In this document: in pieces, positions 1 through 64,000 of the stretch | Layout: every line of letters begins with the position of its first letter | How positions within the stretch are numbered: position 1 is the first letter of the stretch | Assembly (NCBI GenBank): GCA_002269645.1 | Contig: NIVC01000822.1 | Location: 124,001-188,000, forward strand | Source: Macrostomum lignano | Taxonomy: Eukaryota | DNA: 64,000 nt | Reading direction: 5' to 3' | Program-made: the position numbers and the translations under genes | The notes under the pieces: model-generated | The model's database searches: none | What the model was told of the DNA's origin: nothing | What the model saw: the letters and a program-made list of their open reading frames with translations, nothing else

Positions 1-3000
1 AAAGATTACATGTGTAAAGATACTTATGTGTAAAGATACATGTGTAAAGATACATGTGTAAGGATACTTATGTGTAAAGATACATGTGTAAAGATACATG
101 TGTAAAGATACATGTGTAAAGATACTTATGTGTAAAGATACATGTGTAAAGATACATGTGTAAAGATACTTATGTGTAAAGATACATGTGTAAAGATACA
201 TGTGTAAGGATACTTATGTGTAAAGATACATGTGTAAAGATACATCTGTAAAGATACATGTGTAAAGATACTTATGTGTAAAGATACATGTGTAAAGATA
301 CTTATGTGTAAAGATATATGTGTAAAGATACATGTGTAAAGATACTTATGTGTAAAGATACATGTGTAATGATACATGTGTAAAGATACATGTGTAAAGA
401 TACATGTGTAAAGATACATGTGTAAAGATACTTATGTGTAAAGATGTATGTGTAAAGATACACGTAGAAAGATTACATGTGTAAAGATACTTATGTGTAA
501 AGATACTTATGTGTAAAGATACATGTGTAAAGATACTTATGTGTAAAGATACTTATGTGTAAAGATACATGTGTAAAGATACTTATGTGTAAAGATACTT
601 ATGTGTAAAGATGTATGTGTAAAGATACATGTAGAAAGATTACATGTGTAAAGATACTTATGTGTAAAGATACTTATGTGTAAAGATACTTATGTGTAAA
701 GATACTTATGTGTAAAGATACATGTGTAAAGATACTTATGTGTAAAGATACTTATGTGTAAAGATATATGTGTAAAGATACATGTGTAAAGATACTTATG
801 TGTAAAGATACTTATGTGTAAAGATACATGTGTAAAGATACATGTGTAAAGATACTTATGTGTAAAGATACTTATGTGTAAAGATACTTATGTGTAAAGA
901 TACATGTGTAAAGATACTTATGTGTAAAGATGTATGTGTAAAGATACACGTAGAAAGATTACATGTGTAAAGATACTTATGTGTAAAGATACTTATGTGT
1001 AAAGATATATGTGTAAAGATACATGTGTAAAGATACTTATGTGTAAAGATACTTATGTGTAAAGATGTATGTGCAAAGATTACATGTGTAAAGATACTTA
1101 TGTGTAAAGATACTTATGTGTAAAGATACATGTGTAAAGATACATGTGTAAAGATACTTATGTGTAAAGATACTTATGTGTAAAGATACATGTGTAAAGA
1201 TACTTATGTGTAAAGATACTTATGTGTAAAGATGTATGTGTAAAGATACATGTAGAAAGATTACATGTGTAAAGATACTTATGTGTAAAGATACTTATGT
1301 GTAAAGATACTTATGTGTAAAGATACTTATGTGTAAAGATACATGTGTAAAGATACTTATGTGTAAAGATACTTATGTGTAAAGATATATGTGTAAAGAT
1401 ACATGTGTAAAGATACTTATGTGTAAAGATACTTATGTGTAAAGATACATGTGTAAAGATACATGTGTAAAGATACTTATGTGTAAAGATACTTATGTGT
1501 AAAGATACTTATGTGTAAAGATACATGTGTAAAGATACTTATGTGTAAAGATGTATGTGTAAAGATACACGTAGAAAGATTACATGTGTAAAGATACTTA
1601 TGTGTAAAGATACTTATGTGTAAAGATATATGTGTAAAGATACATGTGTAAAGATACTTATGTGTAAAGATACTTATGTGTAAAGATACATGTGTAAAGA
1701 TACTTATGTGTAAAGATACATGTGTAAAGATACATGTGTAAAGATACATGTGTAAAGATACATGTGTAAAGATACATGTGTAAAGATACATTTGTAAAGA
1801 TACATGTGTAAAGATACATGTGTAAAGATACATGTGTAAAGATACATGTGTAAAGATACTTATGTGTAAAGATGTATGTGTAAAGATACATGTAGAAAGA
1901 TTACATGTGTAAAGATACTTATGTGTAAAGATACATGTGTAAAGATACTTATGTGTAAAGATACTTATGTGTAAAGATACATGTGTAAAGATACTTATGT
2001 GTAAAGATGTATGTGTAAAGATACATGTAGAAAGATTACATGTGTAAAGATACTTATGTGTAAAGATACATGTGTAAAGATACATGTGTAAGGATACTTA
2101 TGTGTAAAGATACATGTGTAAAGATACATGTGTAAAGATACATGTGTAAAGATACTTATGTGTAAAGATACATGTGTAAAGATACATGTGTAAAGATACT
2201 TATGTGTAAAGATACATGTGTAAAGATACATGTGTAAGGATACTTATGTGTAAAGATACATGTGTAAAGATACATCTGTAAAGATACATGTGTAAAGATA
2301 CTTATGTGTAAAGATACATGTGTAAAGATACTTATGTGTAAAGATATATGTGTAAAGATACATGTGTAAAGATACTTATGTGTAAAGATACATGTGTAAT
2401 GATACATGTGTAAAGATACATGTGTAAAGATACATGTGTAAAGATACATGTGTAAAGATACTTATGTGTAAAGATGTATGTGTAAAGATACACGTAGAAA
2501 GATTACATGTGTAAAGATACTTATGTGTAAAGATACTTATGTGTAAAGATACATGTGTAAAGATACTTATGTGTAAAGATACTTATGTGTAAAGATGTAT
2601 GTGCAAAGATACATGTAGAAAGATTACATGTGTAAAGATACTTATGTGTAAAGATACTTATGTGTAAAGATACATGTGTAAAGATACATGTGTAAGGATA
2701 CTTATGAGTAAAGATACATGTGTAAAGATACATGTGTAAAGATACATTTGTAAAGATACATGTAGAAAGATTACATGTGTAAAGATACTTATGTGTAAAG
2801 ATACATGTGTAAAGATACTTATGTGTAAAGATGTATGTGTAAAGATACATGTAGAAAGATTACATGTGTAAAGATACTTATGTGTAAAGATACTTATGTG
2901 TAAAGATATATGTGTAAAGATATATGTGTAAAGATACATGTGTAAAGATACATGTGTAAAGATACATGTGTAAAGATACTTATGTGTAAAGATACTTATG

Positions 3001-3222
3001 TGTAAGGATATATGTGTAAAGATATATGTGTAAAGATACATGTGTAAAGATACATGTGTAAAGATACATGTGTAAAGATACTTATGTGTAAAGATGTATG
3101 TGTAAAGATACATGTAGAAAGATTACATGTGTAAAGATACTTATGTGTAAAGATATATGTGTAAAGATACATGTGTAAAGATACATGTGTAAAGAAACAT
3201 GTGTAAAGAAACATGTGCAAAG
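1..3222. repeat. Satellite array of interspersed 14-bp (AAAGATACATGTGT) and 16-bp (AAAGATACTTATGTGT) monomers; continues beyond window start
   Basis: Monomers read directly. A rarer AGAAAGATTACATGT variant recurs. Identical spurious ORFs at 126-419 and 2156-2449 show a 2030-bp higher-order duplication. Confidence 0.97.
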
Positions 3223-3464
3223 CAGATTCATTCAAGCACTAGATTTTTTTACCCTGACGTGTCTCTAATCGCTAATTGTGTAGATACTTTTATGAAGACG
3301 GCAGTACGATCCTAATTTATTTTCTGCGCTACTACAAATATATAATCGACTCGCGCCTTCATCATTGCACGCTCGTAAAATTTCGTGTCAGTGCGCTCAT
3401 GTCAGTGTACTCATGTGACATGTCCAATGAGTGTGCTCCAATACAAGTTGTTCAATCGCTTACC

Positions 3465-3700
3465 CAGGGGCGTCGCCACCGGGGGGGGGACATGTCCCCC
3501 CAGTAAAAGCTGTGGGGGGGGACATGCCAATGCTTCCCCCCCCCAACTCTTGTGATCCGTTATGGATATCAATAATTTTGCTTCAGAGTGACAAATATAT
3601 AGCGCCTACAGCGCTAAAATGAGTGCCTGTGGAGCCAAAATTAGTCTCTGGGGCGCCAAAATGAGTGCCTGCGGCGCTAAATGAGCGCTGATAACACCCA
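3465..3700 (+). mobile_element. MITE-like repeat beginning CAGGGGCGTCGCC, with degenerate 21-bp AAAATGAGTGCCTGCGGCGCC units
   Basis: The same start motif and minisatellite recur at 40841-41292. No convincing right TIR or TSD found. Confidence 0.4.
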
Positions 3701-4630
3701 TTCTGAAAATAATCTACATATACATGTAGAATTCTTTGCTTTGTCCCCCCACAATAAAATCCATTGCGACCCTGTCGGCTTGCCCATATGATAGTGCGCT
3801 CTTCAAAAGGCGTCCCATAAAAGGATAAGCAGGTGATAACTAATAGACGAAAAATTCCCACTGCCTAAAATCCTCGCCCTTAATAGGTTTCGCTTATGCT
3901 AATTCCGAAAGGGGTACTTTACATGTAGATTTAACCCGTGGCTTGTGCTTGAACGGATTGGAGAAATCCAAAAACATTTTTTTCAGTCAAGCATAGATAA
4001 TCTGAGCGCCTAGAAATGTACGCCAGGACGCGTAAAAAATATGAGGCTGCGAGGCAGCGACCTTGGACGAAGAAATGACTAGACTGGGCAAACTATGTTT
4101 ACAGGAACGCGTTGCTAAAAGTACAAATCCTAGTATTGGCTGCCTATTTATTATTCTATTTTTAGACAAGAAATAGACAAGTTCTACGACCACAGAAAAT
4201 TAATTGACTTTGAAGCAAACCGTAGCATCAACAAATACTGTTTCCTTGGAACTTTCTTGATGTGCTTTTACTGAAAGAAAACTATGCGAGTTTTCTAGGC
4301 AATGGCCAAGGTCAATGGCCAATGGCCAATGGCGTTGGAAATGGAAATTTGGCCATTAGCTTAAATTACCGCTTCATATTAGCTGCATTGATTGAATTGT
4401 CTATGGTCGAAACAGGACTTTCAGTTAATGACCAGCCATTAAGCATTAAGTTACGTTAAGTGCATTTCGATCAATGCAAAATTTGATTTCATAGACAGTT
4501 GTCTATGAATTTAGACCTTATGAATTTCAACAACTGCATCTAAAATTTGCAAGTTGCAAGTATCGTAAAAATAATTTTGTACAGCAAGAGTGCAGCTGAC
4601 CCGTAAAACAATGCCTATTCACCCACTCAC

Positions 4631-5370
4631 CTAGGAGGGCCGGGTGTTGCTGCTTTCTGGCAGCACTCAATCTTCACTGCCGAGCAGCACAAAAGCGGCG
4701 GAGGAGGCAGCGGCGCTTGAGCAGAGGACGCGGCAACCTGTGTCTGCTGCGGCGTCTGTGGCGTCTGCGGTTGCCCTGATGGCGAATCTCTGGTAGACGA
4801 GGCAGGTGCGCTGGCGCTGGCGGTTGCCGGGCTGGCGTCTCCGTCGCCGACACCAGTGCTAGAGCCGGCACCACTTGTATCACCGTTGTCGCACGGACGA
4901 AGCGCCAACAGGCGGCGCTTTTTCGGGACTGCCAGACAGCACTGCGGTGTTTGGAGAGGCTTGCCAGCTGGGCAGCCTTCGACTGGGCAACAACCACCGC
5001 CTGTGTCAACCAGGCAGCAGTCAACTGTCAGCCGCTCATCAATGTCATCGCACGGGCAGACCTGTCGCTTCAAACTGGAGCCGCTAGTCTGCGTGCTGGC
5101 CTCTGAATGAGCGCTGGAGGCACCAGCCTGAGATGCTGGAAGCATCAAAGTGCGCACCAGCGACATGCAATGATCAAACTGCAGGTGCTGGAGCAGAGAC
5201 CAGGGTGTGCGGCAGCGCCTGTTGCATTTGGAGCATTCGAGCATCGACTCTGATGGGCCCGAGCCATCGTACCGAATGTGGCAGCTAGAGATCTTATGGT
5301 CCAGGAAGCGGTGGAAGTCCATCACTTCGAATTCGGCGTGGCAGGCCCCGCAGGACAGATAGTCGGGCAT
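4631..5370 (-). CDS. BCL11-like: 5' coding exon of a BCL11/Ctip-like zinc-finger transcription factor
   Basis: DYLSCGACHAEFEVMDFHRFLDHKISSC fits the BCL11 N-terminal CCHC finger. CSKCNRRCRTPWSLLQHLQFDH fits the first C2H2 finger (W-x-LLQH-x-Q-xx-H). The ORF stop falls inside a consensus donor AG|GTGAGT (intron starts at 4630), so the gene continues toward or past position 1. Confidence 0.85.
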
Positions 5371-6606
5371 TCTTTGACTTTTGCGCCCAACTATGGCTAA
5401 TGCAGCTTTTTGGGCTTACTGGAACTTCGCTTAGCGCTTTTGTGTAGCCTTTCCCTGAACTGTGCCTCAGCACCCCTCTTATGCTTTCGCACAGAGCGCA
5501 CTAAAAAGAGGGCTGGCGGAAGAGATGTGTGGGGCAGGCAGTCATTGGCCGTACAACGTACAACCCTGACGCCTCTCGGCGAGTGAAGGGGTATGAGGGT
5601 GAAGACCGAAGCAGCGGAGATTCACTTCGACCCCCAGCCCACCCCATTTCGAAGCCCACGAATGTACATGCTATCAGACACTGTCCACGTAAAGCCACTG
5701 CATGCCTGACAAGCTCTGAAACGTTTTTCAGCCTAGCCATGAGAGTGCGTTCGTTTTGCCTCGACTGCCTTTCCTTTTTCTCTCTACCCAGACCACCCTA
5801 TGCCCCACTCAAACACGGTTGCAACAGAAACTACTGCGAGTCTGCGAGCTGCAGCCTCTGATGTTCAGAATTTGAGTCAGTTAAGACTGCAAGAGAATGA
5901 AGGCAGGCTGGGTAGAAACTATTCAACCCATCGCTTTTAACTGAACGCTTATTCGATGCATTTTTATTCGGGTTATTTCGGCTATAAAGTAACTACAGGG
6001 TACCTACCGATAAACTGGGGCACAAAAGGAATCTAGCTCGTAATATTTATTGTACAAGTATTACGCTCGTAGTGTGACAGCTTTCGAGCGTACTAGAAGT
6101 AAAAAAATACTTCAGTAGTAGGCTGAACACCATCTAATGGTTTAACCAGTTGACTTCCGATGCATTCCTTCACGATTTAATTACTTTGCTACAATTTTTA
6201 CCCTCAATTTGAACCCTTTTGTAAAGTGACAAATAATAGTAACAAAATTCGACACTCAAACTCAACGGGAGGGCAACGAAATTATTGTAAAAATCCAGGT
6301 GTTTACTCCAAACTAATCAAAAAAGATCTTCTCCATCTCCACTCAACAGGATCTCCCCAGAGCTCTGTGTCTGCACTACTGAGTTTGTCTCGCACATTTC
6401 TACCGCTTCCGGCATCAACCTTTCACAGGCCTGCATCCCCGCCCGCTCCGCCGTGCCGCCTGTCGCTTGTACCAAGGATTTCTCTATAACTAACCTAGTT
6501 ATAGTTATAGAAAAGTCTAGTTATAGAGAATTGCTTGTACCCAGCACCCGAAAATTTTATGCCCGCCATCTGTGACCCTGGATAGTGAGCAGGTGAGGGG
6601 GGGGGG

Positions 6607-6925
6607 CATCACAAACCCGAAAAATCACAACTCCATCATAAACCCGAAATATCATAACTCCGAAATCGCTAGCAATGCACGTCATAAACCCGAAATATCA
6701 TAACTCCGAAATCGCTAGCAATGCACGTCATAAACCCGAAAAATCACAAGCCTGAAATATCAAAACTCCGAAAGCAATGCCCAACACTATTTTGGTTTTC
6801 GGAGTTATGATATTTCGGGCTTATGATGGGCGTTGCTAGCAATTTCGGAGTTATGATATTTCGGGGTTTTTGATATTTCGAGTTTATGATGGGCGTTGCT
6901 AACACTTTTAAAGTTATGATATTTC
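6607..6925. mobile_element. Foldback-like element made of 46-bp subrepeats in inverted arms
   Basis: CATAAACCCGAAATATCATAACTCCGAAAT units at 6637, 6683 and 6729; reverse-complement copies (TTTCGGAGTTATGATATTTCGGG) at about 6797-6925. Confidence 0.7.
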
Positions 6926-7454
6926 ATTCCTCCTACCTACTCAAGCTTGTGCAAGCCACAGTGCCTTCGCGGCAACACCAAACCCCACCAAGCCCGACTG
7001 GCTCTCTTCTGCCGCGGAGCCCGACGTCTTCTGAGCAGGCAGCCACGCAGGGCAGAGCCGCTACAGCCGCATCATCCTCGCCTGCTCTGCAGCAGCCTTT
7101 TTGGCTTTCAAGGCTGCGCTTGCGCTGTTGGTCGCCTGGTGGGGCGTCCGTCCTTCGTCTGGGCGAGCTGCTTCCATCTACCGTTGGTTCTGCTTTGAGC
7201 ACGGTGATCTGTCTACCTGCCCGGCGGCCTTCGCCTGACCATCGGCAAGTCCAAGACTTCTTAGAGTAATAAGAACCTGGAGAGACAACTGGAAACATTT
7301 TTATTGAGAATTTAATTTTTTTCAAAGGGTAAGGACCCTGCGCTGATGATTTAAAGTCTTAGGGATCTGGTTTCGCGTTGCGAATTGAATGTGAGGAGAA
7401 GAATGCAGATTATTTTCTGGTTGTTTCGAAGATACTATGGGTGGATGTCAGTGG

Positions 7455-7770
7455 ATTATGTAGGACACCTGTTATGCTCTGATTCTGTCGGGGAGGAAGG
7501 AGGATAGGTTAGGAGGATTATGAATGACGTTTTGTGAGCGAGTGCGACCCTCTTTTTTCTGATTCAGGGATAATATGGATGGATTTAATGGGATTATGTT
7601 CGAAGTTTTCGGAACAAGTAGGACACCTGTTATGCTCTGATTCTGTCGGGGATAATATGGATGGATTTAATGGGATTATGGAGGACGTTTTGTGAGCGAG
7701 TGCGACCCCCTTTTTTCTGATTCTGTCGGGGATAATATGGATGGATTTAATGGAATTAGGGAGGACGTTA
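7455..7770. repeat. Degenerate tandem duplication, period about 159 bp with ~80-bp submodules
   Basis: TAGGACACCTGTTATGCTCTGATTCTGTCGGG at about 7460 and 7619; GATAATATGGATGGATTTAATGG three times. Confidence 0.8.
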
Positions 7771-9337
7771 AAAATTTTGTCCCAGAAGCCCCCTCATGCA
7801 TTCTACTCGGTTCAGACTTCACAAGACCTAACTTTCATAACATTTAAATCTCACGTTTGAACTTCAAAAGACTAAACTTTCACAAGGCCTAGATTAATCG
7901 CACTGCCTTCGTAGTCGTAAGTAGGCAATGAGTTTATCTTTGTATGTACGAGCATACTAAGTTTATGAGGGACAGATGCATGCAAAGGTAGGACGGAAAA
8001 GTAAACAGATTTTACTCCACAGAAGATAATTCTTTAACAGAAAATAATTTTCTACCATGCCGCTTAAATCTGGATTAAATTTGACCAGAAACACCAATCT
8101 GCTCAGCGTAGCAGACAAAAACCGGATTTTTTCCCTTCCAGGGTCCAAGCTAAAAGCTGCGCTCCAGTTTTAAAAAATGTACTTCCTATTTCAAATTTTC
8201 TTTGTCTGTCTAAATTTTAGGAGGACCCGCTGACTTCCAGCCAGCTTGCTTTGTCTGGAGTCTAGACATCGATGCTGAATGCCCTTCCCTTATTGTATAG
8301 ATAAAGCCCCTCTTTATGTACAAACAGTACAACTATTAGCTCTGTGTGTTTTGGATTCTTGCTGGACAGCTTAACCCGGGAATAAGAATTATGAGTGTAT
8401 AAATGAAAATAACCTGTCTCTCCAGGGTTCAGGTTTGGGGGGCCGGGAAAGAAATAGCACTTCGGTCTGGGATAGACAGAGCTGTACATGATTCGCGTAC
8501 AGTTAAATATGCGCTCTCTATCTCTGCCCACTCACTGTTGGCTGTCTCACCCGTTGAACTTGGCAAGTCATGGGGAGCAGGGAAGAGGGAGCAGGGAAGA
8601 CTGCAACCCCAAAGCAGAATTTCTCCTCTTGCCCCAGTGCAACTCCTATGCTATATGAATAATCGGCCGCGCTTCCCAATCGACTTGCCCAATAGCGCCT
8701 AGCAGTGGAAAAAACCTTGGAACCTCAGTCAGAGAGGTGCTTCAGTCTGCGACAGAATTTCACCAAGCAATTACTGTGAGATCATTTTTCTAATTTATTA
8801 GTTGTGCTGCTATGGATCTTTTAGATGTCTATCGAATTTACTGGGGTATTTATCCTAGGTTTTGAACTCATTTTAAAAGCCTTCTTAACTTAATCAATAG
8901 GCTCGTATCTGTCTTCAGTAAAAATCTAATTGCAGAGATTCGAATTAAAATAAATTGTGACCAATCAAACAAGAAAAGTTTTCAAAACTCGGTTCCCATT
9001 CTCAGTGACAGCGAATTGCTTGTAAGGGCCGGTTCATATTTAACGTTCATATTTGAGCAATTTTTCGTCGTCGGAACACTGGCGGTAGTTTGAGTCGGCC
9101 TATTTATAGACGCAGGAAAGAAAACCTATAGCTCGAATAAAATGAAAAAAATTATGAATGAAACTAATTTGGTTGGTAAAAATCTACTCGCGTGACTCGC
9201 ATGAAAACTCGCACGCCAGAGGGATTGCTGAGAAGAATCGCATGATAATGTTTTAGGCAGATCAGATCGAGTGTGTAAATAAGCGAAATTGTACTCTACG
9301 TTAGACATAGACATTTACAGAATTTCTCCCTATCATG

Positions 9338-9378
9338 AAAGACACACAGACACAGACAGTTAAATTTTTGTAGTTAGA
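9338..9378 (-). mobile_element. Helitron-like 5' end (A|TCTAACTACAAAAAT... then TGTC microsatellite)
   Basis: Same layout as the 5' end at 59109; the 3' end was not located. Confidence 0.5.
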
Positions 9379-9422
9379 TATATAAGGTGTTCAGTAGGCC
9401 GTAGGGCAACCCGGCTTAAAAA

Positions 9423-9477
9423 TCTAAATATACTAAATCTCTAATATTTGTTTGTATGTTTGTCCATAACGCTCTAG
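9423..9477 (+). mobile_element. 55-bp 5' fragment of Helitron family C, ending at an internal CTAG
   Basis: TCTAAATATACTAAATCTCTAA...TTTGTATGTTTG...CATAACGCTCTAG matches the reverse complement of about 39971-40033. Confidence 0.7.
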
Positions 9478-12400
9478 TCCAATCTACTAAAAATCAAAAC
9501 TATGTACCTACCTACCTACCTACCTACCTATCTATATATCTATAGGAACCTTCGTTTAACTAGACTTTGCGTGGTCCGAATTTCGTGGGGTTTTCTGCAT
9601 TCGATGCGTATTGATGGTGCACTGGTACACAAAATTTTGCTAAGAAATTGCTTCATTTTTTAGGGATTAAATATTCGAAAAACTCGATTTTTTGCCCGTT
9701 TTTTTAAGTTCAAACAGTTTTTTTCGATTGAGAAGCGTTCTGACTGCCGATGGAATTGTATTGCATCATAACTCAGTGCCAACTATAGCATTGGTTCTCT
9801 ACACTCGCGTGGAAAGCTACAAGCGTTGAAAGGTTGCGCAACACCTTTAAGTTATTGAAATTGGGGGGAGGGTTTCGCCATTCAATTAGTCCTGGGCATT
9901 GCTTGGTTGTTAATTTCAATGCATCAACTTGAAAGCCTCTCACTGAAGCTGGCGCTGAATGTACACCTTATGAATTTGACTGCTTTAAAGCAGGAATGTT
10001 CAATCGCTGTTTGCGCTTTGAGTTTTTCACTTTCAGAAGAGAACTTTGTATTGCTGGAAAGAGCTAGGAACGCTGAGTTCGGGAATATAATTTGTTTTCT
10101 GAGATTCGAAAAATTAAGAGCACAGCATTAAAAAGAAGATTTTTATACTTTTTACTTTATACTCGTATACTCATTGTACGCTCTTCCATATCGCAAACCC
10201 CTACTTTATCGCAACTCCGCAATTCAAGCCAGCGCCATTGGATTTCAATTTAGATTGCGTAACCATATTGTTCACTTTAATAGTTGACTTTAATAATTGA
10301 ACTGATATTTTCTGCCTGAGAAATTGATTATGTCATAACTTGCTTCGAGTGATTTCTACTCTATGCTTGGAGTTTTCAGTGTTGAATTATATATGTGCTA
10401 CAATTCATGTTATCAAAACGATGAGTTAGCCTAGAGGTGAACAGACTGAACTGCTAATGCAGCGACGTGGGTTCGAATTTTTAGAGAGTAAATAATGCAG
10501 CGACGTGGGTTCGAATTTTTAGAGAGTAAAAGTTTTTTTATTAAAAATTTTAACTTTAAAAAACGTCCGGTAAATCAGGTAAAAAAGAAGAAGCTACGAG
10601 CGTTCATGTAGTATGTTCAAACTTTTTTATTAAACTTTGAATTTTGAAAAGGATTATTGCACTAGATAAGAAACTACGCTCGTAATTATTGTACTAGCTG
10701 AGTAAATTGTTTCACTGTCTTGCTTGGGTTACTTTCTATCAGGGGATGCTTGCTATCGAAAGGACGCTTGCTCTTAGGGCATGCTTGATCGGGTGAGATT
10801 GCTAAGATGTCAAAACATACTGGGGAATTATTCAGATATGCAGGCTTACTGGGGAATTACTGAGATGTCAAGCCTTAAAGGGACTTGCTGAGATGCCAAA
10901 AGGAAATTGCTGAGGTTTCAAGGCGTGGGGGGATTTCTGAGATGTCAGGCCCTTGGACGGGGAGAAATTGCTAAGTTGTGAAGACCTACTGATGTGAAGA
11001 CCATCTCAACAATTCCCCCAAGCCTTGACACCTCAGTTCATTCTCTCTTAAGCTTTGACATCTCAGCAATTCGCTCTCAAGGCTGAAGAGGGACTTTCTG
11101 AGACGCCAAGGCTTGTTGGGGGGATTGCTGAGATGTTAAGGCTTGGGGGGAATTTCTGAGATATAAAGGCTTACTTGGAGGACTGCTGAGATGTCAAGGC
11201 TTACTGGGGAAATCACTGAGATATAAAGGCTTACTTGGAGGACTGCTGAGATGTCAAGTCTTGGCAGGGGAATTCCTGAAATTTCAAGTCTTGAGAGCGA
11301 ATTGCTGAGATATCAAAGCTGAAGAGAGAATGAACTGAGGTATCAAGGCTTGGGGGGAATTGTTGAGATGTCAAGTCTTGGGGGGGGGGAATTCTGTGGA
11401 TTGGGGATTCCTTCCATGAGGGCTGCTTCTAATGGATATCTTTAGATAGGTGATTCATTGGGAAATTCCATCGATGGGGGATTCTTTCGATGGAGGGTTC
11501 TTTGAATGGGGGATTCTTTAGATGAAGGATTCTTTGGCCTAGGATTTTATTGATGGGGGATTATTTAGACGGGAGACTCTTTGGATTCTTTAGATGGAGT
11601 TTATTTGGAGTATGATTCTTTGGATTATTTGGACGGGGTTCTTTAGATGAGGGGACTCAGATTCAGATTCTTCAGATTCAATGATTCTTTTGATGGAGGT
11701 TTATTTGGATGAGGGAATATTTGCATTATTTTGATCGGGATTCTGTGGATGGGGGGATTCTTTGGATAGGGGTGGATGGGGGGATTCTTTAGATTGGGAT
11801 GGATGGGGGGATTCTTTGGATAGGGATGGATGGGGATTCTTTGGATTGGGATGGATGGGGGGATTCTTTGGATAGGGACGGATGGGGATTCTTTGGATAG
11901 GGGATTCTGTCGATGGGGGATTCATTGGAAGGGGAATTCTTCGGATCGGGGATTCTATCGATGGGGGTTTCTTTGGATGGGGATTCTCTGCATGTGAGAT
12001 TCTTTGTATCGTGGATTCTATGGGTGGTGGATTCTTTGGATGGGGGATTCTTTAAATTTGAGATTCAGTTGGGTGAAATTTTATTGCGTGGAAAAACTGT
12101 GGTTTGAGTTTGGACGAATAGCCCCAACGGGGGTTGGAATTGGATAGCTGAGGAAATTGTTTCACTAATCTTGGTGGGGGTACTTTCTATCAGGGGATGC
12201 TTGCTCGGAAGAGAATTCTAAGATGTCAAGATTTATAGGGGGAATTATTGAAATACATGTATAAAATCTTACCTATTGGAATTAATGAGATGTGAAGGCT
12301 TAAGAGGGACTTGGGGGGATTGCAAGGCTTAAGAGGGACTTGCTGAGATGCAAGACTTGTGGGGGAGAATTGCTGAGATTTCAAGGCTTAACGGGGAACT

Positions 12401-13473
12401 GCTGAGATGTCAAGGCTTTGGACGGGGAGAAATTGGTAAGATGTCAAGGCGTTGGACGGGGAGAAATTGGTAAGATGTCAAGGCGTTGGACGGGGAGAAA
12501 TTGGTAAGATGTCAAGGCTTTGGACGGGGAGAAATTGGTAAGATGTCAAGGCTTGGGGGAATTTTATGAGGTGTCGAGGCTCGGGGGAATTGCTGAGATG
12601 TTAAGTTTTGGGGGGAATTCTATGGATTGATGATTCTTTGGATGAGGGATGCTTCTAATGGATGGATATCTTTGGATAGATGATTCATTAGGGAATTCCT
12701 TTGATGGGGCATTGTTTCGATGGAGGGTTTTTCGAATGGTTGATTCTTTAGATGAAGGATTCGTTAGATGGGGGTTATTTGGACGGGGGTTCTTTAGATG
12801 AGGGGATTCTTTGGCCAAGAATTCTATTAATAGGGGGATTATTTGGATGGGAGATTCTTTGGATTCGTTGGATGGGGATTATTCGGACGGGGTTCTTTAG
12901 ATGAGGGAATTCTTTGGCCAATTATTTCTTTGATGGCGGATTATTTAGATGGGAGATCTATGGATTATTTAGATGGGAGATCTATGGTTTATTTAGATGG
13001 GGATTATGATGTGAATTATTTGGACGGGGATTCATTGGGGGGGGGATTCTTTGGATATGGATGGATGGGGGATTCTTTAGGTAGGAATGAATGAGGAAAT
13101 TCTTTGGATAGGAATGAATGAGGAAATTCTTTGGATAGGGATGGATGGAGGATTCTTTATATTTGGATTCTGTGGATGAGGGATTCTTTGGATGGGGATT
13201 CTGTGGATGAGGGATTCTTTGGATGGGGATTCTGTGGATGAGGGATTCTTTGGATGGGGATTCGTTAGATAGGGGGCTTCTGTAGATCGGGAATTTCTTG
13301 AGTAGGGGATTCATTGAATGGGGAATTATTCGGATCGGTGATTCTATCGATAGGGGTTCTTTGGATGGGGGATTCTTTGCATGTGAGATTCTTTGCATCG
13401 GGGATTTTGTGGATGGGGAAAACAGTGGTTGGAGTTTGGACGGAAAGCCCCAACGGGGGTTGGGATTGGCTAG
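9478..13473 (+). mobile_element. Non-autonomous Helitron family A, copy 1 (~4.0 kb)
   Basis: 5' TCCAATCTACTAAAAAT plus (TACC)n; 3' hairpin AGCCCC-AACG-GGGGTT followed 8 nt later by CTAG (13470-13473). Contains ~29-30-bp and GGGGATTCTTT minisatellites; no RepHel ORF. Confidence 0.8.
10420..10480 (+). pseudogene. tRNA-like cassette (A box/B box), tRNA-Ser(GCT)-like, inside Helitron A copy 1
   Basis: TAGCCTAGAGG (A-box-like), ACTGCTAAT (anticodon-loop-like), CGTGGGTTCGAAT (B box). No acceptor stem. T-arm part tandemly duplicated to about 10532. Confidence 0.55.
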
Positions 13474-16400
13474 TCCAATATACCAAAAATCAAAACTATG
13501 TACCTACCTACCTACCTATCTATCTATCTATAGGAACCTTCGTTTAACTTGACTTTGCGTGGTCCGAATTTCGTGGGATTTGCTGCATTCGATGCGTATT
13601 TTAGGTGCGCTGGTACACAAAATTTTGCTAAGAAATTGCTTCATTTTTTAGGGATTAAATATTCGAAAAACTCGATTTTTTGGCCCGTTTTTTTAAGTTC
13701 AAACAGTTTTTTTCGATTGAGAAGCATTCTGACTGCCGATGGAATTGTATTGCATCATTACTCCGTGCCAACTATAGCATTGGTTCTCTACACTCGCGTG
13801 GAGAGCTACAAGCGTTGAAAGGTTGCGCAACACATTTTAGTTATTGAAGTTGAGGGGCGGGGGTCGCTATTCAATTTGGCTTGGTTGTTAATTTCAATGC
13901 ATCAACTTGCAGGCTTCTCACTGTAGCTGGCGCTGAATGTACACCTTATGAATTTGAATGCTTTAAAGCAGGAATGTTGAATCGTTGTTTGTGCTTCGAG
14001 TTTTTCTTTTTCAGAAGAGAGCATTGTATTGCTAGAAAGAGCTTGAAACGCTGAGTTCGGGAATATAATTTGTTTGCTGTGATTCGAAAAATTAAAAGCA
14101 CATCATTAAAAAGAAGATTCCTATGAACTTTACTTTATTTACTGATTGTACGCTCTCCAATATCGCAAACTCCACAATTCCAGCCAGCCCCATTGAATTT
14201 AGATTTAGATTGCGTAACTATATTGGAGACTTTAAGTGAAACTGATACAGGCTGGCTGAGAAATTATGTCATAACTGCTTCGCGTGATTTACTCTGTGCG
14301 TGGAGTTTTGAAAGTGTTGAATTATATAAGTGCGACGATTTATGTTATCAAAACATAACGATGAGAGATAGCCTAGATGTAAACAGACTGACCTGCTAAT
14401 GCAGCGACGTGGGTTCGAATTTTTAGATTGTAGAAGTTGTTTATTAAAAAAATTTAATTTTTCACTTTTTAGCAATTTAATTTTTACTTTTAAGCAAAAG
14501 AAAACTAAAAAACATCAGGCAAATCAGTAGAAGAGAAGCTACGAGTATTCATGTAGTATATTCAAATTTATTTATTAAACTGAGATTCCAAGGCTAAGAG
14601 GGAATTCCTGAGATATCAAGGCGTGAGGGGAATTGCTGAGATGTCAAGGCTTTGCACGAGGAGAAATTGCTAGCTCGTAAGATGTCAAGACTTACTGGGG
14701 GAATTACTGAGATATAAAGGCTTATTGGGGGAATTACTGAGATGCCAAGGCTTAAGAGGGAATTGCTGAGATGTCAAGGCTTGGAGGGAAGTTCTGAGGT
14801 GTCAAGGCTTGGTGGGAATTGCTGAGATGTTAAGTCTTGGGGGGGAATTCTATGGATTGGGGAATCTTTGAACGAGAGATGCTTCTAACGGATATCTTGA
14901 GGAGATGAGGGGATTGTTTGGCCAAGAATTCTATTCATGGGCGGATTATTTGGATGGGAGATTCTTTGGATACTTTGAATGGGGGATTCTGTAGATGGGG
15001 ATTATTTGGACGTGGATTTTTTGAACGGAGTTTTTTAGATTAGGGTATTCTTTGGCCAATTATTCTTTTGATGGGAGAATCAATGGATAATGTGGATGGA
15101 GATTCTGTGGATGGGGATTATTTGAACGTGGATTATTTGCATGGAGATTCTTTGGAGGGGGATTCTTTAGATAGGAATGGATGGGGATGGATGGGAGGAT
15201 TCTTTGGATAGGGATAAACAGGGTCATTTTTTCGATAGGGATTGATGGGGGGGGGTTCTTTGGATATGGATGGATGGGGGATTCTTTGGATATGAATGGA
15301 TGGGGGGTTTCTTTGGATATGGATGGATGGGGGATTCTTTGGATATGGATGGATGGGGGATTCTTTGGATATGAATGGATGGGGGTTTATTTGGATATGC
15401 ATGGATTGGGGATTCTTTGGATATGGATGGATGGGGGGATTCTTTGGATATGGATGGATGGGAGATTCTTTGGATATGAATGGATGGGGGGTTTCTTTGG
15501 ATATGGATGGGTGGGGATTCTTTTGATGGGGATTCTGTGAATGAGGGATTCTTTTAATAGGGATTCTTTGGAAGGGGATTCTTTGCATGTGAGATTTTAT
15601 GGATGGGCAATGCATTGGATGGGAAATTCTTCAGATAGGAGAATTCCTTGAATGGGGAATTCTTCGGATCGGTGATTCTATCGATGGGAGGTTTTTTGGA
15701 TGGGGGATTATTTGTATCGTGGATTCTATGGGTGGTGTATTCTTTGGATGGGGGGTTCTTTGTATTGGGAGAGTCAGTTGGGTGAAATTTTATTGCGTGG
15801 GAAAACTGTGGTTGGAGTTTGGACGGAAAGCCCCAACGGGGGTTGGAATCGGCTAGCTGAGGAAATTGCTTCACCAATCTTGCTGGGGGTACTTTTATCA
15901 GGGGATGCTTGCTCGGAAGAGAATTCTTAAATGTCAAGATTTACAGGGGGGAATTATTGAGATACATGTATAAAATCCTACCTTGGGGAATTAATGAAGG
16001 CTTAAGAGGGACTTGCTGTGATGTCAAGGCTTAGGGGTAAATTTCTGAGATGTCAAATCTTATTGGGGAATTGCTGAGATGCCAAGGCTTAAGAGAGAGT
16101 TCCTGAGATTTCAAGACTTGGGAAGGAGAATTACTCAGATGTCAAGGCTTAGGGCAATTTCTGAGATGTCAAGGCTTGGGGGAATTTCTGAGATGTCAAG
16201 ACTTGGGGGAATTTCTGAGATGTCAAGGCTTGTGGGGGGAATCGCTGAGATGTGAAGGCTTAAAAGGAATTGCTGAGGTCTTAAGTCTTGGGGAGGGGAA
16301 TCGCTGAGATGCAAAGGCTTTGGACGGGGAGAAATTGCTAAGATGTCAAGACTTACTGGAGGAATTACTGAGATATGAAGGCTTACTGGGAGAATTACTG

Positions 16401-17442
16401 AGACATCAAGGCTTGGGGAGGGGAATTACTGAGATGTCAAAGCTTTGGACGAGGAGAAATTGGTAACATGTCAAGGCTTGCGCCGGAATTGCTTAGATGT
16501 CAATGCTTGGGGAAAATTTCTGAGGTGTCGAGGCTTGGGGGAATTGCTGAGATGTTTAATTCTTGGGGGAATTCTATAGATTGATGATTCTTTGGATGAG
16601 GGATGTTTCTAATGGATATCTTTGGATTCATTGATTCATTGGAAAATTTCTTCGGTGGGGCATTGTTTCGATGGAGGGTTTTTTGAATGGGGGATTCTAT
16701 AGATGAAGGATTCTTCAGATGGGGGTTATTTGAACGGGGGTTCTTTAGATGAGGGGATTCTGGGATTCATTGGCCAATTATTCTTTTGATGGGGGATTAT
16801 TTAAGGATGTGAATTATTCGGATGTGGATTCTTTGAAGGGGGGTCTTTTTGGAGGAGGATTTTTTTTGATATGGATGGTTAAGGGGATTATTTAAATAGG
16901 AATGGATAGGGAAATTCGTTAGATAGGGATGAATAGGAGGATACTTGGGATAGGGATGGATGGGGGGATTCTTTAGATAGGGATGGATAAGCGATTCTTT
17001 GGATAGAGGGTTTCTGTGGACGGGGATTTCTTGAATAAGGGATTCATTGGACGGGGAATTCTTCAGATGGGAGGATTCCTTAAATGGGGAATTCTTCGGA
17101 TCGGGGATTCTATCGATGGGATGGGATGGGAATGCGACGGGAAGGATGGGTATTCTTTGCATGTGAGATTCTATGGATGGGCGATTCATTAAATAGGGAA
17201 TTCTACAGATAGAGGATTCCTTGAATGGAGAATTCTTGGATCGGGGATTCTGTCAATGGGGGGTTTTTTGTGTGGTGATTCTTTGGATGAGGGATTTTTT
17301 GCATGTGAGATTATTTGCATCAAGGATTTTATGGATGAGAGATTCTTTAGATGGGGGGTTCAGTTGGGTGAATTTCTTTTGCGTGGGAAAACTTTGGTAG
17401 GAGTTCTGACGGAAAGCCCCAACGGGGGCTGGAATTGGCTAG
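13474..17442 (+). mobile_element. Non-autonomous Helitron family A, copy 2 (~4.0 kb), head-to-tail with copy 1
   Basis: Junction GGCTAG|TCCAATATACC. First ~1 kb closely similar to 9478-10500. Perfect hairpin AGCCCC-AACG-GGGGCT at 17415-17430 and CTAG at 17439-17442. Confidence 0.8.
14362..14422 (+). pseudogene. tRNA-like cassette inside Helitron A copy 2
   Basis: Homologous to 10420-10480; B box GGGTTCGAAT at 14411-14420. Confidence 0.5.
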
Positions 17443-18055
17443 TCCAATATACTAAAAATGAGTTGTCTGTATCTATCTATCTAGCTATGCGATAGATTTC
17501 AGAAAAATTGGCTCAACCGATTTTCTTCAAACTTGCACCATTTGATCAGAAATTTTCCTGGGACGGTGCATGCATCTTGGCTAAGAAATTGCTCAATTTT
17601 AAAGGGATTAAATATTCGAAAAACATGCTTTTTTGCAAAGGTCAAACAAACTTTTCGACTTGAAATGCATTGTAAGAATGCTAGAGAAAAAATTGACTGG
17701 TTGAATTCTGATTCTGAAATAGATTGCATCATAACTGAATTGTAACTCCGACTTGAATTGCGTCACAGTATTGAAAATGCAGTGTGGAAGCGTAGCACCA
17801 GACGTGATTTAGATTGCGAAACCATATTGTCAACTTTAATTGAGACTGATACTGACTTGCCTGGGAAATTGATTACTGAAACAGCTTCGTGAGTGAGTGT
17901 TGAATTATATAAGTGCTACAATTTCATTTATAAATACGATAAGAGCTAGCCTAGATGTGAACAGACTGGACTGCAAATGCAGCGACCTGGGTTCGAATCT
18001 TAGTAGTGAAAAGTTTTTTATTAAAAGCTTTTATTAACGGACAAATAAAGGACAA
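17443..18055 (+). mobile_element. Helitron family B 5' arm leading into the 23-bp satellite
   Basis: CTAG|TCCAATATACTAAAAATG then (TCTA)n. Shares the GCTAAGAAATTGCT...ATTAAATATTCGAAAAAC core with family A. tRNA-like cassette at 17940-18003. Confidence 0.75.
17940..18003 (+). pseudogene. tRNA-like cassette inside Helitron B left arm
   Basis: TAGCCTAGATG...GACTGCAAAT...GGGTTCGAATC; the loop reads GCA here versus GCT in the other copies. Confidence 0.5.
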
Positions 18056-21000
18056 AAGGCGTCATGTAAAAAATCATAGAAGCGTCATGTAAAAAATCAT
18101 AGAAGCGTCATGTAAAAAATTATAGAAGCGTCATGTAAAAAATCATAGAAGCGTCATGTAAAAAATCATAGAAGCGTCATGTAAAAAATCATAGAAGCGT
18201 CATGTAAAAAATCATAGAAGCGTCATGTAAAAAATCATAGAAGCGTCATGTAAAAAATCATAGAAGCGTCATGTAAAAAATCATGAAAGCGTCATGTAAA
18301 CAATCATGAAAGCGTCATGTAAAAAATCATAGAAGCGTCACGTAAAAAATCAAAGAAGCGTCATTTAAAAAATCATAGAAGCGTCATGAAAAAATCATAG
18401 AAGCGTCATGTAAAAAATCATAGAAGCGTCATGTAAAAAATCATAGAAGCGTCATGTAAACAATCAAAGAAGCGTCATGTAAAAAATCATAGAAGCGTCA
18501 TGTAAACAATCATAGAAGCGTCATGTAAACAATCAAAGAAGCGTCATGTAAACAATCATAGAAGCGTCATGTAGAGAATCATAGAAGCGTCATGTAAAAA
18601 ATCATAGAAGCGTCATGTAAAAAATCATAGAAGCGTCATGTAGAGAATCAAAGAAGCGTCATGTAAAAAATCATAGAAGCGTCATGTAAACAATCATAGA
18701 AGCGTCATGTAAAGAATCATAGAAGCGTCATGTAAAAAATCATAGAAGCGTCATGTAAAAAATAATAGAAGCGTCATGTAGAGAACCAAAGAAGCGTCAT
18801 GTAAAAAATCATAGAAGCGTCATGTAATCAATCATAGAAGCGTCATGTAAAAAATCATAGAAGCGTCATGTAGAGAATCAAAGAAGCGTCATGTAAACAA
18901 ACATAGAAGCGTCATGTAAAAAATCATAGAAGCGTCATGTAAAAAATTATAGAAGCGTCATGTAAAAAATCATAGAAGCGTCATGTAAACAATAATAGAA
19001 GCGTCATGTAAAAAATCATAGAAGCGTCATGTAAAAAATCATGAAAGCGTCATGTAAACAATCATGAAAGCGTCATGTAAAAAATCATAGAAGCGTCATG
19101 TAAAAAATCATAGAAGCGTCATGTAAAAAATCATAGAAGCGTCATGTAAACAATCAAAGAAGCGTCATGTAAAAAATCATAGAAGCGTCATGTAAACAAT
19201 CATAGAAGCGTCATGTAAACAATCAAAGCAGCGTAATGTAAACAATCATAGAAGCGTCATGTAGAGAATCAAAGAAGCGTCATGTAAACAAACATAGAAG
19301 CGTCATGTAAAAAATTATAGAAGCGTCATGTAAAAAATCATAGAAGCGTCATGTAAAAAATCATAGAAGCGTCATGTAAACAATCATAGAAGCGTCATGT
19401 AAACAATCAAAGAAGCGTCATGTAAACAAACATAGAAGCGTCATGTAAACAATCATAGAAGCGTCATGTAAAAAATCATAGAAGCGTCATGTAAAAAATC
19501 ATAGAAGCGTCATGTAAAAAATCATAGAAGCCTTATATAAAAACTAATGGAAGTGTCATTTGAGAAATCATAGAAGCGTCATGAAGAATAAAAGAAGCGT
19601 CATGTAAACAATCATAGAAGCGTCATGTAAAAAATCATAGAAGCGTCATGTAAAAAATCATAGAAGCCTTATATAAAAACTAATGGAAGTGTCATTTGAG
19701 AAATCATAGAAGCGTCATGAAGAATAAAAGAAGCGTCATGTCAACAATCAAAGAAGCGTCATGTAAACAATCAAGAAAGCGTCATGTAAAAAATCGTAGA
19801 AGCGTCATGTAAAAAATCAAAGAAGCGTCATGTAAACAATCATGAAAGCGTCATGTAAAAAATCGTAGAAGCGTCATGTAAAAAATCATAGAATCGTCGT
19901 GTAAACAATCATAGAAGCGTTATGTAAAAAATCATAGAAGCGTCATGTAAACAATCAAAGAAGCGTCATGTAAAAAATCAAAGAAGCGTCATGTAAACAA
20001 TCATAGAAGCGTCATGTAAAAAATAATAGAAGCGTCATGTAAAAAATCATAGAAGCGTCATGTAAACAATCAAAGAAGCGTCATGTAAACAATCATAGAA
20101 GCGTCATGTAAAAAATCATAGAAGCGTCATGTAGAGAATCAAAGAAGCGTCATGTAAACAATCAAAGAAGCGTCATGTAAAAAATCATAGAAGCGTCATG
20201 TAAACAATCATAGAAGCGTCATGTAGAGAATCATAGAAGCGTCATGTAAAAAATCATAGAAGCGTCATGTAAAAAATCATAGAAGCGTCATGTAGAGAAC
20301 CATAGAAGCGTCATGTAAAAAATCATAGAAGCGTCATGTAAACAATCATAGAAGCGTCATGTAAAAAATCATAGAAGCGTCATGCAGAGAATCAAAGAAG
20401 CGTCATGTAAACAAACATAGAAGCGTCATGTAAAAAATTATAGAAGCGTCATGTAAAAAAATTATAGAAGCGTCATGTAAAAAATCATAGAAGCGTCATG
20501 TAAAAAATCATAGATGCGTCATGTAAAAAATCATAGAAGCGTCATGTAAAAAATCATAGAAGCGTCATGTAAAAAATCATAGAAGCGTCATGTAAAAAAT
20601 CATGAAAGCGTCATGTAAACAATCATGAAAGCGTCATGTAAAAAATGATAGAAGCGTCATGTAAAAAATCAAAGAAGCGTCATTTAAAAAATCATAGAAG
20701 CGTCATGAAAAAATCATAGAAGCGTCATGTAAAAAATCATAGAAGCGTCATGTAAACAATCATAGAAGCGTTATGTAAACAATCAAAGAAGCGTCATGTA
20801 AAAAATCATAGAAGCGTCATGTAAACAATCATAGAAGCGTCATGTAAACAATCAAAGAAGCGTCATGTAAACAATCATAGAAGCGTCATGTAAAAAATCA
20901 TAGAAGCGTCATGTAAACAATCATAGAAGCGTCATGTAAAAAATCATAGAAGCGTCATGTAGAGAATCAAAGAAGCGTCATGTAAAAAATCATAGAAGCG

Positions 21001-24000
21001 TCATGTAAACAATCATAGAAGCGTCATGTAAAGAATCATAGGAGCGTCATGTAAAAAATCATAGAAGCGTCATGTAAAAAATAATAGAAGCGTCATGTAG
21101 AGAACCAAAGAAGCGTCATGTAAAAAATCATAGAAGCGTCATGTAATCAATCATAGAAGCGTCATGTAAAAAATCATAGAAGCGTCATGTAGAGAATCAA
21201 AGAAGCGTCATGTAAACAAACATAGAAGCGTCATGTAAAAAATTATAGAAGCGTCATGTAAAAAATTATAGAAGCGTCATGTAAAAAATCATAGAAGCGT
21301 CATGTAAACAATAATAGAAGCGTCATGTAAAAAATCATAGAAGCGTCATGTAAAAAATCATGAAAGCGTCATGTAAACAATCATGAAAGCGTCATGTAAA
21401 AAATCATAGAAGCGTCATGTAAAAAATCATAGAAGCGTCATGTAAAAAATCATAGAAGCGTCATGTAAACAATCAAAGAAGCGTCATGTAAAAAATCATA
21501 GAAGCGTCATGTAAACAATCATAGAAGCGTCATGTAAACAATCAAAGAAGCGTAATGTAAACAATCATAGAAGCGTCATGTAGAGAATCAAAGAAGCGTC
21601 ATGTAAACAAACATAGAAGCGTCATGTAAAAAATTATAGAAGCGTCATGTAAAAAATCATAGAAGCGTCATGTAAAAAATCATAGAAGCGTCATGTAAAC
21701 AATCATAGAAGCGTCATGTAAACAATCAAAGAAGCGTCATGTAAACAAACATAGAAGCGTCATGTAAACAATCATAGAAGCGTCATGTAAAAATCATAGA
21801 AGCGTCATGTAAAAAATCATAGAAGCGTCATGTAAAAAATCATAGAAGCCTTATATAAAAACTAATGGAAGTGTCATTTGAGAAATCATAGAAGCGTCAT
21901 GAAGAATAAAAGAAGCGTCATGTAAACAATCATAGAAGCGTCATGTAAAAAATCATAGAAGCCTTATATAAAAACTAATGGAAGTGTCATTTGAGAAATC
22001 ATAGAAGCGTCATGAAGAATAAAAGAAGCGTCATGTCAACAATCAAGAAGCGTCATGTAAACAATCAAGAAAGCGTCATGTAAAAAATCGTAGAAGCGTC
22101 ATGTAAAAAATCAAAGAAGCGTCATGTAAACAATCATGAAAGCGTCATGTAAAAAATCGTAGAAGCGTCATGTAAAAAATCATAGAAGCGTCGTGTAAAC
22201 AATCATAGAAGCGTTATGTAAAAAATCATAGAAGCGTCATGTAAACAATCAAAGAAGCGTCATGTAAAAAATCAAAGAAGCGTCATGTAAACAATCATAG
22301 AAGCGTCATGTAAAAAATCATGAAAGCGTCATGTAAACAATCATAGAAGCGTCATGTAAACAATCAAAGAAGCGTCATGTAAACAATCATAGAAGCGTCA
22401 TGTAAAAAATCATAGAAGCGTCATGTAGAGAATCAAAGAAGCGTCATGTAAACAATCAAAGAAGCGTCATGTAAAAAATCATAGAAGCGTCATGTAAACA
22501 ATCATAGAAGCGTCATGTAGAGAATCATAGAAGCGTCATGTAAAAAAGTCATAGAAGCGTCATGTAAAAAATCATAGAAGCGTCATGTAGAGAACCATAG
22601 AAGCGTCATGTAAAAAATCATAGAAGCGTCATGTAAACAATCATAGAAGCGTCATGTAAAAAATCATAGAAGCGTCATGCAGAGAATCGAAGAAGCGTCA
22701 TGTAAACAAACATAGAAGCGTCATGTAAAAAATCATAGAAGCGTCATGTAAAAAATCAAAGAAGCGTCATTTAAAAAATCATAGAAGCGTCATGAAAAAA
22801 TCATAGAAGCGTCATGTAAAAAATCATAGAAGCGTCATGTAAAAAATCATAGAAGCGTCATGTAAACAATCAAAGAAGCGTCATGTAAAAAATCATAGAA
22901 GCGTCATGTAAACAATCATAGAAGCGTCATGTAAACAATCAAAGAAGCGTAATGTAAACAATCATAGAAGCGTCATGTAGAGAATCAAAGAAGCGTCATG
23001 TAAACAAACATAGAAGCGTCATGTAAAAAATTATAGAAGCGTCATGTAAAAAATCATAGAAGCGTCATGTAAAAAATCATAGAAGCGTCATGTAAAAAAT
23101 CATAGAAGCGTCATGTAAAAAATCATAGAAGCCTTATATAAAAACTAATGGAAGTGTCATTTGAGAAATCATAGAAGCGTCATGAAGAATAAAAGAAGCG
23201 TCATGTAAACAATCATAGAAGCGTCATGTAAAAAATCATAGAAGCGTCATGTAAAAAATCATAGAAGCCTTATATAAAAAGTAATGGAAGTGTCATTTGA
23301 GAAATCATAGAAGCGTCAAGAAAAAAAGAAGCGTCATGTAAACAATCATAGAAGCGTCATGTAAAAATCATAGAAGCGTCATGTAAACAATCAAAGAAGC
23401 GTCATGTAAACAATCATGAAAGCGTCATGTAAAAAATCGTAGAAGCGTCATGTAAAAAATCAAAGAAGCGTCATGTAAAATATCATGAAAGCGTCATGTA
23501 AAAAATCGTAGAAGCGTCATGTAAAAATCATAGAAGCGTCATGTAAACAATCATAGAAGCGTCATGTAAAAAATCATAGAAGCGTCATGTAAACAATCAT
23601 AGAAGCGTCATGTAAAAATCATAGAAGCGTCATGTAAAAAATCATAGAAGCGTCATGTAAAAAATAATAGAAGCGTCATGTAAAACAAAGAAGCGTCATG
23701 TAAAAAATCATAGAAGCGTCATGTAATCAATCATAGAAGCGTCATGTAAAAAATCATAGAAGCGTCATGTAAGAATCAAAGAAGCGTCATGTAAACAAAC
23801 ATAGAAGCGTCATGTAAAAAATTATAGAAGCGTCATGTAAAAATTATAGAAGCGTCATGTAAAAAATCATAGAAGCGTCATGTAAACAATAATAGAAGCG
23901 TCATGTAAAAAATCATAGAAGCGTCATGTAAAAATCATGAAGCGTCATGTAAACAATCATGAAAGCGTCATGTAAAAAATCATAGAAGCGTCATGTAAAA

Positions 24001-27000
24001 AATCATAGAAGCGTCATGTAAAAAATCATAGAAGCGTCATGTAAACAATCAAAGAAGCGTCATGTAAAAAATCATAGAAGCGTCATGTAAACAATCATAG
24101 AAGCGTCATGTAAACAATCAAAGAAGCGTAATGTAAACAATCATAGAAGCGTCATGTAAAATCAAAGAAGCGTCATGTAAACAAACATAGAAGCGTCATG
24201 TAAAAATCATAGAAGCGTCATGTAAAAAATCATAGAAGCGTCATGTAAAAAATCATAGAAGCGTCATGTAAACAATCATAGAAGCGTCATGTAAACAATC
24301 AAAGAAGCGTCATGTAAACAAACATAGAAGCGTCATGTAAACAATCATAGAAGCGTCATGTAAAAAATCATAGAAGCGTCATGTAAAAAATCATAGAAGC
24401 GTCATGTAAAAAATCATAGAAGCCTTATATAAAAACTAATGAAGTGTCATGAAAATCATAGAAGCGTCATGAAAAAAAAGAAGCGTCATGTAAACAATCA
24501 TAGAAGCGTCATGTAAAAATCATAGAAGCGTCATGTAAAAAATCATAGAAGCCTTATATAAAAACTAATGAAGTGTCATTTGAGAAATCATAGAAGCGTC
24601 ATGAAGAATAAAAGAAGCGTCATGTAAACAATCATAGAAGCGTCATGTAAAAAATCATAGAAGCGTCAAGAAGAATAAAAGAAGCGTCATGTAAACAATC
24701 ATAGAAGCGTCATGTAAAAATCATAGAAGCGTCATGTAAAAATCATAGAAGCGTCATGTAAAAAATCATAGAAGCGTCATGTAAAAATCATAGAAGCGTC
24801 ATGTAAAAATCATAGAAGCGTCATGTAAAAAATCATAGAAGCGTCATGTAAACAATCATAGAAGCGTCATGTAAAAATCATAGAAGCGTCATGTAAACAA
24901 TCATAGAAGCGTCATGTAAAAAACCATAGAAGCGTCATGTAAAAAATCATAGAAGCGTCATGTAAAAATCAAGAAGCGTCATGTAAACAATCATAGAAGC
25001 GTCATGTAAAAATCATAGAAGCGTCATGTAAAAATCAAGAAGCGTCATGTAAAAAATCATAGAAGCGTCATGTAAAAATCATAGAAGCGTCATGTAAAAA
25101 ATCATAGAAGCGTCATGTAAAAATCATAGAAGCGTCATGTAAAAAATCATAGAAGCGTCATGTAAATCATAGAAGCGTCATGTAAAAATCATAGAAGCGT
25201 CATGTAAAAAATCATAGAAGCGTCATGTAAAAATCATAGAAGCGTCATGTAAAAAATCATAGAAGCGTCATGTAAAAAATCATAGAAGCGTCATGTAAAA
25301 AATCATAGAAGCGTCATGTAAAAATCATAGAAGCGTCATGTAAAAATCATAGAAGCGTCATGAAAAATCATAGAAGCGTCATGTAAAAATCATAGAAGCG
25401 TCATGTAAAAATCATAGAAGCGTCATGTAAAAAATCATAGAAGCGTCATGTAAAAAATCATAGAAGCGTCATGTAAAAATCATAGAAGCGTCATGTAAAA
25501 ATCATAGAAGCGTCATGTAAAAATCATAGAAGCGTCATGTAAACAATCATAGAAGCGTCATGTAAACAATCAAGAAGCGTCATGTAAAAATCATAGAAGC
25601 GTCATGTAAAAAATCATAGAAGCGTCATGTAAAAACATAGAAGCGTCATGTAAAAATCATAGAAGCGTCATGTAAAAATCATAGAAGCGTCATGTAAAAA
25701 TAGAAGCGTCATGTAAAAATCATAGAAGCGTCATGAAAAAAAAGAAGCGTCATGTAAAATCATAGAAGCGTCATGTAAAAATCATAGAAGCGTCATGTAA
25801 AAATCATAGAAGCGTCTTATAAAAAAAAGAAGCGTCATGTAAAAATCATAGAAGCGTCATGTAAAAAATCATAGAAGCGTCATGTAAACAATCATAGAAG
25901 CGTCATGTAAAAATCATAGAAGCGTCATGTAAAAAATCATAGAAGCGTCATGTAAAAAATCATAGAAGCGTCATGTAAAAATCATAGAAGCGTCATGTAA
26001 AAATCATAGAAGCGTCATGTAAAAATCATGAAGCGTCATGTAAACAATCATAGAAGCGTCATGTAAAAATCATAGAAGCGTCATGTAAACAATCATAGAA
26101 GCGTCATGTAAAAAATCATAGAAGCGTCATGTAAAAATCATAGAAGCGTCATGTAAAAAATCATAGAAGCGTCATGTAAAAAATCATAGAAGCGTCATGT
26201 AAAAATCATAGAAGCGTCATGTAAAAATCATAGAAGCGTCATGTAAACAATCATAGAAGCGTCATGTAAAAAATCATAGAAGCGTCATGTAAACAATCAT
26301 AAGAAGCGTCATGTAAAAAATCATAGAAGCGTCATGTAAAAAATCATAGAAGCGTCATGTAAAAAATCATAGAAGCGTCATGTAAAAAATCATAGAAGCG
26401 TCATGTAAACAATCAAGAAGCGTCATGTAAAAAATCATAGAAGCGTCATGTAAACAATCATAGAAGCGTCATGTAAAAAATCATAGAAGCGTCATGTAAA
26501 AAATCATAGAAGCGTCATGTAAAAATCAAAGAAGCGTCATGTAAACAATCATAGAAGCGTCATGTAAAAAATCATAGAAGCGTCATGTAAAATCATAGAA
26601 GCGTCATGTAAACAATCATAGAAGCGTCATGTAAAAAATCATAGAAGCGTCATGTAAACAATCATAGAAGCGTCATGTAAAAATCATAGAAGCGTCATGT
26701 AAAAAATCATAGAAGCGTCATGTAAAAATCATAGAAGCGTCATGTAAAAACATAGAAGCGTCATGTAAAAATCATAGAAGCGTCATGTAAAAATCATAGA
26801 AGCGTCATGTAAACAATCATAGAAGCGTCATGTAAAAAATCATAGAAGCGTCATGTAAAAATCATAGAAGCGTCATGTAAAAATCATAGAAGCGTCATGT
26901 AAAAATCATAGAAGCGTCATGTAAAAAATCATAGAAGCGTCATGTAAAAATCATAGAAGCGTCATGTAAACAATCAAGAAGCGTCATGTAAAAAATCATA

Positions 27001-29904
27001 GAAGCGTCATGTAAACAATCATAGAAGCGTCATGTAAAAATCATAAGCGTCATGTAAAAATCATAGAAGCGTCATGTAAAAATCATAGAAGCGTCATGTA
27101 AACAATCAAAGAAGCGTCATGTAAAAAATCATAGAAGCGTCATGTAAACAATCAAGAAGCGTCATGTAAAAAATCATAGAAGCGTCATGTAAAAATCATA
27201 GAAGCGTCATGTAAAAATCATAGAAGCGTCATGTAAAAATCATAGAAGCGTCATGTAAAAAATCATAGAAGCGTCATGTAAAAATCATAGAAGCGTCATG
27301 TAAACAATCATAGAAGCGTCATGTAAAAAATCATAGAAGCGTCATGTAAAAATCATAGAAGCGTCATGTAAAAATCATAGAAGCGTCATGTAAAAATCAT
27401 AGAAGCGTCATGTAAAAATCATAGAAGCGTCATGTAAAAATCATAGAAGCGTCATGTAAAAAATCATAGAAGCGTCATGTAAAAATCATAGAAGCGTCAT
27501 GTAAACAATCATAGAAGCGTCATGTAAAAAATCATAGAAGCGTCATGTAAAAATCATAGAAGCGTCATGTAAAAATCATAGAAGCGTCATGTAAAAAATC
27601 ATAGAAGCGTCATGTAAAAAATCATAGAAGCGTCATGTAAAAATCATAGAAGCGTCATGTAAACAATCAAGAAGCGTCATGTAAAAATCATAGAAGCGTC
27701 ATGTAAAATCATAGAAGCGTCATGTAAAAAATCATAAGAAGCGTCATGTAAACAATCATAGAAGCGTCATGTAAAATCATAGAAGCGTCATGTAAAAATC
27801 ATAGAAGCGTCATGTAAAAATCATAGAAGCGTCATGTAAAAATCATAGAAGCGTCATGTAAAAATCATAGAAGCGTCATGTAAACAATCATAGAAGCGTC
27901 ATGTAAAAATCATAGAAGCGTCATGTAAAAAACATAGAAGCGTCATGTAAAAATCATAGAAGCGTCATGTAAAAAATCATAGAAGCGTCATGTAAAAATC
28001 ATAGAAGCGTCATGTAAAAATCATAGAAGCGTCATGTAAAAATAAGTAAGAGCGTCATTAAAATCATAGAAGCGTCATGTAAAATAAAAGAAGCGTCATG
28101 TAAACAATCATAGAAGCGTCATGTAAAAAATCATAGAAGCGTCATGTAAAAATCATAGAAGCGTCATGTAAAAAACATAGAAGCGTCATGTAAAATCATA
28201 GAAGCGTCATGTAAAAATCATAAAGAAGCGTCATGTAAACAATCATAGAAGCGTCATGTAAACAATCATAGAAGCGTCATGTAAAAAATCATAGAAGCGT
28301 CATGAAAAAAATCATAGAAGCGTCATGTAAAAAATCATAGAAGCGTCATGTAAAAATCATAGAAGCGTCATGTAAAAATCATAGAAGCGTCATGTAAAAA
28401 TCATAGAAGCGTCATGTAAAAAATCATAGAAGCGTCATGTAAACAATCATAGAAGCGTCATGTAAAAAATCATAGAAGCGTCATGTAAAATCATAGAAGC
28501 GTCATGTAAAAAATCATAGAAGCGTCATGTAAAAATCATAGAAGCGTCATGTAAAAATCAAGAAGCGTCATGTAAACAATCATAGAAGCGTCATGTAAAA
28601 AATCATAGAAGCGTCATGTAAAAAATCATAAAAGCGTCATGTAAAAATCATAGAAGCGTCATGTAAAAATCATAGAAGCGTCATGTAAACAATCATAGAA
28701 GCGTCATGTAACAATCATAGAAGCGTCATGTAAAAATCATAGAAGCGTCATGTAAAAAATCATAGAAGCGTCATGTAAACATAGAAGCGTCATGTAAAAA
28801 TCATAGAAGCGTCATGTAAAAATCAATAGAAGCGTCATGTAAAAATCATAGAAGCGTCATGTAAAAATCAAGAAGCGTCATGTAAAAAACATAGAAGCGT
28901 CATGTAAAAATCATAGAAGCGTCATGTAAACAATCATAGAAGCGTCATGTAAAAATCATAGAAGCGTCATGTAAAAATCATAGAAGCGTCATGTAAAAAT
29001 CATAGAAGCGTCATGTAAAAATCATAGAAGCGTCATGTAAAAATCAAGAAGCGTCATGTAAAAATCATAGAAGCGTCATGTAAAAAATCATAGAAGCGTC
29101 ATGTAAAAATCATAGAAGCGTCATGTAAAAATCATAGAAGCGTCATGTAAACAATCAAGAAGCGTCATGTAAAAAATCATAGAAGCGTCATGTAAAAATC
29201 ATAGAAGCGTCATGTAACAATCATAAAGCGTCATGTAAATCATAGAAGCGTCATGTAAAAATCAAGAAGCGTCATGTAAAAAATCATAGAAGCGTCATGT
29301 AAAAATCATAGAAGCGTCATGTAAAAATCATAGAAGCGTCATGTAAAAATCATAGAAGCGTCATGTAAAAAATCATAGAAGCGTCATGTAAAAATCATAG
29401 AAGCGTCATTAAAAATAGAAGGTCATGTAAAAAATCATAGAAGCGTCATGAAAAATAAAGAAGCGTCATGTAAACAATCATAGAAGCGTCATGTAAAAAT
29501 CATAGAAGCGTCATGTAAAAATCATAGAAGCCTTATATAAAAATAGAAGCGTCATGTAAAAATCATAGAAGCGTCATGTAAAAAAAAGAAGCGTCATGTA
29601 AACAATCATAGAAGCGTCATGTAAAAATCATAGAAGCGTCATGTAAAAATCATAGAAGCGTCATGTAAAATCATAGAAGCGTCATGTAAAAAATCATGAA
29701 GCGTCATGTAAAAATCAAGAAGCGTCATGTAAAAATCATAGAAGCGTCATGTAAAAAATCATAGAAGCGTCATGTAAAAAATCATAGAAGCGTCATGTAA
29801 ACAATCATAGAAGCGTCATGTAAAAATCATAGAAGCGTCATGTAAACAATCATAGAAGCGTCATGTAAAAATCATAGAAGCGTCATGTAAAATCATAGAA
29901 GCGC
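18056..29904 (+). repeat. 23-bp satellite (TCATAGAAGCGTCATGTAAAAAA and variants), left array
   Basis: About 500 monomers by length; period 23 read directly; recurrent variant blocks define higher-order repeats. Confidence 0.98.
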
Positions 29905-30830
29905 NNNNNNNNNNNNNNNNNNNNNNNNNNNNNNNNNNNNNNNNNNNNNNNNNNNNNNNNNNNNNNNNNNNNNNNNNNNNNNNNNNNNNNNNNNNNNNNN
30001 NNNNNNNNNNNNNNNNNNNNNNNNNNNNNNNNNNNNNNNNNNNNNNNNNNNNNNNNNNNNNNNNNNNNNNNNNNNNNNNNNNNNNNNNNNNNNNNNNNNN
30101 NNNNNNNNNNNNNNNNNNNNNNNNNNNNNNNNNNNNNNNNNNNNNNNNNNNNNNNNNNNNNNNNNNNNNNNNNNNNNNNNNNNNNNNNNNNNNNNNNNNN
30201 NNNNNNNNNNNNNNNNNNNNNNNNNNNNNNNNNNNNNNNNNNNNNNNNNNNNNNNNNNNNNNNNNNNNNNNNNNNNNNNNNNNNNNNNNNNNNNNNNNNN
30301 NNNNNNNNNNNNNNNNNNNNNNNNNNNNNNNNNNNNNNNNNNNNNNNNNNNNNNNNNNNNNNNNNNNNNNNNNNNNNNNNNNNNNNNNNNNNNNNNNNNN
30401 NNNNNNNNNNNNNNNNNNNNNNNNNNNNNNNNNNNNNNNNNNNNNNNNNNNNNNNNNNNNNNNNNNNNNNNNNNNNNNNNNNNNNNNNNNNNNNNNNNNN
30501 NNNNNNNNNNNNNNNNNNNNNNNNNNNNNNNNNNNNNNNNNNNNNNNNNNNNNNNNNNNNNNNNNNNNNNNNNNNNNNNNNNNNNNNNNNNNNNNNNNNN
30601 NNNNNNNNNNNNNNNNNNNNNNNNNNNNNNNNNNNNNNNNNNNNNNNNNNNNNNNNNNNNNNNNNNNNNNNNNNNNNNNNNNNNNNNNNNNNNNNNNNNN
30701 NNNNNNNNNNNNNNNNNNNNNNNNNNNNNNNNNNNNNNNNNNNNNNNNNNNNNNNNNNNNNNNNNNNNNNNNNNNNNNNNNNNNNNNNNNNNNNNNNNNN
30801 NNNNNNNNNNNNNNNNNNNNNNNNNNNNNT
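29905..30830. other. Assembly gap (926 N)
   Basis: Run of N. Confidence 1.
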
Positions 30831-33800
30831 TTTACATGAGCTTCTATGATTTTTACACGACGCTTCTATGATTGTTTACATGACGCTTTCTATGATTGTT
30901 TACATGACGCTTCTATGATTTTTACATGACGCTTCTATGATTGTTTCATGACGCTTCTATGATTGTTTATATGACGCTTCTATGATTGTTTACATGACGC
31001 TTCTATGATTGTTTCATGACGCTTCTATGATTTTTACATGACGCTTCTATGATTTTTACATGACGCTTCTATGATTGTTTACATGACGCTTCTATGATTT
31101 TTTACATGAAGCTTCTATGATTTTTTACATGACGCTTCTATGATTTTTATATAACGCTTCTACGATTTTTTACATGTCGCTTCTATGATTGTTTACATGA
31201 TGCTTCTATGATTTTTTGCATGACGCTTCTATGATTGTTTCATGACGCTTCTATGATTTTTACATGACGCTTCTATGATTGTTTATATGACGCTTCTATG
31301 ATTGTTTACATGACGCTTCTATGATTGTTTCATGACGCTTCTATGATTTTTACATGACGCTTCTATGATTTTTACATGACGCTTCTATGATTGTTTACAT
31401 GACGCTTCTATGATTGTTTACATGACGCTTCTATGATTTTTACATGACGCTTCTATGATTTTTACATGACGCTTCTATGATTGTTTACATGACGCTTCAA
31501 GGATTTTTTACATGACGCTTCTACGATTTTGGCAGGACGATTCTATGACTTTACATGACGCTTCTATGATTTTTACATGACGCTTTTATGATTTTTACAT
31601 GGCGCTTCTATGATTGTTTACATGACGCTTCTATGATTTTTACATGACGCTTCTATGATTTTTACATGACGCTTCTATGATTGTTTACATGACGCTTCTA
31701 TGATTGTTTACATGACGCTTCTAGGATTGTTTACATGACGCTTCTATGATTGTTTACATGACGCTTCTAGGATTGTTTACGTGACGCTTCTACGATTGTT
31801 TACATGACGCTTCTATGATTGTTTACATGACGCTTCTATGATTGTTTCATGACGCTTCTATGATTGTTTACATGACGCTTCTACGATTTTGGCAGGACGA
31901 TTCTATGATTTTACATGACGCTTTTATGATTTTTACATGGCGCTTCTATGATTGTTTACATGACGCTTCTATGATTGTTTACATGACGCTTCTAGGATTG
32001 TTTACATGGCGCTTCTATGATTGTTTACATGACGCTTCTAGGATTGTTTACATGACGATTCTAGGATTGTTTACATGACGCTTCTATGATTGTTTACATG
32101 ACGCTTCTATGATTTTTACATGACGCTTCTATGATTGTTTACATGACGCTTCAAGGATTTTTTACATGACGCTTCTACGATTTTGGCAGGACGATTCTAT
32201 GATTTTACATGACGCTTCTACGATTTGTTACATGACGCTTCTATGATTTTTACATGGCGCTTCTATGATTGTTTACATGACGCTTCTAGGATTGTTTACA
32301 TGACGATTCTAGGATTGTTTACATGACGCTTCTATGATTGTTTACATGACGCTTCTATGATTTTTACATGACGCTTCTATGATTGTTTACATGACGCTTC
32401 TATGATTTTTACATGACGCTTCTATGATTTTTACATGACGCTTCTACGATTTTTTACATGACGTTTCGATGATTTTTACACGACGCTTCTATGATTGTTT
32501 CATGACGCTTCTATGATTGTTTACATGACGCTTCTATGATTGTTTACATGACGCTTCTATGATTTTAACATGACGCTTCTATGATTGTTTCATGACGCTT
32601 CTATGATTGTTTACATGACGCTTCTATGATTTTTACATGACGCTTCTATGATTGTTTATATGACGCTTCTATGATTGTTTACATGACGCTTCTATGATTG
32701 TTTCATGACGCTTCTATGATTTTTACATGACGCTTCTATGATTTTTACATGACGCTTCTATGATTGTTTTACATGACGCTTCTATGATTTTTACATGACG
32801 CTTCTATGATTTTTACATGACGCTTCTATGATTTTTACATGACGCTTCTATGATTGTTTACATGACGCTTCTATGATTTTTACATGACGCTTCTATGATT
32901 GTTTACATGACGCTTCTATGATTGTTTACATGACGCTTCTATGATTGTTTCATGACGCTTCTATGATTGTTTACATGACGCTTCTATGATTTTTACATGA
33001 CGCTTCTATGATTGTTTCATGACGCTTCTATGATTTTTACATGACGCTTCTATGATTGTTTCATGACGCTTCTATGATTTTTACATGACGCTTCTATGAT
33101 TTTTACATGACGCTTCTATGATTTTTACATGACGCTTCTATGATTTTTACATGACGCTTCTATGATTGTTTACATGACGCTTCTATGATTTTTACATGAC
33201 GCTTCTATGATTGTTTACATGACGCTTCTATGATTTTTAACATGACGCTTCTATGATTGTTTCATGACGCTTCTATGATTGTTTACATGACGCTTCTATG
33301 ATTTTTACATGACGCTTCTATGATTGTTTATATGACGCTTCTATGATTTTTACATGACGCTTCTATGATTGTTTCATGACGCTTCTATGATTTTTACATG
33401 ACGCTTCTATGATTTTTACATGACGCTTCTATGATTTTTACATGACGCTTCTATGATTTTTACATGACGCTTCTATGATTTTTACATGACGCTTCTATGA
33501 TTTTTACATGACGCTTCTATGATTGTTTACATGACGCTTCTATGATTTTTACATGACGCTTCTATGATTGTTTACATGACGCTTCTATGATTGTTTACAT
33601 GACGCTTCTATGATTGTTTCATGACGCTTCTATGATTGTTTACATGACGCTTCTATGATTTTTACATGACGCTTCTATGATTGTTTCATGACGCTTCTAT
33701 GATTTTTACATGACGCTTCTATGATTGTTTCATGACGCTTCTATGATTGTTTACATGACGCTTCTATGATTTTTACATGACGCTTCTATGATTTTTACAT

Positions 33801-35055
33801 GACGCTTCTATGATTTTTACATGACGCTTCTATGATTTTTTACATGACGCTTCTATGATTTTTACATGACGCTTCTATGATTGTTTACATGACGCTTCTA
33901 TGATTGTTTACATGACGCTTCTATGATTTTTACATGACGCTTCTATGATTGTTTACATGACGCTTCTATGATTGTTTACATGACGCTTCTATGATTGTTT
34001 CATGACGCTTCTATGATTTTTACATGACGCTTCTATGATTGTTTCATGACGCTTCTATGATTGTTTACATGACGCTTCTATGATTGTTTCATGACGCTTC
34101 TATGATTTTTACATGACGCTTCTATGATTGTTTACATGACGCTTCTATGATTTTTACATGACGCTTCTATGATTTTTACATGACGCTTCTATGATTGTTT
34201 ACATGACGCTTCTATGATTGTTTACATGACGCTTCTATGATTGTTTCATGACGCTTCTATGATTGTTTACATGACGCTTCTATGATTGTTTACATGACGC
34301 TTCTATGATTGTTTACATGACGCTTCTATGATTTTTACATGACGCTTCTATGATTGTTTCATGACGCTTCTATGATTGTTTACATGACGCTTCTATGATT
34401 TTTATGATGACGCTTCTATGATTGTTTACATGACGCTTCTATGATTTTTCATGACGCTTCTATGATTTTTACATGACGCTTCTATGATTTTTACATGACG
34501 CTTCTATGATTTTTACATGACGCTTCTATGATTTTTTACTTGATTTTTACGACGCTTCTATGATTGTTTACATGACGCTTCTATGATTGTTTACATGACG
34601 CTTCTATGATTTTTACATGACGCTTCTATGATTTTTCATGACGCTTCTATGACGCTTCTATGATTTTTACATGACGACGCTTCTATGATTGTTTATGACG
34701 CTTCTATGACATGACGCTTCTATGATTGTTTACATGACGCTTCTATGATTGTTTACATGACGCTTCTATGATTGTTTACATGACGCTTCTATGATTTTTT
34801 CTTGACGCTTCTATGATTTTTACATGACGCTTCTATGATTTTTACATGACGCTTCTATGATTTTTACATGACGCTTCTATGATTGACGCTTCTATGATTG
34901 TTTACATGACGCTTCTATGATTTTTACATGACGCTTCTATGATTTTTACATGACGCTTCTATGATTGTTTACAAATGACATGACGCTTCTATGATTTTTA
35001 CATGACGCTTCTATGATTGTTTACGCTTCTATGATTTTTACAGACGCTTCTATGA
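30831..35055 (-). repeat. Same 23-bp satellite in opposite orientation, right array
   Basis: TTTTTACATGACGCTTCTATGA units; private variant TTTTGGCAGGACGATT at about 31529, 31889 and 32182. Confidence 0.97.
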
Positions 35056-35625
35056 ACAACGCTTTAATTAAAAAAATTGTACTCTATGAAAATTCGAACC
35101 ATCGTCTCTGCATTTAGCAGTTCAGTTTGTTCACCTCTAGGCTAGTTCTTATCGTTTTGATAACATCAAATTTTGCACTTATATAATTCAACACTTTAAA
35201 ATCCAAGCAGTTATGACATAATCAATATCCAGTCAGTCAGTATCAGTTAACAATATGGTTACGCAATCTAAATCAAGTCTGGTGCTACGCTTCCACACTG
35301 CATTTTCAATTCAAGTCGGAGTTACAATTCAGTTATGACACAATCTATTTCGGAATCAGAATTCAACCAGTCAGTTTTTTCTCTAGCATTCTTACAATGC
35401 ATTTCAAGTCGAAAAGTTTGCTTGACCTTTGCAAAAAAGCATGTTTTTCGAATATTTAATGCCTTTAGCATCAAGCAATTTCTTAGCCACGATGCATGTA
35501 CAGTCACGGGAAAATTTCTGATCGAACAGTGCAAGTCTCATGAAAATCGGTTAAGCCATTTTTTTCTCTAATCGATTACAAGCAAGCAAGCAAGCAAGCA
35601 AGATTTTCATTTTTAGTATATAGGA
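35056..35625 (-). mobile_element. Helitron family B 5' arm (second, diverged copy) leading into the right satellite array
   Basis: Reverse complement starts TCCTATATACTAAAAATG plus (GCTT)n and aligns by eye with 17443-18050, with many substitutions. tRNA-like cassette at about 35093-35148. Confidence 0.75.
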
Positions 35626-37319
35626 CTAGCCATTTAGCCCCCCTCTGGGGAGCCTTGAAAATGACACCAATTGGTTTTTATTTTGGCACAACAGCAACCT
35701 TACTATAATTATCCAAAATGTTGATTTTCATTAATCAAAAATTACCTTTTCTCCCGTTTGAAAAAATAAGTTGCCATGAATCAGAACTTTCATTAGCCAA
35801 AAAGTTTCCTTCATCAGCCCAAAACCCTTTCTCAATCAGCAAATAGTGCTTATCCGTTCAAGCACAAACTCTTAGTGAATATCGTCACTGGCCGGGGCAT
35901 ATTCTGATCCGCAGCAGGAGCTCAAAATGCAAATCCCTGACGGCCTTAGACCCTCTCTGTTTATTAGCCTAAATCAAAGAATCAAACCTTTAATAAATGC
36001 GCTGGTATTTCCTATTAGCAGAAATCAGCATCACTTGTGTGTACTATTTCATTATCTGAATTACATGTGCTACTTGAGCCGTACTACCCGACTATCTGAC
36101 AATCGCCCAATAACCTAGTAACCCCCCCCCCCAAAATTCAGCCATCGTCCATGAGCCTTGACATATCAGCTATTCCCCAGTAAGCCTTGGCATATCAGCA
36201 ATTCCCCCAGTAAGCCTTGAGATCTCAGCAATTGCCCCAGTAAGCCTTGACATATCAGAAATTCCCCCAGTAGCAATTCCCTTAGTAAGCCTTGAGATCT
36301 CAGAAATTCCCCCGATAAGCTCTGAGATCTCAGCAATTGCTCCCGGTAAGCCTCGACATCTCAGCAATTCCCCCAGTAAGCCTTGACATCTCAGCAGTTA
36401 TCCTATTAAGCCTCGACATCACAGCAATTAAACTCGAGCCTTGACATCACGCAATTCTCCCAGCGCAGTAAGCCTTGACATACCAACAACCCAACTCCCT
36501 TTTCCCAAGAATTCAGCAATACCCTTATAAGCCTTGATAACTCAGCAATTTCTTTATGACCTTTGTCAACAGAGCGATTCCACAATGAACTTTGATTATA
36601 TCTAAACAAGTCTTTAATTAATGGTCACCCTAACCCATAAGCGAGTCTTGGCGTGTTGGCAATTTCCACCATAAGCCTTGAGCCTCAGCATTAAAGTAAC
36701 TTCCTCATAAATAAGCTTTGTAATCAGAATTTCACCGAAAGCCTTGACCTGTCAGCAATTCCCGTAGTAGAGCCAAAGCATTTAAGTTTTCCCCCAAGAG
36801 CATTTAATCTTAGCAACTCCTCGATGGATAATTAATGATTGTCACGACAATCGCTCTATAATTGAACCAAAACCATAACCCTTGTAGTAGAATTTCAGCA
36901 ATTCCCCAATGAGCTTTGGAAATGTTAGCAATTTCCCCATGAGCCTGAAAATTGAGTGACTAACCTTTTGATATCTTGGCACTTGCATTTCAACAATTTA
37001 TTTCTTCAATTTCACAAATTAAACTTGAAATCAAAGCAATCCTCCGCAGAATGACATAATTATAGCAATTCCCCCTGAGCCTTGAGATCTTATAAATTCT
37101 ACCGTGAGTCTTGATATCACAGCAATTTCCCATACCAGCATTATGCTCGTAGCAATAGTCTTAGCAGTCTTAACAGTCTAAGCAATTCCCGATGAGACTT
37201 TTACGTTCGACAGGGCGCTTCATTTATGATTGATATGATGATTCTTGTTCGCTTTTTCTTGCGTTGCGTTTTCTTCTCTTTAAAAGTTTTTATTAAAAAA
37301 ATTACAATATTTTACCATA

Positions 37320-37865
37320 GCTTTCCGCAGTTTAGCAATGGTTCACCAGAATTTCAGCAATGGTTCACCAGCATTTCAGCAATTCTTCACCAGAAGTTTA
37401 GCAATGGTTCACCAGCATTTCAGCAATTCTTCACCAGCAGCTTAGCAATGCTTCACCAGAAGTTTAGCAATGCTTCACCAGCAGTTTGCATTAGCTATGG
37501 TTCACCAGCATTTCAGCAATGGTTCACCAGCAGTTGAGCAATGCTTCACCAGCAGTTTAGCAATAGTTCACCAGAATTTCAGCAATGGTTCACCAGCAGT
37601 TTAGCAATGCTTCACCAGCATTTCAGCAATGGTTCACCAGCATTTCAGCAATGATTTACCAGCATTTCAGCAATGGTTCACCAGCAGTTTAGCAATGCTT
37701 CACCAGCAGTTTGCATTAGCTATGGTTCACCAGCATTTCAGCAATGCTTCACCAGTAGTTTAACAATGCTTCACCAGCAGTTTAGCAATGGTTCACCAGC
37801 AGTTTAGCACTGCTTCACCAGCAGTTTAAAAATGCTTCACGAGCAGTTTAGCAATGATTCACCAG
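37320..37865. repeat. 22-bp minisatellite (CACCAGCAGTTTAGCAATGCTT / CACCAGCATTTCAGCAATGGTT)
   Basis: Tandem units read directly. Confidence 0.9.
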
Positions 37866-39062
37866 CACTGTTTTGCACAATCAGTGAGCAGATGGCCACT
37901 AATCTTTGCTTATTGCCATATTGCTTCTGGATAATCGAAACCATATGAAATGTTTTGTCAACTTGCAGGTTAAAGTTGATATGTAATCCCCTTACATATT
38001 TATTATTTTATTTTATATATCAGATTAGCACTGCTCTCCCCGATTAGCGCTGCTCGTAAAGCTTAGCGTAGCCCCAGCAAAAGTATCTACAAAATGAAAA
38101 TGCTAAAAATTTGCATGAATCCTCATAGGAAACAATGATTATTGTCACAAAGATAAATTCGCTGCTTCATTACAGACTCGAGCTGCCGACCTTCTGCTAA
38201 AAGCCTTATACTATTCAAGAAGTTTAGTAACTTCGGCAGTTACTAAAACTTCTAATTCAAGATTCAAGATTCAAACTAAATTCAAGAAGTTTAGTAACTT
38301 CGGCAGTTTAAAGTTAACCCCCCCCCAGAAATCGGCAGTTATCTCTACAACATCCTGAAATTAGCTATCACTTCTAATCCCACATACAGACTGCAGTCAT
38401 ACTCTTAGCAGCCTGCAGATATCCACTGTGCCGTCTACAACTTTCATTAACATCAGCAAACTACAATACTTCACTCAGCAGTCCGCAGTTATCCACTCAA
38501 CAACTTGCACTTAATTCTTCACAGCTATTATCCACTTTAAACTCTGTAGATAGTTATCCCCTCAACAGTTTGCTGCTATGCACTCATAAGTGTGGAGGAA
38601 CTACCTCAGCAGTTTGTTCCATTTTCCCTTTGCAGTCTGCATGAATGATCCCTTTGACAATCTGCAGTTCCCCTCAGCATCTTCTGTTTTCCTTTCCAAT
38701 AATCTTCCACTCTTCCAATAATCTAAAAATGTGCTCAGCATTTTACGGCTCACTAAACAATTTTCAGTACATATCGGCATTCTTAAAAAGCTCAAAATTT
38801 AGCAATACCTTTAAGCAATTTTAACAGCATGGTCTGCAGTTTAATAGCAATTTCATACTTTCATGGTGCGAGGCAGTACTCGTTGATGGGATCAGTAATA
38901 CACGAAGCAGTTTTTTAAAATCAAATTTGATAAGTGGCTTGTGCCAAGTAGCAAAAATTATTTGCTAATTAATAAAAATGGTGCAATTAAAATTAATAAA
39001 AAATATGTTATATTTAATCGAGTCACAAGCCACAAATGAATGAATTTACTTATTTTAATTAT

Positions 39063-39143
39063 CCACCGGGGAGGCGGACTCGAACCTTGGACCTTACGCC
39101 TAGCCTAAACCTAGTCCTAGTGCCTACACTGCGGCTATTCCGC
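39063..39143 (-). ncRNA. tRNA-derived SINE-like head (Pol III A and B boxes)
   Basis: Minus strand reads GCGGAATAGCCGCAGTGT...GGTTCGAGTCC; second copy at about 47609-47689. Confidence 0.6.
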
Positions 39144-40840
39144 CTACTGATGGAAGGGCGCAAAAATCAGACATATATGCTTCGGCACTGCAGTCAAATA
39201 CATAGCAGTAATAGCCTGCTCAGTGTGCACAGTTTTGGTGCTGGTGCTGGCAGAGCCATTGCACAGTTAAGTAAATCTCTCAATTTCAATACTTTTAAAA
39301 TGCAGTGCCTGATTTCTCTCTCCCTCCAGAGTGCCTGCGCAATGCTTGGCACACTGCCTCCTGCTGAAAAGCTCAGAGTCAGTTTATAGCGAGATTACGC
39401 AGTACGCAGTTGTGGCGCAATCATTTAGAATTGGAATTCAGCCAGTCAAGAATTCAACGCTGCTTGGCCTTCCATTAAAAGCATTTAGATAAACTTGTTT
39501 TTCGAATATTTAATACCTTTAGCATTGAAGCAGATTAAAGAAATTTTAGCTGTCCTCTTTCCAGATAATTAAAAAACTTTTGGCGAAAACGCGATCAAAA
39601 TTGGTCAAGAATTGCAGTCTGTAGAGCGTTACGAAAAACAGATCTTTGACGCTTAAAGAGCTCGCTGCTAGCCTCCAGAATAATTTTATTTTTGACCCCT
39701 GGTATGGTTGCGCAATTTAAATAGAGTAATTATCTGGGCAGTGGGGCCCATGAGTTTTCTGATCAGTTCGCTCTGGCGCAATCATTAAAATTGGCTGTGA
39801 AATTTTTCGCTGATAAAATTTGTATTGAAAAAGCCCATTTAAAACAGTTTTTCGAATATTTAATCCCTTAAGCATTGAAGCAGATACAAGAAATTTTAAC
39901 CATACAATCCCAGGCTGATTACGAATCTTTTGGCGAAAACGCGATCAAAATCGGTGAAGAATTGCAATCTCTAGAGCGTTATGGACAAGCAAGCATTCAA
40001 ACATACAAAGCTTAGAGATTTAGTATATTTAGATAGAAGATAGATTAGATAGACAAGCAAGCATTCAAACATACAAACCTTAGAGATTTAGTATATTTAG
40101 ATTTTTACATACACATTGGTTAATGACAACTTGTATTGAATTTAATTTGCGCCGAAAATTGTTGTTTTTATATTAATGCCCTACCATAACCATACATACA
40201 GAATAAACTGCATGACGCGTACTAAAACGAACACTATTTTGTACTGCAGTGGTCCTTGAAACAGATTTTATGAAAAATTATAATGGCGAAAACAAATAGA
40301 TGTCTTTGTCTTTGTCTTGATTTTTCAACAGTCTGGCAAAGGTTTATGGTATAAGAACATAATTTTTAAGATACGGGCTTTAACAGTATAATATTTAGAT
40401 AATAAAATAATAAAGAATACTAAAAAGAGCAAGTTTTAAATCTCTCATGCAATACGATGCATTGAAACTTCTTATTAATTCAAAAAGATAAATAAACCAA
40501 TAAGAACCGCTGAGTGTAGGGGAAAGAATAAAATGAAAGTTAGGGCTGTATAGTTTTAAACAAGTACAGCAATTCATTGATTAAACAATTTAATAGTTAA
40601 ACAATATTCAAGCAGCCACTATAATATTTTAATATTATGTTAGTCATATAACAGTAAATCTCACTTTCTCAACGAATTTTGCGTTCGTTTCTCCTTCTCG
40701 CTCAGATTTTTAGTTTGGCTCTCTTTCGTTTGCACTTTCGCTTTGTCTTGGTTGTCCCTATTGTTGTCGCTTCTCAGCCAGTTCAAGAACTCTTTTTCTC
40801 AGCTTTGCAATAATCATTTACTCTGCTTTCGCTGTGAATC

Positions 40841-41292
40841 CAGGGCGTCGCCAACAGAGGGTACATCTTTCCCTTGTAAAAGCTATACGGCCTCACCACC
40901 CAACCGTGTGACCCAATATTGAAATCAATAATATTCCTTCGGCGAAAAATATAGTGCCTGGAATTCTGCTGCATTAATAATAAAACTAAGTACGTGTAAG
41001 ACCAAAATGTGTTTCTGTGGCGCTACAAGTAGTGCCTGCGCCTAAATGAGTGCCTGTAGCGCTAATTAAAATGAGTGCCTGTGGCGCTAAAATGAGTGAC
41101 TGCGGCGCTAGAAAGAATTTCTGCCTGCGGCGCCAAAATGAGTGCCTGCGGTGCCAAAATGAGTGTGCCAAAGTTTGCGGTGCCAAAATGCGATACAAAA
41201 TGAGTGTCTGAGGCGCCAAAATGAGTGTCTGCGGTGCCAAAATGAGTGCCTGCGGCGCCAAAATGAGTGTCTGCCTGCGGTGCCATAATGAG
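40841..41292 (+). repeat. CAGGGCGTCGCC-type element with 21-bp minisatellite AAAATGAGTGCCTGCGGCGCC
   Basis: About 12 degenerate units at 41030-41292, abutting the Gypsy integrase fragment. Confidence 0.7.
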
Positions 41293-43180
41293 TGTCAGTT
41301 CGCCACTGTGTGGACACCTTGGCCAGACGAAGACATTGAAGCGGCTACGTGAACGATTCTGGAGGCTCGGATTAGCCCGTGTCACCGAGAACTTTATCAG
41401 TAAGTGCCGCGCCTGTCTTGAAAGTAAATCCCGAAGACGAGACCGAGTACCTGTACAGAGCTTCCCTGTGTGCGAAGTCCTGGGAAGAGTACATTGCGAC
41501 GTAGTAGGCCCAATTGCCCAGAAGAGCAAGAGCGGGAACCGCTACATCTTGACGCTATGCGACGCGACGTCGAAGTACCCGTTCGCCTATCCGATGAGGA
41601 ACCAGAAAGCCAAGACGGTCATCAAGATCCTGCAGGAGCGCTTGATCCCTGACTTTGGTGTACCATGCTGGATACACACTGATCAAGGAACCAATTTCAC
41701 TGGCTCAGCTTTCAAGAAGTTCTGCGACCTGTTTGGCATCCGGCATACGACGACAACACCGTACAATCCAGCTTCAAATGGGCAAGTCGAGAACCTCAAC
41801 AAGCAGCTGAAGAGTGTCCTCACCTGCCTCCTCGAGCGCAACCATAACGACTGGGACACCTTCCTCCCAGCCTGCTTGATGGCGCTCCGCTCTAGCGTAC
41901 ACCCGGTGACAGGTTTCACGCCTCACTACCTGGTGTTTGGTCGAGACTTTGGACTACCAATCGACAACGCGATCAAGAAGCTGCCGGAGTATGCCGATCT
42001 GCCTGACTATGTCAAGGACTTCCAGCGCCGCTTAGACGAAGCAACCGAACTGGCCAAAGACCGCCTGCATCTGCACCAGCAGCTGCGTGACGAGCACTAC
42101 TCAAACCTGCCCGCCGCCAAGAAGCTCCAACCTGGTGACCTGGTTTTCCTCAACAACCCGGTGCTCGAACCGGATGAAGCGGCGAAGTTCCATCGACCTC
42201 GCAAAGCGCTGTACGAGGTAGTCGAACCCAAGGGCGAGGTCGTCTACAAGATTCGCCGTAGAGTGCCAAACCCGCGAGCCAGGCTACTCTTCCCTGATGC
42301 CGACTACCAGCTGACTTCGGATCCAGAAGTCGACCAGGCCAAGAAGCGCCGCAGGTCGACTGATGCCCCGGATGGTGCAGGACCCGCGACCCTGACACCG
42401 ATCCCGGAGGACGATCCCGATGATGATGACGATGACGATGACGCATGGCCGGCCTTCCGGTGGCGCTTCCGGCCGTTGGCGATCCCGGATGTGCAGCCAG
42501 GAGGTGGACCGGTCACGACACTAGCGAACCAGGCAAGTGCATTTCGGCGTGAGCCACTGCCGTATGGTGATCGCCATGATGGTGTGCCTGGTTTGAATGC
42601 GTCTGCACATGTTGCTTCTTTTTCACCTGTCCATGCGTCCCCTTCTCCAGAACCTTTTTCTGCGGCGCAGTCTCCTGCGCCACCTTCTTGCACCACTCAG
42701 GTGGAAGCGTCTCCCGTACCAGTAGTGGTAGGTAGGCCAGTTAGGGATCGGAGGCCGCCGGAGAGGCTTCTGATTAGCGATCCTAGGGCCAAAACGTACG
42801 TCAGTCGCACCGCCCGCATGCGTGTGCACAAATTAAAACATTTCAGCGCAGCAATGCACAAGCGCCCTTATCAGGCGAACTCAAGCGCGTCCTCTGAGGA
42901 TGAGCAGGGTCGGCCTAGCCGGAGCCGCCACAGGCAGGGAACCCCGTCCTCCCCGGAGGTCATGGGTGTCCCGCGCCGACCTTTAGGGAGCGAGAGAGAC
43001 GCAACGACTCCCCATCACCCGAGATGCGACGGAGCCGACCTAGCCACCGAGCCCGAAAAACGGTCCGCGTGGAACTCCCCGAGGTCATTGACCTCACGGG
43101 TGACTCGCCGCCGGGCGATGCCCCGGTTCGCCGGCTCACGGCTCAGCGGCTGGCAGCTGCCCTTGCCTATGCTCAACTAG
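41293..43180 (+). CDS. Ty3/Gypsy integrase (5'-truncated pol) with long C-terminal extension
   Basis: GHLG..KTL..L..RFW..C..C zinc-binding region; rve motifs VHCDVVGP, IHTDQGTNF, NGQVENLN; RRPPERL tail. The annotated ATG at 41267 lies in the minisatellite and is not the true start. Confidence 0.92.
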
Positions 43181-43842
43181 AGCAGGAGGTGAGCCGCGGG
43201 TTACGCGCGGTCCGCCGCCAGATACGAGCCGCCTTTCCAGATCCCGACCCGGAGCCCGGCCACCTGGAGGCGCACCGAAATGATCTTAGCGAGGCCGTCG
43301 CCGGAGGCCCAAGGGACCCCCCGCAGCCAGGGTCCCCCATGTCCTTGGTCGAAGGCGCCCCGTCGCCGAGAGCCGGCCAAGAGGAATCGGCTGAGCCGGC
43401 CGGTCTGTGGGACGGCCTGACGGCCGCACTGAGCCGCGAGTTACCACGTGCGCCACCGTCAACGCCAGAGAATCCGCCAACGATGGCGAATGCCAGCACG
43501 CAAACGGCCGACCCGGAGCCAGCTTCGCCCGCCGACGAAGCGCGGGCGGCTCTGTTGATGGCCGGTGCTGGCCTGGCGCGCAACCTCCTGGTCGCCGCGG
43601 CTCGACACGGCCACTGGCCGCAGGTGTTCGCGGGTCCGGTATGGAGCAGCCTGCGCTGGACGACGAGGGAAGAACGCTCGGCCCTGTTCGAAGAGGCTGT
43701 TCGTCTGGGCGGGCCGGACTTGCAGCAACCGAATCGCCCATACGCTGTACACCTGGCGGCGATCGAGATCGCCCGGCATCTCGGCGGCAGTGATGCTGAC
43801 CTGCCGGCGGCCCTGGCCCGGCCGTCGATGCAGTATTTCTGA
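42854..43842 (+). CDS. Accessory 3' ORF of the Gypsy element, unknown function; probably one gene with a 1-nt frameshift near 42960-42985
   Basis: Open 272-aa frame 43024-43842 with EVIDLT motif. ATG at 42854 follows an AT-rich TTTCAG acceptor-like site. Confidence 0.55.
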
Positions 43843-44195
43843 AACAATGGTGACGAAGAAGCTGCAATTTAACTATGGTATTCAGGATGAAGTGATCTCG
43901 CCAACCCGCAACTCTCTCCCAGTTAGGGATGGAGATGCCTCCACGCGTGCTTAGGCGCCCCCCCCTGTTTTCTTTTCTCTGGTGGGCTGGCGCCTCCACT
44001 TCGTATTTAGGCGCCTTGCTAATAGCAGGCCGGCGCCCCTGCGGTAGCGGGCAACAACCTTTTTGGCCTGCCCAGCCAAGCAGTTAAAGACAGAAATTTT
44101 CCCGTTCATGTTTAAGTTGTTTCTCTATGGTCAGTAAATGCATGTTCATCATGTTTTAAATAAAGCGCGCGCCGCTTCACTCCGCCTTTTTATTT

Positions 44196-44207
44196 GAACG
44201 GGGAGAG
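44196..44207 (+). promoter_or_regulatory. Polypurine tract
   Basis: GAACGGGGAGAG directly before TGTAG. Confidence 0.7.
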
Positions 44208-45175
44208 TGTAGTGAGTCGCTAGTTTAGTTAGGCGCCGAGCTAGTCAGCTGTTGCCCTCGCCTTCTCCCAGGTTTCTGTCTGCCGCTGGGCAGTTGCCTG
44301 TCCCTCCCGCCTGTCCCCTGGCCTGTCCTCTGCCCGTTTGTCTGTCTGTCTGTTTGTCCTCGTTTGCCCCTTTTTGTCTCGTTTTCCCTTTTTGCAGTGC
44401 CCAGACAGCTTGGTCTGGCCTGCCTCTGTTTCGTTCTCTGTCAGGCATCTACAAATTTGGAGTGCCTTTCTGTTTTCCGGTCCCACGGTCACGAGTGCCT
44501 TCACTTGTGGGCCGTTTCCCCTTGTCATGTGAGCCAGTCACATGACAAGGCCCTCTTCCTTCTTTAGTCCAAAGTGCAATGATTTCATCATTGTACGCTG
44601 GGCTCGTGTTTATGGGGAGATCACGTGCGCCCGGACCCCCCTTGCCTCCTCTGAGGCAGGGCCCGCTTGTTTGTTGCTAAAAATAGCAACAGAGTCACTT
44701 ATGACGCTCAGCGGGGGCCTTTCGTGCTATGGTGCAATCGATCCTCCCTATAAATGCGGCCCTTCTCATGGCTTGGCTCAGACAAGCGTTTTTCCGCGTT
44801 CCGTTTCGTTCCTAGCGAACACTAAGTTGTGTGCCAAGTTGGCGCTTAAGTTGAACTCCAAGACTCCCGACTTTGCGCGTGACTGCCTCTGATTGTTCCT
44901 GCTATCAGCTAGCAGGCCAGCTCAGATCGCCCGAAGCTAGCACTTTCGCTCTCACCCCGCACCAGCCCGGCAGGGACTGCTGACGGTGGGCACCTCTGCG
45001 CGAGAAATGCTAAATCTGCACGAAGTGCGAGTCTCTTTCTCTCGTCTTAGTTATTTGCTTCTACGAGCTCAGCACCTCACCGAAGGCTGCGACTCTGCGA
45101 AGCTGGTGGCAGCACTACCAACGCTACTAGATCAACCCGGAGACTTCCCAGAGGAGCTCAAGCAACTGTACTTCA
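44208..45175 (+). mobile_element. LTR (968 bp)
   Basis: TG...CA termini bounded by a PPT on the left and a PBS on the right. Confidence 0.8.
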
Positions 45176-45176
45176 C

Positions 45177-45196
45177 TGGTGGCAGCGGTGGGATTC
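45177..45196 (+). promoter_or_regulatory. Primer binding site, tRNA-Leu
   Basis: TGGTGGCAGCGGTGGGATTC is complementary to the typical eukaryotic tRNA-Leu 3' end GAATCCCACCGCTGCCA-CCA. Confidence 0.85.
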
Positions 45197-45261
45197 CAAG
45201 ACCTACGGCTAGGCCACCCGAGACAAAATAAGAAACCACCAACAACAGCAACTGTACTTCA

Positions 45262-47689
45262 AAAACTTTCACCAGCAAAAAAGTTTCCTTCATCAGCCCA
45301 AAACCCTTTTTTCAATCAGCAAATAGTGCTTATCCTTTCAAGCACAAACTCTTAGAGAGCATATCGTCATTGGCCTGGGCGTATTCTGGTCCGCAGCAGA
45401 ATCTCAATATGCCAACCCTGACGGCCTTTGACACCCCTCTTTATTAGCCTAACTCAAAGAATCAAACCTTAAATAAATACGCTGTTATTTCCTATCAGCA
45501 GAATTCAGCATCACTTGTGTGTACTATTTCATTATCTGAATTAAATGAGCTACTTGAGCTGTACTACTTGACGATCTGACAATCGCTCAAAAACCTAACA
45601 CCCTCCCCCCAAAAATTCAGCCATCCCCCATGAGCCTTGACATCTCAGCAATTCCCCCAGTAGGCCTTGACATCTCCGAAATTCCCTCAGTAAGCATCGA
45701 CATCGCAGCAATTAAACTCGAGCCTTGACATCTACGCAATTCTCCCAGGCCAGTAAGCCTCGACATCTCAGCAATTCCCCAAGTAAGCCTTGAAATGTCA
45801 GTAATTCCCACAGTAAGCCTTGAAATCTCAGCAATTCCCCCAGTAAGCCTTGACATCTCAAAATTAACCCCAGTAAGCCTCGTCATCTCAGCAATTACCC
45901 CAGTAAGCCTTGACATCTCAGCAATCCCCCAGTAAGCCTTGACATCTCAGCAATTCCTCTAAGAAGCCTTGACATCTCAAGAATTTTCCCAGTAAGCCTT
46001 GACATCTGAGCAATTCCCATGAGCCTTGAAATCTCAGAAATTACCCCAAAAAGGCCATGACATCTCAGCAATTCAACCAATAAGCCTTGAAATCTCAGCA
46101 ATTTCTGAGATGTCTCCACAAAAACCTGAAATTATCCCTTCCAATCCCAAAAACAGACTGCAGTCATACTCTAGCGGCCTAGAATTGTCCCCACAGCAAA
46201 CAAAAATTTACTCAACAGTCCACAGTAATCCACAGTTACCACCTCAGCAGTTTGCAGCTATACGCTCATAAGTCTGGAGCAAAGATAAAAAGAGCAAAGA
46301 ATATGGTCTGGAGGAGCTCCGTCTGCACATCTCACATCTTTAAATCTATGAAATGATCCTCCAGACCAGACAATATGATCTATTTGTCTGGAGAAACTAC
46401 CTTAGCAGTTTGCAGTTTGTCCCCTTTGCAGTCTGCAATGATCCTTTTGACAATCTGCAGTTCTTCTGTCGGCCGGCTCCTCAGTCTCCTGCTTAGCAAA
46501 CTGCAATGATATTTTCAACAATAAAAACTTGCTAACAGTTTAGTACGACTCATTAATCAATTTTCGATACATATCGGCAGCTTTTTGCACAAATCAGCAT
46601 TAAGCAATACCTTCATTCCTAAATAGCAAGCATCCCCCAAAAGAAAGCAATCGCAGCATCTCCCCCCGTCAACCTGGTAATCTCAGCACTTCCCCCCATA
46701 AGCCTTTGAAACCTCAATTCAAGCGATTCTTCCAGTAAGCCATGGCATATCGGCAATTCCCCATGGGCTTTTAAATTTCAGAAATGCCCCAAAAAGCCAT
46801 GAAATCTCAGCAATTCCTGAGATATCCCCACAAAAACCTGAAATTATCCCTTCTAATCCCACAAAACAGACTGCAGTCATTATCTTAGCAGCCTGGAGTT
46901 ATCCCCTTGCAGTCTATACACTTTCATTAACACTAAGCATTTATCCCCCTCAGCAGCCTAGAACTGTCCCGTCAGCAAACCACAATAATCCACTCAGCAG
47001 TCCACAGTAATCCCCTAAACAACCTGCACTTAATCACTTAAAAAGTACAGTTTTGAAACTGATGTCTTGCTATCCTATCTTCTCTGAGAGTTGTCTTGCT
47101 CAGAAGTCTACCAATCCTCCAAGCAGCCCCCTCAGCAGTTTTCAGCTATAGGCTTATAAGTCTGGAGGAACTACCTCAGCAGTTTTCAGTTTGTCCCCTT
47201 TCAGCAGTTTTCAGTTTGTCCCCTTTGCAGTCTGCAGTTCTCCTCTCGGCCGGCTCCTCAGTATCCTCAGCAAACTGAAATAAAGGATCCTTTTAAGAAT
47301 CTGATTTTTTTTCAGCATTTATTACGGTTCACTAATCAATTTTCGATACATATCGGCAGTTTTTTTCACAATTCAGCCTTTATTTTAACAATAAATTTAG
47401 CAGCTTAGCAATTTTATACTTTCATGGAGCTAGGCAATACCCATTGATGCGATGAGTAATACGCGAAGCAGTTTTTTACAAATCAAATTTGCTTAGTAAA
47501 TTAGCAAAAAAATTCCATTGAGTGTGCCTTGAAAATTCAACAAAAATATTCCTATTAGTTGAGCCCGAAGCTATATATAAATGAATAAATAAATTTAATT
47601 TTAATCATCCGCCGAGGAAGCAGGCTCGAACCTTGGACCTTACGCCTAGCCTAAACCTAGTCCTAGTGCCTACACTGCGGCTATTCCGC
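45262..47689 (-). repeat. Second copy of the family-C internal block (30-bp minisatellite, CAGACTGCAGTCAT module, tRNA-like head)
   Basis: About 45280-46090 resembles 35790-36500, and 46830-47689 resembles 38330-39143; 46140-46610 is a further copy of the same module. Confidence 0.75.
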
Positions 47690-47899
47690 AGTGTTCCGCA
47701 GTGAAACTTTTCTCAGTTGTGCCTCACGCTGCAAGTTTATAACTTTCTAATTTTTACATTTTTCAAAAGAAGTTTTTGCTCTCGTCTCATCTCATTTCTT
47801 TTCATTTCATTTTCATTTCTTTTCATTTCATTTTCATTTCTTTTCATTTCATTTTCATTTCTTTTCTTTCAATATCTCGTTTCCTTTCATCTTCCTCCA

Positions 47900-48871
47900 A
47901 TGAACTATTTCTTCCCTGGCTTCTCTCCATACCCATCGATGTTTTTTTTCACACCCCTACCCAATTTGGCCGTATCCATACAACTGTCAACTGCAACTGC
48001 AACAGAGCCAACAGCAACGGCACGATGGGCAGCAGCCCCAAGAGCAGGCGCAGCCTGCGTTGTCACCAAAGGCGACCCGACCGCTCCCGAGATCCTGGAC
48101 GTCGTGGCGGTACGTGGAGCCTCGCCCAACTGCAGCTTTGACGAGGAAAGACGCGCGCTCGGTCTAGCTATTAACTGGCTCAATGCCCACCGTGCACCCG
48201 GCAGCGTGCTCATCTGTTCTGACAGCAGGGCACTCCTAGACGCTCTTCTTAGCTCCCGCCCAAATTGCCTGCTCCCGGACCTCTCTTGCGCTACTGCATC
48301 CATCACGCTTCAATGGGTCCCGGCACACTGCGGAATCATCAGCAACGAGGCAGCGGACGCAGCTGCCAAGGCCGCTGCTGCTGATGTCACTGCCGACACC
48401 GCTGTGGCCGCCACCTCTTTCCGCAGTGCAGCGGCAGCGATTCGTCGGGTGATCAGCGACCCTCCGCTGTCCCATGCCCGCACCGCCGCTGTCTACTGCG
48501 CGCTTAACCGCCAACGGGATCGGCAGGAGTTGCTGAATCGGCAGGACGCAGTGCTCCTGGCTAGACTCCGTGCTGGACATTGCAGTCTTCTTCGGGCCTA
48601 TAGCAGCATTGTCAACCCGACTGCCGACCCCGTTTGCCACCGCTGCAGGGAAGGCCCGGAAGACCTCGAGCACTAGCTCGGTTGCCAGGCCCTCCGGCAT
48701 CTGAGGCTCTCGATTTTCGACACGGACAGACTGGACCTCGGGGTCCTGACCGCCGCCCCAGCGAGGTCGGTGGCGCTAGCGAGACGCAGTCTCTGACTGT
48801 CCTCGGCGCCTATGCCCCAACAACAACAACAACAACAGCAGCAGCAGCATCAGCAGCAGCATCAGCAGCAT

Positions 48872-48904
<33 letters not shown>

Positions 48905-49392
48905 CAGCAGCAGAAGCAGCAACGCGGTCGCTACGATTTACGAAGAAAGATCGAAATTAGGAAAAAACGTCGTCTCAAGAGACAAGCGATGTTAAAATTT
49001 ATGAAGAAGCGTAAGTTAACTTTTTAATCTCTCATGCCTAATTTGGGCTCTATAAAAACTTGTAGAACTTTGTAATCTACTTTATAATACGCGAGTCTAT
49101 TAAGAAAGTAAGGACTTTGAATTTCTTCACTCACTGCAGTCGCTGAAAAAGTATTTTGTATCAGCAGAAGTGAAAGAATTACTCTTATATAAAATTTACA
49201 GGTACTATGTGCTTCTACTGCCTGGAAGTAGGGCATAAGGTAGCGGACTGCCGGCACACTGCTAACGCAGCCACTGCCGCTTCAAGGGCTACGACGGCCA
49301 CTGCTGCTAACCCAGCCACTAAGCCCGCTGGGGTCGCTGCTGACGACGTACATTTAGCTACTGACGACAGCGGCGTCGCTGCTGTTGAATAG
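47900..49392 (+). pseudogene. Two-exon gene for a ~131-aa basic CCHC zinc-knuckle protein, disrupted by a LINE insertion
   Basis: Removing 48020-48924 rejoins an open frame. Intron 49011-49201 (GTAAGT...TTTACAG) splices in frame to CFYCLEVGHKVADC. One extra T in the T8 run at 47942-47949 must be removed. Confidence 0.7.
48020..48916 (+). mobile_element. 5'-truncated RNase H-containing non-LTR retrotransposon (I-superfamily-like)
   Basis: E..ALGLA, ICSDSRALLDAL, LQWVPAHCGIISNEAADAAAK, LARLRAGH and CHRC...EH*LGC. TAG at 48674 interrupts the frame, which ends at 48796. (CAA)n/(CAG)n tail; candidate TSD CAGCAACG at 48012-48019 and 48917-48924. Confidence 0.88.
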
Positions 49393-50290
49393 CTTGAATA
49401 GCTTGTACTGGTTAATTGTTTTCCAACTTCTTTCTATTTCAATTAATTTAATTTATTACTAAATAACTCATTCTATAACTAACAAACTATATGCATATAA
49501 CTAATATTAAATGAAAGAATGATGACATGGCAACCTTTAAATTGTGTTCTAAACTGGTCATCTGAAAGTTTTTAGACAGGAGTTTTCAATTGTCTTGAGT
49601 TTTTCTTTTTCTCTTTTATCGTAATTACGACATCCTACAATTGAAGCCAGAATGTACAATTGTTCAATCCTTTGTCGAATCAAATGGGATTTTATTAGGC
49701 AGTATAATTCAATCAATATACCCAGTTGGGTATATATGGCCCAGCTGTCATTTATTGTCCGTAGGTTAGCCAATTTGCGCCCGCTATTCTCTTGCGAACT
49801 TTGGGTGAGGCTTATCGGGAGGGCTGAATAAGCGCGCGTGACATAAGCGCGGATGTGCATTTTTGGCAAGTGTGGAAATAAGCGCGCACGGGTACAAGCG
49901 CGCAAAAACCACAGTGACTTTACCGCGCAGGCCATTTTTACGGCTGAGACATAAGCGCGCAGGCAATTTTTATGACCATCCAGCACAAAGTCAGGAAGCT
50001 TTATCCATATACTAAAAATGGTCTGTCGTTTTCTCTACATTTATTTTTCACAAAGTTAAAATGCTTAGTCTTAAAATTTTACAATGCTGCGACTAAAATG
50101 GTAAAATGTTCAGTAGCTAAGAATAGAACCACAAGTTATGCAAGTCTGAGGCCGGGTTTTGAAGGTCTGTCGCTGGCTGCAGCTGATGGTCCGACACTGG
50201 CTGCTGGAAGAGCTGGGATACGGGAGGGCTGAATACGCCGGTCTTATTATTCTAACTTCAAGCTGCAGCATTCAGATTGATGCGTCTAGA

Positions 50291-50430
50291 ATGTGCGCTT
50301 GTGCCAGACTCATGCATTTTAAATTTGCTTGTGCCAGACTCGTGCATTTTAAATGTGCTTGTGCCAGACTCATGCATTTTAAATGTACTTGTGCCAGACT
50401 CATGCATTTTAAATGTGCTTGTGCCACTAA
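50291..50430. repeat. 30-bp tandem repeat (GTGCTTGTGCCAGACTCATGCATTTTAAAT), about 4.5 units
   Basis: Read directly. Confidence 0.92.
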
Positions 50431-52770
50431 GAGCAGTTACTAAATGCGCGCTTATGTCATGCGTCATGTATCTATTATTTCGGGGAACGGGGGGGGGGGC
50501 GGCAGCCCCCTCGAGACTACGACAATGCCCTTTAGACACTGGCGCTCCTTGACGGTTGCATTTTAGCGTTTGTTCTAACGGTTTTTGCGCCCTTTTGGCA
50601 GTTTTGGCACCCCGGATTGACCCTGATTGGCATCCCTATAACATGGCACCCCTCGTGCTAACTGGCGCCCCTTGGCCTCCGAAAAGAAATTATATAACTG
50701 CTCCTGGCTAAAAGTATAAATTTGTCGATGCAAAATTTCTACATTCTACATTCAATAAATTATAAGTATTCATCCTTCCAAATTCTTCATTCCATTCCCA
50801 CTTAGTCTAAGCCCACTTAACTCCGAAATAATGTTGAGAAATAACTCAGTTCTTCAATCCTAATTCTGCTTCTCAGTCTCCTACTGTCCAACATTGTTTA
50901 ATCATACCCTCAGTTTCTTCGCCCTCAATCTCAGGCGCATAGTTTTTTGTCTCTTCGATAGATATTAGAGGCCGAATGTGCAATGCTAAGAGAATGATGT
51001 ATGAAAGGAATTATTAGACTTGATTTTATAATTAAAAGCAGAGCCTGTCCAGATACTCGTGTATTTGTGTACTTGCTCCGTTGCATTATTTTGTCGCAAA
51101 AAAAACATTTCTTAATCGGTCCCAATTGGTCTCAATTGTAAAGATATATTAGAAGCATCCACAAAGTCATTGAGTAGTCAATGAATTTCATCTAGTCGAA
51201 AAAGCTGCTAATCAAAGAACCTACCTACTAAAATTATCATGCTTGCTTGTCAGCCCATTTTTAATTAGTATGTACATGTATCAAACGTAGGATTCTGCCA
51301 AAAACGTCAAATAGAGCGCTCAGACTAACTCGAAATGCTTTTAACTTCGTTTTTTCTTACTACTTGAAGCAGCTCTGAAGCTTTTTACTTCATCTATTCG
51401 CTTATGGCTGATTCATACCGCCATCAACCCCATCAAACAGTCGACTCACACTACTTAAGTACAAAAGGATGGAAAAGAATGTACAAATCTCGTGTTCATT
51501 CTAGCCGTAGAATGGCAGCCGTAAGTTGTTCCAAATAAAAAATACCAAAGACATTATTCAGGACTTTCCACTTCTTAATATACGGTAAGTAGCCTACTTA
51601 CTAATAGTATCGTAGAAGTCATAGTGAAATGAAAAGCATTATCTTTATATTGACGCCTCCATCTAGATGGCTTTAAATACTCGTATACTCAAAATTTTCC
51701 TTGAAAAAACGAAATCTAACTAAAAAAAGCCGTGAAAGGAGTTTTTAAAAGTTTTCGAGGGGTATTAAATAAGAGCTTTTCATTCCACATCAAGACTTGG
51801 TCAAAATTAGCACATATTTAAGTATACTTACTGTAACATACATGTAAAAAACATACAGTAAACTAAGCTGATATAATATTTGATGAAATGAATACTTTGT
51901 ATTATAAGTCCGTACTCATATATAAGAGTGCAGTAACCGTCGGGTCTTAGCTGTTGTCACGTTATTTGCGTAGCAGTGGCTATGGCCCTCAAAAGGGCCG
52001 TTTGACGAGAGTACTGACGTTATTAGTCCCAAAAGGATGGTGAACTCAACAATGGCAGAGTAGAGTTTGTAGCGGTAGCACTTGGCAATGGCGGTAGGTA
52101 ACAAAAGACGCCAACTGGTTTATAATTATCAATGTTAATATGAATACAGAAGCTTATGACGTTATGGGGCACTGGCGGCTGCAACAATGGGTTGATGTGA
52201 TCTAGTCGTATAGATGAAAGTTGAGTAGATGATGATATTGGAATGAAGCCGAGTAGCAAGTGATGGCTGTGAGCACAGTGATGGCAGTGAGCAGCAAGTA
52301 GGCAAAAAGACAAAGTGGCGAGATTGGGCGTCGGCCCGTAGCAGTACACAGTGGAGCAAGAGTGCGTAGACAGTCTGGCCCAGACAGAGTGGAGCCGTGG
52401 CGAGAGATCAGGAAAGGAAGGCACGCCAGAACAGAAGCGAAGAAAAGGAAAGGAAAGGAAAGGAAAGAAAGGAAAGTGAAAAAAACCCCCAGCCCGCCGC
52501 CAGGCGGGGTTAATAAAGGAGCGCAGGAGGGTTAACATAATATATGCGGAGAGTTATCATTGGCTGGCGAGGGAAAAACAAGAAACAGAAATTATCGATT
52601 GCGCGAGACCCTACAGGCGTACGCAAAGCTTACAAAGTACGCAGTGATTTAGCAATTGATACAGATTAGTTGCGCGCTACTACAAGTAAACGTAAGAATA
52701 CACAATTGGAAATTTTAAATGAGAAATTGTAAGGAAAATTGCAGTCCAACGGCCCTTTTGCGGGACCACT

Positions 52771-53346
52771 TTAAACTGGCAACATCACACTGTTCTCTGC
52801 ACTGGGGTCTTCGCTTCTGCTGGAACCAGCTGGGCTAGCGCTTTGTTGTCCCTGCCTCTTCCGGCTAGGAGCATCAGCATCATCGGCGATCTCTTCTGTC
52901 CCATGGTCATCAGCGGCGTCTTCGCTGTCCTCCGCATTTGGTTCTCGACCTTTACTGGAACCAGCCGAGTTAGCCGCGGATGGATGCAGTCGCTTCATCT
53001 GGCCAGGTACGTTAGCTCCTTCGTCAAGCTCTTCGGCAGCAATCTGCACACCGAGATGCTCTTCCAGTGCTCTTCCATTCCGATTAGCTGTGACTCGCTG
53101 AAGTTGCTCTTGAAGTCACTGGTTGTCAGCTCTCAGCTTGGCTATTTCAATGCGCTGCTCTGCAATAAGGCTAGTCAGCGCCTGCTTTTGGTCCGCTTCC
53201 TGCTGTCCGACTCGTTCAAGCGGTTCTAGTACTCGTGACTTCATTCGGCTGAGAAAGCCATTCATGTGCTGCTCAATAGCCCTTGCTTCGCGAGTCCACA
53301 TGTCGATGTAGCTATCGGGCTTCTTTGGTGGTTGAGACATCCTCAA
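52771..53346 (-). pseudogene. ~190-codon ORF (coiled-coil N-half, acidic disordered C-half) split by one in-frame TGA
   Basis: ORFs 53116-53346 and 52771-53049 share a frame, linked by 22 sense codons (LQEQLQRVTANRNGRALEEHLG). TATAAA-like motif at about 53447-53452 on the minus strand. Confidence 0.55.
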
Positions 53347-54652
53347 ATCTTTAAATTCAAGTTAATAGAAAAATAGTCGAGGTAAAGTAGATAACTTCTA
53401 TTCAATAAAATGGTCTTACTTCTGTCTCGCACTTGGCACTCCATATTTATATTAGCTTTTATTCATGGCGAGATTGAAAAAGTGCAACGCAAGGGACTTA
53501 CAGGGTGAGAAATGTGGTAATCAATATACCAGCCCTCTATTACTATTAAACTGGGACGCAATTGTAAAATTCTCAAAGTTACGTATTACCAAACCAACAT
53601 AAAGATCGCAGATCGCTTTGCCACGATCAGCGACCACCAGCATGGCTCAGGCTGGTTTGGGGTAAGGCAGAAATCAAACAATCGTCCAGCCAATCACAAT
53701 CGATCTTGCGAGGGCGCGTGCACTGATAGTGTGGCGTGAGTCACATTCACACGCACAACTATACAACCCATCTAAGTTTAATTTCATTCTGATTCTTAAT
53801 TTGACCTCATTATTTTACGTCAATATTATTTAGTAAAAATGCAGTGTATTAGTATTGAAGTGTATTAGTAGTGAATTGAAAAGTGAGAAATCGAACTTCT
53901 TCTCTCACTGCAAAAATCTTTTTCCTGAACAGACTGGTGTAACCACCCTTGTCGCCTGTCCGCTCCGTTGAGAGACGAACGCATGACCAGAGGGGGCAAT
54001 GACCGTAGGCTGCCTTTGACCGGGCAATTACCTGACGGACCTCCAGCAACAGACTGTCCCGCCCACATGATTGATAGCTTTGGTAGCGCTTTGTGACCAG
54101 AGGGCCAAGGACCCACATGGACCCCACCTGCAGCCAAGGTGCAATAGTTGGTCACTCGGTCATAGTATGACCGAGTGGCTGCCACCACTCTATGTGACCT
54201 GGCGCACCTGGATCTTACTACCAGACCTCTCGAGGCTAGAGCCCCGCCTGGGATGGTTACCAGGAGATTTAGGCTAACAGGGGAGACACATGCAGCCGAG
54301 TACAGGGACTCTGCTTGGGGCATGATCGGGAACTCTGGGCTCAATCTGGAGGATTTCTCAGCAGGGGATCCTCTGTGGCTGTGAGCGAGGCTGACGCGAC
54401 TTTGATTACTAAGAGTAGTATGAGACGAACATGTGCTGTCTATAGTTTAGATTGCTCAGGGCGAAGGGACGCGTCAGCATGGGATTGCAACCTTCCTACT
54501 GCCATTCTGTGCCAAGACTCGCTAATCCCTCTACTGCACGCACACACGGCCCCGCAGCACGCACTCACAGGAGGGCTTTGCACGGGGGGATGCCACTAGC
54601 TTACCCAACTTCCTTACGCTTGGCCACCCCGGGAGAAAGGCTTAGCAAGCCA

Positions 54653-54818
54653 TGTGTTGTGTATGAACTTAAGTTCTATGGTTTATGGGTGAAGCCTTAT
54701 TCATATTTTAAGTATAGCAGCCAGCTACTTCGCTGCTGAAAATATACGCGCTGCATGCATCTACGATCTCCTCCTAACTCGGAACCTTGCATTCGTCTCC
54801 GTTACTACGAAAAGCACA
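54653..54818 (+). mobile_element. Candidate short 5' LTR of a second Gypsy element
   Basis: TGTG...CACA termini immediately before the PBS; no partner LTR in the window. Confidence 0.45.
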
Positions 54819-54830
54819 TGGCGACGAGGA
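54819..54830 (+). promoter_or_regulatory. Primer binding site, tRNA-Ser(GCT)-type
   Basis: TGGCGACGAGGA, about 50 bp before the gag ATG. Confidence 0.75.
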
Positions 54831-54880
54831 AAATTTAATTCGCCACGGGACGATACTGCAGTCACCAAATCTTCATCCCG

Positions 54881-57205
54881 ATGTCTTCTGGACTCGACTT
54901 CCGACTGGGGGAGATGCCGCTGTGCTACCCCGATGTCGAACAGTATTTCAATCGCCTCGGTTTCTACATTAGCGCAACGGAAAAGAATGACCAGAGCAAA
55001 GCCGTTCTACTTGCTACTTGTGGAGATGCCGCATTTTCACTGATTGAGACACTTGTGCAGCCAGAAGACGTTTTAAACGATACAAAGTGTACGTTCGATT
55101 TCATCAAAGAAGCGGTACTGAGCCACTTGAAACCCAAGCGCCTTCTTCACTACGACAGACATCTGCTACATACCATGGTCCAAATACAGGGTGAGTCGGT
55201 GACAAAGTTTTTGGAGAGACTGAAGACACAGGCCAACAAATGCGAATTCGGCAAACTGCGAGAAGAGTTAATTCTTTCTCAGTATATTTTCGGACTGGCT
55301 GATAATTCTCTGAAGCAAAAATTACTAGTGAAGGAAAAGCTGGATCTAGAGACTGCGGTTAAGGATAGTCTCTTATCGGAGTCCGTATCTCAAGCTACTG
55401 ATTCGAGCAAAACCGTCGCAGCAGTGCAGAAAACCACTCACAAGAAGACCGGCAGCAACCAAAAGTATCCAACGGTATCCAGGCCAATGCCAACAACGCC
55501 GAATCATTCTAAGTCTAGCTGCCATTCCTGTGGTAACCCGGGTCATCTTAAAAATACCTGCAAGTTCCGTAATGCGACATGTCACAAGTGCGGAAAAACC
55601 GGGCACATTGCCAGAGCATGCAGGTCCAACATCGGTGGCAGCAAGAAAGTCACGTACGCGGAAGTTGAAGCAACCGACGCTGATCCACCTGATTCAGCTG
55701 TGTACTCGGTGATCAAGGCTACTCCATGCGACGAACTCTGGAAAATAGTCTGCACAATCGGTGATTCCACAGTCCATATGTGCGTCGACTCTGGTAGTCA
55801 GGTAACAATTCTGCCAGTAACCATCGTAGAGCAAGCCGGATTGCACATGGTTGACGCGGACATTCGATCACTCAAAGTTTTCAGGGGAGCTTCAGTTTCC
55901 GTACGAGGCATGGCTAAGGACGTCACGATTGAGCTGAGAAACGGCAAAACGGCATGCGGAGACATATATGTCGGGGACCCATCTAGTCAAGCCATTTTGG
56001 GAATAAATTTTATTCGTGCCTTCAACATATTGACGGTAGACGAATTTCTGTGCCATCCAGTGCAGTGTGATGAAAATTCAAGATTCCAGGCCAGCTTTCG
56101 CCTGAAGGACGGGGCCTCTACCGATGGAATGTGCTTTCCTGCCAGATCCCTTCCGTTCTAAATTAAAACTTTGGTTGAACTGGAGCTGAAAAGACTGGAA
56201 AGTGCAGGCATCATCTACCCAGTTCACTCGCCTAAGGTATCGTGCCCTATTGTTCCTGTGTTGAAACCAGAAGGATCAAAGAGACCCATTAGACTGTGTG
56301 GAGACTATTCAGTCACTCTCAACAGACTGATAGACCGAGATCGATATCGACTGCCAACTTTGAAAGAAATCCTTCAAAAGATCCCAAATTCGAAAGTGTA
56401 TTCAGTGCTCGACCTCGAAGACGCATTCTTGCAGATTCCCCTAACGCCAGAAAGTCAGGATCTTACGTGTATTTCCACCCATGTAGGACATTTTGCCTTC
56501 CGCAAGTTACAATTTGGGGTATCGGCAGCACCACTGATATTTCAGGAAGTTATGGATATCTTGCTCAAAGGAATACCAGGCACTGCTTCTTATCAGGACG
56601 ACATCATTCTAGGCACTGAAACAATGGAGCAGCATCGACGATCCTGGTGCAAGTCAAGGAAAAACTGAAAAAGCATGGATTCAAGATCAATGAGAGTAAG
56701 ACTCAGGAGTGCAAGAAAGAAGTCACATTTCTGGGATTTCTCCTCCGAGATGGGAAACTTTTGCCTGATCCTGCAAGAGTGGAAGCTCTATCCAACTTGT
56801 CAGAGCCAAAAGACCGGGATCAATTGAGAAGTGCTATATGCACCTTAAGACACTACGGGATTTTTTGTCGGAACTTCTCTATGATCGCCAAGCCGCTCTA
56901 TTACCTCCTAAAGAAAGGGGTTCAGTGGAAATGGACTGTCGTTCACTCAAGTGCGTTCTCTCAACTGAAAGCTGCTGTAACGGAAGGTCGAATCGTTTCT
57001 TATGATATAAAAAGGCCGTTATTTCTAACCTGCGACGCTTCTCAGAGTGGAGTCGGATTTGTGCTGTCCCACGACACGAACCAAAAAGAAGTTGTATGGC
57101 TGGGAAGCAGAGTTTTGACCAAGGCTGAGGCCAACTACGCCAACATTGAGCGGGAGGCTCTTGCAATTATCGAGGGTGTAAAATATTTTCATCAATTTCT
57201 GGCCA
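54881..57205 (+). pseudogene. Decayed Ty3/Gypsy gag-pol (Gag, two CCHC knuckles, protease, RT, partial RNase H)
   Basis: CHSCGNPGHLKNTC, CHKCGKTGHIARAC, VDSGSQVT, RLCGDY, LQFGVSAAP, YQDDI, CDASQSGVG, EREALAII. In-frame TAA at 56159, frameshift near 56645, truncated near 57205. Confidence 0.93.
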
Positions 57206-57404
57206 GAGCGACCAGAGCGTGGTTACATCAAGACAGTGAAATTAATCGTATTAAAATGAAATTTACAGGTTCAGTGATCTTCTTATGCCTAAAAGTCATC
57301 CTCTTGCTCAGCTTTTTAGTGCTTATAAATGAAATTCCCATCTGTTTTGCGAATTCCCTACCATCTGCTAACTCGATTAGCAACATTCCTCCATTAGAGG
57401 ATTT

Positions 57405-57665
57405 CACCATCAACAGCATTCTCCCATCAGCAGAATTCCCCCATCAACAGCATTCCCCCATCAACAGAATTCCCCTATCAACAGCATTCCCCCATCAGCA
57501 GAATTCCCCCATCAGCAGCATTCCCCCATCAACAGCATTTCCCCATCAGCAGCATTCCCGCATCAGCAGAATCCCCCCATCAGCAGCATTCCCCCATAAA
57601 CAGAATTCCCCCATCAACAGCATTCCCCCATCAGCAGCATTCCTCCATCAGCAGCATTCCCCCAT
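57405..57665. repeat. 17-bp minisatellite (CCCCCATCAGCAGCATT)
   Basis: Period 17 read directly; follows the Gypsy truncation. Confidence 0.9.
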
Positions 57666-58434
57666 TAACGCAGCTCAGTCTGTTAAGCAACGTAGTTAAG
57701 CAATAGATCAGTCACTATATTAGTTCAGAAACTCAGTGAGTCAATAATTTCCTACTTATTTAAAGACTCTCCTACTCAGCCCAAAGGCTTTCTACTTTGT
57801 CATGATAATTAAGACAGTTAAATTGAATCGATAATGTACGCGTTTAATAAGTGGTGCTATTAAAATTGAAAAGACGGAAGACATCATTCAGGACTTTCAA
57901 CTTCAGTTTAACTCTTTTTATGGCTTCAGTGCGAATGTAACGTGCACTTTACTATATTATAAATTTAGCCATAGTGGAAAGTCCCGCCAGGAGCTGGAGT
58001 CTCGTAGAATACTTGTACATCAATACATCAACTAAATGCGTATAAATTACTCATAGTAGCAGGTAAAATACAGTCTCCAGAGTAAAAATAAGTATGAATA
58101 AGCTAGTTAGTATTCTACAGAATCAGATATTGAACAGAGAATTTCCTGATTTTTTTCGCGGAATATAGCATTATAGTAGAATTTTTCTTCATATATAGCT
58201 GGCGCACATTTACTGTGATGCTGGGTGAAAAGCTGTGATGGTGGGCACCAGCATTATTGAAACTAATTGAAATTAATAACTGCTCAATAACTGCGGCTGT
58301 ACTGGTATTAAGCATCTTGGGGGGTTTGATAAAGGTATTGCCTTAAATATAAGCTATTTAAAAATATTAAAAATAAAAATAAAATAGGATGCATATAATG
58401 AGACTAAGGGCTTATATGCATATAAATCTGTTGA

Positions 58435-59108
58435 AAAAGTTTGGAGTTGCGATAAAGTAGGAGTTTGCGATATGGAAGAGCGTACAATGAGTATATAAAG
58501 TAAAAAGTATAGAAATCTTTTTTTAATGCTGTGCTCTTAATTTTTCGAATCTCAGCAAACAAATTATATTTCCGAACTCAGCGTTCCTAGCTCTTTCCAG
58601 CAATACAAGGCTCTCTTCTGAAAGTGAAAAACTCGAAGCACAAACAACGATTACACATTCCTGCTTAAAAGCATTGAAATTAAAAAGGTGTACATTCAGC
58701 GCTAGCTACAGTGAGAGGCCTGCAAGTTGATGCATCAAAATTAACAACCAAGCAATGCCCAAGAATAATAGAATGGCGACACCCTCCCCAAATTTCAATA
58801 ACTTAAAGGTGTTGCGCAACCTTTCAACGCTTGTAGCTTTCCACGCGAGTGTAGATAACCAATGCTATAGTTGGCACTGAGTTATGATGCAATACAAATC
58901 CATCGGCAGTCGGAACGCTTCTCAATCGGAAAAACTGTTTGAACTTGAAAAACGGGGCAAAAAACGAGTTTTTCGAATATTTAATCCCAAACAAATGAAG
59001 CAACTTCTTAGCAAAATTTTGTGTACCAGCGCACCATCAATACGCATCGAATGCAGAAAACTCCACGATATTCCGACCACGCAAAGTCAAGTTAAACGAA
59101 GGTTCCTA
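58435..59108 (-). mobile_element. Helitron family A 5' region lacking its terminal ~60 bp
   Basis: Reverse complement of about 9541-10225. Confidence 0.8.
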
Positions 59109-59200
59109 TCTCTACCTATAAAAATCAAAACTCTGTCTGTCTGTCTGTGTGTCTGTCTGTGTGTGTACAATTTTGATCGCTATGAACTCTTAAACCGCTC
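59109..59200 (+). mobile_element. Helitron-like 5' end (A|TCTCTACCTATAAAAATCAAAAC plus TGTC microsatellite); 3' extent unknown
   Basis: Same architecture as the other 5' ends in the window. Confidence 0.6.
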
Positions 59201-60289
59201 AACCAAATGACACCAAACTTTACACCCACCCTTAAACTTACTACGGAGAATGTCTTAGCTACCTTTAAATTTCCTAGACTCAAGTCTTCCTACCTAAAAG
59301 TACAAAAAACTGCTCAAAATGCGCAATTTTTTCACTAAATCCTCCATAGCGCCGCTCCACTTCTACCGATCCTCTTCAATTTGACACAGACAATTTTTAA
59401 CTATTTTGACACAATCGTGTAAAATTTCGAGTCTCAAAGTTAATCCTGAAAGGCGCTGTGCACTTTTAAAGTTAGGCTGTTTTTTTCAGCGAGGCAGCCA
59501 CCCCAACCTCCGCCCGCCTGCCTCTCTTTCCCGATCTGGGCAAAGGGTGTGAATAGGTTTTAAAATGCCTAACTTTCAGCTGCCATATTTTTGCTCCACG
59601 TGAAGCGATTGACTTCAAATTTGACACAATTCTTCATTGACTCATTCTCTGCCAACATGTAAGTCTCAACTCTGAATCTCAATCAGGACGGAAACTGTAA
59701 GCATGTGAAGTTTGTCTGCTTTTTCTGTTGTTTGTGCCACTCACTCACTCATTCCCCCAGCCCAGACAAAGGGTCAGGCGATAGGGCTCAATGTACATAG
59801 CGAATGTACAGTGTTTTGGAATAACTTTTTAATAGCCTTCTCCGCACCTCGCGCGTGGAGAGGCTACGTTTAGCCATGACAGTTTAGCGAGAGATTCAAA
59901 CCAGTGTCCTCTGTATAGACAAGTCTGCAGCAGTTTAACAGTGGATGGCAAATCAAGGCGATGCTGGATGGTTTGTAAAAATAGCGAAAAATTAATAACT
60001 GATTAGTAGTGATTACAATGCAATCCTACTAAATTAGTTACACCATGAAAATTTTAACATTAAGATTAGCATAAGGTACTTTAAAATTTAAATAGCTCCT
60101 AAGAAATACGTATTTCCTTGGTTGTTAGACTGCTGCAGAGTGGTGGTGGAGCTGGGCTGGAGGGAGATACACAAATTCCTCTCAGGGCTGCTAATTGGCC
60201 AGAAATATGATGTGATTAAAGCATAACAACCATGAGAGTACTACGTCCCACAAACGCTTTCGAAGCGGGGATTGGCAGACTTTAAACTC

Positions 60290-61674
60290 AAATGCCAGAT
60301 AAAGAATCAAGCTCATTGCTAATGAGATGAGAGTGAAAAGGAGAAGGAATAGACTATAAGAAGAGAGGAGAAGCGAGAGGAGGATAAGAGAAAAGATAGA
60401 AGACAAGAAGAGAGACGATGGGGTAAGGATAAGGAGTGAGCAGATAATATTGGAGTAAGAAGCGAGAGGAGGGGAGAGAGAAGGGAGAGGAAAGAGTAGA
60501 AGTGAGAAGAGGGAGAGAGAAGATGGGAGAGATGAGACAGGATCGATGACAGAGGAGAGTAGAAAAGAGTGAGAAGAGAGTAGAGATGAGAGATGAAGGA
60601 GGAGAGAGCAGAGTGCAGAAAGGCGAGAGAAGAGAATAGAGGGGAGGGAGTATAAAAGAGAGAAGAGAAGAGGAGTAACGAAAGAGAGGAATCAGAAGAG
60701 GGTAAAGAGAAGAGTACACTGAAGATTGGAGAGTACAGATGACAGAAAAGAGAGGGGAGTAGAGTGAACACGATATCTGAGAGGAGAGAGGAGAGCGGAG
60801 AGAGGAGTCAGATGAGGGGAAAGAGAAGAGTACAGAGGAGAGGGGTGAGAACATACGAGTATACGAGAGTAAAGATGACAGATGAGAGAGGGAAGATGAG
60901 ACTGAGAGAGCAAAGACGAGAGTGAACACACGAGAGATGAAAGAGTAGAGAGAAAAGAGGATAAATAAGAAATAAGAGATGAAAGGTGAGACAAAGGGGA
61001 AGAGAGAAGTGAGTGAGGAGAGAGGAGGGGAGGGGAGAGAATCGAGAGGACAGGGGAAAGAGGGGAAAGGATGAGAGAGATGAGAGAGGGGAGAGGAGAG
61101 AGAGGGAGGGATAGAGGTAGAGAGCATGCAGAGAGAAATGAGAAGAGATAAGAGAGAAAAGATAAAAGAAGAGAAAGGAGAGATAGATAAGAGAGCAAAG
61201 ACGAGAGAGGAGAGGTGAGGGAAGAGACGATAGAAGAGAGGAGAAAGAAGAGAGGAGAGGAGAAAGACGAGAGAGTACAGAGTACAGAGGAGGGAGGAGA
61301 GGAGAAAGGAGAGAGGAGAAGTGTTCGGAGAGGGTAGAGTAAGGAGTGAGAAGAGGGGAGAGGGAAGAGAGAGTAGAGAGCAGAGAGAAGATAGAGTAGA
61401 GAGCAGAGAGAAGAGAGAGTAGAGAGCAGAGAGAAGATAGAGTAGAGAGCAGAGAGAAGAGAGAGTAGAGAGCAGAGAGAATATAGAATAGAGAGCAGAA
61501 AGAAATGGGAAGAGATAAAAAAGGAGAAAGGGAGAGATAAGAGAGCAGAGACAAGAGAGGAGAGGAGAGGAGAGAAAAGAATAAGAGGGAATAGACGAGA
61601 GAAGAGGGGATAGAGGAGAAAGAGAAGAGACCACAGACCAGTGAGAAGAGAGAAAACAGAAGAGAAGGTAGAGA
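60290..61674 (+). repeat. Purine-rich (GA) low-complexity tract
   Basis: Nearly all A/G; short 21-bp tandem at about 61370-61490. Confidence 0.95.
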
Positions 61675-61976
61675 TACAGTACCGGCCACGGGAAGGCTCT
61701 AATTTCCCGCGGGTGCTCCCGCAGGATTCCCGCGGGAAAGGCTTTCTATTGGCTACAGCTCTCCCTTTGCCCGAACCCCTCCCCGCTGGATGAAATGGGG
61801 TCTCGGGCGAATAAGAAGGCATTGCTGGCAGCTGGGGTGTATACTGTTAGTTTTGAATTAATGAATGTTAGTTGTGAGTCATTTTCAATAATCTAGACTA
61901 TACTAATTACATGAAACAGTTAAAATTTTGCTCTTTCAAGTTCTTATTATTTTCAATTACGAACATAAAGTGAACT

Positions 61977-63980
61977 ATGGCATCTGGAGTGCATCTCAAG
62001 GAGACCACAAAGCAAGATATACTGCGCATGTTTTTTAGTGAAAAAAACTCATGCAAATCAATAGCAGAAAAATTAGGTGTATCAATAATTGCTGTGCGCA
62101 GAACACTTCTGGCCTCAAAGGCTTCGAAGAAACGTGGGAAAAATCGTAATTTTGTAAATATTGAAGCCTGTCATTTGGCTTTCATCGATAGAAAAATCGA
62201 AGAATCCACAGGCTTTATTTCAGCTGCCTGTCTCTGTGCTGCATTAGAGAAGCAGTTTGAAATGCGCATTTCTAGGCGAACGATGAACAGAGTTCGAAAT
62301 CGATTGAATTGGCTGCGAACAAGCACTGAGTACTGTCAGATAGTGAAACTAAAAAACAGGCCTGTGCGTTGCCTTTGGAGTCTTAATGCCATTCTCAGCG
62401 GTGATACATTCGACAATGTAATATTTACTGACGAGTGTTCTGTTTTCTTGAATAGAAAGACTAAAAGAATTGTGTTTCGAAGAGGGTATGAGAAACGTCC
62501 GCATATTCAAGTTCCGAAGCATCCTCTGAAGGTAAGAATTTAACCATCAATTTATTTTGAATATAAAAATCTTGCAAATAATCAAACCTCATGTTATTAA
62601 AACTCAAACACCGTAGGTGCACGTCTGGGGAGGAGTCAGCAGACGAGGGCCGACAAACGTGGTCATCTTCCAAGGTTGCATGGATGCAGAGTTTTATGTT
62701 CAGGAGATTCTGCAAAATACTCTTCTGCCTACAATCAAAGCAAAATTTCCGGATGGGCACCGACTATTTGCGGTACGGATTTTTAAGTTCACTCCCAATT
62801 CACTCTCCCTTCTCCCTTTATTCTCTCCTCTCCTTTACCTCCCTTCTCCCTCTATTCTCTCCTCTCCTTCACCTCCCTTCTCCCTCTATTCTCTCCTCTC
62901 CTTCACCTCCCTTCTCCCTATATTCTCTTCTCTCCTTCACCTCCCTTCTCCCTCTATTCTCTTCTCTCCTTCATCTCCCTTCTCCCTTTATTCTCTCCTC
63001 TCCTTCACTTCCCTTCTCCCTCTATTCTCTCCTCTCCTTCACCTCCCTTCTCCCTCTATTATCTCCTCTCCTCCACCTCCCTTCTCCCTTCTCCCTCTAT
63101 TCTCTCCTCTCCTTCACCTCCCTTCTTCCTCTATTCTCTCCTCTCCTTCACCTCCCTTCTCCCTCTATTCTCTCCTCTCCTCCACCTCCCTTCTCCCTTC
63201 TCCCTCTATTCTCTCCTCTCCTTCACCTCCCTTCTTCCTCTATTCTCTCCTCTCCTTCACCTCCCTTCTCCCTCTATTCTCTCCTCTCCTTCACCTCCCT
63301 TCTCCCTCTATTCTCTCCTCTCCTTCATCTCCCTTCTTCCTCTATTCTCTCCTCTCCTTCATCTCCCTTCTCCCTCTATTCTCTCCTCTCCTTTATCTCC
63401 CTTCTCCCTCTATTCTCTCCTCTCCTCCATCTCCCTTCTCCATTTATTCTCTCCTCTCCTCCGTCTCTCCGCCTCCATTCTCTACCTCTTTCCTTCTACT
63501 CCCCCTCTCTCCCTTCACAGTCTGCTTGTTTTTGAAAATGTATTGAATACTTAAGCATATGTCCTATATTTTCGCTATTATGTAAATTCTAGGACAATGA
63601 CCCAAAGCACTGCAGCCGCAGAGCAGCTGAGTTCATGTCTACTCATTCAATTACGTGGTGTCGAACCCCATCCGAGTCTCCTGACATCATGTCGCCTATA
63701 GAGGTAAGTGTCACACACTTTTTTAAAGATCGCACTTGTATAGAATATTTTGCTATTTCTCATTTTCTCTACAATTTGAATCCATCAGAATACCTGGAGC
63801 TTCATGAAGGAATTCCTAGACAAGGATGTAAAACCTAAGACCCAGGCCGAGCTAATACAAGGCATCGAGGATTTCTGGTCCAAGAAGATGACAGTTAAAG
63901 TGTGCAACAAATTTATTGACCACATTTTTACTGTTTTACCTACCGTGGCCGTCAACATTGGAAACCCATCAGGGTTCTAA
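61977..63980 (+). CDS. Four-exon Tc1-family transposase, ~337 aa (61977-62531, 62617-62772, 63593-63703, 63789-63980)
   Basis: HTH-like N-terminus, NVIFTDE, VHVWGG, DNDPKH, SPDIMSPIE, NTWSFMK. Three GT-AG phase-0 introns give an uninterrupted frame. Confidence 0.9.
62795..63515 (+). repeat. Pyrimidine-rich ~34-bp minisatellite (CTCCCTTCTCCCTCTATTCTCTCCTCTCCTTCAC) inside transposase intron 2
   Basis: Read directly. Confidence 0.93.
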
Positions 63981-64000
63981 TACCTGTGAAGAATGTGTTG

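Follow-up and report, generated by a model that had tools for sequence, protein, structure and literature searches.

Results

A damaged Gypsy copy with a third gene after pol

The window analyzed here, a stretch of 64,000 nucleotides from Macrostomum lignano contig NIVC01000822.1, contains a member of a young Gypsy family in which an accessory open reading frame, ORF3, lies between pol and the 3' LTR (Table 1). This copy is truncated at its 5' end at 41296, inside the integrase, and its frame is broken; alignment to sister copies indicates two losses, of 33 nt (near 42282) and of 64 nt (near 42984). Integrase domains are recognized by Pfam 5' of the accessory ORF.

Searches of the M. lignano genome gave 50 DNA matches and 101 protein matches, and 76 stretches of ~10 kb were taken for study. 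These 76 loci cover part of the 101 protein matches, and every one of them contains element sequence on the pol side or the LTR side. An initial annotation of this locus, made from the sequence alone, had allowed for the possibility that ORF3 is a fragment of a host gene; the origin of all 76 loci from the element, together with profile matches that are themselves element copies, speaks against this. Sister copies with open frames were recovered. One of these, L031, encodes gag with a zinc knuckle followed by a PR-RT-RH-IN frame of 2139 aa (Pfam; the protease match is weak, E 0.079). By this order of domains, and by the paired LTRs, a primer-site-like tract and a polypurine tract, the element classifies as a Ty3/Gypsy LTR retrotransposon. 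SCAN-bearing fish elements are among the relatives, a possible hint towards the Gmr1/Osvaldo clade. Proteins identical to two of the modules are deposited at NCBI as M. lignano hypothetical proteins.

Of the first 20 loci, 11 have LTR pairs with an identity of 98-99.9% and, judged by the near-identical pairs of many copies, the family is young. Several copies, including the window copy (45161-45261) and the 3' LTR of L032, have a relic LTR end and a primer-site-like stretch before the true end, and the LTRs appear to have grown by taking in leader sequence.

Table 1. Features of the element copy, in positions of the window
Feature	Position	Strand	Evidence and remarks
3' part of pol	41296..42532	+	Integrase zinc finger, core (41483-41770) and C-terminal tail; Pfam rve and Integrase_H2C2; sister-copy alignment
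GC-AG intron, 314 nt	42533..42846	+	CAG|GCAAGT ... TTTCAG|CGCAG; precisely removed in C1069, C2766 and C1341; P0006 stops at the donor
Splice acceptor	42827..42846	+	YAG|CG(C/A)AG(A/C)AATG, common to lineages; CDS P0005 begins 1 nt after
ORF3 accessory gene	42854..43842	+	Open sister copies encode 350 aa, the various lineages 350-470 aa; frame disrupted here by the 64-nt loss near 42984
Type-B SIM-like VIDLT	43084..43098	+	Followed by D-S-P and a VRRL motif; class as in PMC4161520
Conserved amphipathic-looking segment QEVSRGLRAVRRQI	43183..43224	+	Alignment; putative helix
Second acceptor-like AG	43239..43240	+	TTTCCAG|A; counterpart joined to the same GC donor in C3306
W-x-x-L-x-x-x-L segment and PP[NSTP][ST]P	43408..43467	+	PP[NSTP][ST]P in 12/12 lineages
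LC8/DYNLL1-type anchor NASTQTAD	43489..43512	+	Motif rules in PMC6607443
All-helical C-terminal domain	43510..43839	+	~95 aa predicted folded; AlphaFold2 mean pLDDT 90, pTM 0.82
Two 3'UTR motif copies TTAGGCGCC...GGC(C/T)GGCGCC, 6-bp stem	43951..44039	+	29 instances aligned
AATAAA	44159..44164	+	49-51 nt ahead of the LTR; 3' edge of the variable cassette
Polypurine tract	44197..44207	+	Read in sequence
3' LTR	44208..45261	+	TGT...TTCA; relic LTR end and primer-binding-site-like stretch inside, 45161-45195

Other features of the window were also recorded. Two long ORFs of 440 and 359 aa at 54839-57696 look like parts of the gag and pol of another LTR element, and a fragment containing RNase H at 47705-48673 (Pfam RNase_H, E 5e-5) is probably derived from a non-LTR element. 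A 22-23-bp satellite with >700 copies extends from 18059 to 35055, on opposite strands flanking an assembly gap at about 29900-30830. On the minus strand, at 4630-5415, a 262-aa frame has Cys/His spacing like that of a zinc-finger protein exon.

ORF3 is the in-frame end of Pol

The initial annotation described a non-env accessory ORF with an ATG at 42854 that encodes the SUMO-interacting motif (SIM) VIDLT, and lies between a splice acceptor and an AATAAA. The VIDLT, the acceptor AG (42845-42846) and the AATAAA ahead of the LTR were all found where it had placed them. The ATG is present as well, but it sits in the pol frame, which stops at 43180 and does not read into VIDLT, because the 64 nt missing near 42984 put the motif out of the ATG frame in this copy. 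The ORF is not free-standing: in open sister copies ORF3 runs as the in-frame end of Pol with no stop between them, and continuous Pol-ORF3 frames reach 2139 aa in L031 and 2206 and 2215 aa in two distant lineages. The description of the protein as unrelated to env holds, as ORF3 has no transmembrane segment and no Pfam match, and its hydropathy and Cys counts do not fit the signal peptide, transmembrane segment and Cys-rich ectodomain of an env. The best 19-residue hydropathy window scores 0.75-1.68 in 17 open copies and lies inside the folded domain or under threshold, and the ORF3 of type A is without Cys.

A variable cassette with signs of purifying selection

Compared per 100 nt, types A and C have an identity of 92-100% as far as the ATG, of 48-79% between the ATG and the AATAAA, and of 94-100% beyond; at the level of sequence identity, this alignment shows the ATG and the AATAAA to be the limits of a variable cassette. 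In 14 of 17 copies the identity of RT is 98-100% (one other is misaligned at a frameshift and two are without RT), and the identity to type A of the ORF3 modules from other lineages is 28-62%. Expressed as dS, the divergence is 0.057 for RT compared to 1.67 for the module. For the modules, the Nei-Gojobori method gives a dS of 1.0-3.0 for 15 of 16 pairs and a dN/dS of 0.19-0.41 for all 16, with dN/dS values of 0.06-0.14 for the C-terminal domain in closer pairs; these estimates are subject to saturation where dS is >1 and to uncertain alignment of disordered sequence. The initial annotation had also allowed for a lack of conservation of the ORF or its motif among copies; the dN/dS values, and the presence of [VI]DLT in most lineages, speak against this. 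The comparisons support the view that ORF3 is an accessory gene, other than env, that is conserved and subject to purifying selection. Conflict among RT, IN and C-terminal-domain trees was sought in 11 copies and none was found; because the trees are compatible, it is the disparity in rates alone that suggests exchange of cassettes.

Probable splicing at a GC donor within pol

According to the initial annotation, ORF3 would have its own spliced mRNA, with a joint from the LTR to 42847. Use of the acceptor is backed by intron-less genomic copies and by public gene models, but the partner that was found is a GC donor inside pol (42533) rather than the LTR, and no LTR-to-42847 joint was found among the contig joints listed. 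The exact donor-acceptor joint occurs at three genomic places, compared to 105 places with an intact donor. The donor exon is without the following G at four places, and in all four the joint ends at a YAG, one being the second acceptor inside the module. Two of the junction copies, C1069 and C2766, have another deletion in common, and the joints therefore represent three events. In two junction copies both LTRs and the primer site are retained, which is what reverse transcription of a spliced RNA would be expected to leave. At the joints there is a microhomology of 3-4 nt (CAG), so that a deletion at the DNA level is possible for any single junction copy. A fourth, mismatched match to the joint is unrelated DNA, and the first junction in L106/L115 was ruled out as a splice, as it has no AG. 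A search for a leader-joined retrocopy returned eight matches, none of them element-derived.

Donor and acceptor could both be placed in 51 of 77 sequences; the intron is 311 or 314 nt long in 34 of these and 310-318 nt in the other 17. Through the intron, the pol frame is stop-free in all 34 copies of 311 or 314 nt, and the other frames contain 2-14 stops; the remaining 17 introns mostly have stops in every frame. The stretch encoded by the intron shows fast protein evolution, with a dN/dS of about 0.4-1.2. Past the joint, the pol frame terminates after 9-68 codons and the ATG, 7 nt on, is in a different frame; splicing would thus cut the module off Pol. In type D copies (L037-L039, at G000:C1522, C1600 and C695), an A-rich change in front of the acceptor ends pol before ORF3 is reached and adds a second AG.

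Public gene models follow both splice sites. The CDS P0006 corresponds to copy C640 over 709 aa and departs from it at the donor, and the CDSs P0005, P0001 and P0003 begin 1, 7 and 10 nt past the acceptor, with the genomic frame open for 500 codons upstream. A published annotation is transcript-based and trims 5' ends at trans-splice sites (PMC5730564). We infer that these four records stem from that annotation and that the acceptor at 42846 is probably trans-spliced. In a comparison of L031 with four contig sets that are presumably RNA, the joints listed included none at the acceptor or from the LTR; one contig departs from L031 precisely at the donor (L031:2925), a weak hint of splicing.

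A SIM, an LC8-type anchor and other motifs

VIDLT has the hydrophobic-I/V-D-L-T form of a type-B SIM, a class in which the Asp is critical (PMC4161520); the Asp is at position 3, the motif lies outside folded domains, and SUMO binding is predicted. The core [VI]DLT is found in 9 of 12 lineage representatives, compared to 0.07 expected from shuffles (neither this value nor the one for TQT below is a probability, because the patterns were partly tuned after inspection and the lineages are related), and it occurs nowhere else in the 2139-aa Pol. The nine comprise VIDLT (5), FIDLT (2), YIDLT (1) and CIDLT (1). Between types A and B, three of the five SIM codons and the neighbours of the T codon differ with the amino acids unchanged. 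The core is absent from L099, L118 and L113, and L116, the sister of L113, has IIDLT. Its absence from L099, L118 and the related family L167/L169 indicates that the SIM is not essential to the gene. Among 79 related integrase tails, VIDLT occurs in one, there within an RT piece.

ORF3 also contains an LC8-type anchor, which is new here and absent from the initial annotation. The pattern [AGS][TCI]Q[TA], fitted post hoc, matches in 12 of 12 lineages; plain TQT is found in 7 of 12, with 0.8 expected, and 9 of 12 have an acidic residue at -4. These features match the published rules for LC8 anchors, and the same source cautions that many TQT peptides fail to bind LC8 (PMC6607443); the anchor of ORF3 has suitable flanks and lies in a low-complexity region, and by these features the protein is a predicted LC8 client. 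The motifs persist where flanking identity is ~30%. Among the first 130 residues of ORF3, 21-30 are Arg. The M. lignano genome encodes LC8 and SUMO-like proteins, and SUMO-like genes are seen as inverted pairs on several contigs (G000:C1551, C1565 and C2589).

The C-terminal domain and related families

The initial annotation considered the C-terminus possibly folded, and AlphaFold2 confidently predicts a helical domain there. A profile search over 1.84 billion proteins gave four matches, three of which are M. lignano element proteins; the fourth, P0004, is a chance match to a repeat protein. Foldseek gave no match at E<=0.001 among PDB and viral models. In a structural comparison (VIA), the best match had a Z of 5.9 for the ORF3 domain (rmsd 3.9, 91 aligned) and of 6.7 for the sister domain described below; cullin repeats recur at Z 4-6.5, inside the range common for helical bundles. 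The PDB sequence search, Pfam and ESM Atlas yielded no usable match, blanks that do not establish novelty. A word-indexed search with A1 was likewise blank and is given no weight, since its database contains identical proteins.

A sister Gypsy family, 59% identical in the integrase, has a pol that stops 0-8 nt before a separate ORF3 of 240-290 aa. A conserved YAG lies 13-14 nt before the ORF3 ATG of this family, and the LTR follows its AATAAA at a distance of about 50 nt. A hydrophobic-acidic, SIM-like core is found in 10 of 10 aligned sister ORF3s (pattern fitted afterwards), and a helical end domain is predicted with a pLDDT of 86. These ORF3s (L146:2033-2902, L151-L166 and L171, for example at G000:C38) are acidic, with a helical domain that has no Pfam match. 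Homology to the ORF3 domain was considered and is unproven: the order of helices is the same, but the hhalign E of 0.58 does not improve on reversed or shuffled controls. A third family (L167:2600-4999 and L169:1478-2398) carries an in-frame homolog of the C-terminal domain without VIDLT, detected with E values of 1.8e-6 and 3.5e-5 in a search of 22 loci. Either a PHD (PF00628) or a zf-CW (PF07496) domain is found on Pols of related Gypsy elements.

Discussion

We tentatively favor, at a little short of an even chance, the interpretation that ORF3 is an accessory protein of the nucleus, produced as a Pol fusion and also in free form, which docks on chromatin complexes containing SUMO and LC8 and counters silencing. 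Unspliced RNA would yield the Pol-ORF3 fusion, and a short mRNA extending from the acceptor to the AATAAA would yield free ORF3, probably via spliced-leader trans-splicing. The Arg-rich start would bring ORF3 to the nucleus, the SIM would dock it on SUMOylated chromatin proteins, LC8 would dimerize it, and the helical domain may bind a host factor or the repeated GGCGCC motif of the element. Recombination between co-packaged RNAs could keep old cassette variants on a near-identical pol, and the persistence of such variants would be in keeping with a part that is in conflict with its host. In Drosophila, SUMO and LC8 both act in co-transcriptional piRNA silencing (PMC8490990). The silencing complex invoked for ORF3 is that of Drosophila, and by analogy an anti-silencing role may be proposed, with which the LC8-type motif would fit.

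An alternative that we consider unlikely, though credible, is that the Pol-ORF3 fusion is the main product and that the module stays on the processed integrase and steers insertion to SUMOylated chromatin. In this case, the cassette variants would aim at different host partners, and splicing would yield an integrase without the tail. The passage from pol to the module without a stop, and the open pol frame in 34 of 34 introns of 311 or 314 nt, fit a role as an integrase tail equally well; PHD or zf-CW domains on related Gypsy Pols and the use of SIMs by HIV-1 integrase for cofactor binding and nuclear localization (PMC10144533) are also consistent with it. However, the acceptor, ATG and AATAAA are kept as in a separate last exon, public gene models begin at the acceptor, the pol of the sister family stops just ahead of a separate ORF3, and the stretch encoded by the intron is fast-evolving.

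It is quite unlikely that free ORF3 acts in the manner of Rev or CERV, binding a stem in the 3'UTR via its Arg-rich start, oligomerizing, and exporting the intron-retaining genomic RNA. The retained intron and the Arg content of the start would suit such a factor, and the CERV protein of Cer1, made from a spliced mRNA, offers a precedent (PMC10309623). The stem itself is repeated and shows some covariation: across the aligned instances 99.4% of cells are paired, two of the six pairs have changes on both sides, and each 3'UTR has one or two GGCGCC stems. Yet the stem lies 3' of the acceptor, so that spliced and unspliced RNAs would both have it; the 171-nt stem region folds no better than shuffles (z -0.76), Rfam gave sub-threshold matches only, and no leucine-rich export signal was identified. 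The motif may instead be a DNA site, as TTAGGCGCC, which is repeated in all lineages examined, recurs near the start of the LTR at 44229. Export would also leave the SIM and LC8 motifs unexplained.

We consider it very unlikely that ORF3 is a transactivator or another nuclear helper outside silencing, for example one that brings a host co-activator to the LTR. Its position, its disorder with short motifs, and the W-x-x-L-x-x-x-L segment resemble viral transactivators. However, no DNA-binding family in Pfam was matched, and the LTRs do not co-vary with the modules among types A-C: because these LTRs are 91-95% identical although the modules differ strongly, a module matched to its own LTR is disfavored. 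Least credible is the view that, although the gene is real, both VIDLT and TQT would be incidental and microhomology deletion would have produced the junction copies. The loss of the SIM in some lineages, the CAG microhomology and the 227 YAG sites in 7.9 kb would allow this view. Against it, the three events have their 5' breakpoint in common, at a site that is one of just four donor-like sites in the same 7.9 kb, P0006 uses that site, and the SIM and TQT persist at ~30% surrounding identity.

Returning to the counter-silencing interpretation, a more specific form of it, which we hold to be rather doubtful, is that the modules are an exchangeable allelic series of proteins that would mimic a host co-transcriptional scaffold through SUMO and LC8. 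They would be delivered by two routes, as part of Pol in the particle and in free form by spliced-leader trans-splicing, and would end in a helical domain of an undescribed family.

Non-env ORF3s, CERV and VANC are already known (PMC5408684, PMC10309623, PMC6719617). As in M. lignano, the ORF3s of bdelloid rotifers are third genes at the Ty3/gypsy env position, modular, and expected to be spliced units (PMC5408684). Those described there are GDSL, DEDDy, transmembrane or coiled-coil proteins, whereas the ORF3 of M. lignano is a disordered hub of motifs with a small helical domain, is in frame with pol, and has many old variants on one pol. CERV of Caenorhabditis elegans Cer1 is likewise a lineage-restricted, fast-evolving regulatory protein from the spliced mRNA of an LTR retrotransposon; it has exons in common with gag, H, M and G domains, and a Cys loop (PMC10309623). 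Unlike CERV, ORF3 follows pol and carries a SIM and TQT, and type A is without Cys. The VANC21 and VANC6 proteins of Arabidopsis VANDAL elements are also element-encoded accessory proteins with family-specific variants and a short motif repeated in the element; they belong to a plant DNA transposon and act on DNA methylation, as shown experimentally, whereas for ORF3 an anti-silencing role is only proposed (PMC6719617).

The Panoramix/PICTS-SFiNX complex of Drosophila uses LC8 dimerization and the SUMO pathway, both partners predicted for ORF3 (PMC8490990). It is a host silencing complex, and its likeness to ORF3 is by predicted partners, with no relation in sequence claimed. C-terminal integrase extensions, such as PHD and zf-CW domains and the SIMs of HIV-1 integrase (PMC10144533), likewise give Pol an end that faces chromatin or SUMO. 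The Pol tail of M. lignano extends 659 aa past the core, compared to 35-632 aa in 79 relatives and, unlike these extensions, comes with an acceptor, an ATG and a poly(A) signal of its own, and splicing can remove it.

A description of this ORF3, or of a SIM/LC8 accessory protein of any LTR element, was not found in the open-access literature, and the available part of a paper on M. lignano LTR elements does not mention an additional ORF, splicing, accessory proteins or SUMO (PMC12801592). Proven transposon-encoded suppressors of silencing are few, and those covered in the reviewed literature are from plants (PMC6719617). The family described here could provide a testable animal candidate for such a suppressor, in a host with transgenesis. 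This candidate offers two short motifs that point to possible partners and a small domain predicted to fold, together with naturally occurring variants that all use a single replication machine. By splicing in one case and fusion in the other, a single frame would compactly supply both an accessory protein and a tailed integrase. If its function is instead integration targeting or RNA export, ORF3 would still represent a family of accessory genes that is undescribed in the Gypsy elements of flatworms.

What the first reader, a model, noticed from the sequence alone, without database searches (positions are those of the whole stretch)
47900..49392. Hidden two-exon zinc-knuckle gene knocked out by a LINE
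Excising the LINE and one TSD copy, dropping one T from the T8 run and splicing 49011-49201 gives MNYFFPGFSPYPSMFFSHPYPIWPYPYNCQLQLQQSQQQRGRYDLRRKIEIRKKRRLKRQAMLKFMKKRTMCFYCLEVGHKVADCRHTANAATAAS...VE (~131 aa). It has an aromatic/Pro-rich low-complexity N-terminus, a Gln tract, a very basic helix, one CCHC knuckle and an Ala/Thr tail. Both the TSD join and the intron phase keep the frame, which is unlikely by chance. I do not recognise the family; it resembles a small RNA-binding or condensate-forming protein.
Basis: partly seen in the sequence, partly recalled or inferred. Interest (0 to 1): 0.7.

Follow-up and report, generated by a model that had tools for sequence, protein, structure and literature searches.

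The report
LINE-interrupted small zinc-knuckle gene relic
A short two-exon reading frame for a basic protein with one zinc knuckle really is there, split by a truncated LINE and a one-base frameshift, but no relative of it was found, so it is best read as a dead or unannotated lineage-specific gene, not a striking discovery.

Summary
These are the ATG at 47900, a T8 run, a 5'-truncated LINE in sense orientation flanked by an 8-bp duplication, a GTAAGT...CAG intron (49011-49201), and a GC-rich second exon with a canonical CCHC knuckle.

The knuckle is not chance: shuffles give 0.085 loose matches per window and none of the strict form. Exon 2 is a sharp 63-65% GC island, bounded by the splice acceptor and the stop codon inside 18-33% GC DNA. 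Some real coding sequence, living or dead, therefore lies here.

The case is weaker than claimed in three ways:
- No homologue beyond the knuckle was found in 5.8 billion clustered proteins, 1.84 billion representatives, the JGI metagenomes or the window itself.
- The locus carries at least two lesions and sits among satellites and transposons.
- The LINE boundary is ambiguous. A second equally good 8-bp duplication would make the CAG/CAT tract a host poly-Gln/His tract containing an in-frame TAG.

The closest resemblance is to the Ty3/gypsy Gag nucleocapsid (basic stretch plus a single knuckle), and it is marginal. My verdict is a probable pseudogene or unannotated orphan gene of modest interest.

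The parts
47900..47949 (+). Putative start codon and first 16 codons (MNYFFPGFSPYPSMFF), ending in the T8 homopolymer at 47942-47949. One T must be dropped to stay in frame.
   Evidence: Frame 2 has no ATG and no AG acceptor upstream of the run, so a frameshift or a homopolymer sequencing error is required.
47950..48019 (+). Rest of exon 1 left of the insert (SHPYPIWPYPYNCQLQLQQSQQQR, frame 2). The last 8 nt (48012-48019, CAGCAACG) are the left target-site duplication copy in model A.
48020..48916 (+). 5'-truncated LINE fragment in sense orientation. It holds the C-terminal part of the ORF2 RNase H domain and the ORF2 Cys/His motif. There is a nonsense TAG at 48674-48676 where a related element has Trp. 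The ORF2 stop is TGA at 48794-48796, followed by a 21-nt 3'UTR, (CAA)6 at 48818-48835 and a CAG/CAT tract at 48836-48916.
   Evidence: Pfam RNase_H E=1.8e-5. 41% identity to two metagenomic ORF2 C-terminal proteins, one of them downstream of RVT_1 ORFs. The related element L001 has the same short UTR followed by a (CAA)n tail. The YTDGS start of RNase H is missing.
48917..48924 (+). Right target-site duplication copy, CAGCAACG (model A). The alternative pair is CAACAGCA at 48009-48016 and 48833-48840 (model C).
48925..49010 (+). Exon 1 right of the insert: the basic segment GRYDLRRKIEIRKKRRLKRQAMLKFMKK, with 16 Arg/Lys among the 31 residues 40-70.
   Evidence: AF2 predicts a helix with pLDDT 89-93 here.
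49011..49201 (+). Putative phase-1 intron of 191 nt, 30% GC, from GTAAGT to TTTACAG.
   Evidence: Read-through stops at a TAA 18 nt after the donor. The exon-2 frame is closed upstream by a TGA at 49171-49173.
49202..49392 (+). Exon 2: the knuckle CFYCLEVGHKVADC (49210-49251), an Ala/Thr-rich tail and a TAG stop at 49390-49392. It is a 59% GC island.
49506..49511 (+). ATTAAA, the only polyadenylation-signal-like hexamer in the 600 nt after the stop.
   Evidence: pattern match only
46820..47689 (-). Neighbouring repeat with a tRNA-like (A box and B box) head at 47600-47689. It ends 210 nt upstream of the ATG and has a second copy at 38337-39143. It is not part of the gene but bounds its upstream region.
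   Evidence: ARAGORN calls no tRNA.

Best explanation
The locus is the relic, or possibly a mis-assembled but LINE-disrupted allele, of a small lineage-restricted gene. The gene has two exons and encodes a protein of about 130-160 aa.

The protein has four parts: an aromatic/Pro-rich low-complexity N-terminus, a Gln tract, a strongly basic helix, and one retroelement-type CCHC zinc knuckle followed by an Ala/Thr tail. Its predicted pI is 9.8.

By analogy with nucleocapsid-like modules, the intact protein would bind single-stranded nucleic acid through the basic helix and the knuckle. This function is inferred, not shown.

A non-LTR retrotransposon that carries RNase H and ends in CAA repeats inserted in sense orientation into the CAA/CAG (Gln) codons of exon 1. 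It was 5'-truncated in the process. Its triplet tail probably paired with the similar target during target-primed reverse transcription; this step is inferred.

The copy also carries a 1-nt length change in a T8 run. Together these make the copy non-coding as it stands.

Shown here: the sequence features, the LINE identity, the duplication, the non-random knuckle and the exon-like GC island. Inferred: transcription, splicing, the protein's function, and that the T8 run is a real mutation and not an assembly error.
For: - The reconstruction reproduces the 131-aa ORF.
- The CCHC pattern is expected 0.085 times per window by chance, and the strict form appeared in 0 of 200 shuffles. Pfam zf-CCHC is the top family hit.
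- GC is 30% in the intron, 63-65% in exon 2 and 18-23% after the stop, with the steps at the acceptor and the stop codon.
- The donor is an exact GTAAGT, and the only phase-compatible AG lies in the open stretch before the knuckle.
- Pro/Tyr/Phe-rich composition continues across the T8 frameshift.
- The insert is a LINE ORF2 3' part. A relative has the same short UTR followed by a CAA tail.
- An 8-bp duplication flanks the insert.
- The basic segment is predicted as a confident helix.
- The best solved-structure match is the Ty3 Gag nucleocapsid, a basic stretch plus a single knuckle.
Against: - No homologue of anything but the knuckle was found in 5.8 billion clusters, 1.84 billion representatives or the JGI metagenomes. 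There is no second copy in the window.
- Three edits are needed to obtain the ORF. Much of exon 1 is low-complexity or microsatellite-like ((CAACTG)n, CAR repeats), where open frames come cheaply.
- Pfam zf-CCHC scores 14.2 bits, below the 20.8-bit cut-off.
- No branch-point consensus lies near the acceptor.
- The surroundings are satellite arrays and transposon fragments, a setting where dead fragments are common.
- There is no transcript evidence.
Confidence: 0.55

Rival explanations
1. The gene is the same but the insert boundary differs (model C). The LINE ends with its (CAA)n tail, and the CAG/CAT tract at 48836-48916 is the host gene's own poly-Gln/His repeat. The duplication is then CAACAGCA (48009-48016 and 48833-48840). 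The ancestral protein would be about 158 aa, and the copy carries a third lesion, an in-frame TAG at 48902-48904.
For: The alternative duplication is also 8 bp and also keeps the frame. The tract reads as Gln/His in the same frame as the downstream RGRYD. The only related LINE I could inspect has a pure CAA tail with no CAG/CAT part. Mixed CAA/CAG/CAT is typical of coding Gln/His repeats (general knowledge).
Against: Only one related element was available, and it is only 41% identical. The in-frame TAG and an AAG fit a non-coding tail equally well. No empty site was available to decide.
Confidence: 0.2
2. The basic stretch and knuckle are a decayed fragment of a retroelement Gag nucleocapsid (Ty3/gypsy-like or LINE ORF1). 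The N-terminal ORF and the 'intron' are coincidental, and there was never a host gene.
For: The best database matches are retroelement knuckles. These are Ty3 Gag nucleocapsid at E=0.03, aligned over the basic stretch and knuckle, and a fish-type repeated gag knuckle protein and similar hits. The window is full of retroelement fragments, including a gypsy gag with two knuckles. Exon 2 is GC-rich and Ala-rich, like the nearby LINE.
Against: Similarity does not extend beyond about 20-45 residues. No capsid domain lies upstream and no protease or pol downstream. The GC-rich island ends exactly at a splice acceptor and at a stop codon. A consensus donor sits in a compatible phase. There is no detectable relation to the gag in the window (E=0.65).
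Confidence: 0.15
3. The ORF is a chance patchwork. Open frames in low-complexity DNA were stitched together by three permitted edits, and nothing here was ever coding.
For: Three edits were needed. Exon 1 is largely simple sequence. No homologues were found. Each frame-keeping event has a probability of only about 1 in 3.
Against: The strict knuckle pattern appeared in 0 of 200 shuffles. The GC island has sharp edges at functional signals. There is an exact GTAAGT donor. A basic segment lies immediately upstream of the knuckle, as in real nucleic-acid-binding knuckle proteins.
Confidence: 0.08

Closest known systems
Ty3/gypsy Gag nucleocapsid (for example yeast Ty3 NC, PDB 6r22)
   Same: An Arg/Lys-rich stretch is followed directly by a single C-x2-C-x4-H-x4-C knuckle. 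The core CFYC...GH....CR aligns with Ty3's LCFYCKKEGHRLNECR.
   Different: The match is marginal (E=0.03). There is no capsid domain, protease or pol, and the candidate has an intron between the basic stretch and the knuckle. The Pro/Tyr-rich and Gln-rich N-terminus and the Ala/Thr tail have no counterpart.
Cellular CCHC zinc-knuckle proteins (CNBP/ZCCHC type; Pfam PF00098)
   Same: The knuckle has the same spacing, an aromatic residue after the first Cys and Gly-His. Such proteins are among the weak hits (P0005, P0006).
   Different: Those proteins carry several knuckles and share nothing else with this one. The Pfam score is below the gathering threshold.
RNase H-bearing non-LTR retrotransposons with simple-repeat 3' tails (from memory, not tested: I, LOA, R1 and Tad-type clades, for example the I factor with its (TAA)n tail)
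   Same: The insert has an ORF2 RNase H domain, a C-terminal Cys/His motif, a short 3'UTR, a triplet-repeat tail, 5' truncation and a short target-site duplication.
   Different: The tail is CAA (and possibly CAG), not TAA or poly(A). The clade was not assigned because the reverse transcriptase is missing from this copy. The closest relatives are anonymous metagenome contigs at 41% identity.
Transposon-disrupted pseudogenes in heterochromatin
   Same: A small gene copy with several lesions lies among satellite arrays and nested transposons.
   Different: No functional parent copy could be identified, so the pseudogene status is inferred.

Membership tests
zf-CCHC zinc knuckle (PF00098) | C-x2-C-x4-H-x4-C spacing, with an aromatic residue after the first Cys and Gly before His | tested here: met
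   CFYCLEVGHKVADC at 49210-49251. Chance expectation is 0.085 per window for the loose form; the strict form occurred in 0 of 200 shuffles.
zf-CCHC zinc knuckle (PF00098) | Profile score at or above Pfam's gathering threshold | tested here: not met
   14.2 bits against a 20.8-bit cut-off, E=0.048
zf-CCHC zinc knuckle (PF00098) | Zinc binding and nucleic-acid binding | not testable with these tools
   Needs the purified protein. The single-sequence AF2 model drew the knuckle as a helix at low confidence.
Retroelement Gag (Ty3/gypsy) | Nucleocapsid module: a basic stretch followed by a knuckle | tested here: inconclusive
   The Ty3 Gag alignment covers residues 41-88 at E=0.03
Retroelement Gag (Ty3/gypsy) | Capsid (Retrotrans_gag) domain upstream and protease/pol downstream | tested here: not met
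   No such Pfam hit in the reconstructed protein. The flanks are AT-rich with no long ORFs.
Non-LTR retrotransposon (the insert at 48020-48916) | ORF2-type RNase H domain and C-terminal Cys/His motif homologous to LINE ORF2 | tested here: met
   Pfam RNase_H at 25.4 bits against a 25.8-bit cut-off, E=1.8e-5. 41% identity over 212 aa to P0007, E=8e-47. P0008 lies downstream of RVT_1 ORFs on its contig.
Non-LTR retrotransposon (the insert at 48020-48916) | Simple-repeat 3' tail and a flanking target-site duplication | tested here: met
   (CAA)6 follows a 21-nt UTR, as in the relative L001. An 8-bp duplication is present, but two alternative pairs exist.
Non-LTR retrotransposon (the insert at 48020-48916) | Reverse transcriptase and endonuclease domains | tested here: not met
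   Absent from this copy. It starts inside RNase H and lacks the YTDGS motif, so it is 5'-truncated.
Expressed protein-coding gene | Uninterrupted ORF | tested here: not met
   It needs removal of a 905-nt (or 824-nt) insert and a 1-nt correction
Expressed protein-coding gene | Homologues under constraint in other genomes, or paralogues | tested here: not met
   None found. The source organism's genome was not searchable, so the test is incomplete.
Expressed protein-coding gene | Spliced transcript | not testable with these tools
   No transcriptome of the source organism is available. The GT-AG sites, phase and GC contrast are consistent with splicing.

The most novel reading that the evidence does not exclude
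The locus represents an unannotated, lineage-specific protein family. In it, a retroelement-derived nucleocapsid module (basic helix plus a single knuckle) was joined through an intron to an aromatic/Gln-rich prion-like domain. The interrupting element would then belong to a LINE lineage with CAA-repeat tails that homes preferentially into CAA/CAG (poly-Gln-coding) repeats.
Probability: 0.08. Interest if true: 0.5.

Novelty: new member of a known kind. Interest (0 to 1): 0.25.

Why it matters
If real, this would be one more small orphan zinc-knuckle gene, possibly nucleocapsid-derived, caught in the act of decay. It would also be an example of a triplet-tailed LINE landing in a Gln-codon repeat. 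That has some interest for annotating the source genome and for LINE target choice, but it changes no general view. For the scan, the practical lesson concerns the uncorrected sequence. It gives a spurious 319-aa ORF (47717-48676) that fuses the gene's start to LINE ORF2, and a gene finder could mis-call it.

Tried and rejected
- Word-indexed search of the reconstructed protein against 5.8 billion clusters: nothing at E<=10.
- Full phmmer against 1.84 billion representatives: six hits, all generic or repeated knuckles.
- Back-translated scan of the JGI metagenome contigs: 600 pattern matches, none confirmed.
- tblastn against the window: no paralogue. The only other knuckles are in a gypsy gag.
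- Exact-sequence look-ups of window ORFs (exon 2, the BCL11A-like ORF, gag-protease), meant to locate the source genome or other alleles: none on record.
- Identifying the organism:
  - The BCL11A-like exon gave no hit at E<=1e-10.
  - A literature search on the satellite units returned only one unrelated paper.
  - Rfam found nothing at gathering thresholds, and only CTG-repeat artefacts at permissive thresholds.
  - The organism remains unknown; I take it to be an animal, perhaps an arthropod.
- Literature on LINE families with CAA tails: nothing useful.
- Terminal repeats that would make the whole unit a mobile element: none convincing.
- Fold search: not run, because the single-sequence model is confident only for the helix.
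- A 21/28 match between 47926-47953 and the upstream repeat (family D6): judged chance, since it is seeded by the T run.

Full report
**Setting.** The window is eukaryotic, repeat-rich DNA.
- It holds long satellite arrays: a 14-bp unit at 1-3222, a 23-bp unit at 18059-29903, and the reverse complement of that unit at 30831-35055.
- It holds Ty3/gypsy fragments: integrase at 41267-43180, and gag-protease-RT-RNase H at 54881-57699.
- One ORF has a BCL-11A-like CCHC finger, which I take (from memory) to be an animal domain.
- Rfam and ARAGORN find no RNA genes.
- I could not identify the organism.

**The observation.**
- Frame 1 from the ATG at 47900 reads MNYFFPGFSPYPSMFF up to the T8 run at 47942-47949.
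- Frame 2 continues FFSHPYPIWPYPYNCQLQLQQSQQQR. It has a stop at 47901 and no ATG or AG acceptor before the run. Joining the two pieces therefore needs a 1-nt change in the homopolymer.
- The Pro/Tyr/Phe-rich composition continues across the run. This fits a single ORF broken by an indel, or by a homopolymer assembly error.
- From 48020 the GC content jumps to 60-70%.

**The insert is a LINE.**
- Its translation has a Pfam RNase H match (E=1.8e-5, just below the cut-off).
- It is 41% identical over 212 residues to two metagenomic proteins. One of them lies downstream of reverse-transcriptase ORFs on its contig.
- The alignment starts after the YTDGS motif of RNase H, so the copy is 5'-truncated.
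- ORF2 has one nonsense codon, TAG at 48674-48676, inside its C-terminal Cys/His motif. The related element L001 encodes Trp at that position.
- ORF2 ends at TGA 48794-48796. A 21-nt UTR follows, then (CAA)6 and a CAG/CAT tract.
- The related element on L001 has the same layout: stop, a UTR of about 30 nt, then a (CAA)n tail. The CAA tail therefore belongs to the element.

**Where the insert ends.**
Removing 48020-48924 restores ...QQSQQQRGRYD....
- A second pair is equally good: CAACAGCA at 48009-48016 and 48833-48840. Under that pair the 81-nt CAG/CAT tract is host sequence. It reads QQQQHQQQHQQHQQQQQQQQQQ*QQQK in the same frame as the downstream basic segment, with an in-frame TAG.
- The tail and the target are both CAR triplets in register. 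Every plausible boundary therefore keeps the frame, and frame-keeping at this join carries little evidential weight.
- I cannot decide between the two models without an empty site or other copies of the element.

**The intron and exon 2.**
- After the basic segment (48925-49010) comes an exact GTAAGT. Read-through would stop 18 nt later.
- The exon-2 frame is closed by a TGA at 49171-49173. Only two AG dinucleotides follow it before the knuckle. One of them, at 49200-49201 in TTTACAG|G, is compatible with the phase-1 donor.
- In 60-nt bins the GC content is 30-33% through the intron, 63-65% in exon 2, and 23% then 18% straight after the TAG stop. A GC island whose edges coincide with an acceptor and a stop codon looks like an exon, not like a random transposon fragment.
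- No CTAAT-like branch site lies near the acceptor. ATTAAA at 49506 is the only poly(A)-signal-like hexamer downstream.

**Is the knuckle real?** CFYCLEVGHKVADC fits C-x2-C-x4-H-x4-C with the usual aromatic residue and Gly-His. The loose pattern occurs three times in all six frames of the window, and the other two are in the gypsy gag. Composition-preserving shuffles give 0.085 per window, and the strict pattern never appeared in 200 shuffles. Pfam ranks zf-CCHC first but below threshold (14.2 against 20.8 bits). I conclude that the knuckle derives from real coding sequence.

**Relatives.** None was found beyond the knuckle.
- The word-indexed search of 5.8 billion clusters gave nothing at E<=10.
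- phmmer over 1.84 billion representatives gave six hits, all explained by knuckle repeats. They include a 1027-aa tandem repeat of a gag-type knuckle and CNBP/ZCCHC-like proteins.
- The metagenome scan and the window itself gave nothing.
- In the PDB the best match is the Ty3 Gag nucleocapsid, aligned over the basic stretch and knuckle at E=0.03.
- These absences are weaker than they look. The BCL11A-like ORF of the same window also found nothing at E<=1e-10, and no window ORF is on record. The source lineage is therefore poorly covered by these collections.

**Structure.** A single-sequence AlphaFold model has mean pLDDT 62.5. It is confident only for a helix over the basic segment (pLDDT 89-93 for residues 41-60). 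The N-terminus and tail are low-confidence and the knuckle is mis-modelled. This supports 'a very basic helix' and nothing more.

**Interpretation.**
- The most likely reading (about 0.55) is a small two-exon gene for a basic, nucleocapsid-like single-knuckle protein, restricted to this lineage and seen here as a disabled copy. It has a LINE in the Gln codons, a homopolymer frameshift, and possibly a nonsense codon.
- The satellite and transposon setting, and the upstream repeat ending only 210 nt before the ATG, fit a decaying copy.
- The function, nucleic-acid binding or chaperoning through the basic helix and knuckle, is inferred by analogy only.
- The rivals are: the same gene with the other insert boundary (0.2), a decayed retroelement nucleocapsid fragment with a coincidental intron (0.15), and pure chance (0.08).

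**Novelty and interest.** The components are all familiar: a CCHC knuckle protein, a 5'-truncated LINE insertion with a duplication, and a pseudogene in heterochromatin-like DNA. The protein has no detectable family, which is common for short low-complexity proteins. The CAA-tailed LINE sitting in CAR repeats is a neat detail but rests on two elements. I rate it a new member of a known kind, with interest 0.25.

Noticed in passing
window 47717-48676 (+): The uncorrected frame 1 from the candidate ATG at 47900 (and from an upstream TTG at 47717) runs without a stop into the LINE ORF2 frame. This gives a 319-aa chimeric ORF that an automatic gene finder could mis-call as an RNase H protein.
   Followed up: partly
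window 4627-5370 (-): An intact 247-aa ATG-to-stop ORF has a BCL-11A-like CCHC finger (Pfam E=1.4e-11), a C2H2-like finger and a Cys-rich, low-complexity C-terminus. It found no protein at E<=1e-10 and is not on record in the contig collection.
   Followed up: partly
window 18059-29903 and 30831-35055: Two large arrays of the same 22-23-bp satellite lie in opposite orientation (GCGTCATGTAAAAAATCATAGAA and its reverse complement). They are head-to-head across a gap of about 900 bp with 20% GC. AT skew flips from +0.37 to -0.34 at about 30 kb.
   Followed up: no
window 46820-47689 and 38337-39143 (- strand elements): Two copies (about 72-81% identical) of a repeat of about 870 bp both end sharply at GGCTATTCCGC. 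The last 90 nt, read on the minus strand, look like a tRNA head with A and B boxes (…GGTTCGAGCC…). This suggests a tRNA-derived SINE-like element with an internal repeat region. ARAGORN calls no tRNA.
   Followed up: partly
L001 1650-1740 (JGI metagenome contig): The related LINE ends in a (CAA)n tail, and the flank next to the tail is itself a CAA/TTG-rich hairpin (CAACTGTTGTTGTTGTGACAGCAACAACAGTTG). Together with the window's insertion into CAA/CAG codons, this hints at a preference of this LINE lineage for CAA-like repeats. The sample is only two elements.
   Followed up: partly
window 49800-50470: Several copies of an ATAAGCGCGC-containing motif lie in direct and inverted orientation (49835-49854 against 50444-50463, 90% complementary). 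They flank a 30-bp tandem repeat at 50297-50426. This may be a small foldback or MITE-like element just downstream of the candidate gene.
   Followed up: no
window 60464-61665 and 62799-63460: Long GA-rich low-complexity tracts and their CT-rich complement flank an ORF with weak helix-turn-helix (HTH) hits at 61977-62543. GC skew swings from +0.58 to -0.40.
   Followed up: no
window 41267-43180 and 54881-57699: These are Ty3/gypsy-type retroelement fragments. The first has an integrase zinc-binding domain and core. The second has gag with two knuckles, aspartic protease, RT and RNase H, split into three ORFs by frame breaks near 56165 and 56650.
   Followed up: partly
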